From the NCBI GenBank assembly GCA_001799695.1, contig MGTY01000022.1:4031-68030 (forward strand): DNA of 64,000 nt. Reading direction: 5' to 3'. The notes under the pieces are model-generated. The model saw only the letters and a program-made list of their open reading frames with translations. It was not told the origin of the DNA and did no database searches. Below, in pieces: positions 1 through 64,000 of the stretch. Origin of the DNA: Elusimicrobia bacterium GWA2_69_24. Lineage in GTDB: Bacteria; Elusimicrobiota; Elusimicrobia; UBA1565. How positions within the stretch are numbered: the first letter of the stretch is position 1; each line of letters opens with the position of its first letter. A program made the translations under genes and the position numbers.

Positions 1-224
1 GGGTCCAGGTGAACGCGATGGCGCCGGGCTGGTTCGTCACCGACATGAACGAGGCGGCTTTCGGCCAGCCGAAGCTCGCCGACCGGCTGCTGCGGGACGT
101 GCCGATGCGGCGCACCGGGCGCCTCGAGGAAATCGGGCCGCTGGCGGTCTACCTGGCGTCGGCCGCGTCGGACTTCATGACGGGCCAGACGATCTTCCTG
201 GACGGGGGGCACTCGGCGGGCTGA
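1..224 (+). CDS. SDR-family oxidoreductase, C-terminal fragment; the 5' end lies outside the window
   Basis: The ORF runs in from the window edge. Its C-terminal sequence ...NAMAPGWFVTDMN...GQTIFLDGGHSAG is typical of a short-chain dehydrogenase C-terminus. Confidence 0.6.
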   Translation, partial: VQVNAMAPGWFVTDMNEAAFGQPKLADRLLRDVPMRRTGRLEEIGPLAVYLASAASDFMTGQTIFLDGGHSAG

Positions 225-298
225 GGGATCGTCGCGGGCACGGAAGGCTAAGCTGTTGGAATACAAAGCTTGCTCCCACTCAGAGCGTCGAGTACAGT

Positions 299-1312
299 GT
301 GCGGCACATGAAGGCCGCCGTGCTCCACGGTCCCCGTGACCTGCGGGTCGAGCCCGCGCGGCAGCCCGCCGTCGGGCCCGAGGAGGTTCTCGTCCGCGTC
401 ACCGCCGCCGGGCTCTGCGGTACCGACTATCGCATCTGGAGCGGCGCCCGACCCGTCGCCTATCCGCGCGTGATGGGGCACGAGGTGGTCGGACGCCTGG
501 AGCAGGTCGGGCGCGACGTCAGCGGCCTCGCTCCGGGCGTGCGGGTCGTCGTGGAGCCCAACTACTCCTGCGGCCAGTGTCACCTCTGCCGCGAGGGCAA
601 CCGCAACCTGTGCCTGGCGCGCACGGCTGTCGGCATCGACGTGGACGGCGGGTTCGCCGAGCTGGTGCGCCTGCCGTCGCGCTGCTGCTGGCCCGCGCCG
701 GCGCACGTCGACGACGAGGACCTCCTGGTGACGGAGCCCCTCGCCGTGGTCGTCCGCGCGGTGAACCGCGGCGCCCCACGGCCCGGTGAGAGCGCCGCGA
801 TCATCGGTGCCGGCACGCTGGGGCTGCTGGCGCTCCAGGTGCTGCGGGCGCGTGGCGTGCGCGTCCTCGTCGTGAGCCGGACGCACCGCCGCTTCGCCCT
901 GGCGCGCGAGCTGGGTGCCGAGCAGACATGGGCGGTCGCCGACGGTGCGCTCGACGCCGCGGCGTGCCGCTTCTCGGGCCGGGAGGGGGTCGACCTGGTC
1001 GTGGAGACTGCCGGCACGGCCGAAGCGGTCGCGCACGCCCTCGAGCTCGTGCGCCCGGGCGGACGGGTCGTGCTGACGGGACTGCCCCACGCGCCCACGC
1101 CCGTCGCCTTCTTCTCCGTCGTCCGCCGCGAGGTGACGATCAGCGGCTCGATGATCTACCAGGACGAGTTTCCCGAGGCGCTCCGGCTGGTCGCCGCGGG
1201 TGTGGTACGGACACGGCCGCTCGTCACCCACCGGTTCGGCCTCGAGAGGATCGCCGACGCCTTCGCCGCGCACGCGGACTCCGCGTCCATCAAGGTAGCG
1301 CTGGAGATCTGA
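299..1312 (+). CDS. Zn-dependent alcohol/polyol dehydrogenase (MDR family)
   Basis: Carries GHEVVG and the structural-zinc motif CGQCHLCREGNRNLC, plus a GAGTLG Rossmann motif. Length is 337 aa. Confidence 0.8.
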   Translation: MRHMKAAVLHGPRDLRVEPARQPAVGPEEVLVRVTAAGLCGTDYRIWSGARPVAYPRVMGHEVVGRLEQVGRDVSGLAPGVRVVVEPNYSCGQCHLCREGNRNLCLARTAVGIDVDGGFAELVRLPSRCCWPAPAHVDDEDLLVTEPLAVVVRAVNRGAPRPGESAAIIGAGTLGLLALQVLRARGVRVLVVSRTHRRFALARELGAEQTWAVADGALDAAACRFSGREGVDLVVETAGTAEAVAHALELVRPGGRVVLTGLPHAPTPVAFFSVVRREVTISGSMIYQDEFPEALRLVAAGVVRTRPLVTHRFGLERIADAFAAHADSASIKVALEI

Positions 1313-2127
1313 TGCCCTACGCGATCATCAACAAGATCCGGATGCACTACGAGGTAAGCGGGGAGGGCGCGCCGCTCCTGCTGATCAACGGGCTCTCGGC
1401 GCCGGCCGCCAACTTCCTCCCGCAGGTGAAGGAGCTCGCGCCTCACTTCCAGGTGATCACGTTCGACAATCGCGGGGTGGGCGAGACCGACCTGCCGCCC
1501 GAGCCTATCTACACGACGGCCCAGATGGCGGACGACGCGGCGGCGCTCCTGCGCCACCTGAGGATCAGGCGGGCCCACGTGCTCGGCACCTCGATGGGCG
1601 GCACGATCGCCCAGGAGCTGGTTCTCCGCCACCCGCGGCTCGTGCGCGCGCTCGTGCTCGCTTGCACCTGGGCGGAGGGGGATGCGCGCTTCCTGCACAC
1701 CATCGAGGCCTGGGTGTCGCTCGCCTACCGCGTGCCGACCGAGGAGCGGTACCGCTACGTTCTCTACCCGTGGATCTTCACGCCGGGGTTCTTCGCGAAG
1801 AAGGAGAACGTCGAGCAGGCGTTCCAGCGCGCGATGGCGTATCCGCACCAGACCAAGGCCGAGGCCATCGAGCGCCAGGCGCGCGGCATCCTCGCCTGGA
1901 ACGGCACGCGCACCAAGCGCCTCCGCGGCATCCGCGTGCCGACGCTCGTGCTCGTCGGCCGGGACGACATCCTGACGCCGCCGGCGCTTTCCCGCGCGCT
2001 CGCCAGGGCGATCGGCCGGCGCGCCCGCCTGAGCGTGCTGCCGGGAGGCCACGGTTTCTTCCTCGAGCAGGCGGACCTGTTCAACCGCGCGGTGCTCCGC
2101 TTCCTGAAGTCGGTCCGCTCGAAGTAG
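1312..2127 (+). CDS. alpha/beta-fold hydrolase
   Basis: ATG at 1312 overlaps the upstream TGA by 1 nt. The HVLGTSMGG nucleophile elbow (GxSxG) is present. The in-frame upstream extension to 928 is R-rich and looks spurious. Confidence 0.75.
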   Translation: MPYAIINKIRMHYEVSGEGAPLLLINGLSAPAANFLPQVKELAPHFQVITFDNRGVGETDLPPEPIYTTAQMADDAAALLRHLRIRRAHVLGTSMGGTIAQELVLRHPRLVRALVLACTWAEGDARFLHTIEAWVSLAYRVPTEERYRYVLYPWIFTPGFFAKKENVEQAFQRAMAYPHQTKAEAIERQARGILAWNGTRTKRLRGIRVPTLVLVGRDDILTPPALSRALARAIGRRARLSVLPGGHGFFLEQADLFNRAVLRFLKSVRSK

Positions 2128-2137
2128 CCGGGGACCC

Positions 2138-2893
2138 ATGAGGCTCGCGGGCAAGCACGCCGTCGTCACGGGCTCGACCAAGGGGATCGGCGCCGGCATC
2201 GCCCGCGCCTTCGTGCGCGAGGGGGCGCTCGTCGTGATCCACTCGCGGAGCGCCGCCGACTGTGCCGCCGTGGCCCGTGAGCTGGGGCCGGCGGCGGTTC
2301 CGATCGCCGCCGACCTGTCGCGCTCGGAGGAGGTACGGCGGCTGGCGCTCGATGCCCTCGGGGCGATGGATGACCGTGTGGATGTCCTGGTCAACAACGC
2401 GGGCCAGCCGCGCGTGGCGCCCTCGGTCGAGCTGCCCGAGGTCGACTACCGCTACACGCTCGACCTGAACCTGAACGCTTACTTCCTGCTGGCCCAGGCG
2501 CTCGGCCGGGGGATGCTCGCGCGGCAGTCGGGCGCGATCATCAACGTGGGCTCGATGAACGGCGCCGTCGCGTTCCCCCAGCGGCTCGCGTACTGCGTGT
2601 CCAAGGCCGGCGTGAACATGCTCACCAGGGTGCTCGCGATCGAGTGGGCGGGGTCGGGCGTGCGCGTGAACTGCATCGCCCCGGGCTACGTCGAGACCCC
2701 GTTCCTGACGGGGCTCTCGGCCAAGGGCATTCTCGACCTCGGGGCGCTCGCGCGCCGGACGCCGCTCGGTCGGCTCGGCACGCCCGAGGAGATCGGCGAG
2801 GCGGCCGTCTTCCTCGCGAGCGACGCGGCGTCGTTCGTCACCGGCGAGGTGCTCACGGTGGACGGCGGCTGGTCCGCCTACGGGTATCTGTAG
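2138..2893 (+). CDS. SDR-family oxidoreductase (3-oxoacyl-ACP reductase-like)
   Basis: TGSTKGIGAGIA Rossmann motif, NNAG, YCVSKAG (YxxxK) catalytic motif. Length 251 aa. Confidence 0.8.
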   Translation: MRLAGKHAVVTGSTKGIGAGIARAFVREGALVVIHSRSAADCAAVARELGPAAVPIAADLSRSEEVRRLALDALGAMDDRVDVLVNNAGQPRVAPSVELPEVDYRYTLDLNLNAYFLLAQALGRGMLARQSGAIINVGSMNGAVAFPQRLAYCVSKAGVNMLTRVLAIEWAGSGVRVNCIAPGYVETPFLTGLSAKGILDLGALARRTPLGRLGTPEEIGEAAVFLASDAASFVTGEVLTVDGGWSAYGYL

Positions 2894-2963
2894 GCCCCGC
2901 GCGGCGGGCCGCTCAGCGGGCGTGAAGGAACCGGGCACACGCGATCCCGTACAGGGGGGTGTC

Positions 2964-2988
2964 GGGGGGAGCGGCGGTCGCTCCCCCC
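2964..2988. terminator. GC-rich hairpin between convergent genes; candidate bidirectional terminator
   Basis: A 10-bp perfect inverted repeat, ggggggagcg and cgctcccccc, with a 5-nt loop, lies between the stop of the SDR (2893) and the stop of the minus-strand gene (2998). Confidence 0.35.
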
Positions 2989-2997
2989 GACGTCGAC

Positions 2998-4629
2998 TCA
3001 GCGGAACGAGCGGGTCAGCTCGACGCGGAGTACTTGATCGAAGCCGTCGTCGCCGGTCCTGAAGCCGCGGTTCTCGACGTGGCCCACGAGGTACTGGGCG
3101 AAGAGCGCATAGCGCTCCCAGAAGCGCCACGACACGTCGGCGCCGCCCCCGATCCGGCGCTGCTGGGGCACGAACTGCCCGGTCGTCGTGCCGATCACCG
3201 CGCGATCGATCTCGAACCCGAGCATCAGATTGTCCCCGAAGCGCTGGGTCAGCCGCGCGTAGTAGTCCGAGCCGTCGTTGCCGATGAAGTGGCCGATGAC
3301 GTGGCCGCGCGTCCAGTAGCCGCTGTAGAACTGGTCGTGCCTGTAGGACAGGCTCGACGTCTTGGCCCACTCGAAGCGCGCGTCGAGGCCTTCCCGGCCG
3401 AACAGGCCGAGCAGGTGCACGCCGAGGAGGCCGCCCGAGGCCTGGCGCTTGGGCAGGATGTTGGCGGTGAACCAGTTGTCGTCGCAGCAGGTGTCGTCCC
3501 AGTAGAACTCGCCGTAGAGACGGAGATCCCGGCTCGGCACGTAGTATCGGTCCACATCGCGGAGCCGGAGGTCGGCGTCGAGGGCGAGGAGGTTGTTGTT
3601 GCGGAAGCGCCGCTCCGGCCCCGTGTGCACATCGCCGGCCGGCGGGTCGAAGAGGATCTTCAGCGTGTCGCCGGCGTCGGGCCGAGGAGGGTCGCTCCCG
3701 CCGAACTGGATCACGCGGCTCAGGCCCAGCTCGAGCCAGCGGAAGGGTGAGGCCGTGGCTCTCATACCCATGAGCTTGGCGTCCGGGTGGTCACGCCGCT
3801 CCTCGTGCTGCCCCAGGAAGAAGAGGAGCTTGGTGGGCCCGACCCACGGGCCGATCCAGGGCACGAGGAAAGGCTCGGCCGCCTGCAGGCGGACCTGATC
3901 GAGCGGGGCGGCGTTGTTCGAGAGGATCAGGGAGCCGCGGAGGCCCGGGCCCCACCAGAGACTGTCGCGACCGACCAGCAGCTCGACGTTCCAGAGCGTG
4001 AGCTTGGCGTAGCCCGTGGCGAGCCGGGCCTGGCCGAAGTCCTCGTTGCGTTGAAGCTCCGGCTGCACGTAGAACGTCAGGAGATCGCCGATCTGCATCC
4101 GGCTCTCGAACGTGCCGAGCGCGTTGGCCCCGTGCTGAAGCGTGTGGCCCTGGTCGTTGATCAGCGAGTAGGTGCGGCTCGCCCAGCCGAAGCCGACCTG
4201 GGCTCGGTCGGCGGGCGTGAACGCGACGAGCGGCGCCGGGGCGGGGGGCGCGGCGGGCTTCACGGCGCCGAGCTGCTCCAGCTCGGGGCGCAGCGCGGTG
4301 ATGAGGCGGTCGAGCACGGGCTCGAGGTCGCGCCGCAGGTTGTAGGCGCCGGCGGCGTCGCCGCGGATCCGCTCGATGGCGCGGGCTACGGTGCGCGCGG
4401 CCTCGATGGGGCTCAGCGGCTTGGTGCTGAGGAGCGTGCGGTCGGCGAAGCCTGCGGTGACGAGCCGCTCGAGGTCGTCGTAGAGCGCATCGCGGTACAC
4501 GGAGAAGCCGCCCCAGTTCTTGAGGGGCACGTTCGCCCGGTCGGCCGCCGCGGCCACGCCCGCACCGGCGAGAGCGCCCTGCGCGAGCGCGACGAGGACG
4601 ACGGCGACGACGGAACGAGCGAGGCGCAT
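2998..4629 (-). CDS. secreted Wzi-like capsule-assembly / outer-membrane protein
   Basis: Internal ATG gives MRLARSVVAVVLVALAQGALAGAG, a signal peptide. The N-terminal region ...LYDDLERLVTAGFADRTLLSTKPLSPIEAARTV resembles the Wzi N-terminus. Roughly 540 aa, aromatic-rich, beta-barrel-like. Confidence 0.5.
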   Translation of the reverse strand: MRLARSVVAVVLVALAQGALAGAGVAAAADRANVPLKNWGGFSVYRDALYDDLERLVTAGFADRTLLSTKPLSPIEAARTVARAIERIRGDAAGAYNLRRDLEPVLDRLITALRPELEQLGAVKPAAPPAPAPLVAFTPADRAQVGFGWASRTYSLINDQGHTLQHGANALGTFESRMQIGDLLTFYVQPELQRNEDFGQARLATGYAKLTLWNVELLVGRDSLWWGPGLRGSLILSNNAAPLDQVRLQAAEPFLVPWIGPWVGPTKLLFFLGQHEERRDHPDAKLMGMRATASPFRWLELGLSRVIQFGGSDPPRPDAGDTLKILFDPPAGDVHTGPERRFRNNNLLALDADLRLRDVDRYYVPSRDLRLYGEFYWDDTCCDDNWFTANILPKRQASGGLLGVHLLGLFGREGLDARFEWAKTSSLSYRHDQFYSGYWTRGHVIGHFIGNDGSDYYARLTQRFGDNLMLGFEIDRAVIGTTTGQFVPQQRRIGGGADVSWRFWERYALFAQYLVGHVENRGFRTGDDGFDQVLRVELTRSFR

Positions 4630-4750
4630 GCGCCTAGGATACGAGCGCGGCGCGCCGCGGCGCGACGGTTTTGGCGACACCCGCCGAGGCCACAGGATGT
4701 GGGCGCCTGGGCGCCGGCCGTGCACAAGGGGTAGGAGGGGCGCTCGCGGG

Positions 4751-5533
4751 TCAGCGCCCGAAGCGGCGCTGGCGCTGCTGGTAGGCGCGCACGGCCCGGA
4801 GGAAATCCACCTGGCGGAACGCGGGCCAGTGGGCGTCGCAGAAGTAGAATTCGCTGTACGCGCTCTGCCAGAGCATGAAACCGGAGAGGCGGATCTCGCC
4901 GCTCGTGCGGATGATCAGGTCCGGGTCGGGCACGTCGGGCGCGTAGAGGTGGCGTGCAATCTCCTCCTGGGTGATCGTGTCGATCAGCGCCGGAACCTCC
5001 TCGCCCTGCTTGAGCTTGTCCCGCAGCATCTCGCGCACGGCGTCGGCGATCTCCTCGCGGCCCCCGTACGCCACGGCGATCAGGAGCGTCATGCCCTGGT
5101 GCTTGGCCGTCGCTGTCTCGGCGGCGCGGATGACGGCGAGCGTCGAGTCCGGCAGCAGCTCGAGCTTGCCGAGCGCTCGCACGCGCACGGCGTGGCGGCG
5201 GATGCGCCCATCCTGGGCGAGGCGCCCGAGCTTCGCCTCGACCGCCGCCAGGATCCCCGAGACCTCGTCGGGCGGGCGCCGGAGGTTCTCCGTCGAAAGC
5301 ACCCAGAGCGAGAGCGTCGGGATGCCCAGCTCGACGCACCAGGCCAGCACCTCGTCGAGCTTGTCGGCGCCGATGCCATAGGCGAGATCGAGGTCGGCCA
5401 GCCCGCGCTCGCGCGCGTAGCGACGGTTGCCGTCCAGGATGATGCCGACGTGGCTGGGCACCGGGCCCCGGCGGATGCGACGAGCCAGGCGCCACGCGTA
5501 GAGGCGGTAGAGCGGGCCCGTCAAGGAAACCAT
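4751..5533 (-). CDS. uppS: undecaprenyl (isoprenyl) diphosphate synthase, cis-prenyltransferase
   Basis: HVGIILDGNRRYA and IRTSGEIRLSGFMLWQSAYSEFYF motifs are characteristic of UppS. Start chosen at MVSLTG; an alternative ATG lies at 5557. Confidence 0.85.
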   Translation of the reverse strand: MVSLTGPLYRLYAWRLARRIRRGPVPSHVGIILDGNRRYARERGLADLDLAYGIGADKLDEVLAWCVELGIPTLSLWVLSTENLRRPPDEVSGILAAVEAKLGRLAQDGRIRRHAVRVRALGKLELLPDSTLAVIRAAETATAKHQGMTLLIAVAYGGREEIADAVREMLRDKLKQGEEVPALIDTITQEEIARHLYAPDVPDPDLIIRTSGEIRLSGFMLWQSAYSEFYFCDAHWPAFRQVDFLRAVRAYQQRQRRFGR

Positions 5534-5574
5534 TGGTGATGTCAGGCAGCTTAACATAAGCTCGGCCGGAACCG

Positions 5575-7131
5575 ATGCAATCGGCCACCCTCGCGGGACT
5601 CGTCGTCCTGGGGCTCGTCTCGGGCGCCGCCGGGATGGTCGGTGTCTACCTCGACACCGCCTGGCACCGCAGCGTCGGCCGCGACTCGTTCTTCATCCTG
5701 CCGCACCTGTTCATCTACGGTGGGGGCCTCGGCGTCTTGGCGGCGGCGCTCGGCGGCATCGCGCTGGCGACGCGCACGCCGGGCGCGGTCGGCGGCCCCG
5801 TCTGGCGGCTCGGGCGCCTCCACCTGCCGGCCGGCTTCAGCGTCACCGCGCTCGGCATCGGCGTCATCATGGCGGCGGCGCCCGTGGACGCCTGGTGGCA
5901 CGCCACCTTCGGCAAGGACGTGCTGATCTGGAGCCCGCCGCACCTGCAGCTCCACCTGGGCGCGGGCATCACGGCGCTCGGGCTCCTCTTCGCCGTCGCC
6001 GCCGAGCGGGGGCGGGGCGTGTTCGCCCGGCCCTGGCTCTGGCGGGCCGCGATGCTCGCCGTGCTCGTGGACCTCGTCCATCGCGGCCACTTCGTGCTCG
6101 CCCACTACACGATGCTCGCGCACTCGCGGACGCCCGACCTCTACCCGTTCCTGGTCGCGCTGCTGGCGCCGGTCGTCCTGGTCGCCGCGGCGCGCGCGGT
6201 CGGCCCGTGGGCGCCGACGCTGGCGTGCCTGGCGTTCCTCGGCGCCGCGTGGCTCATGGATGTGATGCTCCGGCTCATCGACTACGAGCGCTACACGCTC
6301 ACGCCGGTCCTGGCCGTGCCCGCCGCCGCGCTGTCGCTGGTCTTCCAGGTCGCAGGGCGGCGCCGCGGGCGCGCCTGGGTCGCGGTCGGCGCCGCGCTCG
6401 CATTCACCGGCGTCTTCCTCGTGACGGAAGTGGCGTGGATGCGCTGGGGCGTCAGCAGACCGTGGTCGCTCGACCTGCTGCTGGCCGCGCTGCCGCGCAC
6501 GCTCATCGCGGGCGTGGGGAGTGGCTGGGTGGGCTGGGTCGTGGGAGGTTTCCTGCGCGTGGCGGTTGCCCCGACGGGCTCGGGCGCCGCGGCGGCTGAG
6601 TTCGGCGGCCGGGGCCGGGCACGGGCGGCTGCGGCCGGCGCGCTCGCCCTCTCGGTGCTCGGTCTCACGGCGACCTACGCGCCCCAGCGCTACGGCCCGC
6701 CGATGACCGTCGCGGAGCTCAAGCTCGAGCCGGCGCCGGTGTTCCCGTACACGGAGGCGATCTTCTGGAACGCGTTCTTCGCCGCGGGCTGGCCCTTCGC
6801 CGCGGGCGTGGAGGCGCGGAGCGAGGGGATCATCGACGGCCTACCGATGCCCGTGGGCCCCGCGTGGTGCGCGCCCACCGAGGCGGCGCTGGCCACGGCG
6901 CTGCCGGACGTGCGCTTCCGTATGGAGGTGAACGGCACGCCCGTGGACCTCTCGCCGTACCCGCTCGTGCGCCTGCGCTTGCGAGATGGCGCCCACTGTG
7001 CGTGGGTGGGCGTCGCGTCGGCGTCGCAGCGCGCGAGCCAGAACCGCTTCGTCTACACGATCGCGCATCCGGCGGCCGGCGGGCCCGCCACGACGCGGGT
7101 CGAGCTGGGCGTGACCTTCAAAGATCCGTGA
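5575..7131 (+). CDS. polytopic membrane protein with conserved His motifs plus a Cys-containing C-terminal domain; unknown function; paralog A
   Basis: ATG start, about 8 hydrophobic segments. Motifs DTAWHRSVGRDSFF, DAWWH, WSPPHL, HYTML..RTPDLYPFL. The C-terminal roughly 170 aa carries PVGPAWC...NGTPVDL...DGAHCAWVGV. Confidence 0.6.
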   Translation: MQSATLAGLVVLGLVSGAAGMVGVYLDTAWHRSVGRDSFFILPHLFIYGGGLGVLAAALGGIALATRTPGAVGGPVWRLGRLHLPAGFSVTALGIGVIMAAAPVDAWWHATFGKDVLIWSPPHLQLHLGAGITALGLLFAVAAERGRGVFARPWLWRAAMLAVLVDLVHRGHFVLAHYTMLAHSRTPDLYPFLVALLAPVVLVAAARAVGPWAPTLACLAFLGAAWLMDVMLRLIDYERYTLTPVLAVPAAALSLVFQVAGRRRGRAWVAVGAALAFTGVFLVTEVAWMRWGVSRPWSLDLLLAALPRTLIAGVGSGWVGWVVGGFLRVAVAPTGSGAAAAEFGGRGRARAAAAGALALSVLGLTATYAPQRYGPPMTVAELKLEPAPVFPYTEAIFWNAFFAAGWPFAAGVEARSEGIIDGLPMPVGPAWCAPTEAALATALPDVRFRMEVNGTPVDLSPYPLVRLRLRDGAHCAWVGVASASQRASQNRFVYTIAHPAAGGPATTRVELGVTFKDP

Positions 7132-8630
7132 GGGTCCAGGACCCCGTCACGCTCGCCCTGGCGCTCGCGCTCGGCGCGGGCTGGTTCGGGTTTCCCGGCC
7201 TCCTCTGGGACGTCGCCTGGCACCGCTCGATCGGACGGGACACGTTCTTCTCGCCGCCGCACGCCCTCATGTACACGGGCGTCGCCGTGAACGGCCTCGT
7301 CGCGGCGTGGGCCGTGCTGTGGGGCCGGCGTCGCCACGGCGCGCCCGCCGCGTTCGCGCTCGGCGCCGTTGGGTTCCTGCTCGCCCTCGCGGGCGCGGCG
7401 CTCGACGAGTGGTGGCACGGGCACGTCGGCAAGGACGTGAACCTCTGGAGCCCGCCGCACCTGGTCGGCCTCGCCGGCACCGTGCTGATCGCCGTCGGGC
7501 TGATGCTGGCGCTCGCGGCCCACACGCGCTACGCGCGGGGGCCCGGCTGGCTCGTGCCGCGCGTGATCCTGCTCTTCGGCTTCGCCGACCTCGTGCACAA
7601 GGCGATGGTGGCGCTCGACCACTACACGCTCGACCCCTGGGGTCGCACGCCGGACTTCTACCCGTTCCTGCTGGCGCTGCTGTTGCCTGCGGTCTTCCTG
7701 ACGGCTGTGCGTGCCCTGGGCCCCGGCGCCGCCACGGCGGCCGCCGTCGTGTTCACGGCGGAGCACCTCGCGATCAACCTGGTGCTCCAGGCCGCCGGCA
7801 TGCGCACGGCGACGCTGACGCCGATCCCGATCCTGCCCGCGCTGGCCGTGGACCTCGTCGCCGTGGCGTTCGCTGCGCGCGGCGGCGCGGCGCTCGTCGC
7901 GGTGGCGGGCGGACTGGCTTTCGCCCTGACCACGCAGGCGCAGGAGGCGGCGTGGATGGCGTGGGTCGTCGCCCGGCCGTGGCCGCTCGCCGACGTCGTC
8001 GCCGCCGCGCCGCGCGTCGCGCTGGCCGCGACGGGGAGCGCCTGGGCCGGCTGGGCGCTCGGAGGCTTCGTGCGCGGCGCGGGCGCGGGGCGGCCCGCGC
8101 GCGAGGTCTTCGGTAGCGCGGCGCGGGCGAGGGGCGCCGGCGCGGCGATGCTCGTGCTTGCCGCGGCCGGCCTCGCCGCCGCATACCGCCCGTCGCGCGC
8201 CGAGCCCCCGGCGAGCCTGGCCGCGCTCGCGCTCGCGCCCGACACGGGCTTCGACCATCGCGACGCCGTGTTCTGGGAGCCACTCCTGCCCGACGGCTGG
8301 CGCGCGCCCGGCGCGCACGCGGCGTACCAGGAGGCCATCGTCGATGGTCGCGGGATTCCCGTGGGCCCGACCTGGTGCGGGAAGGACGAGGCCGCGCTGG
8401 GCCGCGAGCTGGCGACGGTGCGCGTCGCGCTCGCGATCAACGGCGAGGCCGTGGACCTCCGGCACTACCCGCGCACGCGTCGGCGAACGCGCGACGGCTC
8501 CGTGTGCGAGTGGGTCGGTGTCTCCGTGACGGCGCCGCGCCCGGGCTTCCAGGCGCTCGTCTACACCGTGGAACGCGACGGGGCCGCCCCGTCGCGGGTG
8601 ACGGTGCGGCTCAGGGTGAAGGAGCCCTGA
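7128..8630 (+). CDS. paralog B of the upstream His-motif membrane protein
   Basis: GTG at 7128 overlaps the TGA of paralog A (GTGA). It repeats the same motifs (DVAWHRSIGRDTFF, DEWWH, WSPPHL, HYTL, PDFYPFL) and the C-terminal PVGPTWC...NGEAVDL...DGSVCEWVGV. Confidence 0.6.
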   Translation: MRVQDPVTLALALALGAGWFGFPGLLWDVAWHRSIGRDTFFSPPHALMYTGVAVNGLVAAWAVLWGRRRHGAPAAFALGAVGFLLALAGAALDEWWHGHVGKDVNLWSPPHLVGLAGTVLIAVGLMLALAAHTRYARGPGWLVPRVILLFGFADLVHKAMVALDHYTLDPWGRTPDFYPFLLALLLPAVFLTAVRALGPGAATAAAVVFTAEHLAINLVLQAAGMRTATLTPIPILPALAVDLVAVAFAARGGAALVAVAGGLAFALTTQAQEAAWMAWVVARPWPLADVVAAAPRVALAATGSAWAGWALGGFVRGAGAGRPAREVFGSAARARGAGAAMLVLAAAGLAAAYRPSRAEPPASLAALALAPDTGFDHRDAVFWEPLLPDGWRAPGAHAAYQEAIVDGRGIPVGPTWCGKDEAALGRELATVRVALAINGEAVDLRHYPRTRRRTRDGSVCEWVGVSVTAPRPGFQALVYTVERDGAAPSRVTVRLRVKEP

Positions 8631-8675
8631 CCCGGGGCGGAATTTCTCGGTGCCGGCCGGCGGCGCTGTACGACA

Positions 8676-9074
8676 ATGATCGGCATGGTCAGTCGGGCCG
8701 CCGACTGGTTCAGGCAGGCCGAGCGTGACCTGGCACAGGCGGAGGATTCGCGCCGGGCCGGGCGCCACGAGTGGGTCTGTTTCGCCGCCCACCAGGCGGG
8801 GGAGAAGGCCGTGAAGGCCCTGCATCTGCACCTGGGGCAGGAGGCGTGGGGCCATGTCGTCGCGAAGCTGCTCCGCGATCTTCCGGCTTCGGCAGGAGTT
8901 CCGAGCACGCTGGTCGAGCAGGGGCAAGTGCTCGACACGTTCTACATCCCGTCGCGCTACCCGAACAGTCATCCCGAAGGCGCGCCGTTCGAGCACTACG
9001 GCCCGCTTCAGAGCGAGGAGGCGTTGCGCTTTGCCGGTGCGATCATTGAGTTCGTCCGTCGTCGTCTGGCCTGA
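8676..9074 (+). CDS. HEPN-domain protein (HEPN/MNT module)
   Basis: 132 aa helical protein with AAHQAGEKAVKALHL and a C-terminal YIPSRY motif, typical of HEPN. Confidence 0.7.
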   Translation: MIGMVSRAADWFRQAERDLAQAEDSRRAGRHEWVCFAAHQAGEKAVKALHLHLGQEAWGHVVAKLLRDLPASAGVPSTLVEQGQVLDTFYIPSRYPNSHPEGAPFEHYGPLQSEEALRFAGAIIEFVRRRLA

Positions 9075-9396
9075 CCGGCCGACGGTCGAGTCCGCGCTCC
9101 GTCGCTGGGCCAGGGAAGCGGCTCGGGCTCGGCCAGAGATCCGCCGCGTCGGCTACTTTGGCTCTTACGCGCGCGGCGATTGGGGGGTCGGGAGCGATCT
9201 GGACGTCGTGCTCGTCGTGGCGTACGCCGACCTGCCATTCCGGCGGCGCGCGGCCTTATGGGATCTTACCTCACTGCCGGTGCCTGCCGACGTGCTCGTG
9301 TACACCGAGGAGGAATGGCGGGGCCTCGACCCGCAGAGCCGCTTCGCGCGCGTACTCGCCAAGGAGGTTGTCTGGGTGTGGGTCAGGGGGTCTTGA
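9037..9396 (+). CDS. MNT-type nucleotidyltransferase domain protein, partner of the HEPN protein
   Basis: Pol-beta nucleotidyltransferase motif GYFGSYARGDWGVGSDLDVVLV. No ATG; likely GTG 9037 or TTG 9046. Overlaps the HEPN gene. Confidence 0.6.
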   Translation: MRSLSSSVVVWPDRPTVESALRRWAREAARARPEIRRVGYFGSYARGDWGVGSDLDVVLVVAYADLPFRRRAALWDLTSLPVPADVLVYTEEEWRGLDPQSRFARVLAKEVVWVWVRGS

Positions 9397-9988
9397 GGGA
9401 CGTCACGATCAGCTCGCGCCCGCCGGGTGTCCGGTCGAGCCGGCTCACGGGCACCCTGGCGCGGCGGTAGGCCTCGAGCAGCGCGGCCTCCGTGTAGCGG
9501 AAGGTGTGGACCCGGCCGTCCACCGTCCGCGTCAGCGCGCGCGCGGCCCAGCGCGCGAGCGCCGAGCGCGACTGCGAGAGGTTGCGCACGGGCTCGGCGA
9601 CGACCAGGAGGCGCCCCGCGGCGGCCCAGAGCCGCGCCAGCAGGCTGTCCGCGACGTCGTGGAACTGATATAAGCTTGCTTGCATGATCACGGTCTCCGC
9701 GGTGGGCAGCGGGCGGGCCGCGCGCACGTCGAAGGCGCGGACGTCCACGCCGCGCCGCCGCGCGCTCCGCAGCATCGCCGGCGCCTGCTCGAGGCCGATG
9801 TACGCGCGCACCAGGCCGCGCGCCGCGAGATGCCGGTAGAGCGCGAGGTCGCCCGGGCACACCTCGAGGACGTCGGCCGGGCCGCCGAGCCGGTCGGCGA
9901 CGAGGGCGAGGCGCGCCGCGTAGTCGCCGCCGTAGCCCGCGCGCATCAGGAGTCCGTAGAACGCGGGGCACCCGTAGACGCTCAGCAT
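9383..9988 (-). CDS. small class I SAM-dependent methyltransferase
   Basis: 201 aa. Contains VLEVCPGDLALY (a motif-I-like G-rich loop) and resembles small MTs. Its start codon overlaps the divergent GT2 start (CATG). Confidence 0.55.
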   Translation of the reverse strand: MLSVYGCPAFYGLLMRAGYGGDYAARLALVADRLGGPADVLEVCPGDLALYRHLAARGLVRAYIGLEQAPAMLRSARRRGVDVRAFDVRAARPLPTAETVIMQASLYQFHDVADSLLARLWAAAGRLLVVAEPVRNLSQSRSALARWAARALTRTVDGRVHTFRYTEAALLEAYRRARVPVSRLDRTPGGRELIVTSLKTP

Positions 9989-10982
9989 GGCTCACCATAG
10001 CACCGGCGAGCTGGTCTCGATCGTCGTCCCGGTCTGCAACGAGGAGGCGAACCTCCCGGAGTTGCGCGCGCGCCTCACGGCCGCGCTGGCGGGCCACGAG
10101 TTCGAGTGCATCCTGGTGGACGACGGCAGCACCGACACCACGGCCGCCCTGGCCCGCGACTTCGCCCGCGAGGATCCGCGCTTCAAGCTCGTGAGCCTCT
10201 CGCGCAACTTCGGCCACCAGGCGGCGATCTTCGCGGGCCTCACCTTCGCGCGCGGCGCCTGCGTGGCGGTGATGGACGGCGACCTCCAGGACCCGCCCGA
10301 GCTGCTCCCCGAGATGCTGCGCCTGCGGGCCAAGGGCACCGAGGTCGTCTACGGCGTCCGCAGCGTGCGCAAGGAGCGCTGGCTCACGCGCGCGCTGGCC
10401 GCCGTCTACTACCGGCTCCTGGCTCGGCTGACCGCGACACGCATGCCGCTCGACGCGGGCGACTTCGCCGTCATGGACCGTCGTGTCGTGGACCTGATCG
10501 TCGCCATCGGCGAGCGCCATCCCTACGTGCGGGGCCTCCGGAGCTGGGTGGGCTTCCGCCAGGTCGCGGTGCCCTATGTGCGCGAGCGCCGCGGCAAGGG
10601 CGAGCCCAAGTACACGCTCTGGAAGCTTCTCGACCTCGCCCTCGCGGGGATCGTCGCGTTCTCGGTCGTACCGCTGCGGCTCGTCGCCCTCGGCGGCGCC
10701 GCGCTCGCGGCGCTCTCCGCCGCCGCTGCGCTTGTGCTCCTGCTCCAGCGGCTGGCGGGCGCGAGCCTCGCCGGCCCGCCCGCGGGCTGGCTGGCCTGGG
10801 CCCTGGTGGCTGCGGGGGGCGTGCTGGGCCTCCAGCTTCTGGTCCTCGGCGTGCTCGGCGAGTACGTGGGGCGAGTCCTCGAGGAGGTCCGGCACCGCCC
10901 GGTCTTCGTCGTCGACGAGGTGGTGGGGCTGGACCGGCTGCCGGTCGCGCCCCGGCGGGATCGGCACCCGCCGCCGGACTGA
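9987..10982 (+). CDS. GT2 polyprenyl-phosphate sugar synthase (ArnC/GtrB/DPM1-like)
   Basis: N-terminal SIVVPVCNEEANL, VDDGSTD, DGDLQDPPE catalytic motifs, and C-terminal TM helices typical of lipid-phosphate sugar synthases. Confidence 0.8.
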   Translation: MAHHSTGELVSIVVPVCNEEANLPELRARLTAALAGHEFECILVDDGSTDTTAALARDFAREDPRFKLVSLSRNFGHQAAIFAGLTFARGACVAVMDGDLQDPPELLPEMLRLRAKGTEVVYGVRSVRKERWLTRALAAVYYRLLARLTATRMPLDAGDFAVMDRRVVDLIVAIGERHPYVRGLRSWVGFRQVAVPYVRERRGKGEPKYTLWKLLDLALAGIVAFSVVPLRLVALGGAALAALSAAAALVLLLQRLAGASLAGPPAGWLAWALVAAGGVLGLQLLVLGVLGEYVGRVLEEVRHRPVFVVDEVVGLDRLPVAPRRDRHPPPD

Positions 10983-11005
10983 TCACGTCGCCAGCTTCGG
11001 GGAGT

Positions 11006-11410
11006 TCAGGCTGTCGGCACCACGGTTGCTGAGAGCTCGAGAATGAAGCGGGCGTCCCGCAGAGCCTCGTGCGCGTCCTGCCGCGCGTACAGGCGCTCCG
11101 GCGGCGCTCCCGCCTCCTCATCGCCGTAGAAACTGATTTCGCGCTCCTGCCGCAACCGACGCGAGATCGATACCACGCGATCAAGCTGCTGGGTCAGGGA
11201 CGCGGAGAATCGGTCGGCATGCTCGCGAAGGAAGATCCCGACATCGGGCACGCGTGGGACTTCGACGCCGCCACTCCGGAGGACCGCCTTCAGCGCGAGC
11301 TCCACGGCCTCCTGGCTACGCCGGACGACCAGGTGCCAGGCTTCCGCCTGCTCGTGATGCTCGGCCTCCGTCAAGATTCGTCGAGCTTGGCGGAGGTGGC
11401 TCTGGGCCAT
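11006..11410 (-). CDS. HEPN-domain protein (second HEPN/MNT module)
   Basis: Helical protein with AVELALKAVL and a C-terminal ISFYGDEEAG...RLYARQDA region. An alternative TTG start at 11452 would overlap the MNT gene. Confidence 0.6.
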   Translation of the reverse strand: MAQSHLRQARRILTEAEHHEQAEAWHLVVRRSQEAVELALKAVLRSGGVEVPRVPDVGIFLREHADRFSASLTQQLDRVVSISRRLRQEREISFYGDEEAGAPPERLYARQDAHEALRDARFILELSATVVPTA

Positions 11411-11421
11411 CTGGAGATTCG

Positions 11422-11955
11422 TCAGAGCTCGATAACCTCCCCGGGCTTCCAATCGGGCTTCAAGACCCAGTAACGGATCTGCCCACGGGTCCGCCGCTCG
11501 GCGCCGAGTCGCCTCAGGGAAGTCTCGAGCCGGGCGAGAACGCTGCGGAAAAACGCGTCGCGATCATAGAGGAAGCGCGCGTCCTGGACGAGATCGAGGT
11601 ACACAGGCACCAACCGGGAGGCTTCTTCGCGTGTCTTCAGAAGCGGGGCCACGCGGGGCTCGAGGCTCAACGAGCGCAGCCGGTCGAGCTCGGACTCAAA
11701 GGAGCGTTCCACCTCTTCGAGCTGACGGAGCCGCGCAAAGCGACCGAACGGCAAGTGTTCGGCGACGATCAGGAGGTCGATATCCGAATCGGACCGGGCT
11801 TCGCCGCGCGCGACCGAGCCGAAGAGGACCACGGAGACGAGGTTGTCGCCGAGCGCATCCTTCAGGAGCCCGGTGTAGCGCTCGGCCGCCGCGCGGAAGG
11901 CGCGGCTGATATCGAGGGCGCTGGTCGGTGGCTGCCTGCGCGTTGCCGGGTCCAT
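11422..11955 (-). CDS. MNT-type nucleotidyltransferase, partner of the downstream HEPN protein
   Basis: LFGSVARGEARSDSDIDLLIV nucleotidyltransferase motif. Canonical MNT-then-HEPN gene order. Confidence 0.75.
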   Translation of the reverse strand: MDPATRRQPPTSALDISRAFRAAAERYTGLLKDALGDNLVSVVLFGSVARGEARSDSDIDLLIVAEHLPFGRFARLRQLEEVERSFESELDRLRSLSLEPRVAPLLKTREEASRLVPVYLDLVQDARFLYDRDAFFRSVLARLETSLRRLGAERRTRGQIRYWVLKPDWKPGEVIEL

Positions 11956-11970
11956 TCTACCGCGACACGG

Positions 11971-13707
11971 TCAGCGGTTCGCGTAGAGTCGGCGCGAGCC
12001 GAACTGCCCGAGCGCGCGCACGCTCGTGGCCGGGAGCGCCGCCACCACGCTTCGCGCGGGTGCCTGGCGGATCACCAGGAACACGCGCCGCGGCCCCGCC
12101 CAGAGTCGCCGCAACGCTTGCGTGTCGAGGAACACGCCCTGCGCCTCGGGCAGCTTTGAGGCGAAGGAGAAGTAGCCGACGTCGCCGTTCACGAGGAGCG
12201 CCCGCCGGCCCGTGTAGAAGGGGATGGCCGGACTGTACTCGAGGGAGCCCTCGATCACGATGACGTCGTCCGGCCCGGCCTCGGCCACGATCGCCCGTGA
12301 GACCTCCCGGGCCGAGTGGTGCGGTGCGATCAGCCCGAGGAGCGCGAGCAGGAGACCGGTGATCCCCGCGGCCACCGCCACGAGCGCGCCGAGCGCGCTC
12401 CGGCGCCAGCCGCGCACCCAGCAGAGCGTCGCGATGCCCCAGCCCAGGATCAGCGTCAGCCCCAGCGCCTGCAGGAGCAGGCCGAACGGGCGCGCCGAGG
12501 CGAACGGGAAGGGGACGCCCTGCTCGCGCAGGATGCGGTAGTAGACGTTCAGCTCGGCGAGCCCGGCCATCGCCTGCTCGGGCGTGAGGCCGCCACCGAT
12601 CCAGATCGCTCCGGCGCCGCCCAGCACGGAGCCGACGAGCCCCGCCCCGAGCCAGCGGCCGATGTCGCGTCCGCCGGCCCAGGCCGCGCCGACCAGGATC
12701 GCAAGCGCCGGGAAGGCCGGCAGCGCGTAGTACTCGTGCTTGAAGCGCGAGAGCGAGAAGAGGCCCACGATCACGAGAGCCCAGATGACGATCAGCGGGC
12801 GCCAGCGCGCCTGCGCGGGCGTGCCGGGCGCCAAGCGCGCGAGCACGAAGACGCCCCAGGGGAACGCCCAGAGGAAGCTCGCCACCAGGAAGCCCGCGGT
12901 CGAGATCGGCACGTCGTCCTCGACGAAGCGCCGGGCGTCGAGGAAGCGCAGGAGGTGGTTATCGAGCACGTAGAACCCGAACAGCGTCCCGGAGCGCCAC
13001 GCGGCCAGCGCGTGCCACGGCACCGTGAGCAGCAGGAAGAGCCCGGCGCCGCGCGCTGGGTTCAGGTCGCGCCAGGCGAGCCGGCGCGCCCACGCCATCG
13101 CGAGCCCCACGATCAGCACGGGGAACACGAGCCCGATGAACCCCTTGGCGAGCACGCTGAGAGCGGCGCCGACCCAGAGCCAGAGAAAGCGCGTCCGGCC
13201 GCGATCGGGGCGCTCGGCGTCTCGCACGAAGCCGTAGAGCGCCAGCGTGAGACAGAAGATGAAGAGCTGGTCGGTCGACGCCTTGCGCACGTAGAGCGCG
13301 TTGCCGACGACCGTGGCGACCACGAGCCCCGCCAGGAGCCCCGCCCGGGGGCCGTGGAGGCGCCGCCCGATCCGCCAGGTGAGCAGGGCCGTGCCGAGCG
13401 CCGCCAGCGCCGACCAGAGGCGCGTCGCCCACTCGGACGGACCGGCCACCGCGTAGGTCAGCGCCGTCAGCCAGAAGTAGAGGGGAGGCTTCTCGAGGTA
13501 GGGCAGGCCGTTCACGTGGGGGATGATCCAGTCGCCGCGCGCCAGCATCTCCTGCGCGATCGCGGCGTAGAGGCCTTCGTCGGGGTCGAGCAGGGGCAGC
13601 CGGAGGTCGAAGAAGAGGAAGGGGAGGCTGACGGCTAGCAGCAGGGCAAGGCCGGGGAGACGCGAACCCCCGAGGAGGGCGTCAGCAGCGCTGTCGCTGG
13701 ACCTCAC
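11971..13707 (-). CDS. ArnT/PMT-family GT-C glycosyltransferase (GT83/GT39-like)
   Basis: LDPDEGLYAAIAQEMLARGDWIIPHVNGLPYLEKPPLYFW is the signature of ArnT/PMT_2. About 12 TM segments. GTG start. Confidence 0.8.
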   Translation of the reverse strand: MRSSDSAADALLGGSRLPGLALLLAVSLPFLFFDLRLPLLDPDEGLYAAIAQEMLARGDWIIPHVNGLPYLEKPPLYFWLTALTYAVAGPSEWATRLWSALAALGTALLTWRIGRRLHGPRAGLLAGLVVATVVGNALYVRKASTDQLFIFCLTLALYGFVRDAERPDRGRTRFLWLWVGAALSVLAKGFIGLVFPVLIVGLAMAWARRLAWRDLNPARGAGLFLLLTVPWHALAAWRSGTLFGFYVLDNHLLRFLDARRFVEDDVPISTAGFLVASFLWAFPWGVFVLARLAPGTPAQARWRPLIVIWALVIVGLFSLSRFKHEYYALPAFPALAILVGAAWAGGRDIGRWLGAGLVGSVLGGAGAIWIGGGLTPEQAMAGLAELNVYYRILREQGVPFPFASARPFGLLLQALGLTLILGWGIATLCWVRGWRRSALGALVAVAAGITGLLLALLGLIAPHHSAREVSRAIVAEAGPDDVIVIEGSLEYSPAIPFYTGRRALLVNGDVGYFSFASKLPEAQGVFLDTQALRRLWAGPRRVFLVIRQAPARSVVAALPATSVRALGQFGSRRLYANR

Positions 13708-14258
13708 GAGAGATGTGATCGAATGTCAGGACAGGGCATACATGAACGGCGCGATCGCGCTGGACTGAGCGAAGATCACCGGGAACGCGAAAAGCGGCGG
13801 CACGGAGATCATCGGGGTCAGCCACCACCAGCGACATGAACCGCGCGGATAGTGGCGGGCGTCGTCGTCGTCGTGGAAGTACCATAAGATGCGGAGGATG
13901 CGCATGTCAGCGCGGATCGGAGGGCCGGCGGTCCTGAACTGGCGTCAAACCTGCCGTCGCGCACGCTCCAGGGCGGGTTCGGTCGGGGTCGGCCGGGGTC
14001 GCCGTCCCTTCGGGGTCGCGGGGTTGAGGGCGAGGGGGTCCATCGCGAAGCGGATGACCGGCTCGAACGGCGCGATCACGAGGAAATCGGCGACGCTCAG
14101 CACCCAGCGGGCCTGCGCGTCCCCGAGGCGGCGTCCGAGATGCTGCCTCGCCTGCCAGACGCGACGGTGAAGAGGGAGCTGCGCGGCACTTGACGAACGC
14201 ATTGTCGCCGGGGGGATTATACCGCTCGAGAACACGCGAGGGGGGCCGGTCGCGCGAG

Positions 14259-15353
14259 ATGAAGCGTGCAGTCGTCGTGAGAGCCGCCCTGCTCATCGGG
14301 TCGCTGGCGCTCTCGCTGGCGGCGATCGAGACCGGCCTGCGGCTCGCGTCCCCGCTCGATCCCTTCGGCTCGCGGCTGGCGCTCCGGCCGCGCGTGGACA
14401 TGCGACTCGAGGTGGACCTTCGTGGCGTGTCGCGACAGGGGCGACATTCGACGAACGCGTGGGGGCTTCGAGGCGACGAGCCGCCGCCACCCGACGCCGG
14501 CGATTATCGGATCATCGCGATCGGCGGCAGCACGACGCAGGGCTTCTACCTCGACGACCGCAAGACCTGGCCCTATCGCCTGCAGGAGCGACTGAAGGAG
14601 GCCGGCTGGGAGGCGTGGGTCGGCAACGCGGGGCTCGACGGTCAGTCGACGCGAGGCCACATCATCTTCATGGAGGATGTCGTCGCGAGAGTGCGCCCCG
14701 ACGCGGTGATCGTCCTCGCGGGGATCAACGACCTCTGGTATTCCCTCGACGAGCGGCGACGGCTCCACGGCAGCCGATACGACCGGCCGGACTGGCTGAC
14801 TGTCCTGTATCGCCGCAGCCGACTGGCTCAGGTCCTGTATGCCTGGGGACAGCTGCTGCTCGGCGAGGCGCTGCTCGTCCGGCGCTCCGGCCACGGAAAC
14901 TTCGAGCCGCGCCCGCTGAGCCGCGATGCGGCGGCGGCTCCTGAGGACGTCCGGTTGCTGCTTCCAGGCCTGCCCGAGTATCGACAGAACCTCGAGCGCA
15001 TCGTCGCGCTCGCGAGATCGATGGGTGTGCGCCCGATCCTCATGACCCAGCCGCTGCTCTTCGAGGACTCCGAGTACTGGCAGACGATCGAAGGCGGTTT
15101 CTACTGGATCGAGGCCCGGAAGGCGCCCCTCGCGGCCACGACGTACTGGCGGATGCTGGATGCTTACAATCGCGAAATGCTCGACGTGTGCGCGCGCCAG
15201 AGGGTCGAGTGCCTCGACCTCGCCAGGCAGGTGCCCGCCCGACCCGACTACTTCTACGACGCGGCGCACTTCACGGAGGCCGGCGCGGAGCTCGTGGCCC
15301 GGAGCGTGGCGGGCTTCCTGCTCGACCGGCGGCCGCCGTCGACGATCAGGTGA
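14259..15353 (+). CDS. SGNH/GDSL-family hydrolase (candidate glycan or lipid esterase / acyl-transferase)
   Basis: N-terminal signal/anchor helix MKRAVVVRAALLIGSLALSLAA. Block I IIAIGGSTTQG, block III NAGLDGQST, block V DAAHFTEAG. Confidence 0.7.
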   Translation: MKRAVVVRAALLIGSLALSLAAIETGLRLASPLDPFGSRLALRPRVDMRLEVDLRGVSRQGRHSTNAWGLRGDEPPPPDAGDYRIIAIGGSTTQGFYLDDRKTWPYRLQERLKEAGWEAWVGNAGLDGQSTRGHIIFMEDVVARVRPDAVIVLAGINDLWYSLDERRRLHGSRYDRPDWLTVLYRRSRLAQVLYAWGQLLLGEALLVRRSGHGNFEPRPLSRDAAAAPEDVRLLLPGLPEYRQNLERIVALARSMGVRPILMTQPLLFEDSEYWQTIEGGFYWIEARKAPLAATTYWRMLDAYNREMLDVCARQRVECLDLARQVPARPDYFYDAAHFTEAGAELVARSVAGFLLDRRPPSTIR

Positions 15354-15811
15354 CGGCGTGGCACGCGTGGCATGACACCCCGAAAACCTCGCTCAGGGCG
15401 CGCCCTGCCGCCCGCGGCGTTCAGCCCCTCAGGGCGGCATCCGGGTGGCACGGAGAAGCTTGCCATCCGAAGGCCGTTTCAACTAGACTCGTGACGCTCC
15501 AGGGTTCCGGAAATCGTCGGGGGTGCTTGCCGGGACTGACGGAGCGAAGCTGTGCCTGGCGACCTCGGGACATGCGTTGGCCCCGTTCCGCATCGGCGAT
15601 TGATCGTCGTCCATGTCTGTCTGCATTGCGCGATCGCCGGCGCTCGTCCCGGCACGCGCGACCGCCACGGGACGAACTCGAGGTGAGCACATGTAGTGTC
15701 CCGGGTCGGAGGCGCGGGCCGTATATCGGTTTGGTTTCCTGGACTTCTGGGTTATGATGAACGCCGTTTGCAGGGGCGTCGACAGCCGAAAGGCATCGCT
15801 CGCGCAGTGAA

Positions 15812-15837
15812 CACGCTGAGACGGGCACGCTGAGACG
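15812..15837. repeat. tandem 12-bp direct repeat (cacgctgagacg, twice) immediately upstream of the operon start
   Basis: Two perfect copies separated by 2 nt, ending 3 nt before the GTG at 15841. The local sequence is lower in GC. Confidence 0.4.
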
Positions 15838-15840
15838 AGT

Positions 15841-16347
15841 GTGAAGATTCTCGCGCATCGAGCGAACCTGAACGGGCCCGGCAGCGGCGACAACCGCCCG
15901 GAATCCATCCGGGCGTGCCTCGAGCGGGGCGTCGGTGTGGAGGTCGATGTGCTGGGCGTCAATGGGGAGCTCTGGTTCGGACATGACCGGCCAGAACGGA
16001 GGGCCGATGTCGAGCTGCTCGCCAGGGCCGGCGTCATGTGCCACGCGAAGGACATCCAGGCGGCCTCAATCCTCCGCTCGTTGCCTGTCAGCTTCTTCTG
16101 TCTTGGCAGGGACGAGTTCGCCCTCTGCTCGAACGGGCTCATCTGGTCTAATTATGGGTGCATGCCGACGGCGGCATCCATCATGTGCAGTCCGGAGCTG
16201 GTAGGCGCCCCGGAGAGCATCGAGGAATTCTATCCACGAGTGGCGACCGCTTACGGCGTCTGCACGGATCACCCGCTGACGTACGTGAAGCTCCTCGGAC
16301 GTGAGGCCCTAAACGGAATCCTGCTCGAAAGCAGTCCAGACTGGTGA
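15841..16347 (+). CDS. small glycerophosphodiester-phosphodiesterase-like (GDPD-fold) protein
   Basis: N-terminal ILAHRANLNG...DNRPESIRACLERGVGVEVDV resembles the GDPD HRG...ENT...E.D motif. 168 aa. GC is lower than the surroundings. Confidence 0.4.
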   Translation: MKILAHRANLNGPGSGDNRPESIRACLERGVGVEVDVLGVNGELWFGHDRPERRADVELLARAGVMCHAKDIQAASILRSLPVSFFCLGRDEFALCSNGLIWSNYGCMPTAASIMCSPELVGAPESIEEFYPRVATAYGVCTDHPLTYVKLLGREALNGILLESSPDW

Positions 16348-16351
16348 GGAT

Positions 16352-17476
16352 ATGCTGAAGGCCATCTATGAGCTGAAGTCGCCCGACATCGAAAAGGCCG
16401 CGCACGCGATCGCCGTGGGCCAGTCGGTGGGGAACCCGTACGTGCGGAACTCGCGGGAGACCAAGGCGCTGGTGAAGAAGCACGCGGCGACGGTCGAGTC
16501 GATCGAGGGCGGCAAGGTCACCGTTCGGTTCCCGGCGGTGAACTTCGGACCGCGCGACGGGATTTCGTTCATGATGAGCGTCCTGATGGGCGGCCAGATG
16601 GATATCGACCTCATCGAGGGGTGCAAGCTCCTGGACGTCGAGTTCGGCCCGCTGCTGCGGCGCTTCTCGGGGCCCCGGTTCGGTCTGGAACAGATCCGCC
16701 AGATGACCGGCGCGGTCGACCGGCCGCTCATCGGCGGCATCGTCAAGCCGAAGATCGGGCTCACGCCCGACGGGCTGGCCGAGGTCTGCCGCGAGATGGC
16801 CGAGGGCGGCGTGGACTTCATCAAGGAGGACGAGATCCTCGGTGATCCGTCCTGGTGCCCGCTCCGGAAGCGCGTGCCGGCGGTGGCGGAGGCCTTGAAG
16901 GGCTTCAGGACCGTGTACGCTCCCTGCATCACGGCGGACGGCGACGAGGTCGTCCGACGGGCCAGGCTCGCGAAGTCACTCGGCGCGACGGCTGTCCACG
17001 TGAACCTCTGGTCCGGTCTCGGGAGCTATGCCAGGATCCGTGAGAAGGTCGAAATCCCGATCTTCTTCCAGAAGAGCGGTGACAAGGTGTTCACCACCGG
17101 CCACCACTCGCTGCAGTTCTCGCTTCTGTGCAAGCTCATCCGCCTGATCGGCTGCGACTTCACGCACGTCGGCATGTGGGGCGGCTACATGAGCGAGCCC
17201 GAGGTGGAGCTGCGGGAGCGCCTGTATGCGCTCCAGGGGCCGTGGTGCGAGCTTCCGAGGGTCGTTCCCAGTTTCTCCTGCGGGGCGCACCCCGGGATGG
17301 TCCAGGCCCTCGTCAAGCGCTTCGGAAACGACATCATGGTGACCTCGGGGGGGGCGATCCACGGGCATCCCCTCGGCACCCGCGCGGGCGCCATGGCGTT
17401 CCGCCAGGCGCTCAGCGCGAGCACGCCGCCGCCGGAGCTGGCGGCCGCGATCGAGGAGTGGGGGCTTGTGCGGTGA
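16352..17476 (+). CDS. RuBisCO-like protein (form IV RLP, RuBisCO large-subunit family)
   Basis: IGGIVKPKIGL (the KPK carbamylation motif) and GGVDFIKEDE (the GGLDFTKDDE equivalent). 374 aa, no small subunit nearby. Confidence 0.8.
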   Translation: MLKAIYELKSPDIEKAAHAIAVGQSVGNPYVRNSRETKALVKKHAATVESIEGGKVTVRFPAVNFGPRDGISFMMSVLMGGQMDIDLIEGCKLLDVEFGPLLRRFSGPRFGLEQIRQMTGAVDRPLIGGIVKPKIGLTPDGLAEVCREMAEGGVDFIKEDEILGDPSWCPLRKRVPAVAEALKGFRTVYAPCITADGDEVVRRARLAKSLGATAVHVNLWSGLGSYARIREKVEIPIFFQKSGDKVFTTGHHSLQFSLLCKLIRLIGCDFTHVGMWGGYMSEPEVELRERLYALQGPWCELPRVVPSFSCGAHPGMVQALVKRFGNDIMVTSGGAIHGHPLGTRAGAMAFRQALSASTPPPELAAAIEEWGLVR

Positions 17477-17496
17477 GGCGGTTCCCTTTTGGTGAG

Positions 17497-17793
17497 ATGA
17501 AGGAGGGTTGGTTCGTCGGCGACTTCGAGCCGACGGCCTACCGGACCCCCGCAGCGGAGGTGTGCTTCAAGCACCACGCGAAGGGGGAAGCGTGGGCGAC
17601 GCACTACCACGCCATGGCGACCGAGATCAACCTCGTGGTGAGGGGCACGATGCGCGCCAACGGTCAGGAGTTCCGGGAGGGGGACATCTTCGTCGTGGAT
17701 CCGGGCGAGGTCATCGCGCCGGAGTTTCTCTCGGATTGTGAGCTCGTCGTGGTGAAGGTCCCGTCCCTTCCGGGGGACAAGTACCCCGCATGA
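17497..17793 (+). CDS. cupin-domain protein
   Basis: About 98 aa. HYHAMATEINLVVRGT...GDIFVVDPGEV matches a cupin barrel. An alternative GTG at 17473 would overlap the RLP stop. Confidence 0.6.
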   Translation: MKEGWFVGDFEPTAYRTPAAEVCFKHHAKGEAWATHYHAMATEINLVVRGTMRANGQEFREGDIFVVDPGEVIAPEFLSDCELVVVKVPSLPGDKYPA

Positions 17794-18572
17794 TCAACGT
17801 CGTGTTCCCGATGGCCGGCCGCGGCCAGCGGTTCGCGCAGCAGGGGTTCCACGGGCCGAAGCCGATGATCGAAGTGCTGGGCAAGCCGCTCATCGAGCAC
17901 GCGCTCGACGGATACACCCTGGAAGGCCGGTACATCTTCGTCGTGCTCCGGGAGCACCTGGCGCTGGGGCTCGGCAGCCTGCTCGCCCGCCTGCGGCCCG
18001 GCGCGACGATCGTTCCGATCGACGAGCTGACGGAGGGACCGGTCTGCACGGTACTCAAGGCGAAGTCGGAGATCGACACGGACGATGAGCTGCTCATCGC
18101 GGACTGTGACTCCGTGCTGGTCTGGCCGGATCGATGGGTCCTGGACTGGTTCAAGCGCCGGGGCGCGACCGGGGGTGTGACGACACGCATCACCACCGAC
18201 CCCGCGTGCTCGTTTGCGGCGCTCGACGAGCATGGATGGGTTCTCGAGACGCGGGAGAAGGACCCGTTCACGATGTTCTCGACAACCGGGCCGTACTGGT
18301 GGAGGCGCGGACGGGACTTCGTCGAAGCCGCGGAGCGGATGATCGCCGCGGATCGGCGGGCGAACGGCGAGTTCTACGTCAATCCCGCGTACAACGACCA
18401 CATCGCGGGCGGCGGACGCGTCCTGGCCTATCCGCTCGCCGAGTTCTGGTCGCTCGGAACGCCCGAGGGCGTGACCGCGTTCGTGAGGGAGCGACGCGGC
18501 GCGGGCGGGTTGAGCCCCGCGTCCGGCGATGGGAGCGCCTCGCGCCGGGTGGCCTCGCCCGCGAGAACTTGA
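17790..18572 (+). CDS. nucleotidyltransferase (sugar-phosphate/phospho-alcohol NTP-transferase, LicC/IspD/GlmU-like fold)
   Basis: ATGA overlap with the cupin stop. N-terminal VVFPMAGRGQRF P-loop of the NTP_transferase family. Confidence 0.7.
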   Translation: MINVVFPMAGRGQRFAQQGFHGPKPMIEVLGKPLIEHALDGYTLEGRYIFVVLREHLALGLGSLLARLRPGATIVPIDELTEGPVCTVLKAKSEIDTDDELLIADCDSVLVWPDRWVLDWFKRRGATGGVTTRITTDPACSFAALDEHGWVLETREKDPFTMFSTTGPYWWRRGRDFVEAAERMIAADRRANGEFYVNPAYNDHIAGGGRVLAYPLAEFWSLGTPEGVTAFVRERRGAGGLSPASGDGSASRRVASPART

Positions 18573-18613
18573 GAGAGAGCTTCCGGGGCTGAGCTTCGGC
18601 AGTACCCGCCGGC

Positions 18614-20413
18614 ATGGTTGACCTTCTCAGGAAGCTCCTGGCGCTGCTCTCGGCTCGCGAAAAGCTCGGGTTCCTCGGCGTGCTGGGCGGGATGGTCGTC
18701 GCCGCGGGGCTGGAAGCGGTCGGGCTGGGCATTCTGCTCGCGTTTCTCGTGCTTCTTCGCGGTGAGGGGATCCCATCAGGGTACCCCCAGCTCGCGCGGG
18801 TGCTCGAGGTGGTCGGCGCGCCCTCGGGCCCCGCCGCACTCACCTGGCTGAGCCTGGCGGTGCTCGTCTTCTACGTGACGAAGAACGTCTATCTCGGCTG
18901 GCTCTATCACGTCGAGTTCACTATCGTCTACCGGAAGCAGACGGACCTCTCCAAGCGCGTCCTGCGAGCCTACCTGGACAAGCCGTACACGTTCCACCTC
19001 CAGCGGAACACCGCCGAGCTGCTGAAGAACGTGACCGAGGAGGTCCACGCGACCTGCCACAACGTCCTCGTCCCCTTGCTGCTGCTGACCTCCGAGGCGA
19101 TGGTGATCACCGTGATCGTGGGCGCGCTGATGGCCGTCGACCCGGTCGTCACGCTGTCCGTGCTGGTCCTGACGGCGGCGACCGGCTGGACCGTGGTGTC
19201 GCGCGTGCAGCGGAGGCTGAAGGTCCAGGGGCAGGCCAAGCAGCAGTACTTCGAAGCGATGATCAGGTGGGTGAACCAGAGCTTCGGCAGCCTCAAGGAA
19301 ATCACGATCCTCGGCCGCCAGGGCTGGTTCGTGGAGATCTACGGCAGAAGCGCCGCGGGGTTCGGGCACTCCTTGCGCTTCGTCGCCATGGCCCACCAGC
19401 TCCCCCGGCTCGTCATCGAGGCGATGGCCGTCAGCGTCATCGCGTTGACTGTGCTCCTCGTCCAGTGGCAGGGCGGCGGGATCGAGCGCATCATCCCGGT
19501 CCTGGCGCTCTTCGGTCTCGCGGCGGTGCGCCTGATGCCGTCGGCCGGCCGGGTGGCGAGCATGCTCACGATGCTGCGTTACTTCAAGCCCGCGGTCGAC
19601 GTGGTCCATCGCGACCTGGACCTGGACCGGCCGCGTCCGGGCGCCATGCCGCAGCCGGCCGTGCCGACGCGGTACGGGGCACCAGTCCTCCGGCTCGCGC
19701 ACGAGCTGGCCCTGGACGGCGTCTCGTACCGCTTCCCCGGTGCCGAGGCGTGGGTCCTCAAGGACGTCTCGCTCGTGATCAGGAAGGGGGCCCTGGTCGC
19801 GATCGCGGGGCCCTCGGGGGCCGGCAAGACGACGATCCTCGATCTCATCCTGGGATTGCTGACGCCCGACACCGGGCGAGTGCTCGTGGACGGCCGCGAC
19901 GTCCGCGAGAACCTGCGCGCGTGGCAGGCGAACATCGGGTACGTCCCGCAGGTCGCGTACATCCTCGACGACTCGATCAGGCGCAACGTCGCCCTCGGCG
20001 TGCCGGACGCCGAGATCGACGACGAGAGGGTGTGGTGGGCGCTGTGTGGCGCGCAGCTCGAGTCGTTCGCGCAGGCGCTCCCCGGCCGGCTGGACACGCT
20101 CGTCGGGGAGCGCGGCAGCCGGCTGTCCGGCGGCGAGCGCCAGCGCCTCGGCATCGCGCGGGCGCTGTACCATGACCCCGACGTGCTGGTGATGGACGAG
20201 CCCACGTCCGCCCTGGACTACGCGACGGAGCACGAGGTGATCCGCGTGATCGACGCGATGCGAGGGCAGAAGACCGTGCTCGTCGTGGCGCATCGGCTGT
20301 CGACCGTGCGCTCGTGCGACGAGATCTACATGGTCAGGCAGGGGACGGTGTCCGGGCCTCTCCAGTACGGAGACGTCGTCGCCCTCGCGGGCGCCGCCGG
20401 CGACGTCCCGTGA
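18614..20413 (+). CDS. ABC exporter, fused permease + ATPase (MsbA/PglK-like lipid-linked glycan flippase candidate)
   Basis: Six-TM N-terminal domain, then Walker A GPSGAGKTT, ABC signature LSGGERQRLGIARAL, and Walker B VLVMDEPTSALD. Confidence 0.85.
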   Translation: MVDLLRKLLALLSAREKLGFLGVLGGMVVAAGLEAVGLGILLAFLVLLRGEGIPSGYPQLARVLEVVGAPSGPAALTWLSLAVLVFYVTKNVYLGWLYHVEFTIVYRKQTDLSKRVLRAYLDKPYTFHLQRNTAELLKNVTEEVHATCHNVLVPLLLLTSEAMVITVIVGALMAVDPVVTLSVLVLTAATGWTVVSRVQRRLKVQGQAKQQYFEAMIRWVNQSFGSLKEITILGRQGWFVEIYGRSAAGFGHSLRFVAMAHQLPRLVIEAMAVSVIALTVLLVQWQGGGIERIIPVLALFGLAAVRLMPSAGRVASMLTMLRYFKPAVDVVHRDLDLDRPRPGAMPQPAVPTRYGAPVLRLAHELALDGVSYRFPGAEAWVLKDVSLVIRKGALVAIAGPSGAGKTTILDLILGLLTPDTGRVLVDGRDVRENLRAWQANIGYVPQVAYILDDSIRRNVALGVPDAEIDDERVWWALCGAQLESFAQALPGRLDTLVGERGSRLSGGERQRLGIARALYHDPDVLVMDEPTSALDYATEHEVIRVIDAMRGQKTVLVVAHRLSTVRSCDEIYMVRQGTVSGPLQYGDVVALAGAAGDVP

Positions 20414-21459
20414 CGGCGGCGCGCGACTTCGCGCTCGCGATCAGCGCCGACGAGGAGGTGGACGACGTCCGGTTGCTCGTCGACATCTTCCGGCGCAACT
20501 GGACAGGGAGCTTCCACATCGTCGTGTGCGCCGCGAGCGCGGGCGCCGCGGCCGAGATCGGACGCTGCGACGTCGACAGTGTCGCCATCGGCGAAAGCGT
20601 CCGTCTCGAGGCCGACCCGCGTGAGGCGCTCCAGGAGCACATCGCCGGGGCGCTACGCGCGGTGGACGGGATCCGGAAGGCGTGCGGCCTCGCGGCCGGC
20701 TCGAGCGCGCCCTACACGATGCATCTGGCGGCCGGACGCTACCCGCTGGCGTGGGATCCGGTGCGGGCGCTCGGCGAGGGGATGAGGCGGAGGGGCGCGG
20801 TCCTGGCGGCGCGCGGGCAGGGCTTCGGGCTCTACGCGCACGACACCCCGGTGGGACGGTTCGATCCCGCATTCTTCGTCGTCGACAACGCGTTCGCCCG
20901 GGCGAGGCGCCTGTGGGAGTTTTCGCTGGCCGATTTCCTGCCGCACAAAGTGTCCGCGCCCGGGTTCGTCGCGCTCTGGGCGCTGGGGCGCGTGGGGGTG
21001 CACCGGTTCTGGCGCTATGCAGCGGATGACGGCGGCGAAGGTCCGATCGCGTTCGATCCCGCGCGCGGCTTTCTGCGGGTCGACGCCTCGAGGCTTCCGC
21101 CCGACCTGGCGTCCCGACTGGTGGCATCCTACTTCGCCGAGTACGGTGTCACGCGCGGGCCGGCGATCGAGGCGTTTCACGCCCGCTGGGGAGCGGACGC
21201 GGCCGCGGCGAGGGACGAGGCGCGCGCGGTGGGCCGTGGGGCCGGCCGACGCCCCGGCGCCTGGGCCCGGGGACGGGCGTTCCTCAGGGAGCGGCTGGTC
21301 CGTCGCTGGATCTATCGCTACCGGTATGGCGACATGGTATGGCCCCGCGGGCTGGACGACGTGTATCGAGCGGCGTTCGGAGGCGCCGGGCCCGCGCCCG
21401 CCGAGCTCCGGGACGTCTCGTTCGACATGCCGTCTCCTCGGAGGTCCCGCGCGCCGTGA
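20410..21459 (+). CDS. hypothetical protein, tandem paralog 1 (unknown family, FFVVDNAFAR motif)
   Basis: GTGA overlap with the ABC stop. Shares NW.GS..IVVC, RKACG, G.GFG.YA...PVG.FD..FFVVDNAFAR, FLPHK(V/I)S with the next gene. Confidence 0.55.
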   Translation: MTAARDFALAISADEEVDDVRLLVDIFRRNWTGSFHIVVCAASAGAAAEIGRCDVDSVAIGESVRLEADPREALQEHIAGALRAVDGIRKACGLAAGSSAPYTMHLAAGRYPLAWDPVRALGEGMRRRGAVLAARGQGFGLYAHDTPVGRFDPAFFVVDNAFARARRLWEFSLADFLPHKVSAPGFVALWALGRVGVHRFWRYAADDGGEGPIAFDPARGFLRVDASRLPPDLASRLVASYFAEYGVTRGPAIEAFHARWGADAAAARDEARAVGRGAGRRPGAWARGRAFLRERLVRRWIYRYRYGDMVWPRGLDDVYRAAFGGAGPAPAELRDVSFDMPSPRRSRAP

Positions 21460-22652
21460 AGGATCTCGCGATCGCGATCTCGGTCTACGACAAGTTCCAG
21501 GACGTGAAGCTCCTCAGCGACCTGTTCAGGAAGAACTGGCCCGGAAGCTATGATCTCGTCGTCTGCTCTTCCCATCCGCAGGCGGCGTCCCGTCTCGCGG
21601 ACTGCGACATCGACGAGCTGCTGTCGACGGAGAACCTGCCGATGGACGGCCCGGGATCGAGCGACCCACGGGTGTCGCCACGGGCCCGGCTGTGGGTCCG
21701 GGTCATCGACAGCATCCGGAAGGCGTGTGGGCGGTGCGCCGACCGGGCCGAGGCGCCGTTCACGCTCCATCTCCACGCGGACGCGTGCCCGCTGTCCTGG
21801 CCAAAGCTCAGGCGGCTCGCGGAGCGGATGCAGCGTCACGGCAAGTGGTTCGCGGCGCGCGGCGAGGGCTTCGGCTTCTACGCGGTCAACGAGCCCGTCG
21901 GCGGCTTCGACGACATGTTCTTCGTGGTCGACAACGCCTTCGCGCGGGACACGGGCTTCTGGGACTTCGATCCGTTCGACTTCTTGCCCCACAAGATCTC
22001 GATCCACGGGGTGCTCGCGATCCTGGGGCTGACGAGGGTCGGCATCCGGCGCTTCTATCACTACGGGAGCCACACCCGGGCCGTGTACTGGGACGGCAAG
22101 CCGGTCGTGCTGTATCCGCTGAACTCGGCGCATCCGATGTATTTCGACCCCGAAAACTGCTTCCTCCACATTCACGAGAGCGGTTTCCGCGGCGACCTCG
22201 GCGTCCGCCTCAAGGCGCACTACCTGGCGCGGCACGAGGTGACGCGCGGCCAGCACGTGGAGGAATTCCTCGCGAAGTGGCAGACGCCCGAGCCGGAGCT
22301 CTTCGGTGCCCTGGCGGCGAGCGAGGCGGGGCTCCGTCGCTTCTTCCTGCGCCGAGGGCTCTCGCCCGCGGTCTATGGCCGGAACTTCGACCAGATGGCG
22401 GCGTTGCAGGCGGCGTATCTGGGACTGCCGGCCGCCGGCAAGGGCCGGTGGCTCGGCCGCATGCACGCCCAGCAGGCGAAAGGACTGGTCTCGACGTTGG
22501 TGCGCCGGCGGTTCATGCGCGGCCGGATCTTCCGGGACCGCTACCTGGACACGGTCTGGCCCGATCGCCTGGACGACCTGTACGAGTCCGCCTTCGCCTC
22601 GACGGCGCGCGAAGTGAGGGACTTCTCGCTCGACGGCGCGGAATTTCCTTGA
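21456..22652 (+). CDS. hypothetical protein, tandem paralog 2
   Basis: GTGA overlap with the paralog 1 stop. Homologous to paralog 1 over the N-terminal 230 aa, with a longer C-terminal region. Confidence 0.55.
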   Translation: MKDLAIAISVYDKFQDVKLLSDLFRKNWPGSYDLVVCSSHPQAASRLADCDIDELLSTENLPMDGPGSSDPRVSPRARLWVRVIDSIRKACGRCADRAEAPFTLHLHADACPLSWPKLRRLAERMQRHGKWFAARGEGFGFYAVNEPVGGFDDMFFVVDNAFARDTGFWDFDPFDFLPHKISIHGVLAILGLTRVGIRRFYHYGSHTRAVYWDGKPVVLYPLNSAHPMYFDPENCFLHIHESGFRGDLGVRLKAHYLARHEVTRGQHVEEFLAKWQTPEPELFGALAASEAGLRRFFLRRGLSPAVYGRNFDQMAALQAAYLGLPAAGKGRWLGRMHAQQAKGLVSTLVRRRFMRGRIFRDRYLDTVWPDRLDDLYESAFASTAREVRDFSLDGAEFP

Positions 22653-22653
22653 C

Positions 22654-23295
22654 ATGAGCGCAGCCCGTTCTTTACACGAGAAGACAGGCATGACGGCAGA
22701 CTTCACGGAGCGCGCCAGGGCGTACCTGGCGGACGCCCGCGACACGCTGGACCGCATTCCCGTCCAGGTGGTGGAGAAGATCTTCCACGTCCTGTGCGAT
22801 GCCTACCGCGAGGACCGGCAGGTGATCCTGATGGGCAACGGCGGATCCGCCGCGCTGGCTTCGCACTTCGCCGTGGACCTCGGGAAAGGGACGGCGGCCG
22901 CCGGTCGCCGGCGACTGCGTGCCGTCTCGATCGTGGACAACACGCCGGTGATGACCGCGTACGCCAACGACCTGTCGTACGCCGACGTCTTCTCCGAGCA
23001 GATTCGCGCGCTCGCGAAGCGGGGCGACGTCGTCTTCGGCATCTCGGGCAGCGGCAGCTCGCCGAACATCCTGAAGGGGCTCGCGGCTGCCCGTGAAGTG
23101 GGGGCGACCACCGTGGTCCTGACCGGCTACCAGGGGGGCAAGGCCATCGACATGGCCGACGTGACGTTGGTGGTGCCCTCCGACGACATGCAGCACATCG
23201 AGGACTGCCACCTGGCGCTGACGCACCTGTACATGCAGGCGATGCGCGAGGTCGTTCGCGAGTCGCCGATCACCGAGCCGGGCCGCTGCCAGTAA
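22654..23295 (+). CDS. gmhA: D-sedoheptulose-7-phosphate isomerase (SIS domain, GmhA-like)
   Basis: VILMGNGGSAALASHFAVDL and GISGSGSSPNI SIS motifs, about 200 aa. An alternative start lies at ATG 22690. Confidence 0.8.
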   Translation: MSAARSLHEKTGMTADFTERARAYLADARDTLDRIPVQVVEKIFHVLCDAYREDRQVILMGNGGSAALASHFAVDLGKGTAAAGRRRLRAVSIVDNTPVMTAYANDLSYADVFSEQIRALAKRGDVVFGISGSGSSPNILKGLAAAREVGATTVVLTGYQGGKAIDMADVTLVVPSDDMQHIEDCHLALTHLYMQAMREVVRESPITEPGRCQ

Positions 23296-23371
23296 CGGGG
23301 ATCCTCGCCGCGCCTTTGGCGACGTGCGAACATGGTCGCGTGCGAATGACCGCCGTAACGCTCCGTGCCGT

Positions 23372-24373
23372 ATGAAGACGATCGTCACTGGCGGCGCTGG
23401 GTTCATCGGCAGTCACCTGGTCGACCGCCTCCTCAGCGACGGGCACGACGTGACGGTGCTGGACAACTTCAGCACCGGGCGCCCGCAGAATCTCGCCCAG
23501 CACGGAAACAATCCCCGCTTGCGGGTTGTCGAGGCCGACGTGGGGGACTTCGTCGCGATCCGACCCTGTTTCCACGATGCGGAATGGGTCTTTCATCTGG
23601 CCGCGCTTGCCGACATCGTTCCCTCGATCGAGCACCCGCTCGACTATCACCGCGCCAACGTGGACGGCACCGCGAACGTGCTGGAGGCCGCTCGAGCCGT
23701 CGGCGCCCGGCGTGTCCTCTACACCGCCTCGTCGTCCTGTTACGGGATCGCCGACGTGTACCCGACGCCGGAGACGGCGCCGGTTCGTCCCCAGTACCCG
23801 TACGCGCTCACGAAGTACGTGGGTGAGCAGTATGCGCTCCACTGGGCGCAGGTGTACCGGCTGCCCGTCGCGTCGCTGCGGCTCTTCAACGTGTACGGCC
23901 CACGATCCCGGACGTCGGGCACGTACGGGGCGGTGCTGGGCGTGTTCCTCGCCCAGAAGCTCGCCGGCAAGCCGTTCACCGTCGTCGGCGATGGCACTCA
24001 GGTGCGGGATTTCACCTTTGTGACGGACGTCGCGGATGCGTTCCTCACGGTGGCGACTTCCGACGTCCTGGGAGAGGTGTTCAATGTCGGCTCCGGCCAG
24101 CCGGCGAGCGTCAATCGCCTCGTCGAGCTGCTGGGTGGTGAGGCGGTGCACATCCCGAGGCGCCCCGGCGAGCCCGACCGGACGCACGCCGACATCGGCA
24201 AGATCCAGCGCCAGCTCGGCTGGCGCCCGAAGGTGTCGATCGAGGAGGGCCTAGGCAGGGTCCTCTCCCGCATCCAGGACTGGCGCGAGGCGCCGGTGTG
24301 GACACCGGAGTCGATCGCCGTGGCGACCCACGACTGGTTCCGTTACCTGGGGTCCGCAGTGACGGGGGGATGA
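23372..24373 (+). CDS. NAD-dependent epimerase/dehydratase (UDP-sugar 4-epimerase / UXS-like)
   Basis: MKTIVTGGAGFIGSHL Rossmann motif and YALTKYVGE (YxxxK). Confidence 0.8.
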   Translation: MKTIVTGGAGFIGSHLVDRLLSDGHDVTVLDNFSTGRPQNLAQHGNNPRLRVVEADVGDFVAIRPCFHDAEWVFHLAALADIVPSIEHPLDYHRANVDGTANVLEAARAVGARRVLYTASSSCYGIADVYPTPETAPVRPQYPYALTKYVGEQYALHWAQVYRLPVASLRLFNVYGPRSRTSGTYGAVLGVFLAQKLAGKPFTVVGDGTQVRDFTFVTDVADAFLTVATSDVLGEVFNVGSGQPASVNRLVELLGGEAVHIPRRPGEPDRTHADIGKIQRQLGWRPKVSIEEGLGRVLSRIQDWREAPVWTPESIAVATHDWFRYLGSAVTGG

Positions 24374-24381
24374 CGTGAGTG

Positions 24382-25917
24382 ATGGCGACCAATAGCGTCG
24401 ATCGCAAAGTCTGCGCGTTCGCCGAGTTGCAGGACCGGGTGACGAGCGCGCGAGCCGAGGGCAAGCGAATCGTCCTCTGCCATGGCGTCTTCGACCTGAT
24501 CCATCCGGGCCATGTCCTGCACTTCAAGGCGGCGCGCCAGCACGGCGACCTTCTCGTCGTCACGGTCACGCCGGACCAGTTCGTGAACAAGGGGCCCGGC
24601 CGCCCGGTGTTCAACCAGCGCCTGCGCACGGAGACGATCGCGGCCTTCGAGTTCGTCGACTATGTGGCGCTGAATCTCTGGCCCACCGCCGTCGAGACGA
24701 TCGAGCGGCTGCGGCCGGACGTCTACGTCAAGGGAAGCGAGTACGCCGACCCGGCCCGGGACCTGACGGGCATGATCCTTGCCGAAGAGCGGATGGTCCA
24801 GGCCGTCGGCGGCGCGATCGTGTTCACGACCGAGGAGACCTTCAGCTCAAGCAGTCTCATCAACCGTTACTTCAGCAGTCTGCCGACGCCAACGAACGAA
24901 TACTTACGGGGCTTCCGGCAGCGCCATGGGGCCGAGGAGGTGCTGGGGGCTCTGCGGACGCTCAGCGACCTCGACGTGTTGGTCGTCGGCGAGGCGATCC
25001 TCGACGAGTACTGCTACTGCGTCCCCCTGGGGAAAGCTCCCAAGGACACGATGATCGCCACGAGGTACGTGTCCGAGGACCGGTTCGCCGGCGGGTCGCT
25101 GGCCGTGGCCAATCACCTGGCCGGGGTCTGCCGGTCGGTCACGCTGGTGACGTGCCTCGGCACCGACGATGCCCAGGCGGACTTCGTGCGCTCGAAGCTC
25201 AGTGCGAACGTCACCTTGCTGGCGGCCCGGACGACGGACCGTCCGACGATCGTCAAGCGCCGGTACGTCGAAACGACGTTCCTCGCAAAGCTGTTCGAGG
25301 TCCAGTCGCTCGAGGACCGGCCCATCCAGCCCAAGACCGAGCGCGAGATCGTGGAGGCCCTCGGCGATCGCCTGGCCAAGCACGACTTGGTGGTGGTCAC
25401 CGATTTCGGGCACGGGGTGTTCACCGAAGAGATCCGGAAGCTCCTCTGCTCGTCGACCGCGTTCCTCGCTGTCAACACGCAGACGAACAGCGCGAACCTC
25501 GGATTCAACTCGGTGACGAAGTATCAGCGGGCGGATTACGTCTGCCTGCACGAAGGCGAGCTGAAGCTCGCCCTGCGCGCGCAATACGGTGACGTCCGGG
25601 ACCTCGCGACCCGGATCCGAGCCGAGCTGGCCGCCGGCAGCGTGATGGTTACGCGGGGCCCGAACGGCTCCATGCTGTTCACCGAGGACGGGGCGGTGCA
25701 CGAGACGCCAGCCCTGTCGCTCCGGGTGGTGGATCGCACGGGGGCCGGCGACGCGCTCTTTGCGCTCACCGCCCCGTGCGTGTTCCGTGGTGCCGCGCCC
25801 GAGGTGGTCGGTTTCGTGGCGAACTGCGTCGGCGCCCTCGCCGTCGAGATCATCGGTAACCGGGAGCCGGTCGCGCCCGCGGCGTTGAAGAAGTTCATGG
25901 CCCACCTGCTGATGTGA
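24382..25917 (+). CDS. bifunctional heptose-7-P kinase / heptose-1-P nucleotidyltransferase, with domains in the reverse order to E. coli HldE
   Basis: N-terminal cytidylyltransferase-like domain (CHGVFDLIHPGHVLHF). C-terminal PfkB/ribokinase-family domain (TGAGDALFA). E. coli HldE is kinase-N / transferase-C. Confidence 0.7.
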   Translation: MATNSVDRKVCAFAELQDRVTSARAEGKRIVLCHGVFDLIHPGHVLHFKAARQHGDLLVVTVTPDQFVNKGPGRPVFNQRLRTETIAAFEFVDYVALNLWPTAVETIERLRPDVYVKGSEYADPARDLTGMILAEERMVQAVGGAIVFTTEETFSSSSLINRYFSSLPTPTNEYLRGFRQRHGAEEVLGALRTLSDLDVLVVGEAILDEYCYCVPLGKAPKDTMIATRYVSEDRFAGGSLAVANHLAGVCRSVTLVTCLGTDDAQADFVRSKLSANVTLLAARTTDRPTIVKRRYVETTFLAKLFEVQSLEDRPIQPKTEREIVEALGDRLAKHDLVVVTDFGHGVFTEEIRKLLCSSTAFLAVNTQTNSANLGFNSVTKYQRADYVCLHEGELKLALRAQYGDVRDLATRIRAELAAGSVMVTRGPNGSMLFTEDGAVHETPALSLRVVDRTGAGDALFALTAPCVFRGAAPEVVGFVANCVGALAVEIIGNREPVAPAALKKFMAHLLM

Positions 25918-25957
25918 GCGAGGACGGTCGGTCGGAGCGACCGCGAAGGAGAATAGC

Positions 25958-26959
25958 GTGGTGAGCGACCTGCGGCAGGTGCTGGTGACCGGAGGAGCGG
26001 GCTACGTGGGCTCGGTGCTGGTTCCCCGACTTCTCGAGCGCGGTTTTCGCGTCCGGGTGCTCGATCTGTACCTGTTCGGGGATCACGTCCTCCGGGCGGT
26101 CAAGGATCATCCTGGGCTCGAGGAGATCAAGGGGGACATCCGGGACCAGGCCCTGCGGAGACAAGCGCTGCGAGGCTGTGACGCGGTCATCCACCTGGCC
26201 TGTATCTCGAACGATCCGAGTTTCGCGCTGGACCCGGAGCTGGGCAAGTCCATCAACTACGACGCGTTCATCGACCTCGTGGACGCCGGGCGCGACGCCG
26301 GCGTCCGGCGGTTCATCTACGCCTCATCCTCGAGCGTGTACGGCATCAAGGACGAGCCGAACGTGACCGAGGAGCTGCCGCTGAAGCCACTCACCGACTA
26401 CTCGAAGTACAAGGCGATGTGCGAGGACGTGCTGCTCGCGCGGCGGGCGCCCGGTTTCGAGACCGTCATTTTTCGCCCCGCGACCGTCTGTGGCTACTCG
26501 CCCCGGCTCCGACTCGACCTCACGGTGAACATCCTGACGAACCACGCCGTCCACAACCACGTCATCAAGGTGTTCGGCGGCCAGCAGATGCGTCCCAACA
26601 TCCACATCGACGACATGGCCGACCTCTACGTCGAGGCGCTCGGGTGGCCGGCGGCGAAGGTCGACGGGGCCGTCTACAACGTCGGTTACGAGAACCGTCG
26701 GGTCATCGAGATCGCCGAGATGGTCCGAGGTGTCGTGGGCGGCGACGTGCGCATCGTGACGACGCCGACCGACGACAACCGCTCGTACCACATTTCCTCG
26801 GACCGGATCAAGCGCGCGCTCGGCTTCGAGGCGCGCCGCACGATCACGGACGCGACGCGCGATCTCGTGCGGGCGATGCGCGAGGGCCAGGTCCCCGACG
26901 CGATGTCCGACGAGCGTTACTACAACATCAAGCTGATGCAGCGGGTGAAGCTGCGTTGA
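25958..26959 (+). CDS. NAD-dependent epimerase/dehydratase (possible heptose epimerase)
   Basis: VLVTGGAGYVGS Rossmann motif and YSKYKAMCE (YxxxK). GTG start. Confidence 0.75.
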   Translation: MVSDLRQVLVTGGAGYVGSVLVPRLLERGFRVRVLDLYLFGDHVLRAVKDHPGLEEIKGDIRDQALRRQALRGCDAVIHLACISNDPSFALDPELGKSINYDAFIDLVDAGRDAGVRRFIYASSSSVYGIKDEPNVTEELPLKPLTDYSKYKAMCEDVLLARRAPGFETVIFRPATVCGYSPRLRLDLTVNILTNHAVHNHVIKVFGGQQMRPNIHIDDMADLYVEALGWPAAKVDGAVYNVGYENRRVIEIAEMVRGVVGGDVRIVTTPTDDNRSYHISSDRIKRALGFEARRTITDATRDLVRAMREGQVPDAMSDERYYNIKLMQRVKLR

Positions 26960-27783
26960 GGGACGGCGAGGGTCTCGAAGAGCTCGACCGGATCGCGAGA
27001 GAGATCCGTGGCAGGGTCGTCGAGATGTCGCACCGGGCGAAGACGCCGCACCTCGGGTCGGCCCTCTCCTGCGTGGATATCCTCGTGGCGGTCTACTGGG
27101 CGACGCTCAGAATCGACCCGCGAAACCCGAGGGACCGGGAGCGGGACCGGTTCATCCTGAGCAAGGGCCACGCGGTGAGCGCGCTGTACGCCGCGCTGGC
27201 CTACCGGGGCTTCTTCCCGGTCGCACAACTCGAGACCTTCAACGAGGCGGGGAGCGCTCTGGCGGAGCAACCGAGCCCGGCGTGCGTGGCGGGCCTCGAG
27301 CTGGCGACGGGATCGCTCGGCCACGGGCTCTCGGTGGGGCTGGGCATGGCCTTTGCCGGTCGCCTGGCCGGGCTGCGGCATCGCGTGGTGGTCCTGATGA
27401 GCGATGGCGAGTGCAACGAAGGGTCGGTGTGGGAGGCGGCCCTGCTCGGGGCATCGCTGAAGCTCGGGCAGGTGGCGACGATCGTCGACTACAACAAGTG
27501 GCAGGCCACCGGGCGCAGCAACGAGATCATGGCGCTCGCACCGCTCCGGGAGAAGTGGGAGGCATTCGGATGGAGCGCCTACGAGGTGGATGGTCACGAT
27601 CTCAAGGCGCTCGTCCAGGTCCTCGACAACGTCCCCGACGGCAGCGGCAAGCCGGTGGCCGTCGTGGCGCACACCGTCAAGGGTAAGGGCGTGTCCTTCA
27701 TGGAGGACGACAACAACTGGCACTATCGGAGCCCGACCGCGGAGGAGGTCCGGCAGGCCCGGATCGAGCTCGATCTCGCATGA
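26956..27783 (+). CDS. transketolase, N-terminal (ThDP-binding) subunit of a split transketolase
   Basis: TTGA overlap start. ...HLGSALSCVDILVAVY, GHGLSVGLGMA, and the ThDP motif MSDGECNEGSVWEA. Confidence 0.75.
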   Translation: MRDGEGLEELDRIAREIRGRVVEMSHRAKTPHLGSALSCVDILVAVYWATLRIDPRNPRDRERDRFILSKGHAVSALYAALAYRGFFPVAQLETFNEAGSALAEQPSPACVAGLELATGSLGHGLSVGLGMAFAGRLAGLRHRVVVLMSDGECNEGSVWEAALLGASLKLGQVATIVDYNKWQATGRSNEIMALAPLREKWEAFGWSAYEVDGHDLKALVQVLDNVPDGSGKPVAVVAHTVKGKGVSFMEDDNNWHYRSPTAEEVRQARIELDLA

Positions 27784-28715
27784 GGGACGCGTTTGCGGCC
27801 GAGATCACGGAGCTGGCGACGGAGGACGCGCGCCTCGTCCTGCTTTCGGGCGACATCGGCAACCGGCTCTTCGAGCGCTACAAGCAGCGCCATCCCGACC
27901 GGTTCCTCAACTGCGGCGTCGCCGAGGCCAACATGATCAGCATGGCGGCCGGCATGGCCCTCTCCGGGTTGCGCCCGGTCGCGTACACGATCGCGCCCTT
28001 CGTCACCACGCGCTGCCTGGAGCAGATTCGCGTGGATCTCTGCTACCACAACCTGCCTGTCGTCATCGTTGGCGTGGGCGCTGGCCTCTCCTACGCGTCC
28101 CTGGGGGGTACCCATCACGCGTGTGAGGACATCGCGCTGCTGCGCGTGCTGCCCAACATGAGCATCGTGTGTCCTGGCGACGCGATGGAGGTACGGCTGG
28201 CGATCCGGGCGGCCCTGGGGCAGGAGCGGCCAATCTACATCCGCCTCGGGAAGAAGGGCGAGCCGGCCGTCCACGAGCGCCCGCCGGAGTTCGTGATCGG
28301 CAAGGGGATCGTGCTGCGGCAGGGCAGCGACGTCTGCCTCCTGAGCACGGGCACCGTGCTGCCGCTGGCCCTCGCCGCGGCAACGCGACTCGAGCGCGAC
28401 GGCGTGTCAGCGCAGGTCGTCAGTTTCCACACGGTCAAGCCGCTCGACGAACGCCTGCTGACCGATGTCGCCGGCCGTATTCCGCTCGTCGTCACGATCG
28501 AGGAGCACAGCGTTCTCGGCGGGCTCGGGGGGAGCGTCGCGGAGTGGCTGGCGGATGGGCCGAGCCGCGGCGTGCGCCTCCTCCGCATCGGCACCGCCGA
28601 CGAGTTCATGCACGGCGGAGGTGAGCAGGAGCACGCGCGGGAACACTTCGGGCTCACTGCGGAGAAGGTCGCGGAGCGCACGCTGGCGACGCTGGGCGTG
28701 ATCGGGCGCCGGTAG
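27780..28715 (+). CDS. transketolase, C-terminal (pyrimidine-binding) subunit
   Basis: ATGA overlap. NCGVAEANMISMAAGMA and the C-terminal domain. 311 aa. Confidence 0.8.
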   Translation: MRDAFAAEITELATEDARLVLLSGDIGNRLFERYKQRHPDRFLNCGVAEANMISMAAGMALSGLRPVAYTIAPFVTTRCLEQIRVDLCYHNLPVVIVGVGAGLSYASLGGTHHACEDIALLRVLPNMSIVCPGDAMEVRLAIRAALGQERPIYIRLGKKGEPAVHERPPEFVIGKGIVLRQGSDVCLLSTGTVLPLALAAATRLERDGVSAQVVSFHTVKPLDERLLTDVAGRIPLVVTIEEHSVLGGLGGSVAEWLADGPSRGVRLLRIGTADEFMHGGGEQEHAREHFGLTAEKVAERTLATLGVIGRR

Positions 28716-28718
28716 GGG

Positions 28719-29759
28719 ATGCGGACGCTCGCCGCCGTGCTGGTCGAGACGGGGAGGCCGCTCGTCCTGGCGGAGCTCGAGATACCGCCGCTCAAGCCCG
28801 GGCAGGTGCTGGTCGAGGTCGGCGTCAGCGGCGTGTGCCACACGCAGCTCCTCGAGTGCGACGGGCACCGCGGTGCGGACCCGTTTCTGCCGCATTGCCT
28901 CGGCCACGAAGGGAGCGGCATCGTCCGCGAGGTGGGTCCGGGGGTGGCGAAAGTCGCGCCGGGCGACCGCGTGGTCCTGTCGTGGATGAAGGGCTCCGGC
29001 GCTGACGTGGCGGGCACGGTATACCGCTGGGAAGGGCGTGCCGTCAACGCCGGGGGCATCACCACCTGGAGCCGCCACGCGGTGATCAGCGAAAACCGAC
29101 TCACGCCGCTGCCGGCCGGCGTGCCCCTGCGCGAGGCGGCGCTGCTCGGCTGCGCGGCGCCGACCGGGCTCGGCGCCGTGCTCAACACCGCGCGACCGCG
29201 CCCCGGCGCGACCCTTGCGGTGTTCGGCTGTGGCGGGATCGGCCTCTGTGCCGTCGCCGGCGCAGTGATCGCAGGATGCGCGCGAGTGATCGCCGTGGAT
29301 CTGAACCAGGAGAAGCTCGACCTCGCCAGACAGATGGGCGCGACCGATGCCATCCGGGCCGACCTCACGGAGCCCGTGGCCGAGATCACCCGCTTGTGCG
29401 CGGGAGGTGTCGACGTCGCGATCGAGGCCACGGGCCGTCCGAGCGCCATGGTCCAGGCCTTGCACAGCGTGCGGGGGCAGGGCGGCACAGCCGTGGTCGT
29501 CGGCAACGCGCGCCACGGCGAGCGCGTCGAGATCGACCCGCGCCAGCTCAATCTCGGCAAGCGCCTCCTGGGCACGTGGGGCGGGGACAACTCGCCGGAC
29601 CACGACTTCCCTCGTTATGCCGAGTTGCTGGCCGGCGGCAGGCTCCCCCTCGGCCCGCTTGTCGGGCGGACCTATCGTCTGGCCGACATCAACCAGGCCG
29701 TGGAGGATCTCCGGGCGGGGATCGCCGTGCGGCCGCTCGTCGACCTGGGACTCGGCTGA
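28719..29759 (+). CDS. Zn-dependent alcohol dehydrogenase (MDR family)
   Basis: CLGHEGSGIV zinc ligands, GCGGIGLCAV Rossmann motif. 346 aa. Confidence 0.8.
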   Translation: MRTLAAVLVETGRPLVLAELEIPPLKPGQVLVEVGVSGVCHTQLLECDGHRGADPFLPHCLGHEGSGIVREVGPGVAKVAPGDRVVLSWMKGSGADVAGTVYRWEGRAVNAGGITTWSRHAVISENRLTPLPAGVPLREAALLGCAAPTGLGAVLNTARPRPGATLAVFGCGGIGLCAVAGAVIAGCARVIAVDLNQEKLDLARQMGATDAIRADLTEPVAEITRLCAGGVDVAIEATGRPSAMVQALHSVRGQGGTAVVVGNARHGERVEIDPRQLNLGKRLLGTWGGDNSPDHDFPRYAELLAGGRLPLGPLVGRTYRLADINQAVEDLRAGIAVRPLVDLGLG

Positions 29760-29768
29760 GGGCGGACC

Positions 29769-30392
29769 GTGGTGATCGGGATCGACTTCGACAACACCGT
29801 CGTCTGCTACGACGAGGTCTTCCACCGGACGGCGCGCGGCTGGGGCCTGATCCCCGTGAACGTCCCGACGGGCAAGGGCATGGTCCGCGACTACCTGCGC
29901 GAACGCGGGAGGGAAGACGACTGGACGCGACTTCAGGGCCACGTGTACGGTGCGACGATTCTCGAGGCCCCTGCCTTCCCGGGCGTCCTCGAGTTCCTCG
30001 CGGCCTGCAGAGACCGGCGTATGGCCGTCCACATCATCAGTCACAAGACACTCCGGCCGGTCCTCGGCGAGCCCCGCGATCTGCATCGCGCCGCCCACGA
30101 GTGGCTCGAGGCGCGGGGATTCTACGACACGGCGCGCACGGGGCTGTCACGGGAGGACGTCCACTTCGAGCTGACGAAAGAGGCCAAGCTCGCGCGCATC
30201 GGACGTGTCGGGTGCACGCATTTCGTGGACGATCTGCCGGAGTTCCTCCTCGATCCCGGTTTCCCGGTGGGCGTCCGGCGGATCCTGTTCGACCCGAACG
30301 GTGGCCATGTGGGGCCGGCGGATCTCGATCGCGCCGCGTCCTGGAGCGAGATCGGCGACCTCGTGCTGCGCGCCGGCTCGGCGTCACGGTGA
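29769..30392 (+). CDS. HAD-superfamily hydrolase (candidate sugar-phosphate phosphatase, GmhB-like role)
   Basis: N-terminal VIGIDFDNTVV (DxDxT-type motif I). About 207 aa. GTG start. Confidence 0.5.
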   Translation: MVIGIDFDNTVVCYDEVFHRTARGWGLIPVNVPTGKGMVRDYLRERGREDDWTRLQGHVYGATILEAPAFPGVLEFLAACRDRRMAVHIISHKTLRPVLGEPRDLHRAAHEWLEARGFYDTARTGLSREDVHFELTKEAKLARIGRVGCTHFVDDLPEFLLDPGFPVGVRRILFDPNGGHVGPADLDRAASWSEIGDLVLRAGSASR

Positions 30393-31417
30393 ACCCGGAG
30401 ACGCTGCGAGAGGTGGCCGCGGGGCTCATTGCGCCGCTCGGCCTTCGCGGGGAGACGAGGCTCGAACCGCTGCGGGGCGGCGCCAACAACCGCGTGTTTC
30501 GGCTCGTCGTGGGCGACCGAACGTTACTCTTCAAGGCGTACTTCCAGCACCGGGACGATCCGCGGAACCGGCTCGAGAGCGAGTACGCCTTCACCACATT
30601 CGCGTGGCAGCGCGGGGTACGTCGGGTGCCGCAGCCGCTGGCGCTCGACCCGGTGCACGGTGTGGCGCTTTACGAGTATGTCGAGGGTCGGCCTGTCGCG
30701 CCCGGGGAAGTCAACGAGGCCCTCGTCCGCCAGGCGCTGGACTTCTACCAGGAGTTGAACGGCCACCGGGACCGAGCCGAGGGCGCCGGGCTCCCGCTCG
30801 CCTCGGAGGCGTACTTCACGCTCGCGGCCCATCTGCGCGGCGTGGAAGGGCGAGTGCGGCGGCTGGGGAAGCTGGACGACGCGGGAGACGTGGGCCGCGC
30901 GGCGGCGCGCTTCGTCGCCGCGGACTTGACGGAAGCCTGGGCCCGCATCGCGGCGCTGGTACGCGACGGGGCGAAGAGGCTCGGCCTGCGCCTCGACCGG
31001 GAGCTCGCCCCGGCCGCCCGCTGTCTCTCCCCGTCGGATTTCGGCTTCCACAACGCGATCCTCGGGCGCGACGGCCGCCTCAGATTCGTGGACTTCGAGT
31101 ATGCCGGCTGGGACGACCCGGCGAAGCTGGTCTGCGACTTCTTCTGCCAGGAGGCCGTGCCGGTGCCGGAGACGCACTACGAGTGGTTCGCCGGCGAGGT
31201 GGTCCGCGACCTGCCCGAGCCGGAAGAGCAGCGGGCGCGAGTGGACCTGCTGCGTCCCATCTACAGGATAAAATGGTGCTGCATCCTGCTGAACGAGTTC
31301 CTCCCGCTGGCGCGGGAGCGCCGCCGGTTCACGCGGCGGGCCGAGGATGAGCGCGCGCGGAAGGCGGTGCAGCTGGGGAAGGCCCGCCGAGCACTTCTGC
31401 GTGCGGAGAGCGCATGA
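30389..31417 (+). CDS. aminoglycoside-phosphotransferase/choline-kinase-family kinase (candidate sugar kinase)
   Basis: GTGA overlap start. Brenner-type catalytic loop SPSDFGFHNAI and a FVDFEYAGWDD (DFE) motif. Confidence 0.65.
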   Translation: MNPETLREVAAGLIAPLGLRGETRLEPLRGGANNRVFRLVVGDRTLLFKAYFQHRDDPRNRLESEYAFTTFAWQRGVRRVPQPLALDPVHGVALYEYVEGRPVAPGEVNEALVRQALDFYQELNGHRDRAEGAGLPLASEAYFTLAAHLRGVEGRVRRLGKLDDAGDVGRAAARFVAADLTEAWARIAALVRDGAKRLGLRLDRELAPAARCLSPSDFGFHNAILGRDGRLRFVDFEYAGWDDPAKLVCDFFCQEAVPVPETHYEWFAGEVVRDLPEPEEQRARVDLLRPIYRIKWCCILLNEFLPLARERRRFTRRAEDERARKAVQLGKARRALLRAESA

Positions 31418-32406
31418 GCACGATCGTGGTCCTGGGCGCGAACTCGTTCTCCGGGCAGGATTTCGTCGACCTGCTCCTGGACGATCCGGCGTTGACCGTG
31501 ATCGGGGTGAGCCGCTCGCCGGAGCGATCGGCGCTCTTCCTCCGGTACAAGCTCAGGGAGAACCTCTTGCGGTACCGGTACGTCCAGCTCGACATGAACC
31601 GGCAAATGCCGGCGCTGCTCGATCTGCTCGACGCCGAGCGCCCCGAGGCCGTCGTGAACTTCGCCGCGCAAAGCGAGGTCGCGCCGAGCTGGGAGCACCC
31701 GGAGCACTGGTACCAGACCAACTGTGTCGCGCTGGCCTCGCTGGTGAACCATCTGCGGCAGCGCACGTACCTGCGGCGGTATGTCCACATCTCCTCGCCC
31801 GAAGTCTACGGGACCTGCGTGGGAGAGGTTCGTGAGGATGCCCCGCTGCGACCGAGCACGCCGTACGCTGCTTCGAAGGCGGCGGCCGACCTACTGCTCC
31901 TGGCATACGTCAAGGAGTTCGGGTTCCCCGCCACGTTCGTGCGGGCGACGAACGTGTACGGAGCGCGCCAGCAGCTCTTCAAGATCATCCCGCGATCGGT
32001 GATCTTCGTACGGCTGGGCAAACGGATCGAGCTGCACGGGGGTGGCGCCGCGGTGAAGTCGTACATCCACGTCCGCGACGTCTCCCGTGGCGAGTTGGCG
32101 ATCCTTCGCGAGGGGCGCGCCGGGGAGATCTATCACCTGGCCCCGTCGCAGGGGGTCTCGGTCCGGGAGGTCGTGCGGGCGATCTGCGACCGACTGGGGC
32201 GGCGCCTCGAGGACTGCATAGTCACGGTGGGCGAACGTCCGGGCCAGGATGCGGCGTACGTCATCGACTCGACCCGGGCGCGCACCGAGCTCGGCTGGAA
32301 GCCGCAAGTCGCCCTCGACGAGGGGCTCTCCGACGTCGTCGCGTGGGTCGGCGACTACTGGGACGAGATCGTGCGGCAGCCCCTCACCTACGCGCACAAA
32401 GCCTGA
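31414..32406 (+). CDS. NAD-dependent epimerase/dehydratase (NDP-sugar 4,6-dehydratase-like)
   Basis: ATGA overlap. VLGANSFSGQDFV Rossmann-like motif and YAASKAAAD (YxxxK). Confidence 0.8.
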   Translation: MSTIVVLGANSFSGQDFVDLLLDDPALTVIGVSRSPERSALFLRYKLRENLLRYRYVQLDMNRQMPALLDLLDAERPEAVVNFAAQSEVAPSWEHPEHWYQTNCVALASLVNHLRQRTYLRRYVHISSPEVYGTCVGEVREDAPLRPSTPYAASKAAADLLLLAYVKEFGFPATFVRATNVYGARQQLFKIIPRSVIFVRLGKRIELHGGGAAVKSYIHVRDVSRGELAILREGRAGEIYHLAPSQGVSVREVVRAICDRLGRRLEDCIVTVGERPGQDAAYVIDSTRARTELGWKPQVALDEGLSDVVAWVGDYWDEIVRQPLTYAHKA

Positions 32407-32417
32407 CAGGGGTAACC

Positions 32418-33080
32418 GTGGCGTACGTGGACTTCATCTCGCGGGTGCACAAGAGCACGAAGCGCGATTACCTCGAGCGCGTGTGCGTGCACGACAAGGC
32501 GGAATGCGCGGAGATTGCCGTCAAGTTCGGCAAGGACTACTGGGACGGAGACCGGAAGCACGGCTACGGCGGGTACGGCTACGATGGGCGCTGGCGAGTC
32601 GTGGCGGAAGACATCGTGCGCCACTACAAGCTCCCGGCCGACGCGCGCATCCTCGACGTGGGCTGTGGCAAGGGCTTCCTGCTCTACGAGTTCACTCAGG
32701 TGCTTCCAGGGGCGCGGGTGGCGGGCATCGACATCTCCGACTACGGCGTCAGGAACGCGAAGGAGGAGGTTCGCCCGCTCCTTCAGATCGCGAGCGCGCC
32801 GGCGCTCCCGTTCCGCGACCGATCCTTCGACCTCGTGATCTCCATCCTCACTCTCCACAACCTGTACACCTACGACCTCTGGAAGGCGCTCGAGGAAATC
32901 GAACGGGTGGGCAGGGGTGCGAAGTACGTGGTCGTCGAGACCTACCGGAACGAGCGCGAGAAGGTCAATCTGCTCTACTGGCAGCTGACCTGCCGCGCGT
33001 TCCACACCCCGGCCGAATGGGCGTGGGTGTTCGCGAAGTCGGGGTACACCGGCGACCACTCGTTCATCGTCTTCGAGTAG
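32418..33080 (+). CDS. class I SAM-dependent methyltransferase
   Basis: ILDVGCGKGFLL motif I and DLVISILTLHNL. GTG start, the first start codon after the upstream stop. Confidence 0.65.
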   Translation: MAYVDFISRVHKSTKRDYLERVCVHDKAECAEIAVKFGKDYWDGDRKHGYGGYGYDGRWRVVAEDIVRHYKLPADARILDVGCGKGFLLYEFTQVLPGARVAGIDISDYGVRNAKEEVRPLLQIASAPALPFRDRSFDLVISILTLHNLYTYDLWKALEEIERVGRGAKYVVVETYRNEREKVNLLYWQLTCRAFHTPAEWAWVFAKSGYTGDHSFIVFE

Positions 33081-33104
33081 CCAGCGGGTTCGAGTCGCGT
33101 GCCG

Positions 33105-34349
33105 TCAGACGATCCGGGCTCGCGGCAGCGGAAGGATGAAGTGGCCGCCCTGCTCGAGGTAGCGCTGGTTCTTTGTCAGGATCGGGTCGGCGTACTGCCA
33201 CACCAGGACGATCACGAACTCCGGCCTCCGCTCGTAGAGGACGGCGGGCGACAGCACCGGCAGGTGAAGCCCCGGGCTGAAGAGGGCGTGCCGCGCCGGA
33301 TTGTCGTCCACGAGGTAGTCGAGGAAGGGTCCGAGCTCGAAGTTGTGGATCAGGGTGGTGACTGTCGCCGACGCGCCGTAGCCGGCAATGGCCTTGTTCG
33401 CGGATCGAAGCGGCCGGAGCAAGCGGTGGAGATCGGTCTTGATCGCAAGCAGCTTCGCGGTGAGCTCCCTGAACACGTCGGGACGATCCAGTCCCATCCG
33501 CGTCTCGAGCGCCAGCAGCTCGTCGATGATCGGCGCCGGCCGCCGACGTGCCCCGAGGCGCTGGACGAATCCGCGGATCGAGCCCCCCTTGGTCGGCAGG
33601 CGCATGACGTCGAACAATTCCAGGCCGTGCCGCGAGAAGAACGCGACCAGCGGCTTGATCGAGTGATAGCACAGGTGCTCGTGATAGATCGTGTCGAAGA
33701 GGAGCTTCTCGACGATGTCCACGAGGTAGGAGACCTCGAAGACGAACACGCCCTCCGGCGAGAGGAGCTCGGCGACGCCGTCCGCCATGTCCGGCAGGTT
33801 GTCGGAGTGCGCGAAGACGTTGTTCGCGGTCACGAAGGCGGCCGCCCCGCGCTCCGCCTTGATGCGACGCGCCAGGCTCGAGGTGAAGAACGCGGGCAAG
33901 GTCTCGAGGCCAGCCCTGGTGGCCTGTTCCGCGATGACCGAGGCCGGATCGATGCCGAGGACGCGTAACCCCCTATCACGGAGGATCCGGAGCAGCGTGC
34001 CGTCGTTGCTCCCGATGTCGACCGCCAGAGGGGGTGACGGCGCGGGGAAGCGGTCCAGGAGGTCGTCCACATACTGGCGGAAGTGCTCGACGAGACCGAG
34101 CGAGACCGAGGTGCTGTAGATGTACTCACCGAAGAGCGCCTCGGGATCCACGACGTCGAGTAACTGGACGTGGCCGCAGGATCCGCACAGGTAGAGGTCC
34201 AGCGGATAGGACGCCTGTGTCTGGCTCGTGCGCTCCGCGGGCACGTAGGCGTCGGCGATGGGCGACGGCTTGTACGGGACCACCAGCTCGACGCTGCGGG
34301 AGTCGCAGAGGCGGCATGACGCGCGGTGGGCGACGGGCGCGCGCGTCAC
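33105..34349 (-). CDS. NDP-sugar C-methyltransferase-family protein (Zn-ribbon + MT + C-methyltransferase C-terminal domain; TylC3/NovU-like)
   Basis: N-terminal CRLCDS...CGSCGHVQL zinc ribbon, SAM-binding AVDIGSNDGTLL, conserved C-terminal domain. GTG start overlaps the SDR stop (GTGA). Confidence 0.7.
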   Translation of the reverse strand: MTRAPVAHRASCRLCDSRSVELVVPYKPSPIADAYVPAERTSQTQASYPLDLYLCGSCGHVQLLDVVDPEALFGEYIYSTSVSLGLVEHFRQYVDDLLDRFPAPSPPLAVDIGSNDGTLLRILRDRGLRVLGIDPASVIAEQATRAGLETLPAFFTSSLARRIKAERGAAAFVTANNVFAHSDNLPDMADGVAELLSPEGVFVFEVSYLVDIVEKLLFDTIYHEHLCYHSIKPLVAFFSRHGLELFDVMRLPTKGGSIRGFVQRLGARRRPAPIIDELLALETRMGLDRPDVFRELTAKLLAIKTDLHRLLRPLRSANKAIAGYGASATVTTLIHNFELGPFLDYLVDDNPARHALFSPGLHLPVLSPAVLYERRPEFVIVLVWQYADPILTKNQRYLEQGGHFILPLPRARIV

Positions 34350-35083
34350 AGCCCGGTGAGCTTGCGGGCCAGCGCTTCCTGCGACAGGAGCGAGACGCCG
34401 CCGTCCACGAGGATCTCCTGGCCCGTCACGAACGACGCCTTCTCGCTGCACAGGAAGGCGATCACATTGGCGGTCTCGAGGGCCGTGCCCATCCGTCCCA
34501 GCGGGATGATCTTCTTGAAGAGACTGTTGAGGTCCTGGTTCTTCGAGTAGAAATCACGGTTCTCTTCCTTCACCATCGTGCACGGCGAGACGCAGTTGAC
34601 CCTGATCCCGCGCGGGCCGAGCTCGACCGCGTAGTAGCGCGCCATCTGGCCGAGGGCGGCTTTCGCCACGTGATAACCGACGGGCTGCCCCTCGGCGATG
34701 AAGCGACCGACGACGGAGCTGACGAGGACGATCGAGCGGTCTCCGGTACCGCCGAAGGCACCGGCGAGCGTCTCGACGATCGTCCGGGTCGCGCTCAGGG
34801 ACGTCGCCAGCTCGCCGCCCCAGCGGTCGCCCTCTCCCTTGAAGCGCTGAAGGAGCACGAGGCTGTTCAGCTCGCCGTTGCGGGAGACGATCTCTCCCAG
34901 GAGGCGGACCAGCTCGCGCTCGTCCGTGAGATCGCCCGCCCAGAAGTGGGTGCCCGGGAGACGTCGATCGGCGTCGGCGGGAGCCCGTCGGCCCATCACC
35001 GAGACGGTGTGCCCCTGCGCCGAGAAGAGGCGCACGACCTCGCGCCCGATCCCGCGGGTACCGCCGACGATCACGCTGTGCAT
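34346..35083 (-). CDS. SDR-family oxidoreductase
   Basis: VIVGGTRGIGREV Rossmann motif and YHVAKAAL (YxxxK). 245 aa. Confidence 0.8.
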   Translation of the reverse strand: MHSVIVGGTRGIGREVVRLFSAQGHTVSVMGRRAPADADRRLPGTHFWAGDLTDERELVRLLGEIVSRNGELNSLVLLQRFKGEGDRWGGELATSLSATRTIVETLAGAFGGTGDRSIVLVSSVVGRFIAEGQPVGYHVAKAALGQMARYYAVELGPRGIRVNCVSPCTMVKEENRDFYSKNQDLNSLFKKIIPLGRMGTALETANVIAFLCSEKASFVTGQEILVDGGVSLLSQEALARKLTGL

Positions 35084-35114
35084 GGCCCGTGCTGGTTCCT
35101 GGACGGTGGCTCGC

Positions 35115-36317
35115 TCACGGCACGAGGGAATTGGGCCGTCCCGGGAAGATGGACGCGAAGGTCCCGCCGCTCTCGAGGAAGCCCTGGCTGTGTGCGATCA
35201 CTCGCGCCTCGCTCTCCTGGCTGAGGCTCAGAAGGCACAGCTTGATTCCCCGCTCGACGAGCTCGGCCGAGGCGAGGATCGGCAGGCGCGAGCCAGGCAT
35301 GAACAGGCCGCGCTTCCGGGGATCGTCGTCCGCGACGAAGTCGATGTGGTCTCGCGCACCCAGGAAGTTGATCCAGGCGCAGCTCAAGTGACCGGCGCCG
35401 AAGACGGCGATCCCGCCGCGCGCGCGCCGGAACTCGGTCAGGGCGTCGTTGGCCCGGCGGCGGTACGCCGGGAAGCGCCGAGCATACGTCTGGCCCAGGG
35501 CCCTGGTGCTCTCGGCGATGCTCGAGTCCGGCACCTGCGACCGGGCCGCCGGCGTCGAGCGGACGATCGCCACGAGGGAATTCTCGTGCGAGTACGGATA
35601 GAGCGCGTACCCGACGGCCGAGAGCCCCCAACACCCCACGGCCTGCCGGAGCAGGTCCTCGGTGAAATAGAGCACGTGCTCTTCCCAGGGCATCGTGTAG
35701 TCGGCGCGGCGCAGCGCCGGACCGCAGTCGGGAGCCTCGAGCACGACGTAGCCGTCCGCCTTGACGAGCCGCCGCAGGGCGGCGACGAACGTCGCGGGCT
35801 CGTGGGCATGCTCGACGACGTGCCGGGCGACCAGAACATCCGCGGCGCCGCGCCGCTCGGCGATGGCGCCGGCCGTTTCCGGGGTGAGGTAGCGCTGAAC
35901 GGTCTCCGGGCCGGCCCCGTGGTCGTCTGCGCCCAGGTCGTGCTCGACGTCGATGCGCCAGGTGTGCGAGAGTCCACGCTTGCGAAAGCGCTCCAGGGTC
36001 GAATCGTCCTTCATGCTGATGCCACCCACGACCGAGGTCGGGCTCACCCCGGGGAGTCTGCAGAGTCCGTCCACCAGGTCGTCCAGGTGTCCCTCGGGCT
36101 CGCGGTAGACGATCCAGTCGAACCGCGGCTTGAGCTCGTGCGCCGCGACTGGCGCCAGGAGCTGAACGACGCCGCACGCCCCGCACTGCCCAAGGGTGAA
36201 CGGGAACGCGGCCTCGTCGGCGGTCGGGCTGGACAAAAAGCGGTTGCAGAGCGCATGCTCGCCCAGGTCGAGTAGCGGCTCGACGCGGGCGAGGTGACAC
36301 AATCGGCAAGTGCTCAT
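35115..36317 (-). CDS. second C-methyltransferase-family protein (Zn-ribbon + MT + C-MT domain), paralog of 33105..34349
   Basis: N-terminal CRLCHL...CGACGVVQL zinc ribbon, MT core, and a C-terminal domain with IAVFGAGH. Confidence 0.7.
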   Translation of the reverse strand: MSTCRLCHLARVEPLLDLGEHALCNRFLSSPTADEAAFPFTLGQCGACGVVQLLAPVAAHELKPRFDWIVYREPEGHLDDLVDGLCRLPGVSPTSVVGGISMKDDSTLERFRKRGLSHTWRIDVEHDLGADDHGAGPETVQRYLTPETAGAIAERRGAADVLVARHVVEHAHEPATFVAALRRLVKADGYVVLEAPDCGPALRRADYTMPWEEHVLYFTEDLLRQAVGCWGLSAVGYALYPYSHENSLVAIVRSTPAARSQVPDSSIAESTRALGQTYARRFPAYRRRANDALTEFRRARGGIAVFGAGHLSCAWINFLGARDHIDFVADDDPRKRGLFMPGSRLPILASAELVERGIKLCLLSLSQESEARVIAHSQGFLESGGTFASIFPGRPNSLVP

Positions 36318-36339
36318 GCGACTCGGGTGCCGCTCGTGC

Positions 36340-37227
36340 CTAGCGCGGAGGCGACACCGGCTGCGTGACGCCTCGGCGGATGTTCTCGACGAGCACCGGG
36401 ATCTTCTCGCGGACGAGCAGGGCGGGCTCCCAGCCCGTCAGGCGATTGGCCTTGCCGATGTCGAAGGCGAAGCCGTAGTCGCCGCCGGGCGCCTTCTCGA
36501 TCTTCACCCGGGGGTTCGCCAGGCGCACGAACTCCAGGAGCGAGATCATATTGCGTCGCCCGCCGCCGGCGTGGATGCGCTCCCCGAACGCCTTGTTCTC
36601 GTGCAGCGCCAGCATGAGCCGTCCCAGGTCATCGCTGTGAAGCGGGTCTCTGAACTGCAGTCCGCCCTGCGTCAGCGATACGGGCTTGCCCTGGGCCGCA
36701 GCCCTGATCAGGGAGACCACCCAGTTGCCGCCCGGATGGTCGAAATCGGTGTAGCAGGTGGTCAAGCGGATCACGATGCTCCTCGGATGGGACTCCGAGA
36801 CGAACTCCGCCACGATTTTCGACTTGCCGTAGAAGTTTTGCGGGGCGTAGGGGTACTCCTCGTCGACGAGGAACCTGGGCCGGTAGCCGACCTTGGTCTT
36901 GCGGATGTCCTTCGGGCCGTAGACCGGTCCCAGGACCTCGCGCGTGGACATCTGGATCCAGGCGATGTCGCTGCCCTTGAGGATCTTGGCGAGATGGCGC
37001 GCCCCGCCCACGTTGATCTCGTCGGTCGGCGCACCGGCCTGGAACACCCTGGACTGTCGGTCCGCCGTGACGGAGAGGTTGATGAGGAGCTCGATGTTGT
37101 GTCGCGCGAGCATGGCGGCGTCGAGAGTGAAGAGGTCTTCCTTCTTGTCCCAGCCGAGGACAGCGTGCTCGCGGCTGAGGAACGCGTGCAGGCCGCGTCC
37201 CAGGTATCCTTCGTGTCCGATCAGCAA
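36340..37227 (-). CDS. NAD-dependent epimerase/dehydratase family protein
   Basis: TTG start 14 nt downstream of GGAGG. N-terminal LIGHEGYLGRG (GxxGxxG) and YGKSKIVAE (YxxxK). Confidence 0.65.
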   Translation of the reverse strand: MLIGHEGYLGRGLHAFLSREHAVLGWDKKEDLFTLDAAMLARHNIELLINLSVTADRQSRVFQAGAPTDEINVGGARHLAKILKGSDIAWIQMSTREVLGPVYGPKDIRKTKVGYRPRFLVDEEYPYAPQNFYGKSKIVAEFVSESHPRSIVIRLTTCYTDFDHPGGNWVVSLIRAAAQGKPVSLTQGGLQFRDPLHSDDLGRLMLALHENKAFGERIHAGGGRRNMISLLEFVRLANPRVKIEKAPGGDYGFAFDIGKANRLTGWEPALLVREKIPVLVENIRRGVTQPVSPPR

Positions 37228-37236
37228 GATATTGAT

Positions 37237-37992
37237 TTACGTTCCTCCCCCGTCGATACCGACGATCGACCCCGCCATGAAGGACACCTGCTCCGAGCAC
37301 AGGAAGGCGACGACCGGTGCGATCTCCTCGGCGCGACCCAGGCGTCTGATCGGCAGGTGGTTCTTGAAGTAGTCCTCGAGGGCCGCGGGATTCTCCCTCT
37401 GGAGCTTGGCGAAGAAGCGCCCTTCCGAGTAGATGGCGCCCGGCGCGACCGCCGACATGATCACGTTGTCCTTCGAGACCTCGCGGTTCACGGACTTGAC
37501 GTAACCGTCCAGGGCGCACTTGGCCGAGACATAGGCGGCGTACCCGTTGTGCGTGACCGTCGAGAGCGTGGACAGGTGGACGACCCGCCCCCAGCGTCTC
37601 TGGACCATGCGCGGAATGAAGACGCGGTTGAGCTCGTGCGCGACGCCCACGTTGAACTGCCAGACCTTGCGCCAGTCCTCGGAGGGTGCGAACGTCTGGA
37701 AGACGCCGTGGGAGCCGCCCAGGTTGTGGACCATGATTTCGAGGTCGCCGGTTCTTTCGACGGCTTCGGCAAGCTCGCGCACGCCGTTCTCGGCCATCAG
37801 ATCGACCGCAACGCAGCGGTGGGCCTCCGCGGGCCCCGCCAGCTCGCGCCTGACGGCGTCCAGCTGATCCTGGGACCTCGCGGCGAGGATCAGCCGGGCC
37901 CCTTCGCGGGCCAGTTCGAGGGCAATGGCGCGACCGATACCGCGGCTGGCGCCGGTGACCAGCGCGAGGCGACCGCTGATTCGAAGATCCAT
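37237..37992 (-). CDS. SDR-family oxidoreductase
   Basis: Start at MDLRISGRLALVTGASRGIGRA. YVSAKCAL catalytic motif. The upstream in-frame extension is S/T-rich and looks spurious. Confidence 0.75.
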   Translation of the reverse strand: MDLRISGRLALVTGASRGIGRAIALELAREGARLILAARSQDQLDAVRRELAGPAEAHRCVAVDLMAENGVRELAEAVERTGDLEIMVHNLGGSHGVFQTFAPSEDWRKVWQFNVGVAHELNRVFIPRMVQRRWGRVVHLSTLSTVTHNGYAAYVSAKCALDGYVKSVNREVSKDNVIMSAVAPGAIYSEGRFFAKLQRENPAALEDYFKNHLPIRRLGRAEEIAPVVAFLCSEQVSFMAGSIVGIDGGGT

Positions 37993-38068
37993 GCTGGAGG
38001 ACTGTAGCATATACCACGGAATTATCGGGCGGAAGTGAGGTGGTATATCCTTCCGTCGGGGCCTTGCG

Positions 38069-38674
38069 ATGCTGCTGAGGGAGATCAGCGCAGAAGTGCT
38101 CGTGGCCGACGCGCCCATCGTCGCGCTGACGCGGGACGACGTGGCGGCGCTCAAGGTGCGCGCGGCAAAGAACCCGCGACGCCGGATACGGGTCTGCGCG
38201 CACCGGAGCGTCGACGACGCCGTCCACGAGATGCTGATCGTGATGGCGCAGGGATGCTATATCAGGCCGCACAAGCACCTCGAGAAGAGCGAATCGTTCC
38301 ACGTCGTCGAGGGGGCGCTCGACGTCGTGATCTTCGACGACGAGGGGCAGGTGACGCAGGTCCTGCCGCTCGGTGACTACGTCTCGGGAGCCGGGTTCTA
38401 CTACAGGAGCGACGCGGCGCTGTACCACACGGTGTTCATCCGGTCCGCCGTCGTCGTGTTCCACGAGACCACGAGGGGGCCGTTCCGTCCCTCGGATAGC
38501 ATCCCGGCGCCCTGGTCTCCCGACGAGACGGACGCAGTGGCCGTCTCGGGTTTTCTCGCCAAGCTCGGTGAGGCGACCGCTACTTGGCGTCCTCCGGCAA
38601 TACGCGGACCGGAACGTGGTCGTATTCCTCACGATGGCGGAGATAGACGTCGTAGACGAGCAGCAAGTAGTTGA
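38069..38674 (+). CDS. WbuC-family cupin-fold metalloprotein
   Basis: RRRIRVCAHRSVDDAVHEMLIV...YIRPHKH matches the WbuC cupin signature found in O-antigen clusters. The 3' end overlaps the convergent GT2 gene. Confidence 0.6.
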   Translation: MLLREISAEVLVADAPIVALTRDDVAALKVRAAKNPRRRIRVCAHRSVDDAVHEMLIVMAQGCYIRPHKHLEKSESFHVVEGALDVVIFDDEGQVTQVLPLGDYVSGAGFYYRSDAALYHTVFIRSAVVVFHETTRGPFRPSDSIPAPWSPDETDAVAVSGFLAKLGEATATWRPPAIRGPERGRIPHDGGDRRRRRAASS

Positions 38675-39368
38675 GGACGGCTTCCGCCAGGTTTCTGATC
38701 CGAAGCGCTGAGCTCTTGCGGGCGCCGGGGTTCATGAAGCCCTGGATCTCCATGAAGCTGCAGCCCCCCCGGAGCAGGCGCACCGTGGTCTCGGACGGAA
38801 AGCTGTAGCGCCGGGAGCGCAGGGTCATCGCGCGTAGCGGCGCGACAGGGTACACCGGCGTGGCATTGATGTAGCGCAGGTGGATGTTGAACGTGCTCGC
38901 GTAGACGAAGGAGAAGACGGCGGAGAGGATGTTGCGCAGTCGGCTGCGGCACTCCGTGTTGACCGTGTAGGCGCACACGAGGTCCGCCTTGATGCAGTTT
39001 CTGAGCATGTTCCTCAGGGTCGAGACCGAGATCACGTTGTCCCCCGGAAACAGGGTGATCCTCTCGTATTCGGCCGTCTCTAGGCCGCTCAGGAAGCAGG
39101 CGCCAAACCCCCTGTTCCGTTCGTGGTGGATGGTACGGACGACGGGGCATTGTGCCTTGATCTCCTCGATGAGCGCGGCGGTGCCGTCCGTGCTGCCGTC
39201 GTTGACGATGATGATCTCGATCGTGACGTTCCCAGCGGCCTTGGCCGCCTCGATCACGCTGCAGACGGCGGCCCGCAGGTTCTTCTCCTCGTTGAGCGCG
39301 GGCACGACTACAGAGACGCGGGGGACGTCCGGGTCGGGAATCTCCACGTTGTTGGGAAGCGAGCACAT
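38580..39368 (-). CDS. GT2-family glycosyltransferase
   Basis: VSVVVPALNEEKNL, IIVNDGSTDGT, FPGDNV(ISV) motifs. Lies in a lower-GC segment. Confidence 0.8.
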   Translation of the reverse strand: MCSLPNNVEIPDPDVPRVSVVVPALNEEKNLRAAVCSVIEAAKAAGNVTIEIIIVNDGSTDGTAALIEEIKAQCPVVRTIHHERNRGFGACFLSGLETAEYERITLFPGDNVISVSTLRNMLRNCIKADLVCAYTVNTECRSRLRNILSAVFSFVYASTFNIHLRYINATPVYPVAPLRAMTLRSRRYSFPSETTVRLLRGGCSFMEIQGFMNPGARKSSALRIRNLAEAVLNYLLLVYDVYLRHREEYDHVPVRVLPEDAK

Positions 39369-39792
39369 GTTCTGTAGAACGGGGCCTTCGCCTATTGCGC
39401 CGTCGGATGACCCGTTCGAGCGTCCATCCTTACAGCATCGTGGGCCGCTCTGGCAAGGTTTTTCTCTCGCCGCTGACGTGGGGGAGCAGCGCGGTGACCT
39501 ATTTTCTGTTCGTAAGAATTCGCCCGTGCTATCTTACTGTGTCCGGGTGATCGGGACTCTGTCGCGCCTGAGGCCGACGTGCGCGCCACTCTAGCCGACG
39601 AGCTGATGCGGCGCCGCGTTGACTGCCTCTTGAACTGAGATACTCGGAGTTTGGTTGCTGGTGCGCACCGTAGCGACATTCGACGCGGGCGTCGCCGTCG
39701 CTCCGTGTCGGGTCATACGACGGCGCGTGATACGTGCCTGTAAGTGACGAGGCGTGAGCCTGCCCGAATGTTGATTGCGGATAGACCCGGCG
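39369..39792. promoter_or_regulatory. 424-bp lower-GC divergent intergenic region (candidate promoters/regulatory region)
   Basis: Non-coding stretch between the divergent GT2 (-) and methyltransferase (+) genes. AT-richer than the surrounding DNA. Confidence 0.3.
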
Positions 39793-40785
39793 ATGACGGT
39801 CATGTTGCCGAATCATAGCTCCTCCGTGGCGGAACCATCAATCCGTATAACCACGGTCCCGTGTCCGGTCTGCGGCTCGACCGATCGAGAACTCCTGGCC
39901 GTGTCGCTCAATGACGTTGAAGACAGGGTTCCAGGGTCGTATGACATCTCCCGCTGTGCTGCGTGCGGACAAGTCTATCTCTCGCGGCGGCCGGACGACG
40001 CATCCTTACCGGCATGCTATCCGCTCGACTACCACACGAGAACCGGCAGGAAGAACCCGATTCTTCGATGGCTTTTTGGCATCTATCACCGTCTCCGAAT
40101 GAGAGAACTTGGAGGAAGCACGGCGGCCGGTCCCCGGTCACTCCTTGAGATCGGGTGCGGCGACGCGCAGTTCCTCGTGTTCCTGGAACGGAGGTGGGAC
40201 CGTGCGGCCCGTCTAGCCGGGCTCGACTTCGCCGTTGATCGAACTCAGCTTCCGGCGGGCTCTCGGATCAGGCTAGTGGCAGGCGCTATCGAGGATGCCG
40301 ATTTCGGCGACACCTTCGACATCGTTGTTGCGCACAACGTTTTGGAGCACCTACCCAAGCCCGTAGAGGCCCTCCGTCGCATCGCGAGCTACATGAGGAG
40401 CGGTGCCGTGCTCGCCGGTCAGGTGCCAGATTGGAATTCGCCGTGGCGCCGGATCTTTCCGCGACACTGGAACGGTCTACACGTTCCCAGACACATGGCC
40501 TTCTTCGATGAGCGTAGCCTGACTAACACGCTTGAGAAGGCTGGTTTCTCGGTTGACCGGATTCGAAGGGTTTATGATCCCGGAGACGCCGCGGTCTCTC
40601 TGTGCAACTGGGTGACCGATGTTCTTGGCCTCCAAACACGGCCCCGGAACGCTTGGTTCTTTTTCCCTGTCACGTTGCTTTTCGCGCCCCTAGGCCTCGT
40701 GCATACGATCGTTCTACGCGGTCGCTGCGCATTGCGGTTTGTCGCTACTAGAAAAGGTGACTGCAAGCGGAGTCCGGGTTCCTGA
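39793..40785 (+). CDS. class I SAM-dependent methyltransferase with N-terminal Zn-ribbon
   Basis: CPVCGS...CAACGQVYL zinc ribbon, LLEIGCGDAQFL motif I, and VVAHNVLEHL. Confidence 0.65.
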   Translation: MTVMLPNHSSSVAEPSIRITTVPCPVCGSTDRELLAVSLNDVEDRVPGSYDISRCAACGQVYLSRRPDDASLPACYPLDYHTRTGRKNPILRWLFGIYHRLRMRELGGSTAAGPRSLLEIGCGDAQFLVFLERRWDRAARLAGLDFAVDRTQLPAGSRIRLVAGAIEDADFGDTFDIVVAHNVLEHLPKPVEALRRIASYMRSGAVLAGQVPDWNSPWRRIFPRHWNGLHVPRHMAFFDERSLTNTLEKAGFSVDRIRRVYDPGDAAVSLCNWVTDVLGLQTRPRNAWFFFPVTLLFAPLGLVHTIVLRGRCALRFVATRKGDCKRSPGS

Positions 40786-40941
40786 ACCGCACCTCCCGCA
40801 TGTCGCGCCCGCGATTTTCCGACCTCACCCGCCGATGTGGCGTCGGATGTCGGTGAACACTTTGGGGGAGATCCCAAGGACTGAACCGTAGAGGAATCGT
40901 TGAAAGCTGACGCAGCGGCTTACGACAGTGCAGGTCGTGTG

Positions 40942-42891
40942 ATGGCGACGATGGGGCCGTTGATTCCGTGGATACTCGTCTTCATCGCTGCAATGCGGCT
41001 CGTTCACCTGGACGCCGACCCGGGCCTCGTCAAGTCCATCCTCAACAACGCCGCCGACGTCGGCGACGAGGCCTACTGGGCCTTCGGCGCGAGGAACCTG
41101 ATCCTGTTTGGGACGCTGGCCTCCGACGACTATCTCCAGGCCGCCACCTCGCCCTTCTACACCGTCATCACGTACACGGCGTACTGGTTGTTCGGCGTCA
41201 GCATGTACACCACGCGATTGCCGAATGCCCTGCTGGGCATCGCGGCGGTCGTGCTCGCCTATCGGCTGATCCGGCCGTACAGCAAGCCCGCGGCGGTGGT
41301 CGCGGGCCTCACGCTGGCGCTGGAGAACAATTTCTTCATCCACACGCGCATGGGGCAGGTAGAGGCGACGAACGGGTTTTTCGCCCTGCTGGCGTTCTAC
41401 CTCCTGGTCCGGTCGAAGGCTCCGGGCCTCGCCGGGGTGGCCCTCGGGCTGAGCGTCGCCTCGAAGATCGTCGCTCTCCTGATGCTGCCGGCCTTCGCGC
41501 TGTTCTTCCTGCTCCAGTGGATCCGCGGGGTGGCCCGTGCGAGGGAGATGCTGCGGTTCTGCGCCGGTCTGGCGGCGGTCGGCGGCCTGCTCGTCGGCTT
41601 CGTCCTCTACTATCACGGCGTCTCGGCGCAGACGCAGGGGCTCTCCCTCCTGCGAAATCCCCTCCGCGCCGTGGTCGACTTCGTGACCGGGTACGATCTG
41701 GCGAATCCGCTGCGCTACGACGACGTCTTCATGAAGAACCTCGTGATGCAGTCGCAGGGGGTGGCGCTCGTGCGGAACCCCGCCCGGGTCCTCATCGATT
41801 TCGTCACCGGATTCTACATGTCGTATCCGTCGACCGTCTTGCTCGTCGTGCTGCTCGGCGGCTACGCGTGGCGGGCGCGAGTGGCGCTCTGGGTGGGCAG
41901 GGGCGCGCGCGAGCGACTCGCTCGGCTCACGGACATCGAGATCATGGTGGTCGCGTGGCTGGCCGGCTATGCGGTGAGCATGATCCTCCTGTCCGACATG
42001 CACAACCGTCGGATGAACCTGTTCACGATTCCGCTCGCGCTCGTGCCGGGGCTGCTTGTCCTGCGCGCGGAGGACGAGCCGATGACGGAGCGCCCCCGCG
42101 GACTCCAGGTGGCGCTGCTCTGCGCTCCTCCAGTGTTCGTGGGGATGCTTCTCGGGAGAAGGGTCCTCGAGGCGCTCACGGGACTCGGCACGGGATCGAG
42201 CCTGCTGGCCGCCGGGCTGATCACGGTCGCCGCGACGAGCGCCCTCGTGGTCTGGGCCCGTCCGTCGGCGCGATGGTGGGAGCGGGCCGGGTGGGTCACG
42301 CTGATGGCATGGGTCGCCCTCGCCTCGATGTCGCTCGGGTTCTCGTTGGTCACACGCATCCTGCCGAACCTCGGGGTGGCCAGCCGTCTGACCAAGGTCG
42401 GCATCGTGATCGTGTTCCTCACGGCGATGATCGTCCTCGGGATCCTGGCCCGGAAGAGCGCGCCGGCGGTCATCGTGGCGATGCTGCTGCTCAGCGCGTC
42501 GCTCGACGCGTACGACATCCTCGGCAGCTCGTTCAGCGCCCGCGACGCCTCGCTCCAGGTGCGGGCCGTGACGACGTCGGACGACTGGGGCATCGGCGAC
42601 GGCGCCCACGTCTTGAGCCTGAACGCGCCCTACCGTCCCGTGCAGGCCTATCCCGGCCGAGGCGTCAATCGCGACTTCGCGGCGACGGTCAGGCCGAGGT
42701 TCCTCTTCCGCGAGGTGGACCACCGGGACAAACGGTTCAACGATCCGAAGTGGACGGAGTTCAGCGTGAGGGAAGAGGACCTGTACGCGATCGGTGCGTC
42801 GAGGGTCGAGGCGATCGCCGAGTTCCCTCTGTACCCGGTGCTGAGCATGCCGGGCGAGGTGACCTATCGCCTCTACCGCGTGACGTATTGA
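40942..42891 (+). CDS. second ArnT/PMT-family GT-C glycosyltransferase
   Basis: N-terminal VHLDADPG...DEAYWAFGARNLILFG (GT-C DE motif). More than 10 TM helices, then a roughly 200-aa C-terminal soluble domain. Confidence 0.7.
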   Translation: MATMGPLIPWILVFIAAMRLVHLDADPGLVKSILNNAADVGDEAYWAFGARNLILFGTLASDDYLQAATSPFYTVITYTAYWLFGVSMYTTRLPNALLGIAAVVLAYRLIRPYSKPAAVVAGLTLALENNFFIHTRMGQVEATNGFFALLAFYLLVRSKAPGLAGVALGLSVASKIVALLMLPAFALFFLLQWIRGVARAREMLRFCAGLAAVGGLLVGFVLYYHGVSAQTQGLSLLRNPLRAVVDFVTGYDLANPLRYDDVFMKNLVMQSQGVALVRNPARVLIDFVTGFYMSYPSTVLLVVLLGGYAWRARVALWVGRGARERLARLTDIEIMVVAWLAGYAVSMILLSDMHNRRMNLFTIPLALVPGLLVLRAEDEPMTERPRGLQVALLCAPPVFVGMLLGRRVLEALTGLGTGSSLLAAGLITVAATSALVVWARPSARWWERAGWVTLMAWVALASMSLGFSLVTRILPNLGVASRLTKVGIVIVFLTAMIVLGILARKSAPAVIVAMLLLSASLDAYDILGSSFSARDASLQVRAVTTSDDWGIGDGAHVLSLNAPYRPVQAYPGRGVNRDFAATVRPRFLFREVDHRDKRFNDPKWTEFSVREEDLYAIGASRVEAIAEFPLYPVLSMPGEVTYRLYRVTY

Positions 42892-42920
42892 GGACCCGCG
42901 TTCTGGCGCGCCTGCGGGCG

Positions 42921-43907
42921 ATGTCGGTCGAGAAGCGGACGGCGGTCGCCGTGTCTCTCGTCCGGGTGGCCGTGGGCGGGGTGGCAGTTGCTCGGACCGT
43001 CGGCGGGCTGGTCGGCGGCCTCGACCGGGGCTGGTCCATGCTCCCGGTCGTTCTCGAGGGCGTGACGGGCGCGGGCGTCCTGCTCGGCGTCTTCTTCCGT
43101 CCGTGTCTGGCGCTCCTGGCGCTGAGCCTGCTCGTCGGGACGGTCGGCGCGTCCGACGGGGCGATCACGCTCGGGGCCGCGCCCTACGCCGCGCAGAGCC
43201 TCGGCGTCCTGGCGGCGCTCGCGCTCGTGGGGCCCGGCCGGTACACGCTGGGCTGGGTGGTCCGGCGGTTCCGGGGCGCGGCGATCAGCTATCCGGTGAC
43301 GCGACAGCCCACCGACATCTTCGGGCTGAAATACCTGCCGACGCTCGCGCCACGCCACAGCGACGACGCCGACTTCATCGTCGGCAAGCCGGTGGACGCG
43401 GAGGTCACGCCGCGAAATCTGCGAAAGCTCGAGGAGATCGTCCTGGCGACGAGGCAGAGCGGCAAGCTCATCGTCGAGATCGGCGTGTGCCGGAACGCCG
43501 AGGGCTCGTTCACCCACGTGCTGCTGCGGCACAAGCCGCGTGACGCCGTTTATCTCGGGATCGACATGGACGACAAGTCCTTCCTCGACGATCCGGCGAG
43601 GAGCATCCACACGCTGCGGACGGATTCGCGGGACCAGGATCTGGTGCGCGCCAAGATCAAGGAGCTCGGCGGCCCGCCGATCGGCATCCTGTTCATCGAC
43701 GGATGGCATTCCGTCAACGTCGCGGTGAACGACTGGAAGTACGCGGACCTGCTCGCCGAGGACGGCGTCGTGGTGCTCCACGACACGAACTGCCATCCCG
43801 GCCCCGTGTGCCTGTTCGACGCGGTGGACGAGCGACTCTTCCACAAGGAGAAGTTCTTCGAGCGCGAGCGGGACTGGGGGATGGCGGTGTTTCGAAGGCG
43901 TCGATGA
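42921..43907 (+). CDS. fusion of a DoxX-like four-TM domain with a class I SAM-dependent methyltransferase domain (Methyltransf_24/TylF-CmcI-like)
   Basis: The N-terminal 110 aa are hydrophobic and DoxX-like. The C-terminal region has LIVEIGVCRN, ILFIDGWHS, VVVLHDT. Confidence 0.6.
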   Translation: MSVEKRTAVAVSLVRVAVGGVAVARTVGGLVGGLDRGWSMLPVVLEGVTGAGVLLGVFFRPCLALLALSLLVGTVGASDGAITLGAAPYAAQSLGVLAALALVGPGRYTLGWVVRRFRGAAISYPVTRQPTDIFGLKYLPTLAPRHSDDADFIVGKPVDAEVTPRNLRKLEEIVLATRQSGKLIVEIGVCRNAEGSFTHVLLRHKPRDAVYLGIDMDDKSFLDDPARSIHTLRTDSRDQDLVRAKIKELGGPPIGILFIDGWHSVNVAVNDWKYADLLAEDGVVVLHDTNCHPGPVCLFDAVDERLFHKEKFFERERDWGMAVFRRRR

Positions 43908-43910
43908 GCC

Positions 43911-44906
43911 GTGAAGGCGCTCATCGTCGGGCTCGGCGGCATCGGACGGCGCCACGCAAGGAACCTCAAGGCGATCGACGGGTCGGCGCGGATCTGCGCC
44001 TGGCGCCCGCAGTCGGCGGACGACGGACTCGGCGACCTCGCCCCGCTGGTCGAGCGCGTCGTCCGCACCGCGGACGAGGCGCTCGCGTGGGGACCCGACC
44101 TGGCCGTGCTGGCGACTCCGGCTTCGATGCACGTGGAGGCGGCCGTGCCGCTGGCGCGCGCGGGGATTCACCTGCTCGTGGAGAAGCCGCTGTCGGACCG
44201 GCTCGACGCCGTGGATGGCCTGCTGGCGCTCTGTGAGGCGCGGGCGCTGGTGCTGATGGTCGGCTACAACCTGCGGTTCGCGCACTCGCTGGCGCGCCTG
44301 CGCGCCGCGCTGGCCGACGGCGCCATCGGGCGGGTGCTCGCGCTCCGCGCGGAGGTCGGTCAGTTCCTGCCCGACTGGCGCCAGGGGCGGGACTACCGGC
44401 GGTCGGCGAGCGCGCAGCGGGCGCTCGGCGGAGGCGCGGTCCTCGAGATGAGCCACGAGCTGGACTACGCGCGGTGGCTCCTGGGCGAGGTGACCGCGGT
44501 CAGCGCGCGGACCGCGCGCCTGGGTGACCTCGATGTCGACGTCGAGGACGCCGCGGAGATCACGCTCGAGTTCGCGAGCGGGGCGCTCGGGAACATCCAC
44601 GTGGACATGCTCGACCGCGCGAGGACGCGCGGGTGCCGGGTGGTGGGGACCGAAGGGACGCTCGTGTGGGATGGTGTCGAGCACCGGACGGAGCTGTTCA
44701 CGGCGTCGACGGGGACGTGGAGCGAGCTCTACTCCGGCGTCGGGGAGGATCGGAACGCGATGTACGTGGCGGAGCTGGAGCACTTCCTCGGGTGTGTCGC
44801 CGCGGGGCGCCCCGCGGCGATCACCGGCGCGGACGGCAAGCGGGTCGTCGAGATCGCGCTCGCCGCTCACCGGTCCGCCGCCACCCGCCAGGTGGTGTCG
44901 CTCTGA
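43911..44906 (+). CDS. Gfo/Idh/MocA-family oxidoreductase
   Basis: ALIVGLGGIGRRHA Rossmann motif and EKPLS. Confidence 0.8.
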   Translation: MKALIVGLGGIGRRHARNLKAIDGSARICAWRPQSADDGLGDLAPLVERVVRTADEALAWGPDLAVLATPASMHVEAAVPLARAGIHLLVEKPLSDRLDAVDGLLALCEARALVLMVGYNLRFAHSLARLRAALADGAIGRVLALRAEVGQFLPDWRQGRDYRRSASAQRALGGGAVLEMSHELDYARWLLGEVTAVSARTARLGDLDVDVEDAAEITLEFASGALGNIHVDMLDRARTRGCRVVGTEGTLVWDGVEHRTELFTASTGTWSELYSGVGEDRNAMYVAELEHFLGCVAAGRPAAITGADGKRVVEIALAAHRSAATRQVVSL

Positions 44907-44917
44907 ACCCGTACGTC

Positions 44918-45613
44918 GTGGGTGCGATCTTCGCCCGTGGGGGCTCCAAGGGCATTCCGCGGAAGAACCTCCGGCCGCTGGCCGGCCGTCCGCTGCTCGC
45001 GCACGCGATCGCCGCGGCGAGGTCGGCGAGGCACGTCCAGCGGGTCATCGTGTCCACCGACGATCCCGAGATCGCCGAGGTGGCGCGGCGGTACGGCGCC
45101 GAGATTCCGTTCATGCGGCCGGCCGAGCTGGCCGCGGACGACTCGCCGGAGTGGCTGGCGTGGCAGCACGCGATTCGCGCCCTGGAGGCGGCCGACGGCC
45201 GGACACTCGACGTGCTGGTGTCGGTGCCCACCACCTCGCCGCTGCGCGTCGCCGGGGACGTCGACGCGTGCGTCGAGGCCCTGCTGGACAGTGATGCCGA
45301 CGTCGTGATCACCGTGACGCCGGCCGACCGGAGCCCGTACTTCAACATGGTGGTGCTCGAGGGGGGGTACGCGCGGCCCGTGGTTCGCCCGGCCGGGCCG
45401 GTGCACCGCCGGCAAGACGCGCCGGCCATCTTCGACATGACGACGGTGGCCTACGCGGCCCGCGGCGGGTTCGTCATGCGCGCCTGCGAGCTGTTCGAGG
45501 GAAAGGTCCGGGCGGTGGTGGTGCCGCGCGAGCGCGCGCTCGACATCGACACGGAGCTCGACCTCGAAGTGGCGGAGTTCCTGGTCCAGCGGTCGCGAGC
45601 GCGGCGCCCGTGA
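44918..45613 (+). CDS. CMP-nonulosonic acid synthetase (acylneuraminate cytidylyltransferase family, NeuA/LegF/PtmB-like)
   Basis: AIFARGGSKGIPRKN P-loop signature. GTG start. Confidence 0.75.
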   Translation: MGAIFARGGSKGIPRKNLRPLAGRPLLAHAIAAARSARHVQRVIVSTDDPEIAEVARRYGAEIPFMRPAELAADDSPEWLAWQHAIRALEAADGRTLDVLVSVPTTSPLRVAGDVDACVEALLDSDADVVITVTPADRSPYFNMVVLEGGYARPVVRPAGPVHRRQDAPAIFDMTTVAYAARGGFVMRACELFEGKVRAVVVPRERALDIDTELDLEVAEFLVQRSRARRP

Positions 45614-46413
45614 GGTCGCTCAAGGAGCTGATGAGCCTCGCGGGACGCGTCGCGGTCATCACCGGCGGCGCGGGCCACCTCGGGCGCGCGATGGCCGAGA
45701 GCCTGGGCGAACTGGGGGCCACCGTGGTGCTGGTCGACATCGCGGGCGGCGCCGCCGCGAAGGTCGCGTCGGAGGTCCGGGCCAGCCACGGCGTCGAGGC
45801 GCTCCCGCTTGAGGTCGACCTCGCCGACGAGCCGGCGGTCCGCGGCGTGCCGCCCACCGTGCTGGGCCGGTTGGGCCGGCTCGACATCCTCATCAACAAC
45901 GCCGCACTGGTCGGGACGTCCGCGCTGGCCGGGTGGGCGGTCCCGTTCGCCGAGCAGTCCTCCGCGACCTGGCGGGCGGCTCTCGAGGTGAACCTCACCG
46001 CGGCCTTCGTGCTCGCGCAGGCGGCGGCGCCGGCGCTCAGCGCCTCGGGCCACGGCGCGGTGATCAACGTGGGGTCGACGTACGGCGTCGTGGGCCCCCA
46101 GATGACCCTCTACGCGGGGACGCCCCTCGGGAACCCCGCCGCCTACGCCGCGAGCAAGGGCGGCCTGCTGCAGCTCACGCGGTGGATGGCGACGGTGCTG
46201 GCGCCCGCGGTGCGGGTCAACGCGATCACGCCGGGCGGGATCTGGCGGCAGCAGCCCGACAGCTTCGTCCGGCGGTACGAGGCGCTGACGCCGCTCGGGC
46301 GGATGGCGAGCGAGGAGGATTTCAAGGGCGCGGTGGCCTACCTGGCGAGCGATCTCTCGCGCTACGTGACCGGGCACAACCTCGTGGTCGACGGCGGCTG
46401 GACGGCGTGGTGA
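45610..46413 (+). CDS. SDR-family oxidoreductase (PtmA-like position)
   Basis: GTGA overlap. VITGGAGHLGRAMA Rossmann motif and YAASKGGL (YxxxK). Confidence 0.8.
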   Translation: MRSLKELMSLAGRVAVITGGAGHLGRAMAESLGELGATVVLVDIAGGAAAKVASEVRASHGVEALPLEVDLADEPAVRGVPPTVLGRLGRLDILINNAALVGTSALAGWAVPFAEQSSATWRAALEVNLTAAFVLAQAAAPALSASGHGAVINVGSTYGVVGPQMTLYAGTPLGNPAAYAASKGGLLQLTRWMATVLAPAVRVNAITPGGIWRQQPDSFVRRYEALTPLGRMASEEDFKGAVAYLASDLSRYVTGHNLVVDGGWTAW

Positions 46414-47273
46414 GGGTCATCCCGCGCCTCGACATCAAGGGACCGAACCTGGTGAAGGGCGTGCACCTGGAGGGCCTGCGGGTCCTCGGGAAGCCCGAGC
46501 GGTTCGCGCGCCACTACTACGAGGCCGGCGCCGACGAGCTGCTGTACATGGACGTCGTCGCCAGCCTCTACGGGCGCAACAGCCTGCTCGACATCGTCGA
46601 GCAGACGGCCCGGGAGATCTTCATCCCGCTCACGGTCGGGGGCGGGCTCAGGAGCCTCGACGACATCCGGACGGTGCTGCGCGCCGGCGCCGACAAGGTC
46701 GCGCTCAACACCGCGGCGGTCCGGAGCCCCGAGCTGGTGCGGGAGGCCGCGCGGAAGTTCGGGTCGTCCACGATCGTGGTGTCGATCGAGGTGATCCGCC
46801 GTCCCGACGGGTCGTACGAGGCCTACACCGACAACGGCCGGGAGCGCACGGGGATCGACGCCTTCGAGTGGGCGCTGCGGGCCGCGGAGCTGGGCGCGGG
46901 CGAGCTCCTGGTCACCTCGATCGACCGGGAGGGCACCGGCCGGGGCTTCGACGTCGCGCTGACGCGGCGGATCTCCGAGGCGGTGTCGATCCCCGTCATC
47001 GCCTGCGGCGGCGCCGGCCTGCTCCAGCACATCCACGAGGCGGTGGCCGAGGGCAAGGCGCAGGCGGTGTGTGTCGCCTCGATCCTGCACTACGGTGTGG
47101 TCCGCAGCGTCGGCGCCCAGGACAGCTTCGACGAGGGGATCAACACGGTCCATCTGCTGCGCCGGCAGGGCTTCGAGAAGATCGAGGACACGACGCTGCC
47201 GGCCATCAAGCGCTACCTGCTCGACCGCGGCACCCCCTGCCGGCCGGTGGCGACGGGAGGGGGGCATGGCTAG
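46410..47273 (+). CDS. HisF-like cyclase subunit (WbuZ-type, glycan acetamidino formation)
   Basis: GTGA overlap. IPRLDIKGPNLVKGVHLEG and the (beta/alpha)8 motifs of imidazole-glycerol-phosphate synthase HisF. Confidence 0.8.
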   Translation: MRVIPRLDIKGPNLVKGVHLEGLRVLGKPERFARHYYEAGADELLYMDVVASLYGRNSLLDIVEQTAREIFIPLTVGGGLRSLDDIRTVLRAGADKVALNTAAVRSPELVREAARKFGSSTIVVSIEVIRRPDGSYEAYTDNGRERTGIDAFEWALRAAELGAGELLVTSIDREGTGRGFDVALTRRISEAVSIPVIACGGAGLLQHIHEAVAEGKAQAVCVASILHYGVVRSVGAQDSFDEGINTVHLLRRQGFEKIEDTTLPAIKRYLLDRGTPCRPVATGGGHG

Positions 47274-47919
47274 CCCGCTCGTGGCGATCGTAGACTTCGG
47301 CATGGGAAACCTCCACAGCGTCCGCCAGGCCTGCGCGCACGCGGGCCTGGACGGCCGCATCACCGCCTCGCCGTCGGACCTGGCGCGCGCCGATGCGATC
47401 ATCCTCCCCGGGGTGGGTGCGTACGCCGACGCGATGGCGACCCTCCGCCGGACGGGGATGGCGGACGCCCTTCGCGGGGCAGCCGAGTCCGGCAAGCCGC
47501 TCGTCGGCATCTGCCTGGGGCTCCAGCTCCTGATGAGCGAGAGCCTCGAGTTCGGCCGCCACGAAGGGCTCGGGCTGATCGCCGGGGACGTGGTGTACCT
47601 GGAGCCGGGTGCAGGCGCGGCAGCCGTGAAGGTCCCGCAGGTCGGCTGGAACCAGATCCACCGCACCGGGAGCTGGGAGGGCACGCTCCTCGACGGACTG
47701 CCGGACGGTGGGTTCATGTACTTCGTCCACTCCCTGCACGTGCGGCCGCGCGACCCGAGCGTCGTGCTGAGCACCACCCGCTACGGAGCCGTCGAGTTCT
47801 GCTCGAGCCTGCGTCAGCACAACGTGTTCGGCTGCCAGTTCCACCCCGAGCGCAGCGGCCCGGAGGGGCTTCACATGTACGCCACCCTCGCAACCACGCT
47901 GATGGCCGCCCATGCCTGA
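47266..47919 (+). CDS. HisH-like glutamine amidotransferase subunit (WbuY-type)
   Basis: VAIVDFGMGNLHS and GICLGLQLL (catalytic Cys), with FHPE further on. Confidence 0.8.
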   Translation: MASPLVAIVDFGMGNLHSVRQACAHAGLDGRITASPSDLARADAIILPGVGAYADAMATLRRTGMADALRGAAESGKPLVGICLGLQLLMSESLEFGRHEGLGLIAGDVVYLEPGAGAAAVKVPQVGWNQIHRTGSWEGTLLDGLPDGGFMYFVHSLHVRPRDPSVVLSTTRYGAVEFCSSLRQHNVFGCQFHPERSGPEGLHMYATLATTLMAAHA

Positions 47920-49183
47920 GCCGCTCGAAGCCAAGTACGGCCTGCCGCACGAGGTGGTCTTCTGCAAGAAGTGCGTGATCTCCAACCAGCGCCCGACCTC
48001 GAGCGTCGAATACGCGCACACGCGCGACTCCAAGAAGGGCACGATCTACTTCGACACCGAGGGCGTGTGCGACGCCTGCCGCTACACGGAGCTGAAACGG
48101 CACACCATCGACTGGGACGAGCGCGAGCGCGCGCTCCGCGACCTGTGTGACCGCTACCGAAGGCGCGACGGCGGCTACGACTGCATCGTGCCGGGCTCCG
48201 GGGGCAAGGACAGCTTCTACGCGGCCCACGTACTCAAGTACCGGTACGGCATGCACCCGCTCACCGTCACCTGGGCGCCGCACATCTACACCGACTGGGG
48301 CTGGAAGAACCACCAGGCGTGGATCCACGCCGGCTTCGACAACTACCTGTGCACGCCCAACGGCCAGGTGCATCGCCTGCTGACCCGGCTGGCGGTGCAG
48401 AACCTCTTCCACCCGTTCCAGGCGTTCATCATCGGGCAGAAGGCGCTGGCCCCGAAGATGGCGCGGCTGTTCGGGGTGCCGCTGGTGTTCTACGGCGAGA
48501 ACGAGGCGGAGTACGGCAATCCGATCCGGGACACGACGAGCGCCCAGCGCGACTGGGCGTACTTCACGGCGGTCGACCAGTCCGAGATCTATCTGGGCGG
48601 TACGTCGGTCGCCGAGCTGAAGGCGCGCTACGGCCTCGAGCAGAACGACCTGCAGCCGTACCTCCCCGCCGATCCGGACGAGCTGGCGAAGCTCCGGATG
48701 CAGGTGCACTACCTCGGCTACTACCTGCGGTGGCACCCGCAGAGCAACTACTACCACGCGGTCGAGCACGGCGGGTTCCAGGCGTCGCCCGAACGGACGC
48801 CGGGCACCTACAGCAAGTACAACAGCATCGACGACCGCATCGACGACTTCCACTACTGGACCACGCACGTCAAGTTCGGCATCGGCCGGGCCACCTACGA
48901 CGCCGCCCAGGAGATCCGGTCGGGCGACATCACGCGCGAGGAGGGAGTGGCCCTCGTCAAGCGGTTCGACGGCGAGTGGCCGGAGCGCTTCGCCGAGCAG
49001 ATCTTCGACTACCTGAGCATCGGCCCGAAGGTGCTGCCGGCGGCGTCGAAGGCGCTGGAGCGGCCGCGGATGACGCGCGAGGACTTCCTGGAGCTGGCCG
49101 ACGAGTTCCGCTCCCCGCACCTCTGGAAGCGGGAGGGCGGTCAGTGGATACTCCGTCACGCGGTCTGGCACGACGCCGCTTGA
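47912..49183 (+). CDS. N-acetyl sugar amidotransferase (WbuX/PseA/PtmG family, PP-loop ATPase)
   Basis: PP-loop CIVPGSGGKDS and the conserved N-terminal CKKCVISNQRP...CDAC zinc ribbon. Confidence 0.8.
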   Translation: MPEPLEAKYGLPHEVVFCKKCVISNQRPTSSVEYAHTRDSKKGTIYFDTEGVCDACRYTELKRHTIDWDERERALRDLCDRYRRRDGGYDCIVPGSGGKDSFYAAHVLKYRYGMHPLTVTWAPHIYTDWGWKNHQAWIHAGFDNYLCTPNGQVHRLLTRLAVQNLFHPFQAFIIGQKALAPKMARLFGVPLVFYGENEAEYGNPIRDTTSAQRDWAYFTAVDQSEIYLGGTSVAELKARYGLEQNDLQPYLPADPDELAKLRMQVHYLGYYLRWHPQSNYYHAVEHGGFQASPERTPGTYSKYNSIDDRIDDFHYWTTHVKFGIGRATYDAAQEIRSGDITREEGVALVKRFDGEWPERFAEQIFDYLSIGPKVLPAASKALERPRMTREDFLELADEFRSPHLWKREGGQWILRHAVWHDAA

Positions 49184-49196
49184 GGCGCGACGCGAG

Positions 49197-50180
49197 GTGA
49201 CCGTGGACAACGCCGTTCGCAGGGTTCTCGTGACCGGTGGCGCCGGGTACGTCGGCTCGGTCCTCGTGCCTCAGCTGCTGCACCGCGGCTACGCCGTGCG
49301 GGTGCTCGACAACCTCCGGTGGGAGGGGACGGCGCTCCTGGGGGTGGCCGCCGCCCCGGCCTTCGAGTTCCAGGCCGGCGACGTCCGGGACCGGGACGAC
49401 GTCGCCCGCGCGGTGCGGGACGTGGATGCGGTGGTGCACCTGGCCGCGATCGTGGGCGACCCCGCGTGCCGCCTCGAGCCGGCGCTGGCCGAGGAGATCA
49501 ACCTGACGGCCTCGCTCCGGCTGCTGGACGCGGCGCGGGCGGCGCGCGTCGGGCGCTTCGTGTTCGCGTCCACGTGCAGCAACTACGGCAGGATGGCGGA
49601 CGCGGCCGGATACTGCGACGAGACGACGCCGCTCCGGCCCGTGTCCCTGTACGCGGAGCTGAAGGTCAAGTTCGAGGAGCACCTGCTCGGCACCGCGGAC
49701 GGCCCGTGTGCCACCTCGCTCCGGTTCGCGACGGCGTACGGCCTGTCCTCCCGGATGCGGTTCGATCTCACGCTGAACGAGTTCACACGCGACGCCACGG
49801 CGGGCAAGGAGCTGATCGTGTACGGCGAGCAGTTCTGGCGCCCCTACGCCCACACCACGGATCTCGCCCGCGCCTGTCTCCACGTCCTCGAGCGGCCCGA
49901 GCGGGACGTGCACCGTCAGGCCTTCAACGTCGGCGACGACGCGGAGAACTACCAGAAGGCGATGCTGGTCCAGGAGATCACGAAGCAGATCCCCGGGCTC
50001 CGCTTCCGCTACGTCCACAAGGACGAGGATCCGCGGGACTACCGGGTCAGCTTCGAGAAGATCCGGGCGCTCGGCTTCCGTATCGCCCGGCGGATCCCCG
50101 ACGGGATCCGGGAGATCAGCGCGGCGATCCGGACCGGCCTGATCCGCGACCCCTACGACAAGAAGTACGTGAACGCCTAG
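49197..50180 (+). CDS. NAD-dependent NDP-sugar dehydratase/epimerase (LegB/PseB-like position)
   Basis: VLVTGGAGYVGS Rossmann motif and YAELKVKFE (YxxxK). Confidence 0.75.
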   Translation: MTVDNAVRRVLVTGGAGYVGSVLVPQLLHRGYAVRVLDNLRWEGTALLGVAAAPAFEFQAGDVRDRDDVARAVRDVDAVVHLAAIVGDPACRLEPALAEEINLTASLRLLDAARAARVGRFVFASTCSNYGRMADAAGYCDETTPLRPVSLYAELKVKFEEHLLGTADGPCATSLRFATAYGLSSRMRFDLTLNEFTRDATAGKELIVYGEQFWRPYAHTTDLARACLHVLERPERDVHRQAFNVGDDAENYQKAMLVQEITKQIPGLRFRYVHKDEDPRDYRVSFEKIRALGFRIARRIPDGIREISAAIRTGLIRDPYDKKYVNA

Positions 50181-50183
50181 CCC

Positions 50184-51341
50184 ATGATCCCGCTCTCGGT
50201 TCCCTCGCTGAAAGGCAACGAGCTCAAGTACGTCACCGAGTGCATCGAGACCGAGTGGGTTTCCTCGGCCGGCCCCTTCGTCACGCGCTTCGAGCGCGAC
50301 GTGGCGCGCTACCTGGAGATCCCGTCCGCGGTCGCGTGCATCAACGGCACCGCGGCGCTGCACACCGCGCTGCTGCTGACCGGCGTCGGCCCGGAGGACG
50401 AGGTGGTGGTGCCGACGCTGACGTTCATCGCCCCGGTGAACGCGGTCCGGTACGTCGGCGCGCATCCCGTCTTCATGGACTGCGACGACTGGCTGAACCT
50501 GGACGCGGAGAAGCTCGCCGAGTTCCTCGCGCGGGAGTGCGAGCCCGGCGACCGGGGGCTGGTCAATCGCGCGTCCGGGCGCCGCGTCGCGGCCGTGCTC
50601 GTCGTCCACGTGTTCGGGCATCCGGCCCGGCTCGCGCCGCTCCTCGGCCTGGCGCGACAGTTCCGGCTGCCGCTGATCGAGGACGCCACGGAGGCGCTCG
50701 GCTCGACCTACGAGGGCTGGGACGGCGCCCGGCGCTACGCGGGCACGCTCGGCGACGTCGGGTGTCTGTCCTTCAACGGCAACAAGCTCGTCACCACGGG
50801 GGGCGGCGGGATGCTCCTGACCCGCGACGCCGCGGTGGCGGAGCGGGCCAGGTACTTGACGACGCAAGCCAAGGACGACGGCGAGCGCTTCGTCCACCAC
50901 GAAGTCGGCTACAACTATCGGCTCACCAACGTGCAGGCGGCGATCGGGTGCGCGCAGCTCGAGCGGGTCGAGGAGTTCATCCGGATCAAGCGCGAGAACT
51001 TCGCCGCCTACCGCCGGTGCCTCGCCGACGTCCCCGGGCTCCGGCTGATCGAGGAGCCCCCGGGGACCCGCTCGAACTACTGGCACTACACGCTGGTCGT
51101 CGACGAGGACCGCTACGGCCAGAGCGCCGACACCCTCCGCCGGCGACTCGCCGAGCGCGCGATCGAGACGCGGCCGATCTGGGAGCTGAACCACCGGCAG
51201 CGGCCGTACCGGGACTGCCACGCGTACCGGATCGAGAAGGCGGTGCGCTACCACGCGCGGAGCGTGAACCTGCCGTGCAGCGTGGGCCTGGACCCGGAGC
51301 TGGTTCCCGAGGTCGCCCGGGTGATCAGGGAACGGGCGTGA
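50184..51341 (+). CDS. DegT/DnrJ/EryC1/StrS-family PLP-dependent sugar aminotransferase (LegC/PseC-like)
   Basis: GTAALHTAL, the conserved CLSFNGNKLVTTGGGG lysine region, and YNYRLTNVQAAIG. Confidence 0.85.
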   Translation: MIPLSVPSLKGNELKYVTECIETEWVSSAGPFVTRFERDVARYLEIPSAVACINGTAALHTALLLTGVGPEDEVVVPTLTFIAPVNAVRYVGAHPVFMDCDDWLNLDAEKLAEFLARECEPGDRGLVNRASGRRVAAVLVVHVFGHPARLAPLLGLARQFRLPLIEDATEALGSTYEGWDGARRYAGTLGDVGCLSFNGNKLVTTGGGGMLLTRDAAVAERARYLTTQAKDDGERFVHHEVGYNYRLTNVQAAIGCAQLERVEEFIRIKRENFAAYRRCLADVPGLRLIEEPPGTRSNYWHYTLVVDEDRYGQSADTLRRRLAERAIETRPIWELNHRQRPYRDCHAYRIEKAVRYHARSVNLPCSVGLDPELVPEVARVIRERA

Positions 51342-51976
51342 CGAAGACGCTGATCGTGGTCGGGGGCGGCGGACATGCCAAGGTGCTGATCGACGCGATC
51401 CGGTCGGGCGCCGAGTACGACCTCGTCGGCATCGTGGACGCGCGCCTGCCCGTGGGCCACCGGGTGCTCGACGTTCCCGTCATCGGGAGCGACGACCTCC
51501 TGCTGCGCGGGGAGCCTCCCCGCAGCGTCCTGGCGCTCGGGGTCGGCTCGATCAGGGGCGGGGACCGGCGCAAGCGGCTGCATGATCGGTTCCGGGAGCT
51601 GGCCTACGAGTTCCCGGTCATCCGCCACGCGCGGGCGACGGTCGGTCCCGGCGTGCGGCTGGGCGACGGCACCCAGGTCATGGCGGGCGCCGTCGTCCAG
51701 CCCGACACGTCCCTCGGCCCGAACTGCATCGTCAACACCGCCGCCGTCATCGAGCACGACTGCACGATCGCCGGCCACTGCCAGGCGGCGCCGGGTGCGG
51801 TGCTGGGCGGCGGCGTCGTCGTCGGCGAGTGCAGCTTCATCGGTCTGGGCGCCCGCGTCCTGCCCGGGATCAGGATCGGCTGTCACGTGACGGTGGGCGC
51901 CGGGGCGGTGGTCGTGCACGACGTGGAGGACGGCGCCACGGTCGTCGGGGTGCCGGCGCGGCGGATCGCGGGCTGA
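51338..51976 (+). CDS. hexapeptide-repeat N-acetyltransferase (PglD/NeuD/LegH-like)
   Basis: GTGA overlap. N-terminal LIVVGGGGHAKV, then a left-handed beta-helix with hexapeptide repeats. Confidence 0.75.
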   Translation: MTKTLIVVGGGGHAKVLIDAIRSGAEYDLVGIVDARLPVGHRVLDVPVIGSDDLLLRGEPPRSVLALGVGSIRGGDRRKRLHDRFRELAYEFPVIRHARATVGPGVRLGDGTQVMAGAVVQPDTSLGPNCIVNTAAVIEHDCTIAGHCQAAPGAVLGGGVVVGECSFIGLGARVLPGIRIGCHVTVGAGAVVVHDVEDGATVVGVPARRIAG

Positions 51977-51981
51977 GCACC

Positions 51982-53151
51982 GTGCGGACCATCTGCGTCG
52001 TCACGGGGACCCGGGCCGAGTACGGCATCCTCTACTGGCTCCTGCGGGAGATCGCGGACGATCCCGCGCTTCGCCTCCAGGTCGTCGCCACCGGGATGCA
52101 CCTGTCGCCGGAGTTCGGCCTCACCTACCGTCTGATCGAGGAGGACGGCTTCGGGCTTGCGGCCAAGGTGGAGATGCTGACCTCGAGCGACACACCGGTC
52201 GGCATCGCTAAGTCGATCGGGCTCGGCACGATCGGCTTCGCGGACACGCTCGATCGGCTGCGGCCGGACATCCTGGTCGTGCTCGGCGACCGGTTCGAGA
52301 TCCTCGCGGCGGTCACGGCGGCGGCGGTCGCGCGCGTGTGCATCGCCCATCTCCACGGCGGGGAGTCGTCGGAAGGCGTGGTGGACGAGGCGTTCCGCCA
52401 CGCGATCACCAAGATGTCGCACCTGCACTTCACCGCGGCGGAGGCGTACCGGCAGCGGGTGATCCAGATGGGGGAGGCGCCGGAGCGCGTCTTCAACGTC
52501 GGCGCGCCCGGGCTGGACAACCTCCGCCGGCTCCGGCTGCTCGAGCGCGGGGAGCTGGCGGACACCCTCGGGCTCGCGCCCGGCCGCCGGTTCCTGCTTG
52601 TCACCTATCACCCGGTCACGCTCGAGAACGACACGGCGGGCGACCAGGTGGTGAAGCTCCTGAAGGCACTGGATGCCTTCCCCGACCACGGTATCGTCTT
52701 CACCAAGTCGAACGCGGATGCCGGGGGACGGGTCATCGTGCGCCTGCTCGATGCCTACGTGGAGCGGAACCCGGGTCGCGCGGTGGCGCACACCTCGCTG
52801 GGGCAGCAGCGGTACCTGAGCGCGCTCAAGCACGCCGACGCCGTCGTCGGCAACTCGTCGAGCGGCCTGATCGAGGCGCCGTCGCTCCACACGCCGACCG
52901 TCGACGTCGGCGACCGGCAGCGCGGCCGCCTGGTCGCGGGCTCGGTCGTCCGGTGCGGCAACGAGGTCGAGGAGATCCGCGCGGCCATCGAGCGCGCGCT
53001 GAGCCCGGCGTTCCGGGCGGCGCTGCCCGGCGTCCGGAACCCGTACGGCGAGCCCGGCGCGTCCGGCCGGATCAAGGAGGTGCTGAAATCCGTCGCCCTG
53101 GACGCGCGTATGCTCAAGAAGCGCTTCCACGTGGCCGGAGCGCCGCGGTGA
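51982..53151 (+). CDS. UDP/GDP-N-acetylhexosamine 2-epimerase (hydrolysing), NeuC/LegG-like
   Basis: ICVVTGTRAEYGILYWLL and HLHGGE motifs. GTG start. Confidence 0.8.
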   Translation: MRTICVVTGTRAEYGILYWLLREIADDPALRLQVVATGMHLSPEFGLTYRLIEEDGFGLAAKVEMLTSSDTPVGIAKSIGLGTIGFADTLDRLRPDILVVLGDRFEILAAVTAAAVARVCIAHLHGGESSEGVVDEAFRHAITKMSHLHFTAAEAYRQRVIQMGEAPERVFNVGAPGLDNLRRLRLLERGELADTLGLAPGRRFLLVTYHPVTLENDTAGDQVVKLLKALDAFPDHGIVFTKSNADAGGRVIVRLLDAYVERNPGRAVAHTSLGQQRYLSALKHADAVVGNSSSGLIEAPSLHTPTVDVGDRQRGRLVAGSVVRCGNEVEEIRAAIERALSPAFRAALPGVRNPYGEPGASGRIKEVLKSVALDARMLKKRFHVAGAPR

Positions 53152-54176
53152 GCGCCGGCGCGCGCCACACGTACGTCATCGCCGAGGCCGGCGTGAACCA
53201 CAACGGCCGCCTGGCGACCGCGACCCGGCTGATCGACGTCGCGGTCGAGGCCGGCGCCGACGCCGTGAAGTTCCAGACGTTCAGGACCGAGAGCCTGGTC
53301 ACGAGCGAGGCCGAGACGCCGGAGTACCAGAAGAACGTGCCGGGCGGGGGCGAGCACCAGTGGAAGGTCCTGAAACAGCTCGAGCTGTCCTTCGAGGACT
53401 TCGCCCGCCTGCGGACCCACTGCGACACGCGCGGCATCGAGTTCCTGTCCACCCCCTTCGACCCCGAGAGCGCGCGGTTCCTCGTCGAGGAGCTGGGCGT
53501 CAGGCGGGTGAAGATCCCGTCGGGTGAGGTCGCGAACCTGCCCTTCCTCAGAGACCTGGCGGCGTTCGGACGCCCGCTGATCCTCTCGACGGGGATGAGC
53601 GACCTCGCGGAGGTGGAGCAGGCCGTCGGCGCCATCCGGGGCGCGGCCGCCACGGTCCCGCTGACGCTGCTCCACTGCACGACGAACTACCCGTGCCCGT
53701 TCGAGGACGTCAATCTGAGGGCGATGGTCACGCTGAGGGAGCGCTTCGGGCTCCCGGTGGGCTACTCCGACCACACGATGGGTATCGAGGTCGCCGTGGC
53801 GGCGACGGCGCTGGGCGCCGAGGTCATCGAGAAGCACTTCACGCTGGACCGGACGCTGCCAGGGCCCGATCACCGGTGCTCCCTCGAGCCCGACGAGCTG
53901 GCGCAGATGGTGCGCTCGATCCGGAACATCGAGCGGGCGCTCGGGGACGGCGAGAAGCGGCCGACGCCCGCCGAGCTGCAGATCAGGCAGCAGGTCCGGC
54001 GGAGCCTCGTGCTGACGCGGGCGCTGGTCGCCGGCGCCCGCCTGGCGGCGACCGACGTGATGGCCAAGCGGCCGGCGGGCGGGATCGAGCCCGGCGCCGT
54101 CGATCGCGTGCTGGGCCGGCGGCTCCGCGTCGGCAAGGCCGCGGACGAGATCCTGCGATGGGACGATCTTGATTGA
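53148..54176 (+). CDS. nonulosonic acid synthase (NeuB/LegI/PseI family) with C-terminal SAF domain
   Basis: GTGA overlap. YVIAEAGVNHNG, FDPESARFL, and a C-terminal SAF (antifreeze-like) domain. Confidence 0.85.
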   Translation: MSAGARHTYVIAEAGVNHNGRLATATRLIDVAVEAGADAVKFQTFRTESLVTSEAETPEYQKNVPGGGEHQWKVLKQLELSFEDFARLRTHCDTRGIEFLSTPFDPESARFLVEELGVRRVKIPSGEVANLPFLRDLAAFGRPLILSTGMSDLAEVEQAVGAIRGAAATVPLTLLHCTTNYPCPFEDVNLRAMVTLRERFGLPVGYSDHTMGIEVAVAATALGAEVIEKHFTLDRTLPGPDHRCSLEPDELAQMVRSIRNIERALGDGEKRPTPAELQIRQQVRRSLVLTRALVAGARLAATDVMAKRPAGGIEPGAVDRVLGRRLRVGKAADEILRWDDLD

Positions 54177-54227
54177 CCGGTGGCCGGTCGAGGCGCCGAT
54201 CACGCCGCGGCCTGTCGGAGCACGCCG

Positions 54228-55304
54228 ATGATGCCGAGCGAGGTCGCCAAGCTGCTCGTCCAGGAGCATCTCCCGGTGCGGGAGGCGCTGAAGCAGATGG
54301 ATCTGGCCGGCGCCAAGATCCTCTTCGTCGTGGACGAGCGCCAGCGGCTGCGCGGGGCGCTCACGGACGGCGACATCCGGCGGTGGATCCTCGGCGAGGG
54401 CTCGCTGCACGAGCCCGTGGACCGGGTGTGCAACCGGCAGCCGAAGGCGGTGCGAAAGGGCACCGACTCGGCCGCGATCCGGGAGCTCATGCTGCACCAG
54501 AAGATCGAGGCGGTGCCGGTCCTCGACCAGGACGACGCCGTGCTGGACGTGCTGCTGTGGACGGACGTCTTCTCCGGCGAGTCCGCGCCGGCGCAGCCCG
54601 GCCTGGGCCTGCCGGTCGTGGTCATGGCCGGCGGGCGGGGCACGCGGCTCGAGCCCTTCACCAAGATCCTGCCGAAGCCGCTCATCCCGGTCGGCGACAA
54701 GCCGATCATCGAGCTGATCATGGACCGCTTCGCCGAGCACGGGTGCCGCGAGTTCTACCTGACGCTGAACTACAAGGGCAAGATGATCCAGTCCTACTTC
54801 GATCACGCCGATTGCCCGCACAGCGTGAAGTTCGTCTGGGAGGACGAGTTCCTCGGCACCGCCGGCAGCCTGCGGCTCACGGCGCCGCTGATCGAGGCGC
54901 CCCACCTGTTCGTGTCGAACTGCGACATCCTGATCCTGGCCGACTACGCCGACATCTACAGCTTCCACCTCCAGCGGGGCAACGACGTCACCGTGGTTGG
55001 CTCGATGCAGCACGTCTCGGTGCCCTTTGGCGTGCTGCAGGTGAAGAACGGGGGGTATCTCGACGCCATCGTGGAGAAGCCGGAGTTCGACTTCCTCGCC
55101 AACACCGGGATGTACCTGCTCCGGGCCGGCGTGATCGACCTGATCCCGCCCGACACGAAGACGGATTTCCCCGAGCTGCTGGCGCGCGTCAAGGCGACCG
55201 GCGGCAAGGTCGGCGTGTACCCGGTCAGCGCGCAGTCCTGGACCGACATCGGCCAGTGGCAGGAGTACCGGACCGCGCTCAAGAAGCTGGAGCAGCAGAG
55301 CTGA
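54228..55304 (+). CDS. CBS-pair + nucleotidyltransferase (PtmE-like hexosamine-1-P guanylyl/nucleotidyltransferase)
   Basis: The N-terminal roughly 120 aa carry two CBS motifs. The NTP_transferase P-loop is VVMAGGRGTRLEP. Confidence 0.75.
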   Translation: MMPSEVAKLLVQEHLPVREALKQMDLAGAKILFVVDERQRLRGALTDGDIRRWILGEGSLHEPVDRVCNRQPKAVRKGTDSAAIRELMLHQKIEAVPVLDQDDAVLDVLLWTDVFSGESAPAQPGLGLPVVVMAGGRGTRLEPFTKILPKPLIPVGDKPIIELIMDRFAEHGCREFYLTLNYKGKMIQSYFDHADCPHSVKFVWEDEFLGTAGSLRLTAPLIEAPHLFVSNCDILILADYADIYSFHLQRGNDVTVVGSMQHVSVPFGVLQVKNGGYLDAIVEKPEFDFLANTGMYLLRAGVIDLIPPDTKTDFPELLARVKATGGKVGVYPVSAQSWTDIGQWQEYRTALKKLEQQS

Positions 55305-55315
55305 GCGTGTCGAGC

Positions 55316-56722
55316 ATGTCTGACATCGAGCGACTCGTAAGGGCGTTCCTCGCCTTCGAGACGCGATACGACGTGTTCTCGCTGCAGGTCCGCGGGCATT
55401 GTTTCTGGGACTACATCCGCTACGCGGTGTTCTACGAGTGCGTGTACTCGACGCACAACTACCGCGATCCTCGGATGCTCAGACCTCAGCACTATGTCAG
55501 GGAGACATGGCCACTGGCCCGATCATTCATCGGCGAGCTGCTCACCCCGGCGCGTCCGTACGACATCCTCGTCGTCAACTACGACCGGACGGTTCTGATT
55601 GATGGCAAGCACCGCAACGCCCACATGTACCCGTTCATCTACGAGCTCGCGGAAGCGTACTCAATCCTCCTGGTTGATGCGTCGCTGCTCCGGCAGATCG
55701 ATGACGGGGCGTACCCGTGCCGGATCCTCCGGTTCCGGCCGTTCCACCTCCTGGATCGCCTCAAGGCGATGCGAGTGCGCTGGGATGGGCGTGAGCGCGC
55801 CCTCATGGCGTCGCTCGCCGCGACGATCCGGCAGGAACTCGGGGTAGCCGTGGACGTACACGGCTTGGCCAGGAGCGTGTTCGCGCTGCAGCTCGAGAAG
55901 TACCGGCGATACCTGCGTTTATTCAGGAAATATAGGCCCCGGATGCTCGTCTACACCGACTCGGGGGACATGAAGGGTGCGATTGCCGCTGCCCGAGAGA
56001 TGGGAATCCGGACGGTGGATCTGCAGCACTCGCTGGTTTCGTTCCTGAACATTCTCTACAACTATCCCGACGATCCCAAGGCGCATGCGGTCTCGCTGAG
56101 ATCGGATTATATTTTTTCGTACGGCGACTATTGGACGCCCGAATACCGGTTACCGGCAAAGGTTGTGCCGGTTGGCTACCCGTACCTTGAAGCGCGACTT
56201 GCGACCACGCCTCGGTCCGAATGTGATCGCGGACGGAATATCATCGTCATCGGGATGTTGTTCGAGAAGGACATCCTCGTCCAAATCGCGATTGAGTTGG
56301 CGCGCTTGCTCCCGAACTACCGAATCTTCTACAAGTTACGTATCGAGGACTATCCGGACTGGCGGAGTCGATACCCGAGAGAGTTGCAGACGGCGTCGAA
56401 CATCACGGTCATCGACAGTAATGCGGTCTCGCTGTTCGAGTACTTCTCGATGTGCGCCTACCAGATCGGCACGAACTCAGGAGGGCTCTTCGAGGGATTG
56501 GCCTTCGATCTCACCACGTTCGTCGTCGAGGCGGGATGGTATGCGGAGATGAACGGACTGATAGAGGGTGACCATGCGTTCTTGGTGTCAACGGCTGCGG
56601 AGATCGCTGAGAAGATTCGCGCCAACACCCGACCGCTTCGTACCTTGAGCCCGGACAAACTGTTCAAGAGCGACAGCTTGAGGAACATGCGCCGGGCTGT
56701 CGACACCGTGGCATCGCTGTAG
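55316..56722 (+). CDS. hypothetical protein, candidate nonulosonic-acid or capsule glycosyltransferase
   Basis: 468 aa with no recognised motif. Lower GC. Sits between the PtmE-like gene and two methyltransferases. Confidence 0.45.
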   Translation: MSDIERLVRAFLAFETRYDVFSLQVRGHCFWDYIRYAVFYECVYSTHNYRDPRMLRPQHYVRETWPLARSFIGELLTPARPYDILVVNYDRTVLIDGKHRNAHMYPFIYELAEAYSILLVDASLLRQIDDGAYPCRILRFRPFHLLDRLKAMRVRWDGRERALMASLAATIRQELGVAVDVHGLARSVFALQLEKYRRYLRLFRKYRPRMLVYTDSGDMKGAIAAAREMGIRTVDLQHSLVSFLNILYNYPDDPKAHAVSLRSDYIFSYGDYWTPEYRLPAKVVPVGYPYLEARLATTPRSECDRGRNIIVIGMLFEKDILVQIAIELARLLPNYRIFYKLRIEDYPDWRSRYPRELQTASNITVIDSNAVSLFEYFSMCAYQIGTNSGGLFEGLAFDLTTFVVEAGWYAEMNGLIEGDHAFLVSTAAEIAEKIRANTRPLRTLSPDKLFKSDSLRNMRRAVDTVASL

Positions 56723-56731
56723 GAGTCAGCG

Positions 56732-57541
56732 ATGATCGAGCGGATCCACAGCAAGATCTCACGTGAGATTCGCAAGCGATATCGGCGGGGTGTCCCTCTT
56801 CAGGACGAGACGACGTTCCGCGAACGCGGCACGAACTGGTACGAGCCGAATCTCGCAGGCCCCGCAACATTCGCTGAGAGGTGTTCATCGGCGGAGACGG
56901 TCTCGGGCGTGATGGGAATCCTGAAGATGCTCACAGCTGACAAGTTCATAGACTTCACGCTTGAGTATTACCAGGCCGGACTGGATCGTTTTCGGGCGCG
57001 CTGGAAGTACGCCGACATCCTGACAGTGCTGCTCGCGATCTGCCAGTCGATCAAGGTCGAATCCTACCTGGAAATCGGTGTGCGTCGAGGTCGGAGCATG
57101 GCTGTAGTGGCAGCGACGCACCCCCGGGCCGAGCTCGTGGGTTTCGATGCCTGGATTGCCGACTACGTCGGAATTGAAAATCCGGGGCCCGAGTTCGTTC
57201 AAGAAGAGCTCAAGAAGGTCGGCTACGCGGGGACCGTGGAGCTCATCAGCGGGGACTCCCGCCGGACAGTGCCACAGTATTTTCGACGACACCCGAATGC
57301 CTTCTTCGATCTCATTACTGTCGATGGAGATCACTCGGCCGGCGGTGCGCGCATCGATGTTCTCAACGTGATCCCCCGATTGAAGGTCGGCGGTTTCCTG
57401 GTTTTCGACGACATCCGTAATCCGTATCACCCGCGCTTGCGCAAGGTCTGGGAACGGTATCTGCAGAGGAGCAGACGGTTCATGACTGCAACGTTCGAAG
57501 AGCTGGGCTACGGCGTCGGCTTCGCAATCAAGCGATACTAG
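56732..57541 (+). CDS. class I SAM-dependent methyltransferase (Methyltransf_24/TylF-CmcI-like)
   Basis: LEIGVRRGRS, DLITVDGDHS, GGFLVFDDI. Similar to the C-terminal domain of 42921..43907. Confidence 0.7.
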   Translation: MIERIHSKISREIRKRYRRGVPLQDETTFRERGTNWYEPNLAGPATFAERCSSAETVSGVMGILKMLTADKFIDFTLEYYQAGLDRFRARWKYADILTVLLAICQSIKVESYLEIGVRRGRSMAVVAATHPRAELVGFDAWIADYVGIENPGPEFVQEELKKVGYAGTVELISGDSRRTVPQYFRRHPNAFFDLITVDGDHSAGGARIDVLNVIPRLKVGGFLVFDDIRNPYHPRLRKVWERYLQRSRRFMTATFEELGYGVGFAIKRY

Positions 57542-57559
57542 CGGACGATAGCGGTCGCT

Positions 57560-58264
57560 ATGATCGAGCGTCTGTTCGACTGGACTCTGGCAGCGATCAA
57601 GCACCTTAAGTATCTGTACTTGCGGATTCGGATCCACGCGCGGATCAGGCGGAGTGCTATGCGACGCGGATCGATGCAAGACTTGGCCGTCTATTCGACT
57701 CCTGAATTCGCGGCGAGCGTGGGCGTGTGGGGCGTCGGGAGCGTCTGGAACGAGATCCAATTCTTGCTGATCAATTGCCGGGGGCGGATTCTCGATATTG
57801 CCTGCGGGCCGTGCGAATCGCTGGTCACGGCGCGATCTCGTCTCGAGCGCGATGTGTATGGTTGCGACATCTCCGCATATTTGATTCGCAGGGCGGTGGA
57901 GGCAGGCGCGCCTGCCTCGCGATTGACGATATGCGATGCGACGGCGATTCCGTACTGCGACGATGCGTTCGATTACTCCTACTCGATCGGTTCGCTCGAG
58001 CATTTCACCGAAGAAGGGATCACCGCCGTGGTGAGAGAGACGCATCGAATCACTCGAAACGCGTCATTTCACCAGGTGCCGACGTCTCGAAGCGGCAGGG
58101 ATGAGGGATGGATCGTCCTTAATCAGAGCTATTTCAATAATTCGCTTGAGTGGTGGCTGCTAAAGTTCCGGGAGACGTATGCGACGGTCTACGTCCTGGA
58201 TTCAAGCTGGGAAGATCCTTTGTCCCTGGGTAAGTGGTTCGTGTGCGTCAGGAAGGGCGCGTAA
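57560..58264 (+). CDS. class I SAM-dependent methyltransferase
   Basis: ILDIACGPCESL motif I and DYSYSIGSLEHF. Confidence 0.65.
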   Translation: MIERLFDWTLAAIKHLKYLYLRIRIHARIRRSAMRRGSMQDLAVYSTPEFAASVGVWGVGSVWNEIQFLLINCRGRILDIACGPCESLVTARSRLERDVYGCDISAYLIRRAVEAGAPASRLTICDATAIPYCDDAFDYSYSIGSLEHFTEEGITAVVRETHRITRNASFHQVPTSRSGRDEGWIVLNQSYFNNSLEWWLLKFRETYATVYVLDSSWEDPLSLGKWFVCVRKGA

Positions 58265-58269
58265 CGCGA

Positions 58270-59259
58270 ATGCGACATGTGCTGATCACCGGCGGTATGG
58301 GATTCATCGGAACCGCCATCGTGAAGCGATTCGCAGCCACCGATCGTGTCACGGTCGCGGACCGACTCGACTTCGGGACGTCCCCTGACGTCGACGCTCT
58401 GTGCGCGAACGGCTCCGTCGAGCTGGTGAAGACGGATCTGGCCGAGCTGTCCCCCCTGCACCGGCGGGTGAGGGAAGGGGAGTTCGAGGCGATCATCCAC
58501 CTGGCCTCGCTGACGCACATCCCGCTCTGCGAGGAGTACCCGCATATTGCGTACCAGTCCAACGTCATCTCGGCCCTCAACTTGGTATCGCGGATCCCCG
58601 GGGAGTGCCGTTTCGTCAACTTCTCGACCTCGTCGGTCTATGCCCCCGAGTCGCGGCCGCACGTGGAGGAGGCCTCGCCGCTTGGCGCGTGCGACTTCTA
58701 CGGCCTGACGAAGAAACACGTCGAGGACCTGGCCCAGTACTACGCGGAGCGAAACGGCCTGCGGATCCTGAACATCCGGCCGGCTAACGCGGCGGGGGTT
58801 GGCGAGACCAACCCGAAGCTGCTCGGCACGATCCTCCAGCAGGTCGGCAGCGGCGCGCCGGCGCTCGAACTGGGGAGCCTGACACCACGGCGCGACTTCA
58901 TCCATGTCGACGACATCGCGTGGGCGATCGCACGGCTGGTGGATCTCTGGCCGATCGAACGCGGCCGGGTGGAGACCGTCAACGTGGGCACGGGGCACGC
59001 GCCCGTGTCGGTGGAAGAGGTCGCCCGGAAGATCCTGGCCCTTGCCGGGCGCAGTATCGAGATCTGCAGTGTCGCGAGCCGGCGTCGCCGGCTCGAGCGT
59101 GAGCTGCTGGCGGTCGACGTCACGAAGCTCCGGCGCCTCCTCCCCGACTACCGCCCACGGCGCGTCGACGAGTGGCTCCCCGCGGTCGTGCGGGACCCGC
59201 GGTTGCGTGTCGAGAACCGGCTCGAGCAGGAACTGAAGGAGCGGACCCCTGACGCGTAG
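58270..59259 (+). CDS. NAD-dependent epimerase/dehydratase
   Basis: VLITGGMGFIGTAI Rossmann motif and YGLTKKHVE (YxxxK). Confidence 0.75.
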   Translation: MRHVLITGGMGFIGTAIVKRFAATDRVTVADRLDFGTSPDVDALCANGSVELVKTDLAELSPLHRRVREGEFEAIIHLASLTHIPLCEEYPHIAYQSNVISALNLVSRIPGECRFVNFSTSSVYAPESRPHVEEASPLGACDFYGLTKKHVEDLAQYYAERNGLRILNIRPANAAGVGETNPKLLGTILQQVGSGAPALELGSLTPRRDFIHVDDIAWAIARLVDLWPIERGRVETVNVGTGHAPVSVEEVARKILALAGRSIEICSVASRRRRLERELLAVDVTKLRRLLPDYRPRRVDEWLPAVVRDPRLRVENRLEQELKERTPDA

Positions 59260-59269
59260 GAAGTATCTG

Positions 59270-60460
59270 GTGGTCAGCCCGGCGTACCCGCCGCCCTTCG
59301 TGGGCGGGTCGAAGGTCTGGACCTACAACATGGTCGAGAACTGCCCGGAGCCGTTCGACGTCTTGACGGGTGCCCTGAAGCCCGGGTGCGCGGAGGTCAT
59401 CGGCCCGCGCCACGGCGTCTTCCGGAGCCGCTTCCTGTGGGACTCGAACACCAGCAATCCGACTCACCTCGACCTCCTCGTCTCGTACGGGTACATGCTT
59501 GGCTGGTGCGCGCTCCGACTCCTGCGCGTGCGCTACACCGCGGTGGTCGCGGGGGCGTTCGACTTCGCCAACGGCTGGCTGTTCCTCCTCGGCGCGATCA
59601 TGAGGGTGCCCGTCATCGGCCTCGGCAACGCCGAGGAGTTCACCCTCACCCTGCACGGCAAGGGATGGCGCAACTCCGTCAAGCGGCAGTGGTTGAAGCT
59701 CACGCACCGTCGGGCGGCCGGATTCGTCGTCGTCTGCGATTTTTGCAAGGATGTGCTGACCTCGATCGGAGTCGACCCGCGGCGGATTCACGTCGTGCCC
59801 TCGAGCATCAACCCGATCCGGCTACGACCGCGCACGGTGTGGCGGCGGAACGGGCGTCACGTCCTGAGTGTCGGCCGGCTCGTCGAGCGAAAGGGCTTCC
59901 ACCATCTCATCGACGCGGTGGCGCTCTTGCGGCGGGAGCTGCCTGACATCCGGCTCAGCATCGTGGGCGATGGCCCGTGGCGACAGCGGCTGGAGGAGAC
60001 GGTGGCGCGTGAGGGCCTCGCCGAGCACGTCGCGATTCGTGGCGGCCTGGGCGAGGAGGAGGTCGCCGATCTCTACGGCCAGTGCGATGTTTTCGTGCTC
60101 GCGCACATGATGCTGGAGAATGGGGACACCGAGGGGTGCCCGACCGTCTTCTCGGAGGCGGCCGGCAACGGCCTGCCGGTGATCGGCGGGACGGGGGGCG
60201 GCGCCGAGACCGCGATCGTGCACGGCATGACGGGCTACATCGTCGATTCGCGCAATACCCGGGAATTGGCCGAGAGGATCGGCTCTCTTCTCAAGGATCC
60301 GGCGCTCGTGGAGAGGATGGGCCGCGCGGGCATGGAGAAGGTCCGGCGCGATCACGATGCCGGCAAGGCCGGCGCGCGGTTTCACGAGAGCATCCGCCGG
60401 GTCGTCGAGGGCGATCTGCGCGCGGTCGGGCCCGGCGAAGAAGTGCCCCTCCAGGCATGA
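59270..60460 (+). CDS. GT4-family (GT-B) glycosyltransferase
   Basis: C-terminal E-x7-E region FSEAAGNGLPVIGG...G.IV and an overall glycos_transf_1 pattern. GTG start. Confidence 0.8.
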   Translation: MVSPAYPPPFVGGSKVWTYNMVENCPEPFDVLTGALKPGCAEVIGPRHGVFRSRFLWDSNTSNPTHLDLLVSYGYMLGWCALRLLRVRYTAVVAGAFDFANGWLFLLGAIMRVPVIGLGNAEEFTLTLHGKGWRNSVKRQWLKLTHRRAAGFVVVCDFCKDVLTSIGVDPRRIHVVPSSINPIRLRPRTVWRRNGRHVLSVGRLVERKGFHHLIDAVALLRRELPDIRLSIVGDGPWRQRLEETVAREGLAEHVAIRGGLGEEEVADLYGQCDVFVLAHMMLENGDTEGCPTVFSEAAGNGLPVIGGTGGGAETAIVHGMTGYIVDSRNTRELAERIGSLLKDPALVERMGRAGMEKVRRDHDAGKAGARFHESIRRVVEGDLRAVGPGEEVPLQA

Positions 60461-60483
60461 CGCCAGGAGACGAGGGAGGAGCG

Positions 60484-61794
60484 ATGGTCAGAGACGATGT
60501 GCCGGAGGTCGTCGTGGTCGGCGCCGGCTACGTCGGTCTCACCCTGGCGGTCCACATGGCTTCGAGCGGCGTGTCCGTGCTCGCCGTCGACATCGACGAG
60601 CGGAAGATCGACGAGCTGCGCCGAGGCGAAACCGCGATGTTCGAGAACGGGATCCGCGACGCGCTCAGACGGTGCGTCACCGCTGGCAGACTGCGCGTGT
60701 CCACCGTCTGCCCGGCGGGCGCGCCGGCATGGATCATCGCAATCTCCTACTTCCCCGGGGACACCGACGGCTTCCTGGCCGTCCTGGACCAGGTGCAGGG
60801 CGTGGGCGGCGAGCCACCGATGGTGATGATTCGAGGGACCGTGCCCGTCGGGTACACGCGTTCCTACGTGAAGCCGGTTCTCGAGAAGCGGTTCGGGGGC
60901 GAGGTCGACGAGGCGTTCTTTCTCGTCAACGCGCCTGAGAGGACGCTCTCCGGCGCGGCGCTCGAGGAGCTGGCGCGGCTGCCGCAGCTCGTCGGTGGCC
61001 CCCCTCGATCGCTCGACAGGGCCCTCGCGCTGTTCCGAGCGGCGCGTATGCCCTGCCTGACGTTGCCGAGTTTCGAGGCGACAGAGATCGCCAAGACCTT
61101 CACTAACTTCGCCCGCCTCGTGCAGTTCAATCTGGCGAACTTCCTCGGAGTGCTGTGCCACGAGTGGAATCTGAGCGAGGAGCGCGTGATCGAGGCCATC
61201 ACGGCCGAGTACCCGCGGCTCGGATTCCTGAGCGCTCCCGGGCCCGGCGTGGGCGGCTTCTGCCTCCCGAAGGACTGCCTGGTCCTCCACGACGGGCTGC
61301 ACGCGAGTCTCGGACGGCCTGGGCTGGCCGACTATCCCGCGCAGCAGTACGCCCTGAACGACGAGATCATCCAGTTCCAGGAGCGTCACGTGCTCGAGCT
61401 CGTCGCTGACGCGCGGCGCGTCCTGGCGGTTGGCGTGGCCTTCAAGGGACTTCCGCAGACGGACGACACGCGAGGATCCGTCGGCGTGCGCATCGTGCAG
61501 ATCCTGATGAAGGCGGGCGCAGACGTCCTGGTTCACGACCGGACCGTGAGCCCGCGCGTCCTTCAGGCGTTGGGGTTATCCCTCGCCCACACGCCGCTCG
61601 ATCTCCGGGGTTTCGATGCGGTGCTGCTCCTCAACAACGATCCCGAGTACCGGCGCATCCTCGCCGCGGCTCTGCCGGAGCACGACGACGTGCGGGTGCG
61701 GCTCTACGATCCCTGGCGCACCGTAGTGCGACCAGGCGAGCGGGTCTTCCAGCGCGACTATCCGCTGGGCACGCTGCTGAGGGAGACGACCTGA
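60484..61794 (+). CDS. NDP-sugar 6-dehydrogenase (UDP-glucose/GDP-mannose dehydrogenase family)
   Basis: GGGAGGAG RBS. VVVGAGYVGL Rossmann motif and the catalytic-Cys motif GGFCLPKD. Confidence 0.85.
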   Translation: MVRDDVPEVVVVGAGYVGLTLAVHMASSGVSVLAVDIDERKIDELRRGETAMFENGIRDALRRCVTAGRLRVSTVCPAGAPAWIIAISYFPGDTDGFLAVLDQVQGVGGEPPMVMIRGTVPVGYTRSYVKPVLEKRFGGEVDEAFFLVNAPERTLSGAALEELARLPQLVGGPPRSLDRALALFRAARMPCLTLPSFEATEIAKTFTNFARLVQFNLANFLGVLCHEWNLSEERVIEAITAEYPRLGFLSAPGPGVGGFCLPKDCLVLHDGLHASLGRPGLADYPAQQYALNDEIIQFQERHVLELVADARRVLAVGVAFKGLPQTDDTRGSVGVRIVQILMKAGADVLVHDRTVSPRVLQALGLSLAHTPLDLRGFDAVLLLNNDPEYRRILAAALPEHDDVRVRLYDPWRTVVRPGERVFQRDYPLGTLLRETT

Positions 61795-61796
61795 GC

Positions 61797-63650
61797 ATGT
61801 GCGGCTTCTTCAGTGCCTTCGGCGATGGCCCGGATCTCCGGCAAGGGACTCGAGACGCCCGCTTCGCTGCCGCCCTGGCTCACCGCGGCCCCGATGACTA
61901 CCAAACGCTTCGGCGCGCGCGCTACGAGGTCATGTTCTGGCGGCTCTCGATCGTCGACCAGGCCGGCGGCAAGCAGCCGATGATGTCCGCCGACGGTGCG
62001 GTCGCCGTGCTCTTCAACGGGGAGATCTACAACTACCGCGCGCTCCGAAGCGAGCTCGCGACCCGCGGATACGCCTTCCGCAGCAGCAGCGACACCGAGG
62101 TGATCCTCGCGGCGTACGAAACATGGGGCCGGGAGTGCTTCGAGCGGCTCGAAGGGATGTTCGCGGTCTGTGTCATCGACGAGCGGGCGAACCGGATCGT
62201 CCTCGCGCGCGACCGCCTCGGAGTGAAGCCACTCTACTTCCAGCGCGACGCAGCGGGCCTACGGGTCGCCTCGGAGCAGAAGGCGCTGCTGGCATGGAGC
62301 GGCGCGTCCCCCCAGATCGATCGCGGAAGCGTCCTCCGCTATCTGGTCTTCCAGACGATTCTCGGCACGCGGACGCTGTTCCGGGGCGTCGCGAAAGTGC
62401 CCGCCGGGCACGTCCTCGAGTTCGACTTCCACACGCGCCTGCTCGTCGGCGCCCATCGGATCGCGCCGACCCGGACGCAGCTGCCCGGGCACGACTACGA
62501 CGAGTACGCGGAAGCCGTTCGCCAGTGCGTGACGGAGCATGTACGGCTGGCGCTCGACACGGAACATCCGTGGTGCATGCACCTCAGCGGCGGGCTTGAC
62601 TCGAACCTGCTCCTCGGTCTGGCGCGGCGGCTCGATCCGGCGAGGGAGATCGTGTGCGTGTCGAGCCTCGTCGGAGGCGAGACGGACCCGGAGTGGCCGC
62701 TCATTCGTGAATCGGCGGAGCGCCAGCGCGTCCGGCTGCGCGTCGCGACGATCGACGAAGCGGCGTTCTTCGGCGTGCTGGACGAGGCGATCTTCTACCT
62801 GGACGAGCCCGTGGGCGACCCCGGCGTCGTCGCCCAGTTCATCGTGGACCGCATGGCGGCCGAGGAATCGAAGGTCGTGTTCTCCGGACAGGGCGCGGAC
62901 GAGATGTTCTTCGGCTATGTGCGCAATCTCGCGGCGTATCTGCTGGCGATCGGGGCGCTGCGCCCTGGCGGACCCGGTCTTCACGAGAACGCCCGGGAGT
63001 TCCTGCGCGGCTGGGAGGGTTTCCTCGACGCGATGATGGCCACGGGGGACGCCTCGGTCGAGTTCGCCTACTTCCGGAAGCTCTGCCGCTTCGACCCGTT
63101 CGCGCCCGCGGACGACGCGAGCCCCGAATTCGTGGACGGGCTCCGCGAGCTGGCCCTGGAGACGTACCTGGAGCTCCTCGCGCAGTCCGACTCGCTGCAC
63201 GACTTCATGCTCCGTGCGGAGACCCGCATCCAGCTTCCGGCGCTACTGCAGATGGAGGACCGCGCGTCCATGCGGTACTCCCTGGAGGCGCGCGTGCCGC
63301 TGTGCACGACGTCGGTGCTGGACCTCGCGAGCGCGGCGCAGCTCGACTGGAAGTTCCGTGACGGCTGCCCGAAGGGCGTGCTGCGCGACGTGTTTCGCGA
63401 CGTCGTCCCGGAACATGTGCTGCGGCGCAAGGCGAAGGTGGGGCGGCCGATTCCCCTCGGCGCGTGGTTGCGGGGCGCTCGGGCGGACGCCTACCTCGAG
63501 CCGCTCCGGGACAAGAAGGAGCTGTTCGCCGAGCTGACCGGCATGGACTTCGTCGGGTATGCGCTCGGCCGCCGCGGTCCCTACGACCGTTCCGCGTGGG
63601 CCGCGCTGAGTCTGGCCAAGTGGATCGATCTCTATCGTGTGAGCGTCTGA
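61797..63650 (+). CDS. asparagine-synthetase-B-family glutamine amidotransferase (WbpS-like, candidate uronamide formation)
   Basis: N-terminal MCGF (the Ntn nucleophile Cys2), SGGLDS PP-loop in the synthetase domain. 617 aa. Confidence 0.85.
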   Translation: MCGFFSAFGDGPDLRQGTRDARFAAALAHRGPDDYQTLRRARYEVMFWRLSIVDQAGGKQPMMSADGAVAVLFNGEIYNYRALRSELATRGYAFRSSSDTEVILAAYETWGRECFERLEGMFAVCVIDERANRIVLARDRLGVKPLYFQRDAAGLRVASEQKALLAWSGASPQIDRGSVLRYLVFQTILGTRTLFRGVAKVPAGHVLEFDFHTRLLVGAHRIAPTRTQLPGHDYDEYAEAVRQCVTEHVRLALDTEHPWCMHLSGGLDSNLLLGLARRLDPAREIVCVSSLVGGETDPEWPLIRESAERQRVRLRVATIDEAAFFGVLDEAIFYLDEPVGDPGVVAQFIVDRMAAEESKVVFSGQGADEMFFGYVRNLAAYLLAIGALRPGGPGLHENAREFLRGWEGFLDAMMATGDASVEFAYFRKLCRFDPFAPADDASPEFVDGLRELALETYLELLAQSDSLHDFMLRAETRIQLPALLQMEDRASMRYSLEARVPLCTTSVLDLASAAQLDWKFRDGCPKGVLRDVFRDVVPEHVLRRKAKVGRPIPLGAWLRGARADAYLEPLRDKKELFAELTGMDFVGYALGRRGPYDRSAWAALSLAKWIDLYRVSV

Positions 63651-63666
63651 CGACCAGGTCATCGCG

Positions 63667-64000
63667 TTGTACACGATTTCGAACCTCCTCGCGCCGTTCT
63701 TTCTCCCCGCCGGGCTGGTCGCCCTCGGCTTGCTCGGGTGCATCGTCCTCGCGCTCCGGCAGCGGGCGCGCGCGGTGGCGGGCGCGTTGATCGGGGTGTT
63801 CGCCGTCTACTACCTGGCCGCGACCTGGCCTCTGGGGAGCCTGCTCGTCGACGCGCTGGAGCGCCAGGCTCCCGCGGCGGACAAGGCAGTGCGGCCGGAC
63901 GGCGCCAGCGCGATCGTCGTCCTGGCAGGAGCGGCCAGCGACGCGCCCCCCGAGCGGGCCGAGCTCAACGGCCCCGGATGGCGGCGGCTGTGGAGGGGTG
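63667..64000 (+). CDS. membrane-anchored DUF218/YdcF-like protein, N-terminal fragment running off the window
   Basis: Open frame from TTG 63667 with a TM helix (ISNLLAPFFLPAGLVALGLLGCIVLAL) followed by ...ASAIVVLAG. No stop within the window. Confidence 0.35.
   Translation, partial: MYTISNLLAPFFLPAGLVALGLLGCIVLALRQRARAVAGALIGVFAVYYLAATWPLGSLLVDALERQAPAADKAVRPDGASAIVVLAGAASDAPPERAELNGPGWRRLWRG

What the first reader, a model, noticed from the sequence alone, without database searches (positions are those of the whole stretch)
15812..18572. RuBisCO-like protein operon (GDPD-like, RLP, cupin, nucleotidyltransferase) inside a glycan-synthesis cluster
A form-IV RuBisCO-like protein (16352..17476) keeps the catalytic KPK lysine and the GGxDFxKxDE metal-binding motif, so it is probably an active enolase/isomerase-type enzyme. 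Its stop is followed almost directly by a cupin (17497..17793), whose stop is overlapped by an NTP-transferase start (ATGA at 17790). A small GDPD-like gene sits 4 nt upstream of the RLP, with a perfect 12-bp tandem repeat upstream of that. The MsbA-like exporter follows immediately. Known RLP roles (methionine salvage, tetronate and apionate catabolism) do not include glycan precursor synthesis. One hypothesis is that this module builds and nucleotide-activates an unusual phospho-sugar or polyol substituent.
Basis: partly seen in the sequence, partly recalled or inferred. Interest (0 to 1): 0.85.

Follow-up and report, generated by a model that had tools for sequence, protein, structure and literature searches.

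The report
RuBisCO-like enzyme coupled to sugar-activating cassette
A non-carbon-fixing relative of RuBisCO sits in a tight four-gene operon with a nucleotide-attaching enzyme, and the same pairing recurs in bacteria, tiny archaea and many phages, so this branch of the RuBisCO family probably helps build an activated sugar-like unit for surface glycans, a role not previously described for it.

Summary
The four genes are real and tightly packed: GDPD-like 15841-16347, RuBisCO-like protein (RLP) 16352-17476, cupin 17473/17497-17793 and NTP-transferase 17790-18572. They lie in a large surface-glycan cluster of Elusimicrobia bacterium GWA2_69_24.

The RLP keeps K175, K177, K201, D203, E204, H327 and the phosphate-loop glycines. 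It has clade-invariant H294Q, K334Y, N123G and E60G, so it is not a carboxylase. It is only 27-35% identical to MtnW, OiaX, Photo, DeepYkr and form III references, and forms its own clade (bootstrap 93/100).

That clade spans bacteria, CPR, DPANN archaea and 62 viral contigs. It probably matches the function-unknown 'Form IV-like' clade of Jaffe et al. 2019.

A homologous NTP-transferase lies within 1.5 kb of the RLP in 74 of 79 loci, and the two are sometimes fused. The cupin and GDPD-type genes recur in shuffled order and are also found fused to the transferase. In phages the same transferase family is fused to RpiB, DHBP synthase or HAD enzymes, which points to pentose-phosphate chemistry.

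Best reading: a mobile cassette that makes a nucleotide-activated, pentose-phosphate-derived unit for glycan decoration. The product and each reaction are inferred, not shown.

The parts
15812..15837 (+). Two exact 12-nt copies (CACGCTGAGACG) separated by GG, ending 3 nt before the GTG start of the first gene. Possible regulatory or ribosome-binding context, but of doubtful significance.
   Evidence: TRF finds nothing. There are no other copies in the window.
15841..16347 (+). Minimal GDPD-type (PLC-like) phosphodiesterase barrel, 168 aa, GTG start.
16352..17476 (+). RuBisCO-like protein, 374 aa, with a shortened N-domain. Member of a distinct clade marked by the FFQKSGD and H[VI]GMxGGY motifs.
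17473..17793 (+). Small single-domain metal cupin. It is 98 aa from ATG 17497, or 106 aa from GTG 17473, which overlaps the RLP stop.
   Evidence: Cupin_7, 2.5e-6. phrog_24762 at 6e-31, function unknown. HxHx4E motif with invariant H36, E43 and N45. 632 cluster representatives in public data. Of the top 149, 22 are fused to the NTP-transferase, 4 to the GDPD-like domain and 3 to HAD.
17790..18572 (+). Nucleotidyltransferase of the sugar/alcohol-phosphate type, 260 aa. Its ATG overlaps the cupin stop (ATGA).
   Evidence: NTP_transf_3, 3.6e-7. Only weak N-terminal hits to MurU, AglF, GlmU and RfbF equivalogs. phrog_3980 at 1e-48, function unknown. Best PDB hit is 4evw, a V. cholerae NDP-sugar pyrophosphorylase of unassigned function, 2.6e-13. 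100% identical to a protein of Elusimicrobia bacterium GWA2_69_24. A homolog is adjacent to the RLP in 74 of 79 loci.
18614..20413 (+). PglK/MsbA-type ABC exporter (context): the likely flippase for the lipid-linked glycan.
   Evidence: NCBIfam PglK 6e-84 and MsbA 2.5e-71, both below their cut-offs. ABC_tran and ABC_membrane domains. Syntenic in L080.

Best explanation
The four genes form a translationally coupled operon. It encodes a horizontally mobile biosynthetic cassette that makes a nucleotide-activated unit derived from pentose phosphate, for decorating a surface glycan.

Proposed steps (all inferred):
1. The RLP cannot carboxylate, but it keeps the carbamyl-lysine/Mg site, both KPK lysines and residues of both phosphate sites. 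It is proposed to enolise a ketopentose phosphate, perhaps a bisphosphate, and to release an isomer or epimer.
2. The small metal cupin carries out a follow-up isomerisation or tautomerisation of the keto-sugar, as cupins do next to other RLPs.
3. The NTP-transferase joins the remaining phosphate ester to an NMP, giving an NDP-linked donor.
4. The minimal GDPD-type barrel handles a phosphodiester or cyclic-phosphate step. Its position in the pathway is unknown.
5. Neighbouring transferases add the unit to a lipid-linked glycan, which the PglK/MsbA-like ABC protein exports.

Shown here: gene structure, family membership, loss of carboxylase residues, clade separation, co-conservation and gene fusions.

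Inferred only: substrate, product, order of steps and nucleotide used.
For: Operon structure:
- 4-nt gap, GTGA or 20-nt junction, then ATGA overlap.

RLP active site, 43 clade members:
- Invariant: K175, K177, K201, D203, E204, H327, S379, G381, G403, G404.
- Invariant changes: E60G, T65N, N123G, H294Q, K334Y, G380C.
- R295 is K or R.
- The MtnW references, whose characterised substrate is a monophosphate (background knowledge), have lost K177, R295 and H327.

Co-conservation:
- An NTP-transferase lies within 1.5 kb of the RLP in 74 of 79 loci. Four of the five exceptions are cut at a contig end.
- Gene order is shuffled between lineages.
- Mantel r = 0.83, p = 0.001, n = 55.

Fusions:
- NTP-transferase + RLP, 637 aa.
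- NTP-transferase + cupin, 22 representatives; cupin + GDPD-like; cupin + HAD.
- NTP-transferase + GDPD.
- HAD + NTP-transferase and NTP-transferase + DHBP synthase.
- NTP-transferase + RpiB.
- The characterised members of RpiB, DHBP synthase and the class II aldolase/epimerase family found next to the cassette in phage Bellamy act on pentose or pentulose 5-phosphates (established knowledge).

Glycan context in every locus inspected:
- Window: Wzi, UppS, GT2, ArnT-like, heptose genes, flippase.
- L001: WavE, GT2, methyltransferases.
- DPANN loci: GDP-mannose dehydratase, GT1/GT4, FkbM.
- Marine phages: GT25, GT9-like, methyltransferases.
- L080: NeuB, DegT.
- L081 and L002: GT2.

Precedent for RLP + cupin and RLP + HAD + cupin pathways: PMC5893883. 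PMC3698126 is known here from its abstract only.
Against: - No substrate, product or nucleotide specificity is known for any member of the RLP clade, the cupin family, the short GDPD family or this transferase family. PHROGs list all three non-RLP families as 'unknown function'.
- No kinase or mutase is universally conserved with the cassette, so the route to a phosphate ester that a nucleotidyltransferase can use is unclear.
- The role of a phosphodiesterase in an anabolic nucleotide-sugar route is unexplained.
- In about 35 marine phage loci only the RLP and the transferase are detectable, so the cupin and GDPD are accessory.
- In Nonomuraea (L002) and L081 the cassette lies among integrases, radical-SAM genes and genes resembling S-adenosylhomocysteine (SAH) hydrolase and deoxynucleoside kinase. 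That allows a target other than a glycan.
- The bisphosphate inference rests only on residue conservation.
Confidence: 0.62

Rival explanations
1. The cassette makes a nucleotide-linked or cyclic-phosphate small molecule that is not a building block for a cell-surface glycan. Examples would be a donor for phage DNA or virion modification, or a soluble metabolite or signal. On this reading the glycan neighbourhood in the window is only one of several uses.
For: - 62 IMG/VR viral contigs carry the module, next to genuine phage genes such as a ribonucleotide reductase and an exonuclease (sequence reading).
- In Nonomuraea it sits in an island with integrases, a transposase, a radical-SAM enzyme and proteins resembling SAH hydrolase and deoxynucleoside kinase.
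- L081 has radical-SAM/SPASM, VRR_NUC and phage replication genes.
- Background knowledge: GDPD/PLC-type enzymes characteristically form or open cyclic phosphodiesters.
Against: - Glycosyltransferases of LPS or capsule type (GT2, GT25, GT9-like, WavE) flank the module in every locus inspected, phage loci included.
- In the window and in L080 it is directly followed by a PglK/MsbA-type flippase inside a Wzi/UppS/heptose cluster.
- No match to known defence systems.
Confidence: 0.2
2. The RLP and cupin are a salvage or catabolic pair placed by chance in a glycan cluster. They would resemble the methionine-salvage set MtnW/MtnX/MtnD, or the MTA-isoprenoid shunt formed by a DeepYkr RLP and a cupin methylsulfurylase.
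For: - RLP + cupin adjacency, and RLP + HAD + cupin sets, are known from those pathways (PMC5893883; PMC3698126 from its abstract).
- MtnW is the nearest reference in the NJ tree.
Against: - MtnW models score 142-172 bits against cut-offs of 409-514.
- The clade differs from MtnW at K177, H294, R295, H327 and K334.
- Identity to the DeepYkr-type structure 3qfw is 28%, and its sequence score is among the lowest of the 60 PDB hits listed and the lowest of the RLP structures.
- No Pfam match to a methionine-salvage enzyme family was seen among the neighbours scanned or listed.
- The invariant partner is a nucleotidyltransferase, sometimes fused to the RLP. Salvage pathways do not need one.
Confidence: 0.06
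3. The protein is a divergent but genuine form III-type RuBisCO working in nucleoside/AMP salvage, as in CPR bacteria and DPANN archaea.
For: - The best NCBIfam hit is rubisco_III (188 bits).
- The best PDB sequence hit, 8dht, is annotated as a ribulose bisphosphate carboxylase.
- Many clade members come from DPANN or CPR genomes and keep the N-terminal domain PF02788.
- K175, K177, K201, D203, E204 and H327 are retained.
Against: - Residues that background knowledge holds essential for carboxylation are invariantly replaced: K334Y, H294Q, N123G, E60G, T65N.
- 188 bits against a cut-off of 497.
- No match to an AMP phosphorylase or ribose-1,5-bisphosphate isomerase family among the DPANN neighbours scanned. 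GDP-mannose dehydratase, glycosyltransferases, GDPD and NTP-transferases are there instead.
Confidence: 0.02

Closest known systems
'Form IV-like' RuBisCO-related clade of Jaffe, Castelle, Dupont & Banfield 2019 (PMC6389311)
   Same: Their clade is divergent, found on about 80 putative phage scaffolds and in Beckwithbacteria, and placed outside the classical RLP clades, with function unclear. The clade found here includes a Beckwithbacteria locus (L012) and 62 IMG/VR contigs, and it separates from the reference RLPs.
   Different: The paper's main text never uses the word stem 'nucleotidyl' and discusses genomic context only for form III-c. It leaves the clade's function unclear. This analysis adds bacterial members (Elusimicrobia, Actinomycetota, Leptospirae, Verrucomicrobiota), DPANN members, the obligate NTP-transferase partner and the fusions. 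Sequence-level identity of the two clades could not be checked.
MtnW/YkrW 2,3-diketo-5-methylthiopentyl-1-phosphate enolase, with MtnX (HAD) and MtnD (cupin)
   Same: RuBisCO-superfamily enoliser working alongside a cupin and sometimes a HAD enzyme. It is the nearest reference in the tree at 33-35% identity.
   Different: The active sites differ: MtnW has K177V, R295P, H327L and K334S and keeps H294, whereas this clade keeps K177, R/K295 and H327 and has H294Q and K334Y. Scores fall below the MtnW model cut-offs. The partner is a nucleotidyltransferase and the context is glycan synthesis.
DeepYkr RLP (5-methylthioribulose-1-P 1,3-isomerase) with the adjacent cupin methylsulfurylase
   Same: An RLP gene next to a small cupin gene. 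The RLP moves a carbonyl along a pentulose phosphate (PMC5893883). This is a plausible model for the chemistry.
   Different: Only 28% identity to the DeepYkr-type structure 3qfw, with a sequence score among the lowest of the listed PDB hits. No MtnP or MtnA in the context. The product here appears to be nucleotide-activated.
ADP-heptose pathway (GmhA isomerase, HldE kinase/adenylyltransferase, GmhB HAD phosphatase) and the bifunctional PMI-GMP enzymes (ManC/AlgA: NTP-transferase + cupin isomerase)
   Same: The same logic of ketose-phosphate isomerisation, bisphosphate or mutase handling, and a nucleotidyltransferase. The NTP-transferase + cupin fusion architecture also matches.
   Different: No PF01050 PMI domain in the fusions. 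The front-end enzyme is an RLP, or RpiB or DHBP synthase in phages. A GDPD-type enzyme is part of the set.

Membership tests
RuBisCO large-subunit superfamily | PF00016 catalytic-domain match above the gathering score, and the N-domain + TIM-barrel fold | tested here: met
RuBisCO large-subunit superfamily | Carbamylated Lys and metal ligands (K201, D203, E204) plus K175 | tested here: met
   K158, D160, E161 and K132 in the window protein. Invariant in 43 of 43 clade members.
Bona fide RuBisCO (forms I-III) | Full set of catalytic residues, including E60, T65, N123, H294 and K334 | tested here: not met
   E60G, T65N, N123G, H294Q and K334Y, invariant in the clade. rubisco_III scores 188 against a cut-off of 497. 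Form II scores 95 against 489.
MtnW/YkrW DK-MTP-1-P enolase | Score above the NCBIfam equivalog cut-off, and grouping with MtnW in a tree | tested here: not met
   NF007095 scores 172.5 against 409. TIGR03332 scores 142 against 513.6. Separate clade with 93/100 bootstrap and 33-35% identity.
MtnW/YkrW DK-MTP-1-P enolase | Methionine-salvage neighbours (mtnX, mtnB, mtnD, mtnK/A) | tested here: not met
   Neighbours are GDPD-like, cupin, NTP-transferase, an ABC exporter and glycan genes. The reference mtnW genes are followed by mtnX.
OiaX and acid-sugar (apionate/tetronate) RLPs | Equivalog score and an adjacent DUF1537 four-carbon acid-sugar kinase | tested here: not met
   NF042437 scores 149 against 700. 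The references have the kinase next door, but none is present here. Identity 31-32%.
DeepYkr and Photo RLP clades | Close sequence relationship to R. rubrum/R. palustris RLP1 or to C. tepidum/R. palustris RLP2 | tested here: not met
   28% identity to 3qfw and 28% to 2qyg in structural alignment. phmmer gives 94 and 118-123 bits, against 845-352 bits for the 120 listed relatives (identity 99% down to 44%). These references were not in the NJ tree.
'Form IV-like' clade (Jaffe et al. 2019) | Phage and Beckwithbacteria distribution; lies outside the classical RLP clades | tested here: inconclusive
   The distribution matches and the clade is separate.
GDPD / PLC-like phosphodiesterase (PF03009) | Catalytic HR...E...ExD...HD motif on a TIM-type barrel | tested here: met
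Cupin superfamily | Cupin motif 1 (HxHx3-4E...G) and a Pfam cupin match | tested here: met
   Cupin_7 scores 27.7 against 27, which is marginal. H36-x-H38-x4-E43 is conserved. The profile hits small cupins in the PDB.
Sugar/alcohol-phosphate nucleotidyltransferases (NTP_transferase / NTP_transf_3) | N-terminal GxGxR nucleotide-binding signature and a Pfam match | tested here: met
   MAGRGQRF at residues 8-15. NTP_transf_3 scores 30.9 against 27. No equivalog (MurU, GalU, RfbF, RmlA, IspD) comes near its cut-off, so specificity is unassigned.
Bifunctional PMI-GMP (ManC/AlgA), considered for the NTP-transferase + cupin fusions | PF01050 mannose-6-phosphate isomerase cupin domain | tested here: not met
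   No PF01050 hit in ten fusion proteins.

The most novel reading that the evidence does not exclude
A whole, widespread branch of the RuBisCO superfamily, found in bacteria, CPR, DPANN archaea and many phages, would be an anabolic enzyme. It would catalyse a reaction not yet described on a pentulose (bis)phosphate, or even on a nucleotide-linked ketose. Its product would become a so far unknown nucleotide-activated unit that cells and phages use to decorate glycans, or possibly phage DNA or virions. This would be the first biosynthetic role in glycan precursor supply for the superfamily.
Probability: 0.45. Interest if true: 0.88.

Novelty: new variant of a known kind. Interest (0 to 1): 0.8.

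Why it matters
Characterised RLPs work in sulfur salvage or in acid-sugar catabolism. The function of the large phage, CPR and DPANN 'Form IV-like' branch has been open since 2019.

The obligate, sometimes fused, partnership with a nucleotidyltransferase gives that question a concrete and testable answer. It also supplies a short list of candidate substrates: pentulose mono- and bisphosphates.

If the reading is right, three things follow:
- The known chemistry of the RuBisCO scaffold would be extended, which bears on how carboxylation evolved.
- A new activated sugar-like donor would be revealed, with relevance to glycan diversity, phage-host recognition and serotype conversion.
- A function would be assigned to three phage protein families currently listed as unknown (phrog_34507, phrog_24762, phrog_3980).

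Tried and rejected
- Literature searches linking RuBisCO-like proteins with nucleotidyltransferases, cupins or polysaccharide synthesis found no functional description. One search was too loose to be informative.
- Cultured-phage genomes (INPHARED) contain no homolog of the RLP. Only the transferase and the cupin are present there.
- Plasmid records gave only classical RLPs at 34% identity or less. These were used as tree references.
- I tested whether the two unknown paralogs downstream of the exporter (20314-21459 and 21339-22652) belong to the WavE/DUF7796-like putative transferases seen next to the cassette elsewhere. hhalign probability was 1.7%, so this was rejected.
- NTP-transferase + cupin fusions are not ManC-type PMI-GMP enzymes, because they lack PF01050.
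- No PADLOC defence-system match.
- No Rfam family and no tRNA in the window.
- One weak sigma-70-like site at 15460-15489 and no convincing terminator within the operon.
- The 12-nt repeat was not supported as significant.
I repeated it with database homologs.
- The tools return no coordinates, so the active site could not be modelled with ligands.
Full report
**1. Observation**

The region holds four same-strand ORFs with coding-type GC3 of 0.79-0.93:
- a 168-aa protein at 15841-16347 (GTG start);
- a 374-aa RuBisCO-like protein (RLP) at 16352-17476;
- a small cupin at 17497-17793;
- a 260-aa nucleotidyltransferase at 17790-18572.

The junctions are a 4-nt gap, a 20-nt gap and an ATGA overlap. 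For the second junction, an alternative GTG start at 17473 gives a GTGA overlap with the RLP stop and a 106-aa cupin, the length of its homologs. A PglK/MsbA-like ABC exporter starts 41 nt further on.

The '12-bp tandem repeat' is two exact copies separated by 2 nt (15812-15823 and 15826-15837). TRF does not report it. The 12-mer matched at least twice in 30 of 100 shuffles when one mismatch was allowed. I give it no weight.

The transferase is 100% identical to a protein of Elusimicrobia bacterium GWA2_69_24, which identifies the source organism.

**2. Context in the window**

The operon lies in a large surface-glycan cluster.
- Upstream: Wzi, undecaprenyl-diphosphate synthase, GT2, an ArnT/PMT-type transferase and a GDSL esterase.
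- Downstream: the ABC exporter, two paralogous proteins with no family match, and ADP-heptose-type genes (SIS isomerase, epimerase, and a cytidylyltransferase-like + PfkB protein).
- Further downstream: a split transketolase, a Zn-dependent dehydrogenase, a GDP-mannose-dehydratase-like protein, and O- and C-methyltransferases.

**3. What the proteins are**

RLP:
- It matches PF00016 (5e-42) but lies far below every NCBIfam equivalog cut-off.
- In an alignment of 43 clade members with references, K175, K177, K201, D203, E204, H327, S379, G381, G403 and G404 are invariant.
- E60G, T65N, W66P, N123G, H294Q, K334Y and G380C are invariant substitutions. R295 is K (27 sequences) or R (16).
- By background knowledge, loss of K334, H294, N123 and E60 excludes carboxylation.
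- The enolisation apparatus and residues of both phosphate sites are kept. The MtnW references, whose characterised substrate is a monophosphate, have lost K177, R295 and H327. I therefore infer that the substrate may carry an anionic group at both ends. This inference is weak.

GDPD-like protein:
- It has no Pfam hit.
- Its family keeps the GDPD catalytic motif and its profile hits GDPDs.
- It is a minimal GDPD barrel.

Cupin:
- It has an HxHx4E metal motif.
- It resembles only generic small cupins.

Transferase:
- It carries the GxGxR signature but matches no equivalog.
- Its best PDB relative is an uncharacterised V. cholerae enzyme, 4evw.
- PHROGs list the three non-RLP families as 'unknown function'.

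**4. The clade and its distribution**

- The 120 best RLP relatives (identity 99% down to 44%) all carry PF00016. Two of them are 637-aa NTP-transferase + RLP fusions.
- Scans using the clade motifs FFQKSGD and H[VI]GMxGGY found 14 genome loci: Nonomuraea rosea, Turneriella, Verrucomicrobiia, two CPR bacteria including a Beckwithbacteria, and nine DPANN archaea.
- The same scans found 62 IMG/VR viral contigs. Some of these carry phage-type genes such as a ribonucleotide reductase and an exonuclease (sequence reading).
- In an NJ tree the clade separates from MtnW, OiaX, three RLPs beside or related to those beside DUF1537 kinases, and the RuBisCO 8dht, with 93/100 bootstrap. The window protein is 27-35% identical to these references.
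- Jaffe et al. 2019 described a 'Form IV-like' clade on about 80 phage scaffolds and in Beckwithbacteria, of unclear function and with no neighbourhood analysis. This is very probably the same clade, but I could not compare sequences.

**5. Neighbourhood conservation**

- A homolog of the window's transferase lies within 1.5 kb of the RLP in 74 of 79 loci.
- Four of the five exceptions have the RLP at a contig end. The fifth is a 3-kb contig.
- The cupin is present in 27 loci.
- The short GDPD-like gene is present in 28 loci and a full-length PF03009 GDPD in about ten more, mainly DPANN.
- Gene order differs between lineages, which argues for selection on co-location rather than inherited synteny.
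- Pairwise distances of the RLPs and their adjacent transferases correlate (Mantel r = 0.83, p = 0.001, 55 non-identical pairs).
- L080, whose RLP is 78% identical, is syntenic with the window from the GDPD-like gene to the heptose genes.

**6. Fusions tie the parts together**

| Fusion | Where seen |
|---|---|
| NTP-transferase + RLP | L001 (P0083) and P0093 |
| NTP-transferase + GDPD | L006 |
| NTP-transferase + cupin | 22 of the top 149 cupin representatives |
| Cupin + GDPD-like | 4 representatives |
| Cupin + HAD | 3 representatives |
| Cupin + methyltransferase | 2 representatives |
| HAD + NTP-transferase | cyanophage S-CAM9, L028 |
| NTP-transferase + DHBP synthase | cyanophage S-SKS1 |
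| NTP-transferase + RpiB | cyanophage Bellamy gp206 |

In Bellamy the fusion sits beside the cupin, a PfkB-like protein, a HAD enzyme and a class II aldolase/epimerase. RpiB, DHBP synthase and class II aldolase/epimerase families act on pentose or pentulose 5-phosphates through metal-stabilised enediolates (established knowledge). An RLP is a natural alternative front end for that chemistry.

**7. Mechanistic reading**

The best-supported model is a mobile cassette that converts a pentulose (bis)phosphate into an unusual phospho-sugar or ketol.
- The RLP acts as an enolising isomerase or epimerase.
- The cupin acts as a follow-up isomerase.
- The dedicated transferase then nucleotide-activates the product for use by adjacent glycosyl- or phosphotransferases.
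- In this genome the PglK-type flippase exports the result.

The logic parallels the ADP-heptose and PMI-GMP routes, and the known RLP + cupin and RLP + HAD + cupin pathways (PMC5893883; PMC3698126 abstract).

The role of the GDPD-type enzyme is unexplained. It may form or open a cyclic phosphodiester, or supply an alcohol phosphate.

Only anatomy, family membership, co-conservation and fusions are shown here. Substrates, products, nucleotide and order of steps are inferred.

**8. Rivals**

- A non-glycan destination, such as phage DNA or virion modification or a soluble metabolite, is not excluded. In N. rosea the cassette, followed by a GT2, lies in an island with integrases, a transposase, a radical-SAM enzyme and proteins resembling SAH hydrolase and deoxynucleoside kinase. 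L081 looks prophage-like. Still, glycan-type transferases flank the module wherever I looked.
- A methionine-salvage or MTA-shunt role is unlikely, given model scores, active-site differences, missing pathway genes and the obligate transferase partner.
- A genuine carboxylase is excluded by the invariant substitutions.
- No defence-system match was found.

**9. Novelty**

I found no paper assigning a function to this clade or linking any RLP to nucleotide-sugar or glycan-precursor synthesis. The enzyme families and the type of system (a nucleotide-sugar operon) are known, but the combination and the implied role for a RuBisCO-superfamily branch are new. I rate it a new variant of a known kind with high interest. 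It turns an open question, the function of the phage/CPR/DPANN RLP branch, into direct experiments, and a culturable carrier (N. rosea JCM 17326) is available.

Noticed in passing
window 20314-21459 and 21339-22652: Two paralogous proteins of about 380-437 aa (38% identical) directly after the ABC exporter, with no Pfam, NCBIfam, PHROG or PADLOC match. Homologs were seen only in the syntenic locus L080 (420 and 421 aa). They are unrelated to WavE/DUF7796-like proteins by hhalign. They could be novel transferases or polymerases for this glycan.
   Followed up: partly
window 22654-25917: ADP-heptose-type genes: a SIS isomerase, an epimerase, and a bifunctional protein whose domains run in the reverse order to E. 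coli HldE (background knowledge), with the cytidylyltransferase-like domain N-terminal and PfkB kinase C-terminal.
   Followed up: no
window 27780-36317: A C-terminal-half transketolase, a Zn-dependent dehydrogenase, a GDP-mannose-dehydratase-like protein, an O-methyltransferase and two sugar C-methyltransferase-type genes (Methyltransf_13/14). They suggest a second pathway in the same cluster, for a branched or C-methylated sugar.
   Followed up: no
window 55300-58300: A segment with markedly lower GC (0.58 against about 0.69) that carries methyltransferase-like ORFs. It lies next to an ORF at 54180-55304 whose sequence reads like an NTP-transferase with an N-terminal CBS-type region; I did not scan it against Pfam. 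The segment may have been acquired horizontally within the glycan region.
   Followed up: no
L079 7001-8428 (Synechococcus phage S-SKS1, AGH31555); L082 4814-5971 (phage Bellamy gp206); L078 6341-7726 (phage S-CAM9, AOV60556): In cultured cyanophages the same NTP-transferase family is fused to DHBP synthase, to RpiB and to a HAD_2 domain respectively. The records annotate these proteins only as 'DHBP synthase', 'phosphatase' or 'pyrophosphorylase'. They sit inside glycosyltransferase clusters and have no RLP.
   Followed up: partly
L002 2496-20671 (Nonomuraea rosea JCM 17326): The cassette, followed by a GT2, lies in a lower-GC (62%) island with three phage-type integrases, a transposase, a radical-SAM enzyme, a protein with an SAH-hydrolase-type NAD domain and a deoxynucleoside-kinase-like protein. 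This is evidence of mobility, and possibly of a nucleoside-linked use.
   Followed up: partly
DPANN loci L005, L006, L008, L009, L011, L013, L014: The archaeal versions carry two paralogous NTP-transferases. One follows the RLP directly. The other sits next to, or is fused with, a full-length GDPD. They lack the cupin and keep the RuBisCO N-terminal domain.
   Followed up: partly
window 17473-17496: An in-frame GTG at 17473 would extend the cupin by 8 residues to the length of its homologs. It would also overlap the RLP stop codon (GTGA), making all three downstream junctions compatible with translational coupling.
   Followed up: partly

Follow-up and report, generated by a model that had tools for sequence, protein, structure and literature searches.

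Two overlapping paralogs follow an ABC exporter gene

Within the 64,000-nucleotide stretch of DNA analyzed here (the window), two genes of an unrecognized family, hereafter paralogs A and B, lie between an ABC exporter gene and a set of sugar-precursor genes, the setting that a preliminary description of this DNA had assigned to them. The genes of this region are as follows:

17790..18572, + strand: MobA-like NTP transferase (Pfam NTP_transf_3), just 5' of the exporter gene
18614..20413, + strand: PglK-like ABC half-transporter with transmembrane and nucleotide-binding domains (Pfam ABC_membrane and ABC_tran); its stop overlaps the start of A (GTGA)
20410..21459, + strand: paralog A, 349 aa, degenerate member of a predicted GT-A-like family
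21456..22652, + strand: paralog B, 398 aa, intact member of the same predicted GT-A-like family
22654..25917, + strand: GmhA-like sedoheptulose-7-phosphate isomerase, SDR epimerase/dehydratase, and HldE-like bifunctional enzyme (Pfam, NCBIfam)

Both reading frames occur at these coordinates, as do the GTGA overlaps by which the paralogs had been said to be chained to the exporter gene and to each other (cccGTGAcgg at 20410-20413, gccGTGAagg at 21456-21459); the GTG starts of A and B thus each overlap the preceding stop by 4 nt. A GGAGG sequence precedes the GTG start of B by ~10 nt, identical 349-aa and 398-aa products were called independently by JGI on this contig, and the GC3 values of A and B (0.85 and 0.89, respectively) match the bias of real genes in a 70% GC genome. 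Conservation in related genomes is clear, the opposite of what out-of-frame artifacts would show. A and B are real genes.

Judged by sequence, A and B are full-length paralogs: BLASTP aligns them over their entire length with 38% identity (E = 1e-77), a similarity far beyond chance. All of the shared motifs originally quoted (NW.GS, IRKACG, ARG.GFG.YA...PVG.FD..FFVVDNAFAR, and DFLPHK.S) were recovered. The conserved core had been put at ~230 aa; that core is indeed shared, but the similarity extends beyond it into the helical C-terminal part, and two insertions set B apart from A. Neither N-terminus resembles a signal peptide (judged without a signal-peptide predictor), in agreement with the earlier description, and no transmembrane segment is predicted in either protein (maximum Kyte-Doolittle 19-residue mean, ~1.25).

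The family recurs in glycan-assembly loci

The exporter encoded upstream of A is best matched in NCBIfam by PglK (NF050066, E = 6e-84, residues 4-577) and in the PDB by PglK (5c73, full length, E = 4e-73), with which it shares the half-transporter architecture of PglK/Wzk-type flippases. It scores 282 bits, well short of the equivalog cutoff of 1000, and the MsbA and HepA NCBIfam models score nearly as well as PglK; by sequence, the protein is a relative of PglK and not an equivalog. The MobA-like NTP transferase could supply a nucleotide-activated donor, and in the HldE-like enzyme the domains are swapped, with the nucleotidyltransferase first and the PfkB kinase second. RuBisCO-like protein, split transketolase, Zn-ADH, APH-type kinase, and HAD-like protein genes also belong to the window cluster. 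Within the co-directional block at 14190-33080, A and B are the sole transferase candidates among ~20 precursor-synthesis and export genes.

With 165 clusters in a set of 1.84 billion representatives, the A/B family is rare; it has so far been found in Elusimicrobia, Marinamargulisbacteria, and taxonomically unassigned metagenome contigs from uncultured organisms. Every locus examined has a glycan-assembly context, often with the family gene placed directly after an ABC- or Wzx-type flippase gene. The order of PglK-like exporter followed by a family pair is seen in the window, L001, and L003, and genes for GmhA-like, epimerase, and HldE-like proteins also flank the pair in L001. NTP-transferase genes lie directly 5' of family members in L001, L011, L012, and L018. 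The genes of more distant members come after that for a Wzx flippase, in Wza/Wzz loci that have UDP-ManNAcA genes and lack CDP-type genes, and others reside among GT4, Wzy_C, Bac_transf, and EpsH genes. Tandem arrays of two to four paralogs occur.

Predicted structures point to a GT-A fold

In keeping with the initial view of an unrecognized family, sequence searches of A and B against Pfam (E ≤ 1), NCBIfam, and the PDB returned no match, and none of the 77 family members analyzed reaches a Pfam threshold. Sub-threshold similarity to Glyco_tranf_2_5 and Glycos_transf_2 appears in 6 of the 77, with one such match spanning the region of the HAD motif described below. No link to a curated glycosyltransferase family emerged at the sequence or profile level from Pfam, NCBIfam, or hhalign against GT2.

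AlphaFold2 models were obtained for A (pLDDT 76, pTM 0.76) and B (pLDDT 81, pTM 0.80), and Foldseek searches of the PDB at E ≤ 1e-3 retrieved 221 and 189 matches, respectively. Top E values were about 1e-6 to 1e-7, with modest TM-scores (query-normalized, ~0.3; target-normalized, 0.45-0.5). The leading matches of A were glycogenin (E = 3.7e-7), WrtF, GnT-I, XXYLT1, and GTA/GTB; those of B were GnT-I (1.5e-6), WrtF, LH3, glycogenin, and GtrB, and all of the top 50 for B are GT-A-fold or related nucleotidyltransferase structures. For both predicted structures, these matches are in keeping with a single Rossmann-like α/β/α domain of GT-A strand order. Among the GT-A, GT-B, and Stealth folds raised as candidates in the preliminary description, the models of both paralogs thus indicate GT-A. 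In the model of B, residues 1-245 form the GT-A-like domain, with predicted secondary structure β1-α-β2-α-β3-long α-β4, and residues 246-398 form a basic helical domain (pI 10, no transmembrane segment) for which Foldseek found no structural match.

Conserved polar residues are retained in B and lost in A

Across the 77 members, the acidic residues D109 and D153, along with H107, H184, and H238, are each more than 90% conserved. B retains these five as well as D53, R82, H105, and Y203. Residues 107-109 fall at the end of predicted β4 and read H/Q/N-A/S-D in B and in 73 of the 77 members. The motif, HAD or QAD instead of DxD, would by predicted secondary structure occupy the canonical DxD position. 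The conserved histidine cluster is unusual for a GT-A enzyme.

Paralog A lacks all five conserved residues (H107A, D109G, D153P, H184P, and H238R), reading A-A-G at 107-109, and still carries the surface motifs NW, RGxGFGxY, and DFLPHK. Five degenerate copies, a small sample, occur in four loci (the window, L003/4, L016 with two, and L017), and each adjoins an intact copy, usually with 4-nt overlaps. Their replacements vary: A, K, or R at H107; G at D109; P or S at D153; P, G, Q, or N at H184; and R, Q, K, Y, or E at H238. In a neighbor-joining tree, the degenerate copies group with the intact paralog P0006. In L001, both copies are intact and neither is degenerate; the family can thus do without a dead partner. 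Between the window and L003, the A orthologs share 60% identity with a dN/dS of ~0.43 and the B orthologs 77% identity with a dN/dS of 0.16, values computed with a dS that approaches saturation and carries the codon bias of a 70% GC genome. The A-type sequence evolves faster than B yet still appears constrained. With its predicted fold kept and the conserved residues gone, A fits the description of a pseudo-glycosyltransferase, given that B is the presumed enzyme.

Comparison with known glycosyltransferases

A close parallel among the GT-A-fold glycosyltransferases of bacterial O-polysaccharide assembly is WrtF of Rhizobium tropici (PDB 9omh), which resembles the A/B family in predicted fold (Foldseek E ~2e-6, TM ~0.45-0.49 normalized to WrtF) and in its surface-polysaccharide operon with an ABC exporter. 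It is also alike in having an xAD sequence where the DxD motif would be expected, after β4, with HAD in the A/B family and GAD in WrtF (PMC12595478). The two differ in that sequence similarity is undetectable and that the A/B family adds a basic helical domain of ~150 aa at the C-terminus and the conserved His/Asp set H107, D153, H184, and H238. At the locus level, a PglK-type half-transporter takes the place of Wzm/Wzt, and a degenerate paralog is paired with the intact one.

Retaining GT8 enzymes such as glycogenin and XXYLT1 provide the best structural matches of A and strong ones for B. These enzymes use a DxD motif and a C-terminal His for Mn2+, to which the H-A-D motif and the conserved H238 on a later strand of the A/B family are similar, except that His or Gln stands in for the first Asp. 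The likeness to GT8 stays at the level of fold: A, B, and the 77 members gave no match to PF01501 (Glyco_transf_8), the family defined by a DxD plus HxxGxxKPW motif, and hhalign found nothing against an approximate glycogenin sequence. GT2 enzymes share the GT-A fold and have an N-terminal strand-loop of the pattern vSVviPtYN, which AISVYDKF of the A/B family resembles, and GtrB is a structural match of B. The family does not match GT2 significantly, with a profile-profile probability of 0.3% (family profile versus a 25-sequence GT2 alignment) and PF00535 matches in only 2 of the 77 members, at E values of at least 0.027.

Cosmc with T-synthase and GtfB with GtfA are cases in which a non-catalytic glycosyltransferase paralog works alongside an active enzyme. 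Like these, A is a constrained paralog of a presumed enzyme with its predicted fold kept and its conserved residues lost, and all five degenerate copies adjoin an intact one. Cosmc and GtfB, however, come from other glycosyltransferase families, and L001 offers two intact copies instead.

Proposed function and alternatives

Taken together, the GT-A fold, the conservation, and the glycan context make a novel transferase beside the flippase the best reading. The preliminary description had proposed as much for both genes; fold, orthologs, and context agree with it, but A and B are not equivalent. With five residues lost whose conservation exceeds 90%, A is more likely a non-catalytic partner than a second equivalent transferase, and the retention of the conserved polar residues in B suggests an enzyme plus a helper in cell-surface glycan building. 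On balance, we consider it probable that B is a GT-A glycosyltransferase of a new family acting on a lipid-linked glycan and that A is its non-catalytic partner.

B would be a cytoplasmic, probably membrane-peripheral transferase whose donor, a nucleotide-activated sugar, would come from the pathway encoded by the flanking genes; the GmhA/HldE-like/epimerase set makes a modified heptose the most plausible candidate. Its putative binding site comprises D53, the H107-A-D109 loop at the DxD position, D153, H184, and H238, possibly with a metal. The sugar would be added to a polyprenyl-phosphate-linked glycan at the inner membrane face. A, presumably an ancient duplicate whose fold persisted as the five polar residues disappeared, would most likely serve B as a non-catalytic scaffold, stabilizer, or acceptor-binding subunit. 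The PglK-like exporter, whose gene appears translationally coupled to A and B, would then flip the finished lipid-linked glycan.

An unlikely alternative holds that B, and perhaps A, is a GT-A-fold phosphotransferase that moves a sugar-1-phosphate or an alditol/glycerol-phosphate from a CDP- or NDP-donor onto the glycan, in a Stealth-, LicD-, or TagF-like role on a different scaffold. Close members lie directly 3' of NTP-transferase sets together with a HAD phosphatase and a GDPD-like protein (L001, L011, and L012), a conserved site so rich in His is not typical of glycosyl transfer, and the Zn-ADH, split transketolase, APH-type kinase, and HAD-like protein of the window cluster recall the gene sets of CDP-alditol pathways (TarI/TarJ). 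However, no known phosphotransferase family was matched by sequence, the top structural neighbors are all glycosyl- or nucleotidyl-transferases, and the distant members occupy ordinary Wzx/Wzy loci with UDP-ManNAcA and without CDP-type genes. The original suggestion of a phospho- or glycosyltransferase stands as regards the glycosyltransferase-like fold, and its phosphotransferase/Stealth branch lacks direct support, given that no Stealth model (CR1-CR4) is among the best 25 of the 50 Pfam families listed for the 77 members (E ≤ 10) or was found for A or B. Stealth structures are likewise absent from the top 50 Foldseek matches of both paralogs.

Bolder, and to our minds also unlikely, is a new catalytic class on the GT-A scaffold. 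Here H107, H184, and H238 with D109 and D153 would form a His-rich metal center, and a live/dead heteromer docked on the flippase would install a non-glycosidic or rare substituent, such as a sugar- or alditol-phosphate or the product of the adjacent RuBisCO-like/transketolase pathway, as the last cytoplasmic step licensing export.

We think it rather improbable that A and B are both active glycosyltransferases and attach two different residues one after the other, with a divergent metal-independent site in A. Arrays of two to four paralogs do look like the usual runs of glycosyltransferase genes, and A keeps the modeled fold under purifying selection. WrtF also sets a precedent for GT-A activity without a canonical DxD or metal (PMC12595478), so that A may not be inactive. 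Against this, A has lost the five most conserved polar residues together, the varied replacements in independent degenerate copies fit relaxation and not a new conserved catalytic solution, and the non-synonymous evolution of A is about twice as fast.

There is little to recommend the view that the family consists of non-transferases, whether metal-dependent hydrolases or modifying enzymes or a non-enzymatic exporter adaptor, such as a glycan-binding or chain-terminating module, on a borrowed GT-A scaffold. The histidine-rich site, the tight coupling to both ABC and Wzx flippase genes, which are of unrelated types, and the absent sequence link to any glycosyltransferase family would suit it, but the structural neighbors offer no precedent, the order wzx then glycosyltransferase is commonplace, and the window operon would be left without any transferase for its products. 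Least credible are MobA-, KdsB-, or FbiD-type nucleotidyltransferases that activate a sugar or acid instead of transferring it: FbiD (6bwg) and KdsB (2y6p) appear among the Foldseek matches of B at E ~1e-5, but the lists are dominated by glycosyltransferases, genes for one to three bona fide NTP transferases are already present nearby in the clusters, NTP_transferase and NTP_transf_3 match neither A, B, nor the 77 members, and the loop after β1 (SVYDKF) lacks the glycine-rich GxGxR nucleotide loop that marks these enzymes, leaving similarity of fold only.

Implications for glycan biosynthesis

If B is a glycosyltransferase partnered by A, the pair would represent a new glycosyltransferase family, one without an entry in Pfam, NCBIfam, or the PDB. 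The family is marked by a changed donor-site motif, an additional basic helical domain, and the repeated pairing of live and dead paralogs. It would supply the missing transferase of the glycan operon conserved in Elusimicrobia and the other lineages found so far, which also has unusual precursor genes for a RuBisCO-like protein, split transketolase, and domain-swapped HldE-like enzyme, and it would be a bacterial case of glycan assembly with pseudo-enzyme partners. No new biological principle is involved; fold and genomic setting are familiar, as is the likely chemistry. Annotation would improve for ~165 protein clusters labeled hypothetical. One family member, P0046, is fused to a second domain that has a DDD motif and a weak KfiA match.

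Two coupled genes encode full-length paralogs

Directly downstream of the gene for a PglK-like ABC exporter (18614..20413, + strand), two members of a rare, unannotated protein family are encoded in tandem:

20410..21459, + strand, A, 349 aa
21456..22652, + strand, B, 398 aa

The junction between the exporter stop and the A start reads cccGTGAcgg, that between the A stop and the B start reads gccGTGAagg, and the B start is preceded by GGAGG approximately 10 nt upstream. Products of 349 and 398 aa were also called independently by the JGI gene caller on the same contig (JGI metagenome 3300025308). Sequence and gene calls thus agree with the preliminary description of both ORFs and of their GTGA coupling to the exporter and to each other. 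In a window of ~70% GC, GC3 is 0.85 for A and 0.89 for B, as expected for genuine coding sequences here. The possibility raised earlier that the ORFs are out of frame failed; an artefact or pseudogene was rejected on the strength of the GC3 bias, the independent gene calls, orthologs that are 60-77% identical, and dN/dS values below 1. The shared motifs quoted previously are all present in A and B. The similarity, first placed in a core of ~230 aa, is real but was understated in extent, as BLASTP aligns the two proteins over essentially their full length (38% identity, E 1e-77).

In a homologous 369-aa database protein (P0005), C-terminal sequence of A is joined to N-terminal sequence of B, with 98% identity over the aligned stretch; this probably reflects a frameshift or mis-call in a different assembly and not a fusion that exists in nature. 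Elsewhere in the window, the sizeable ORFs at 5575..7131 (+), 47912..49183 (+), and 9383..9988 (-) match no Pfam family and have coding GC3 values of 0.95-0.97.

Genomic neighborhood

A co-directional run begins with genes for a GDSL hydrolase, a 168-aa unknown protein, a RuBisCO-like protein, a cupin, and a MobA-like NTP transferase, and continues through the exporter, A, and B. These are followed by a GmhA-like protein, an SDR epimerase/dehydratase, an HldE-like protein with reversed domains, and a second SDR epimerase, and then by a split transketolase, Zn-alcohol dehydrogenase (ADH), HAD-like protein, APH-type kinase, dTDP-glucose-dehydratase-like protein, and methyltransferase. Because Wzi, UppS, two polyprenyl-phosphate GT2/PMT_2 pairs, C-methyltransferases, DegT, and UDP-GlcNAc 2-epimerase are present in the wider window, we regard it as an envelope-glycan region.

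Selected features of the window
2998..4725, - strand, homolog of the Wzi capsule-assembly outer-membrane protein (E 7e-75)
4751..5557, - strand, undecaprenyl-diphosphate synthase, adjoining the Wzi homolog
9987..10982, + strand, and 11971..13707, - strand, polyprenyl-phosphate GT2 and PMT_2/ArnT-like GT-C pair (11971..13707: NCBIfam ArnT, E 2e-32)
16352..17476, + strand, RuBisCO large-chain-like protein (Pfam E 5e-42)
24379..25917, + strand, HldE-like bifunctional protein, nucleotidyltransferase N-terminal and PfkB kinase C-terminal
~26980..33080, + strand, block of split transketolase (N, C), Zn-alcohol dehydrogenase, HAD-like protein, APH-type kinase, SDR, and methyltransferase, also found in L001
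38580..39368, - strand, and 40900..42891, + strand, second polyprenyl-phosphate GT2 and PMT_2/ArnT-like GT-C pair

The juxtaposition of the Wzi homolog and undecaprenyl-diphosphate synthase in an Elusimicrobia MAG supports a capsule-like surface polymer, and the two GT2/GT-C pairs in this region hint that polyprenyl-P-sugars are also used for further glycosylation in the periplasm. The ~26980..33080 block, in which the SDR resembles dTDP-glucose-4,6-dehydratase and the 207-aa HAD-like protein has no family match, resembles a biosynthetic pathway for an unusual activated sugar or alditol. Since no other gene in the 14-33 kb block of the window is a plausible transferase, A and B would, by elimination, attach the products of that block. 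Nearly the entire block, including exporter, A, and B, recurs in locus L001 (a 445-kb MAG contig) and partly in locus L003. The domain order of the HldE-like protein is opposite to that of E. coli HldE and is kept in L001 and in a further locus, L002.

A RuBisCO-like protein inside a surface-glycan cluster is unusual. Its best NCBIfam matches were type III RuBisCO, MtnW enolase, and OiaX decarboxylase, all far below cut-offs. The gene is flanked by those for the 168-aa protein, which has no family, and the small cupin (15841..16347 and 17455..17793), with the NTP transferase just downstream; the four-gene RuBisCO-like/NTP-transferase set is also present in L001 (1195..3924).

A rare family with a predicted GT-A fold

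Neither A nor B has a predicted TM segment or any meaningful match to Pfam or NCBIfam at E ≤ 1, and PDB sequences searched by phmmer or by hmmsearch with the family profile yielded nothing meaningful, the sole profile matches being chance hits to the helical tail. The initial view of an unrecognized family therefore holds. Although real, the family is rare. Only 11 relatives emerged when 5.8 billion proteins were searched by word index, and a second such search with a broad profile gained just 2 proteins. With a HMMER profile scanned against 1.84 billion cluster representatives, there were 165 matches at E ≤ 1e-3 (95 at E ≤ 1e-30). Among GTDB genomes, a locus search with a narrow alignment found only four loci, confined to Marinamargulisbacteria and Elusimicrobia MAGs.

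The fold search on predicted structures proposed in the preliminary description returned GT-A-fold matches for both proteins. B was modeled by AlphaFold2 from an 11-sequence alignment (mean pLDDT 81, pTM 0.80), and Foldseek against the PDB gave 189 matches at E ≤ 1e-3, of which the best 50 were all GT-A-fold glycosyltransferases or nucleotidyltransferases of that fold. The former included GnT-I (1.5e-6), WrtF, the GT domains of LH3 and COLGALT1, glycogenin, GtrB, and hyaluronan synthase; the latter included FbiD and KdsB. Alignments span ~190-240 N-terminal residues, with TM scores of ~0.3 (query-normalized) or 0.45-0.5 (target-normalized). The C-terminal 150 residues of B (basic, helical, pI 10) had no structural match in this search. 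The A model (pLDDT 76, pTM 0.76) gave the same picture, with glycogenin (GT8) as best match (E 3.7e-7).

In the B model, the predicted order is β1-α-β2-α-β3-long α-β4, and the HAD motif (H107-A-D109) lies at the end of β4. The paper on the O-polysaccharide fucosyltransferase WrtF assigns the DxD motif to this place, where WrtF carries GAD (PMC12595478).

A Pfam scan of 77 members (E ≤ 10) gave, among the matches listed, only GT2-like echoes (Glyco_tranf_2_5 or Glycos_transf_2, in 6 of the 77), all sub-threshold. Aligned by hhalign, the family profile scored a probability below 1% against single GT2 sequences from the window, 0.3% against a 25-sequence GT2 profile, and below 1% against a glycogenin sequence. 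With every probability below 1%, GT2 or GT8 membership was rejected at the sequence level. As no relationship to an established GT family can be detected in the sequences, the family is classed neither as GT2 nor as GT8 but by its GT-A fold.

Conserved residues and degenerate copies

The 77-sequence alignment of family members, a kind of analysis also proposed at the outset, contains no strictly invariant column. Residues at least 90% conserved (B numbering) are D53, R82, H107, D109, L113, G149, D153, F155, H184, Y203, P227, H238, and L257, acidic positions D53, D109, and D153 among them. B retains every one. The His-rich site, together with the NTP-transferase, HAD-like, ADH, and kinase neighbors, would also suit a phosphotransferase on a GT-A scaffold with CDP/NDP-activated alditol- or sugar-phosphates as donors; we consider this unlikely, as it found no supporting match and family members also occur in ordinary UDP-sugar loci.

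A carries the replacements H107A, D109G, D153P, H184P, and H238R and lacks the D213-bearing insertion. These five residues have also gone, replaced in differing ways, from P0013 (encoded upstream of its paralog in loci L003 and L004), P0015 (from L017), and two of four tandem copies in L016. Each of the five degenerate copies directly adjoins an intact one, and in most cases the neighbors overlap by 4 nt. That A and B are both active glycosyltransferases is accordingly quite improbable, A having lost five conserved residues simultaneously and non-convergently.

In a neighbor-joining tree (no bootstrap), the degenerate copies group together, sister to the intact P0006 (the L001 upstream paralog), and B-type copies form a separate clade. 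This split suggests an old duplication followed by site decay in one lineage. Between the window and L003, A-type orthologs are 60% identical (dN/dS ~0.43) and B-type orthologs 77% identical (dN/dS ~0.16), with dS near saturation in a codon-biased genome; with that caveat, selection on A looks relaxed yet still purifying. A also keeps the non-catalytic family motifs N27-W28, R135-G-x-G138, D152, N160, D175, and P178-H-K180. The simplest interpretation makes A a structural partner of B without catalytic activity, an arrangement for which Cosmc/T-synthase and GtfB/GtfA are conceptual analogues. In L001 both copies are intact, and a dead partner is therefore not universal.

In L016 (2800..7448), on one metagenomic contig, four translationally coupled paralogs are arrayed as intact (HHD), degenerate, degenerate, and intact (NQD), preceded by an SDR, a C-methyltransferase, and DUF6016.

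Proposed roles of A and B

The predicted fold, residue pattern, and synteny make it reasonably probable that B is a glycosyltransferase acting with A and the exporter. B would bind a nucleotide-activated sugar, plausibly a modified heptose, made by the enzymes of the flanking genes; D53 and the HAD/His238 site would take part in binding, and a divalent metal is probably involved. At the cytoplasmic face of the membrane, where its basic helical domain may anchor it and A would act as its partner, B would transfer this sugar to a glycan linked to polyprenyl-PP; the PglK-like exporter would then flip the product. A non-transferase role is very unlikely, and a nucleotidyltransferase, despite the shared fold of FbiD and KdsB, is highly improbable since the Gly-rich loop is absent.

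The duplicated genes were originally proposed, with caution, as candidate novel transferases. The finding is real and that proposal is largely borne out, with the correction that one member of the pair is probably no enzyme. What is new is a sequence family with a predicted GT-A fold, distinguished by its unusual motif, its additional domain, and the pairing of live with dead copies; the system as such is of a known kind.

Family members in other loci

More distant members were found in three kinds of setting. In L011 and L012, which also contain GT4, Wzy_C, and DegT genes, a single member follows a HAD gene and two or three NTP transferases. In the Wza/Wzz loci L013-L015, the member comes immediately after a Wzx flippase gene and overlaps it by 4 nt.

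Members with distant or fused architecture
L013 7871..11807, L014 5441..9368, and L015, Wzx-coupled distant members (~22% identity)
L018 8001..10103, P0046, 700-aa fusion of the family domain and a second, unrelated domain

The L013-L015 members are followed by a conserved 385-aa protein without family, which was rejected as a family member, and by a Hepar_II_III_C (heparinase-like) protein. The idea that P0046 contains two family domains in tandem was rejected, its C-terminal half having no family HMM match; this second domain has a DDD motif and shows weak similarity to KfiA, a GT-A enzyme (PDB 5z8b, E 0.037). The third setting, that of P0046, is an EPS locus of the exosortase type, which also carries Wzy_C, Bac_transf, EpsH/EpsI, and four genes of GT4 type (Glycos_transf_1), one of them only weakly matched.

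Follow-up and report, generated by a model that had tools for sequence, protein, structure and literature searches.

The window analyzed here is a stretch of 64,000 nucleotides from the MAG Elusimicrobia bacterium GWA2_69_24 (contig MGTY01000022.1), and its positions 22654–33080 hold a single tightly coupled operon of eleven genes (table 1). A sequence-only reading had proposed this gene content, and all 11 genes were recovered on the forward strand with their coordinates and domains (Pfam, NCBIfam). The 4-nt overlaps that it described are present in the sequence as TTGA (26956), where the stop of SDR333 overlaps the start of TK-N, ATGA (27780), GTGA (30389), and ATGA (31414). The methyltransferase gene likely starts at 32418 rather than 32343, given that its homologs are 220 aa long. 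The accessory module that follows on the opposite strand encodes proteins with Methyltransf_13 and Methyltransf_14 domains. The operon is surrounded by glycosyltransferase, ABC-exporter, and Wzi genes, and a separate NTP_transf_3 gene upstream of it has no conserved counterpart at other loci.

Table 1. Genes of the operon and of the adjoining accessory module (positions within the window)
Feature	Position	Strand	Basis or remark
GmhA-like SIS sugar-phosphate isomerase, 213 aa	22654..23295	+	Pfam SIS_2 2.2e-18
SDR334, GalE-like extended SDR	23369..24373	+	Pfam Epimerase 1.8e-61; ORF opens 23324
rHldE, reverse-order HldE-like bifunctional enzyme	24379..25917	+	CTP_transf_like + PfkB
SDR333, extended SDR, candidate NDP-heptose C4-dehydrogenase	25958..26959	+	closest structure 6vo6/6vo8
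TK-N, split transketolase N-terminal (ThDP/PP-domain) subunit	26956..27783	+	Transketolase_N 1.1e-37
TK-C, split transketolase C-terminal subunit	27780..28715	+	Transket_pyr + Transketolase_C
Zn-ADH, class III/P-like	28719..29759	+	ADH_N + ADH_zinc_N
HAD-superfamily-like putative phosphatase, 207 aa, DxDxT	29769..30392	+	conserved motifs; homologs' weak HAD/NT5C matches
APH/choline-kinase-fold putative small-molecule kinase, 342 aa	30389..31417	+	Pfam APH 8.7e-12
SDR330, RmlB-like extended SDR, NDP-sugar 4,6-dehydratase-like	31414..32406	+	GDP_Man_Dehyd 4.7e-45
Class I SAM methyltransferase, 220 aa	32418..33080	+	Methyltransf_11, _31, _25
Accessory module	33105..36317	-	C-methyltransferase 33105-34451, SDR 34346-35083, C-methyltransferase-like 35115-36317

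The operon represents a conserved, widespread, and not yet characterized cassette that comprises some nine to eleven genes of a sugar pathway, and we found no characterization of it in the published literature. An APH-anchored scan of species genomes collected at least 561 cassette loci; these come from about a dozen phyla, and Microcoleus, Gemmataceae, and Desulfomonile are among the carriers. Because the same gene order recurs in dozens of genomes of many phyla, the arrangement is far beyond chance. Among 39 well-flanked loci, the HAD and APH genes are present in 100%, SDR330 and the methyltransferase in 92% each, the transketolase (TK) in 90%, Zn-ADH and rHldE in 87% each, and SDR333, mostly directly 5' of TK-N, in 82%. 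The GmhA-like isomerase is an accessory cassette gene, found within reach in only 36% of these loci and absent nearby in 64%, and the accessory trio of C-methyltransferase, SDR, and C-methyltransferase-like genes adjoins the cassette in 21–41% of loci. TK and rHldE covary: of 53 loci whose upstream sequence spans 8 kb or more, 41 contain both, 8 neither, and 4 TK only. Several Gemmataceae loci comprise ADH–HAD–APH–SDR330 and, within 10 kb, neither a close-type TK nor rHldE, and a divergent TK lies a few kb off in Gemmataceae loci. In the sister loci L001–L003, which are rHldE loci, pyruvate-type E1 alpha/beta ThDP genes occur amid SDR333, SDR330, methyltransferase, and ADH homologs.

The domain matches of the GmhA-like and HldE-like proteins agree with the earlier proposal of a heptose-type nucleotide-sugar module. 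The GmhA-like isomerase scores 127.7 bits against the NCBIfam gmhA model (TIGR00441; cutoff 209). SDR334 is probably an NDP-sugar epimerase, its closest solved structures being UDP-glucose 4-epimerases (7ys8, 219.7 bits), and an SDR334 homolog immediately precedes the HldE-like gene in L001–L004 and L088–L090. Pfam places the CTP_transf_like domain of rHldE at aa 34–161 and the PfkB domain at aa 199–497, and the translation contains HPGH and GAGD motifs. The reversed domain order that had been read from the sequence is genuine: residues 6–163 correspond to positions 317–470 in the HldE profile (475 positions in all), and the kinase-domain profile rfaE_dom_I matches residues 194–504. The NCBIfam scores for rfaE_dom_II (103.4 bits) and rfaE_dom_I (112.8 bits) are each under cutoff, and the N-terminal domain scores 103 bits against the HldE adenylyltransferase domain versus 35 bits against glycerol-3-P cytidylyltransferase. 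With relatives of about 508 aa that are 54–73% identical, rHldE is, on sequence grounds, the founding type of a large family; the reversed order and this family rule out a misread ordinary RfaE. Given that rHldE, the GmhA-like isomerase, TK, and SDR330 all score under their NCBIfam equivalog cutoffs, we only infer that the sugar is a heptose.

The closest solved structures of SDR333 are 6vo6/6vo8 (144.9 bits, a modest margin over the 121 bits of other SDR structures), which we take to be Campylobacter jejuni Cj1427, a GDP-heptose C4-dehydrogenase. Cj1427 makes GDP-4-keto-heptose (PMC10680097). SDR330 is closest to dTDP-glucose 4,6-dehydratases; it scores 210 bits against TIGR01181 (cutoff 365), and its S-S-P-E-V-Y-G motif has a proline in place of the catalytic aspartate. 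A C4-dehydrogenase-like SDR333 and a 4,6-dehydratase-like SDR330 together are not easily placed in one linear route.

Judging by its sequence, the split TK is not a housekeeping enzyme. The proposal that it is dedicated to the cluster is upheld by a conserved, noncanonical active-site signature and by its sampled close relatives, all of which lie in the glycan cassette; we found no TK of this kind outside a glycan context. TK-N relatives are 67–85% identical across phyla, the ThDP and donor motifs and residues are conserved, and the structure closest to TK-C is that of the Carboxydothermus hydrogenoformans split TK (6yaj, 211.9 bits). The residues replaced family-wide are those that bind the phosphate and C2-OH of aldose-phosphate acceptors: the motifs GDIGNRLF, VGxGxGLSYAxLGxTHH, and IRLGKK, conserved in 57 loci, stand at the canonical Ser385, His461/Asp469, and Arg520 positions, and the canonical TH..GEDG..HQ motif occurs in 1 of the 150 best 50%-identity representatives. 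An Arg/Lys-rich pocket is kept in the TK subtype of the window.

The Zn-ADH has the catalytic Cys/His/Cys ligands and no structural-zinc lobe, the PDB alignment skipping about 25 residues of that loop; a fusion of TK-C and ADH in P0362 indicates that ADH is coupled to TK. The HAD-like protein of the window has no Pfam match, its homologs match HAD and NT5C weakly, and its structure model is of low confidence; more than 70 loci share its DFDNT, SHKT, and DD motifs. Its gene adjoins the APH gene in 76 of 80 loci, and the two are fused in P0328 and L090. The AF2 model of the APH-like kinase (pLDDT 93.9) matches choline kinases and APHs in Foldseek (probability 1.0, TM about 0.6) with no specific neighbor, the motifs SPSDFGFHN and DFEYAGWDDP are nearly invariant, and all four members tested have weak Choline_kinase Pfam matches. 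The HAD–APH pair is the element most tightly linked to TK, in two divergent cassette subtypes.

We tentatively favor, at somewhat less than even confidence, a reading in which an NDP-heptose first acquires a carbonyl, to which TK then adds a C2 ketol, with ADH acting next to TK. Four observations favor a nucleotide-linked acceptor: TK lacks the canonical sugar-phosphate-binding residues; the GmhA-like isomerase, which would be required to convert a new ketose phosphate to an aldose phosphate, is encoded close by in just 36% of loci; in 82% of loci TK is preceded by a gene whose nearest match is an NDP-heptose C4-dehydrogenase; and the sister loci have pyruvate-type E1 alpha/beta in the same context. 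Also consistent with the reading are the fixed gene order across phyla, the covariation of TK with the NDP-sugar-forming rHldE, the overlap of SDR333 with TK-N, the retained ThDP and donor residues, and the TK-C–ADH fusion. The E1 alpha/beta class of ThDP enzyme has been implicated in the C2 branching of NDP-keto-sugars, and the literature holds no in vitro demonstration of a TK using an NDP-keto-sugar (PMC12247030).

We infer all steps of the following route. The GmhA-like isomerase, the rHldE kinase/nucleotidyltransferase, and a phosphatase would convert sedoheptulose-7-P to an NDP-heptose, on which an SDR would make a carbonyl; the Cj1427-like SDR333 could form a C4 ketone without dehydration, and alternatively SDR330 could yield a 4-keto-6-deoxy sugar or Zn-ADH a terminal aldehyde. 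A ketose donor would then supply glycolaldehyde (the C2 ketol) to the ThDP of the split TK for transfer to the sugar carbonyl, giving a hydroxyacetyl-branched or two-carbon-extended C9 sugar. Zn-ADH would act directly before or after TK, most likely by reducing the new ketone. Tailoring of the product may fall to the methyltransferase, joined in this window by the two opposite-strand C-methyltransferases; the glycosyltransferase, ABC-exporter, and Wzi genes around the operon would then make use of it. The HAD–APH pair, obligately tied to TK, may act on a phosphate that sits either at the new primary hydroxyl or on the substrate of TK. If this is true, the cassette would turn a nucleotide-activated heptose into a rare sugar of the cell surface, either branched or extended.

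The HAD–APH pair fits this NDP-sugar scheme poorly and would better fit sugar-phosphate chemistry, which is the level at which the sequence-only reading had TK make or extend a heptose or octose. There, by analogy with the lincosamide octose route (LmbR/N/P/K/O), TK would add C2 to an aldose phosphate, possibly a longer or manno-configured one (e.g., heptose-7-P or a hexose-6-P), to give a C8/C9 ketose phosphate that the GmhA-like isomerase would convert to an aldose phosphate; the kinases, phosphatase, and nucleotidyltransferase would then form an NDP-octose or NDP-nonose for tailoring by the SDRs and methyltransferase. We consider this less likely than the NDP-sugar reading, but the strongest of the alternatives and a serious one. 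One operon does combine PfkB and APH kinases, a HAD phosphatase, a SIS isomerase, and a nucleotidyltransferase, the sometimes fused HAD–APH pair always lies next to TK, and TK chemistry naturally takes aldehyde acceptors. The sub-equivalog GmhA-like and HldE-like scores leave room for a substrate other than standard heptose, the loss of His461/Asp469 could equally suit a longer acceptor or the opposite C2 configuration, and the Arg/Lys-rich pocket is retained. However, just 14 of 35 well-flanked loci have a SIS isomerase close to TK, TK has lost the canonical phosphate-binding His and Ser, neither the SDR333–TK coupling nor the E1 alpha/beta sister loci are explained, and Zn-ADH has no obvious step, though it is fused to TK-C in P0362. 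Of the earlier proposal, a dedicated TK in a heptose-type cluster stands, whereas its action on sugar phosphates is not favored.

More doubtful still is that the cassette makes two products, rHldE, GmhA, and the SDRs a modified NDP-heptose, and TK, ADH, HAD, and APH a small phosphorylated polyol or ketol substituent (e.g., a C4/C5 polyol phosphate) that would undergo cytidylyltransferase-type activation and attachment to the glycan, as in CDP-ribitol, CDP-glycerol, and phosphocholine decoration. The choline/ethanolamine-kinase-like fold of the APH-like protein, with its weak Choline_kinase matches, is consistent with such a branch, yet nine genes move as one cassette across phyla. The rHldE N-terminal domain belongs to the PF01467 cytidylyltransferase family but is far nearer the HldE adenylyltransferase than glycerol-3-P cytidylyltransferase; the Gemmataceae loci in which ADH–HAD–APH–SDR330 have no close-type TK or rHldE nearby would suit two products, but Gemmataceae loci have the divergent TK a few kb away; and the upstream NTP_transf_3 gene, likewise in favor, is not conserved elsewhere. 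Finally, a normal pentose-phosphate split TK raising sedoheptulose-7-P for heptose synthesis, as the full transketolase domain set, the functional split TK as closest structure, and an S7P-using GmhA in the operon might suggest, is very improbable and largely refuted by the replacement of canonical acceptor and phosphate residues in every cassette member, the restriction of sampled close relatives to the glycan cassette and not central metabolism, the co-occurrence of TK with HAD–APH and ADH (including the ADH fusion), and the 64% of loci with no GmhA nearby.

The cassette resembles the E. coli-type ADP-heptose pathway (GmhA/HldE/GmhB/HldD) in its SIS isomerase, PfkB domain, cytidylyltransferase-fold domain, and adjoining extended SDR, and of all NCBIfam models, those for HldE domains I and II are the ones that the rHldE domains resemble most. 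Unlike E. coli HldE, rHldE is reversed in order; all scores lie far under the equivalog cutoffs, and the window has no canonical GmhB, which lies beside rHldE in Microcoleus L012 and in L007. As in C. jejuni capsule GDP-heptose modification, a Cj1427-like SDR, albeit of only moderate identity, accompanies an RmlB-like SDR and methyltransferases, and the 4-keto NDP-heptose logic fits; the C. jejuni system, which comprises the Cj1427 C4-dehydrogenase, a 4,6-dehydratase, epimerases, reductases, and O-methyltransferases, uses GHMP kinase/GDP chemistry, however, and lacks a transketolase, a Zn-ADH, and a HAD–APH pair. A two-subunit ThDP enzyme in a nucleotide-sugar cluster is also found in C-branching of NDP-keto-sugars (YerE-like lyases; the alpha-KADH2 E1 alpha/beta enzymes AviB1/B2 and KbDH; the proposed miharamycin/amipurimycin split TKs), where, as in the cassette, an oxidoreductase able to make a keto sugar precedes the ThDP enzyme and, as in the sister loci, E1 alpha/beta is used. 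The known and proposed C-branching TKs, likened to the cassette TK by description, have a putative role and all lie in Streptomyces secondary-metabolite clusters, whereas the cassette occurs in cell-surface glycan loci (Elusimicrobia, Planctomycetes, Cyanobacteria, Acidobacteria, and others) with an obligatory HAD–APH pair. In the lincosamide octose pathway, the LmbR transaldolase, LmbN GmhA-like isomerase, LmbP kinase, LmbK phosphatase, and LmbO nucleotidyltransferase likewise combine a C–C-forming enzyme of central-metabolism type with activation to a higher-carbon NDP-sugar; the cassette has a transketolase instead, often lacks the isomerase, and adds a kinase and Zn-ADH. Among solved structures, the best match by sequence is the C. 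hydrogenoformans split TK (6yaj/6yak), which is likewise built of two subunits but has the canonical residues at its acceptor site (TH..GEDG..HQ, Ser, and Arg). Apulose-4-phosphate TK (D-apiose catabolism) and the sulfo-transketolase SqwGH, likened to the cassette TK by description, are catabolic, act on small sugar phosphates or sulfonates, and lie outside glycan biosynthesis clusters; both are split TKs specialized for nonstandard substrates, and apulose-4-phosphate TK cleaves or forms a tertiary-alcohol center, in effect using a ketone (DHAP) as acceptor.

The eleven genes between positions 22654 and 33080 of the window, called from third-position GC and ORF structure in DNA of about 70% G+C, are spaced by short gaps or by 4-nt overlaps (TTGA at 26956, ATGA at 27780, GTGA at 30389, and ATGA at 31414) and lie in a longer run, starting at 16352, in which every gene is on the forward strand. 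Pfam and NCBIfam searches bear out all of the domain assignments made for this operon in the sequence-only reading. The HldE-like and transketolase proteins have 100% identity to proteins from the metagenome-assembled genome Elusimicrobia bacterium GWA2_69_24. Throughout, our functional assignments are based on homology and synteny, and several key proteins score below the cutoffs of their families. For the methyltransferase, a start at 32418 is likelier than one at 32343 because its homologs are likewise 220 amino acids long.

Features of the window and the frequency of cassette members in the 39 loci that extend 8 kb or more to each side
Feature	Positions	Strand	Details	Percent of 39 loci
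Wzi capsule-assembly outer-membrane protein	2998-4725	-		
Two adjacent long ORFs	5575-7131; 6864-8630	+	overlapping as called	
RuBisCO-like protein	16352-17476	+	374 aa; PF00016, 144.6 bits	
Nucleotidyltransferase	17790-18572	+	MobA-like NTP_transf_3	
ABC exporter	18614-20413	+	MsbA-type	
Tandem paralogs	20434-21459; 21459-22652	+	38% mutual identity	
SIS/GmhA-like isomerase	22654-23295	+	Pfam SIS_2, 2.2e-18; NCBIfam	36
SDR334	23369-24373	+	extended SDR, GalE-like	31
rHldE, reverse-order HldE-like fusion	24379-25917	+	single chain: cytidylyltransferase fold (PF01467) aa 34-161, PfkB kinase (PF00294) aa 199-497	87
SDR333	25958-26959	+	extended SDR, Cj1427-like	82
TK-N, transketolase N subunit	26956-27783	+	Transketolase_N	90
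TK-C, transketolase C subunit	27780-28715	+	Transket_pyr + Transketolase_C	90
Zn-ADH	28719-29759	+	single gene	87
HAD-like protein	29769-30392	+	207 aa	100
APH-family kinase	30389-31417	+	single gene; PF01636, 8.7e-12	100
SDR330	31414-32406	+	extended SDR, RmlB-like	92
Methyltransferase	32418-33080	+	single gene; class I	92
Convergent operon	33105-39368	-	two Methyltransf_13/14 C-methyltransferases, three SDRs, one GT2 glycosyltransferase	41 (C-methyltransferase)
Lower G+C	38000-42000		0.63 (elsewhere ~0.70)	
Glycosyltransferase	40900-42891	+	PMT_2-type	
Nonulosonic-acid-style set	47912-55304	+	SDR, DegT aminotransferase, UDP-GlcNAc 2-epimerase (Epimerase_2), CBS + NTP_transferase protein	
423-aa protein	47912-49183		no Pfam match	
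Lower G+C	56000-58000		0.58 (elsewhere ~0.70)	

An alignment scan with the APH-family kinase, using one genome per species, gave at least 561 confirmed loci, 80 of which were fetched, and the phylogenetic breadth of the cassette is notable. The frequencies in the table come from tblastn searches in which each window protein was compared with up to 10 kb of flank per locus; a non-homologous replacement would escape this approach. The three transketolase (TK) contexts that we opened share a single gene order (SDR, TK-N, TK-C, ADH, HAD-like protein, APH-family kinase, RmlB-like SDR, and methyltransferase), and the rHldE gene is near TK in two of the three. Relatives of TK-N, with 67–85% identity, are found in Acidobacteria, Poribacteria, Desulfomonile, and others. 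TK and rHldE co-vary: among 53 loci with enough upstream sequence, the two occur together in 41 and are both missing from 8, TK occurs alone in 4, and in none of these loci does rHldE occur without TK. The loci that lack both are mostly from Gemmataceae and, where the sequence continues, have a divergent TK a few kb downstream. Two loci (L088 and L090) represent a second subtype of the cassette with the order HAD-APH, TK-N, TK-C. Three further loci (L001–L003) contain rHldE and no TK; they encode an E1α/E1β ThDP pair amid homologs of SDR333, SDR330, the methyltransferase, and the ADH, and they lack the HAD-APH pair. Our literature search found no description of the cassette, and the public annotation of its proteins is generic only ("hypothetical protein," "thiamine kinase-like enzyme," or "transketolase"). 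In Microcoleus, the cassette of L012 is followed (12809–18658) by TPR-repeat proteins with C-terminal sulfotransferase domains, which hints that the product glycan in this organism may be sulfated.

The PP, Pyr, and C domains of TK are all present according to Pfam, and the ThDP/Mg and donor-site motifs are retained in TK-N, with PHLGS, SKGH, SDGECNEGS, DYNKWQ, and NNWHY kept in 56 loci. Among solved structures, the nearest is that of a functional split TK, from Carboxydothermus hydrogenoformans (6yaj, 211.9 bits); against NF004559, whose cutoff of 488 is set for the full-length enzyme, the N and C subunits score 258.1 and 189.9, respectively. In E. coli TK, the residues Ser385, His461, Asp469, and Arg520 bind the acceptor phosphate and C2-hydroxyl. 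TK-C does not have these canonical residues: with positions assigned to the E. coli numbering on the basis of the motifs rather than by structure superposition, Ser is replaced by Arg (GDIGNRLF), Arg by Lys (IRLGKK), His by Gly, and Asp by Leu, Asn, or Gly (VGxGxGLSYAxLGxTHH, compared with THAGLTVGEDGASHQ in 6yaj). The corresponding acceptor segments read DLSKST, THAGLTVGEDGASHQ, and IRLGR in 6yaj and DIGNRL, VGAGLSYASLGGTHH, and IRLGKK in the window TK-C. The replacement motifs are kept in 57 cassette loci, and the GxGxG…(T/S)HH pattern is common to nearly all of the best 150 TK-C representatives in 50%-identity clusters of 1.84 billion proteins, only one of which has the canonical TH..GEDG..HQ. 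Based on this conservation in the 57 loci and in nearly all of the best 150 representatives, the window TK is, as judged from its sequence, a member of a large non-canonical TK-like clade. A change of His100 to Gln in TK-N was discarded as the defining feature, since about half of the family has His there. A housekeeping TK or one that simply supplies sedoheptulose-7-P is ruled out by the active-site signature that places the protein in the non-canonical clade and by the exclusively glycan context of the loci sampled. The sequence-only reading had supposed a transketolase dedicated to glycan synthesis, and this holds: the subunits do not have the active-site signature of a housekeeping enzyme, and all contexts that we sampled are glycan contexts. 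Neither of the outcomes that this reading had named as its refutation came about.

The same reading had noted that the order of domains in rHldE is reversed, and the reversal is real. The N-terminal region (amino acids 6–163) matches positions 317–470 of the HldE profile, the kinase profile covers amino acids 194–504, and the arrangement of kinase followed by nucleotidyltransferase that is typical of HldE is not found in this protein. The scores of rHldE are below the NCBIfam equivalog cutoffs (NF008454, 159.9 vs. 521; TIGR02198, 112.8 vs. 345; and TIGR02199, 103.4 vs. 181.5). Its relatives in Omnitrophota, Planctomycetota, and Elusimicrobiota are numerous and uniform, with a length of about 508 amino acids, both domains, and 54–73% identity. 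The GmhA-like protein has gmhA as its best NCBIfam match, also below the cutoff (TIGR00441, 127.7 vs. 209.45).

The stop codon of SDR333 overlaps the start of TK-N, and synteny of SDR333 and TK is found in 82–90% of loci. The closest structure to SDR333 is PDB 6vo6/6vo8 (144.9 bits, with the runner-up at 121.5), which we take, from the depositor's molecule name, to be Cj1427 of Campylobacter jejuni. Cj1427 converts GDP-D-glycero-α-D-manno-heptose to a 4-keto sugar without dehydration (PMC10680097). For SDR330, which has the YAASK motif, the nearest structures are dTDP-glucose 4,6-dehydratases; in its SSPEVYG motif, Pro stands where the catalytic Asp would be and the Glu is kept, and this broken Asp-Glu pair, together with a TIGR01181 score of 210 (cutoff 365.1), sets it apart from RmlB. 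The ADH resembles class III/P Zn-ADHs, with the catalytic zinc ligands present and the structural-zinc lobe missing. Because a protein of 658 amino acids (P0362) is a fusion of TK-C and Zn-ADH, with 61% and 58% identity to the respective window proteins, the ADH step is adjacent to the TK step. The adjacent Zn-ADH is missing from L012 (Microcoleus) and L090, in which TK-C is followed, at 8111–9377 and 19586–20805, respectively, by two small genes that encode proteins of about 268 and 140–156 amino acids without a Pfam domain; these may be stand-ins for the ADH step.

The HAD-like protein itself has no Pfam or NCBIfam match; however, the HAD motifs DFDNT, SHKT, and DD are present, and three of four homologs match Pfam HAD weakly. 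A fold search with a model built from only two sequences (pLDDT 69.7) gave a HAD hydrolase as the best hit, with an E value of 0.012 that is not significant. Although the DxDxT motif is present, no family match places the protein in the GmhB/histidinol-phosphatase-like subfamily. We reject the proposal that it is simply GmhB because canonical GmhB-type HAD genes coexist with it, adjoining rHldE in L012 (Microcoleus) and in L007, and because its own physical tie is to the APH-family kinase and TK, not to rHldE. The kinase has the bilobal kinase fold, the D-x-x-x-x-N loop, and the DFx Mg-binding motif, and the segments SPSDFGFHN and DFEYAGWDDP are near-invariant. Its AF2 model is excellent (pLDDT 93.9) and matches choline kinases and APHs with a Foldseek probability of 1.0; its structural neighbors are generic (choline kinases, APHs, NahK, and MtnK, with TM of about 0.5–0.6) and do not narrow the choice of substrate. 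Given the fusions of the HAD-like and APH genes in a protein of 551 amino acids (P0328) and in a 546-amino acid gene product of L090, the phosphatase and kinase work as one unit; L089 has a 577-amino acid APH product at the locus edge.

Based on the clues from the SDRs, the ADH, and the E1-type loci and on the proposals for split-gene TKs (PMC12247030), we favor a scheme in which TK would move a C2 ketol onto a carbonyl made on an NDP-heptose. The carbonyl would be either a terminal aldehyde or a ketone at C4, and the ADH step would directly precede or follow the TK step, with methylation afterward. This scheme does not explain the HAD-APH pair. Because the pair is tightly linked to TK and missing from the E1-type loci, we conjecture that it handles a phosphate carried either by the substrate of TK or by the newly formed primary hydroxyl. 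The broadest form of the scheme, which we put forward tentatively and regard as rather doubtful, is that TK-catalyzed transfer of glycolaldehyde onto nucleotide-activated keto- or aldehydo-heptose produces an unrecognized and widespread class of cell-surface sugars; these C9 sugars would be heptose derivatives that are chain-extended or have a hydroxyacetyl or dihydroxyethyl branch, with the dedicated kinase/phosphatase pair adding and removing a phosphate handle.

The main rival, and the idea of the sequence-only reading, is that TK extends the chain of a sugar phosphate, much as in the lincosamide octose pathway. Chain extension would make more natural use of the kinases and phosphatase; the SIS isomerase is often missing, however, and both the coupling of SDR333 to TK and the E1-type sister loci argue against it. 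A distinct pathway for a phospho-polyol substituent is a third possibility. We considered, and put aside, a phosphocholine/ethanolamine (Kennedy-type) reading of the APH-family kinase, methyltransferase, and cytidylyltransferase, given that the core of the cassette includes NDP-sugar SDRs and that the nucleotidyltransferase domain is HldE-like.

The Wzi and PMT_2-type proteins mark the entire window as a locus for cell-surface polysaccharide in a diderm bacterium. The forward-strand run of glycan genes opens with a RuBisCO-like protein, which is unusual within a glycan locus and falls short of all NCBIfam cutoffs (type III RuBisCO, 188 vs. 497; MtnW enolase, 172 vs. 409; and OiaX, 149 vs. 700); it has no counterpart beside the cassette in 80 other loci, so a tie to the cassette is unsupported. 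The nucleotidyltransferase that follows has no NCBIfam match and is not kept with the cassette in other loci. The tandem paralogs, located after the ABC exporter and before the GmhA-like gene, have neither Pfam or NCBIfam matches nor counterparts in the other loci, and they may be novel glycan-processing enzymes. The C-methyltransferase/SDR/C-methyltransferase trio of the convergent operon adjoins the cassette in 21–41% of loci, and this recurrence suggests further C-methylation of a keto-sugar intermediate. A set comparable with the nonulosonic-acid-style genes, with NeuB, adjoins rHldE in L088. The translations of the two overlapping ORFs near the start of the window are hydrophobic and look alike, with similar C-terminal soluble segments. 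The segments of lower G+C may reflect lateral acquisition within the glycan locus.

Because at least 561 species-level genomes contain the cassette, its product is probably a common yet overlooked glycan component. If C2 transfer to NDP-heptose is correct, TK would be the first member of its enzyme class with a demonstrated function in tailoring nucleotide sugars, a role proposed so far for two Streptomyces antibiotics only; the "GxGxG…THH" clade would consist of glycan-tailoring enzymes; and an undescribed branched or C9 sugar would be present in the envelopes of numerous poorly studied phyla (Elusimicrobia, Planctomycetes, Verrucomicrobia, Acidobacteria, Omnitrophota, and filamentous cyanobacteria). 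The clade would then also be attractive for biocatalysis, where it could give access to tertiary alcohols and higher-carbon sugars. If the sugar-phosphate route is correct instead, the cassette would still encode a new higher-carbon sugar pathway. NDP-heptoses are innate-immune agonists, and the reverse-order HldE family bears on their diversity.

Among known ThDP-dependent systems, α-KADH2-type E1 pairs put C2 branches on deoxy-keto sugars, as described in a 2025 review (PMC12247030). For the split-gene TKs of miharamycin and amipurimycin, transfer of a hydroxyacetyl group to a keto sugar is a proposal that has yet to be demonstrated in vitro, and the 13 further split-gene TK candidates are all from Streptomycetes (PMC12247030). 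As in the miharamycin/amipurimycin proposal, the cassette has a split-gene TK in a nucleotide-sugar cluster beside a candidate oxidoreductase for making a keto sugar, and we rate the ThDP-dependent C2 modification of activated sugars envisaged for the cassette as chemistry of a kind that is already known.
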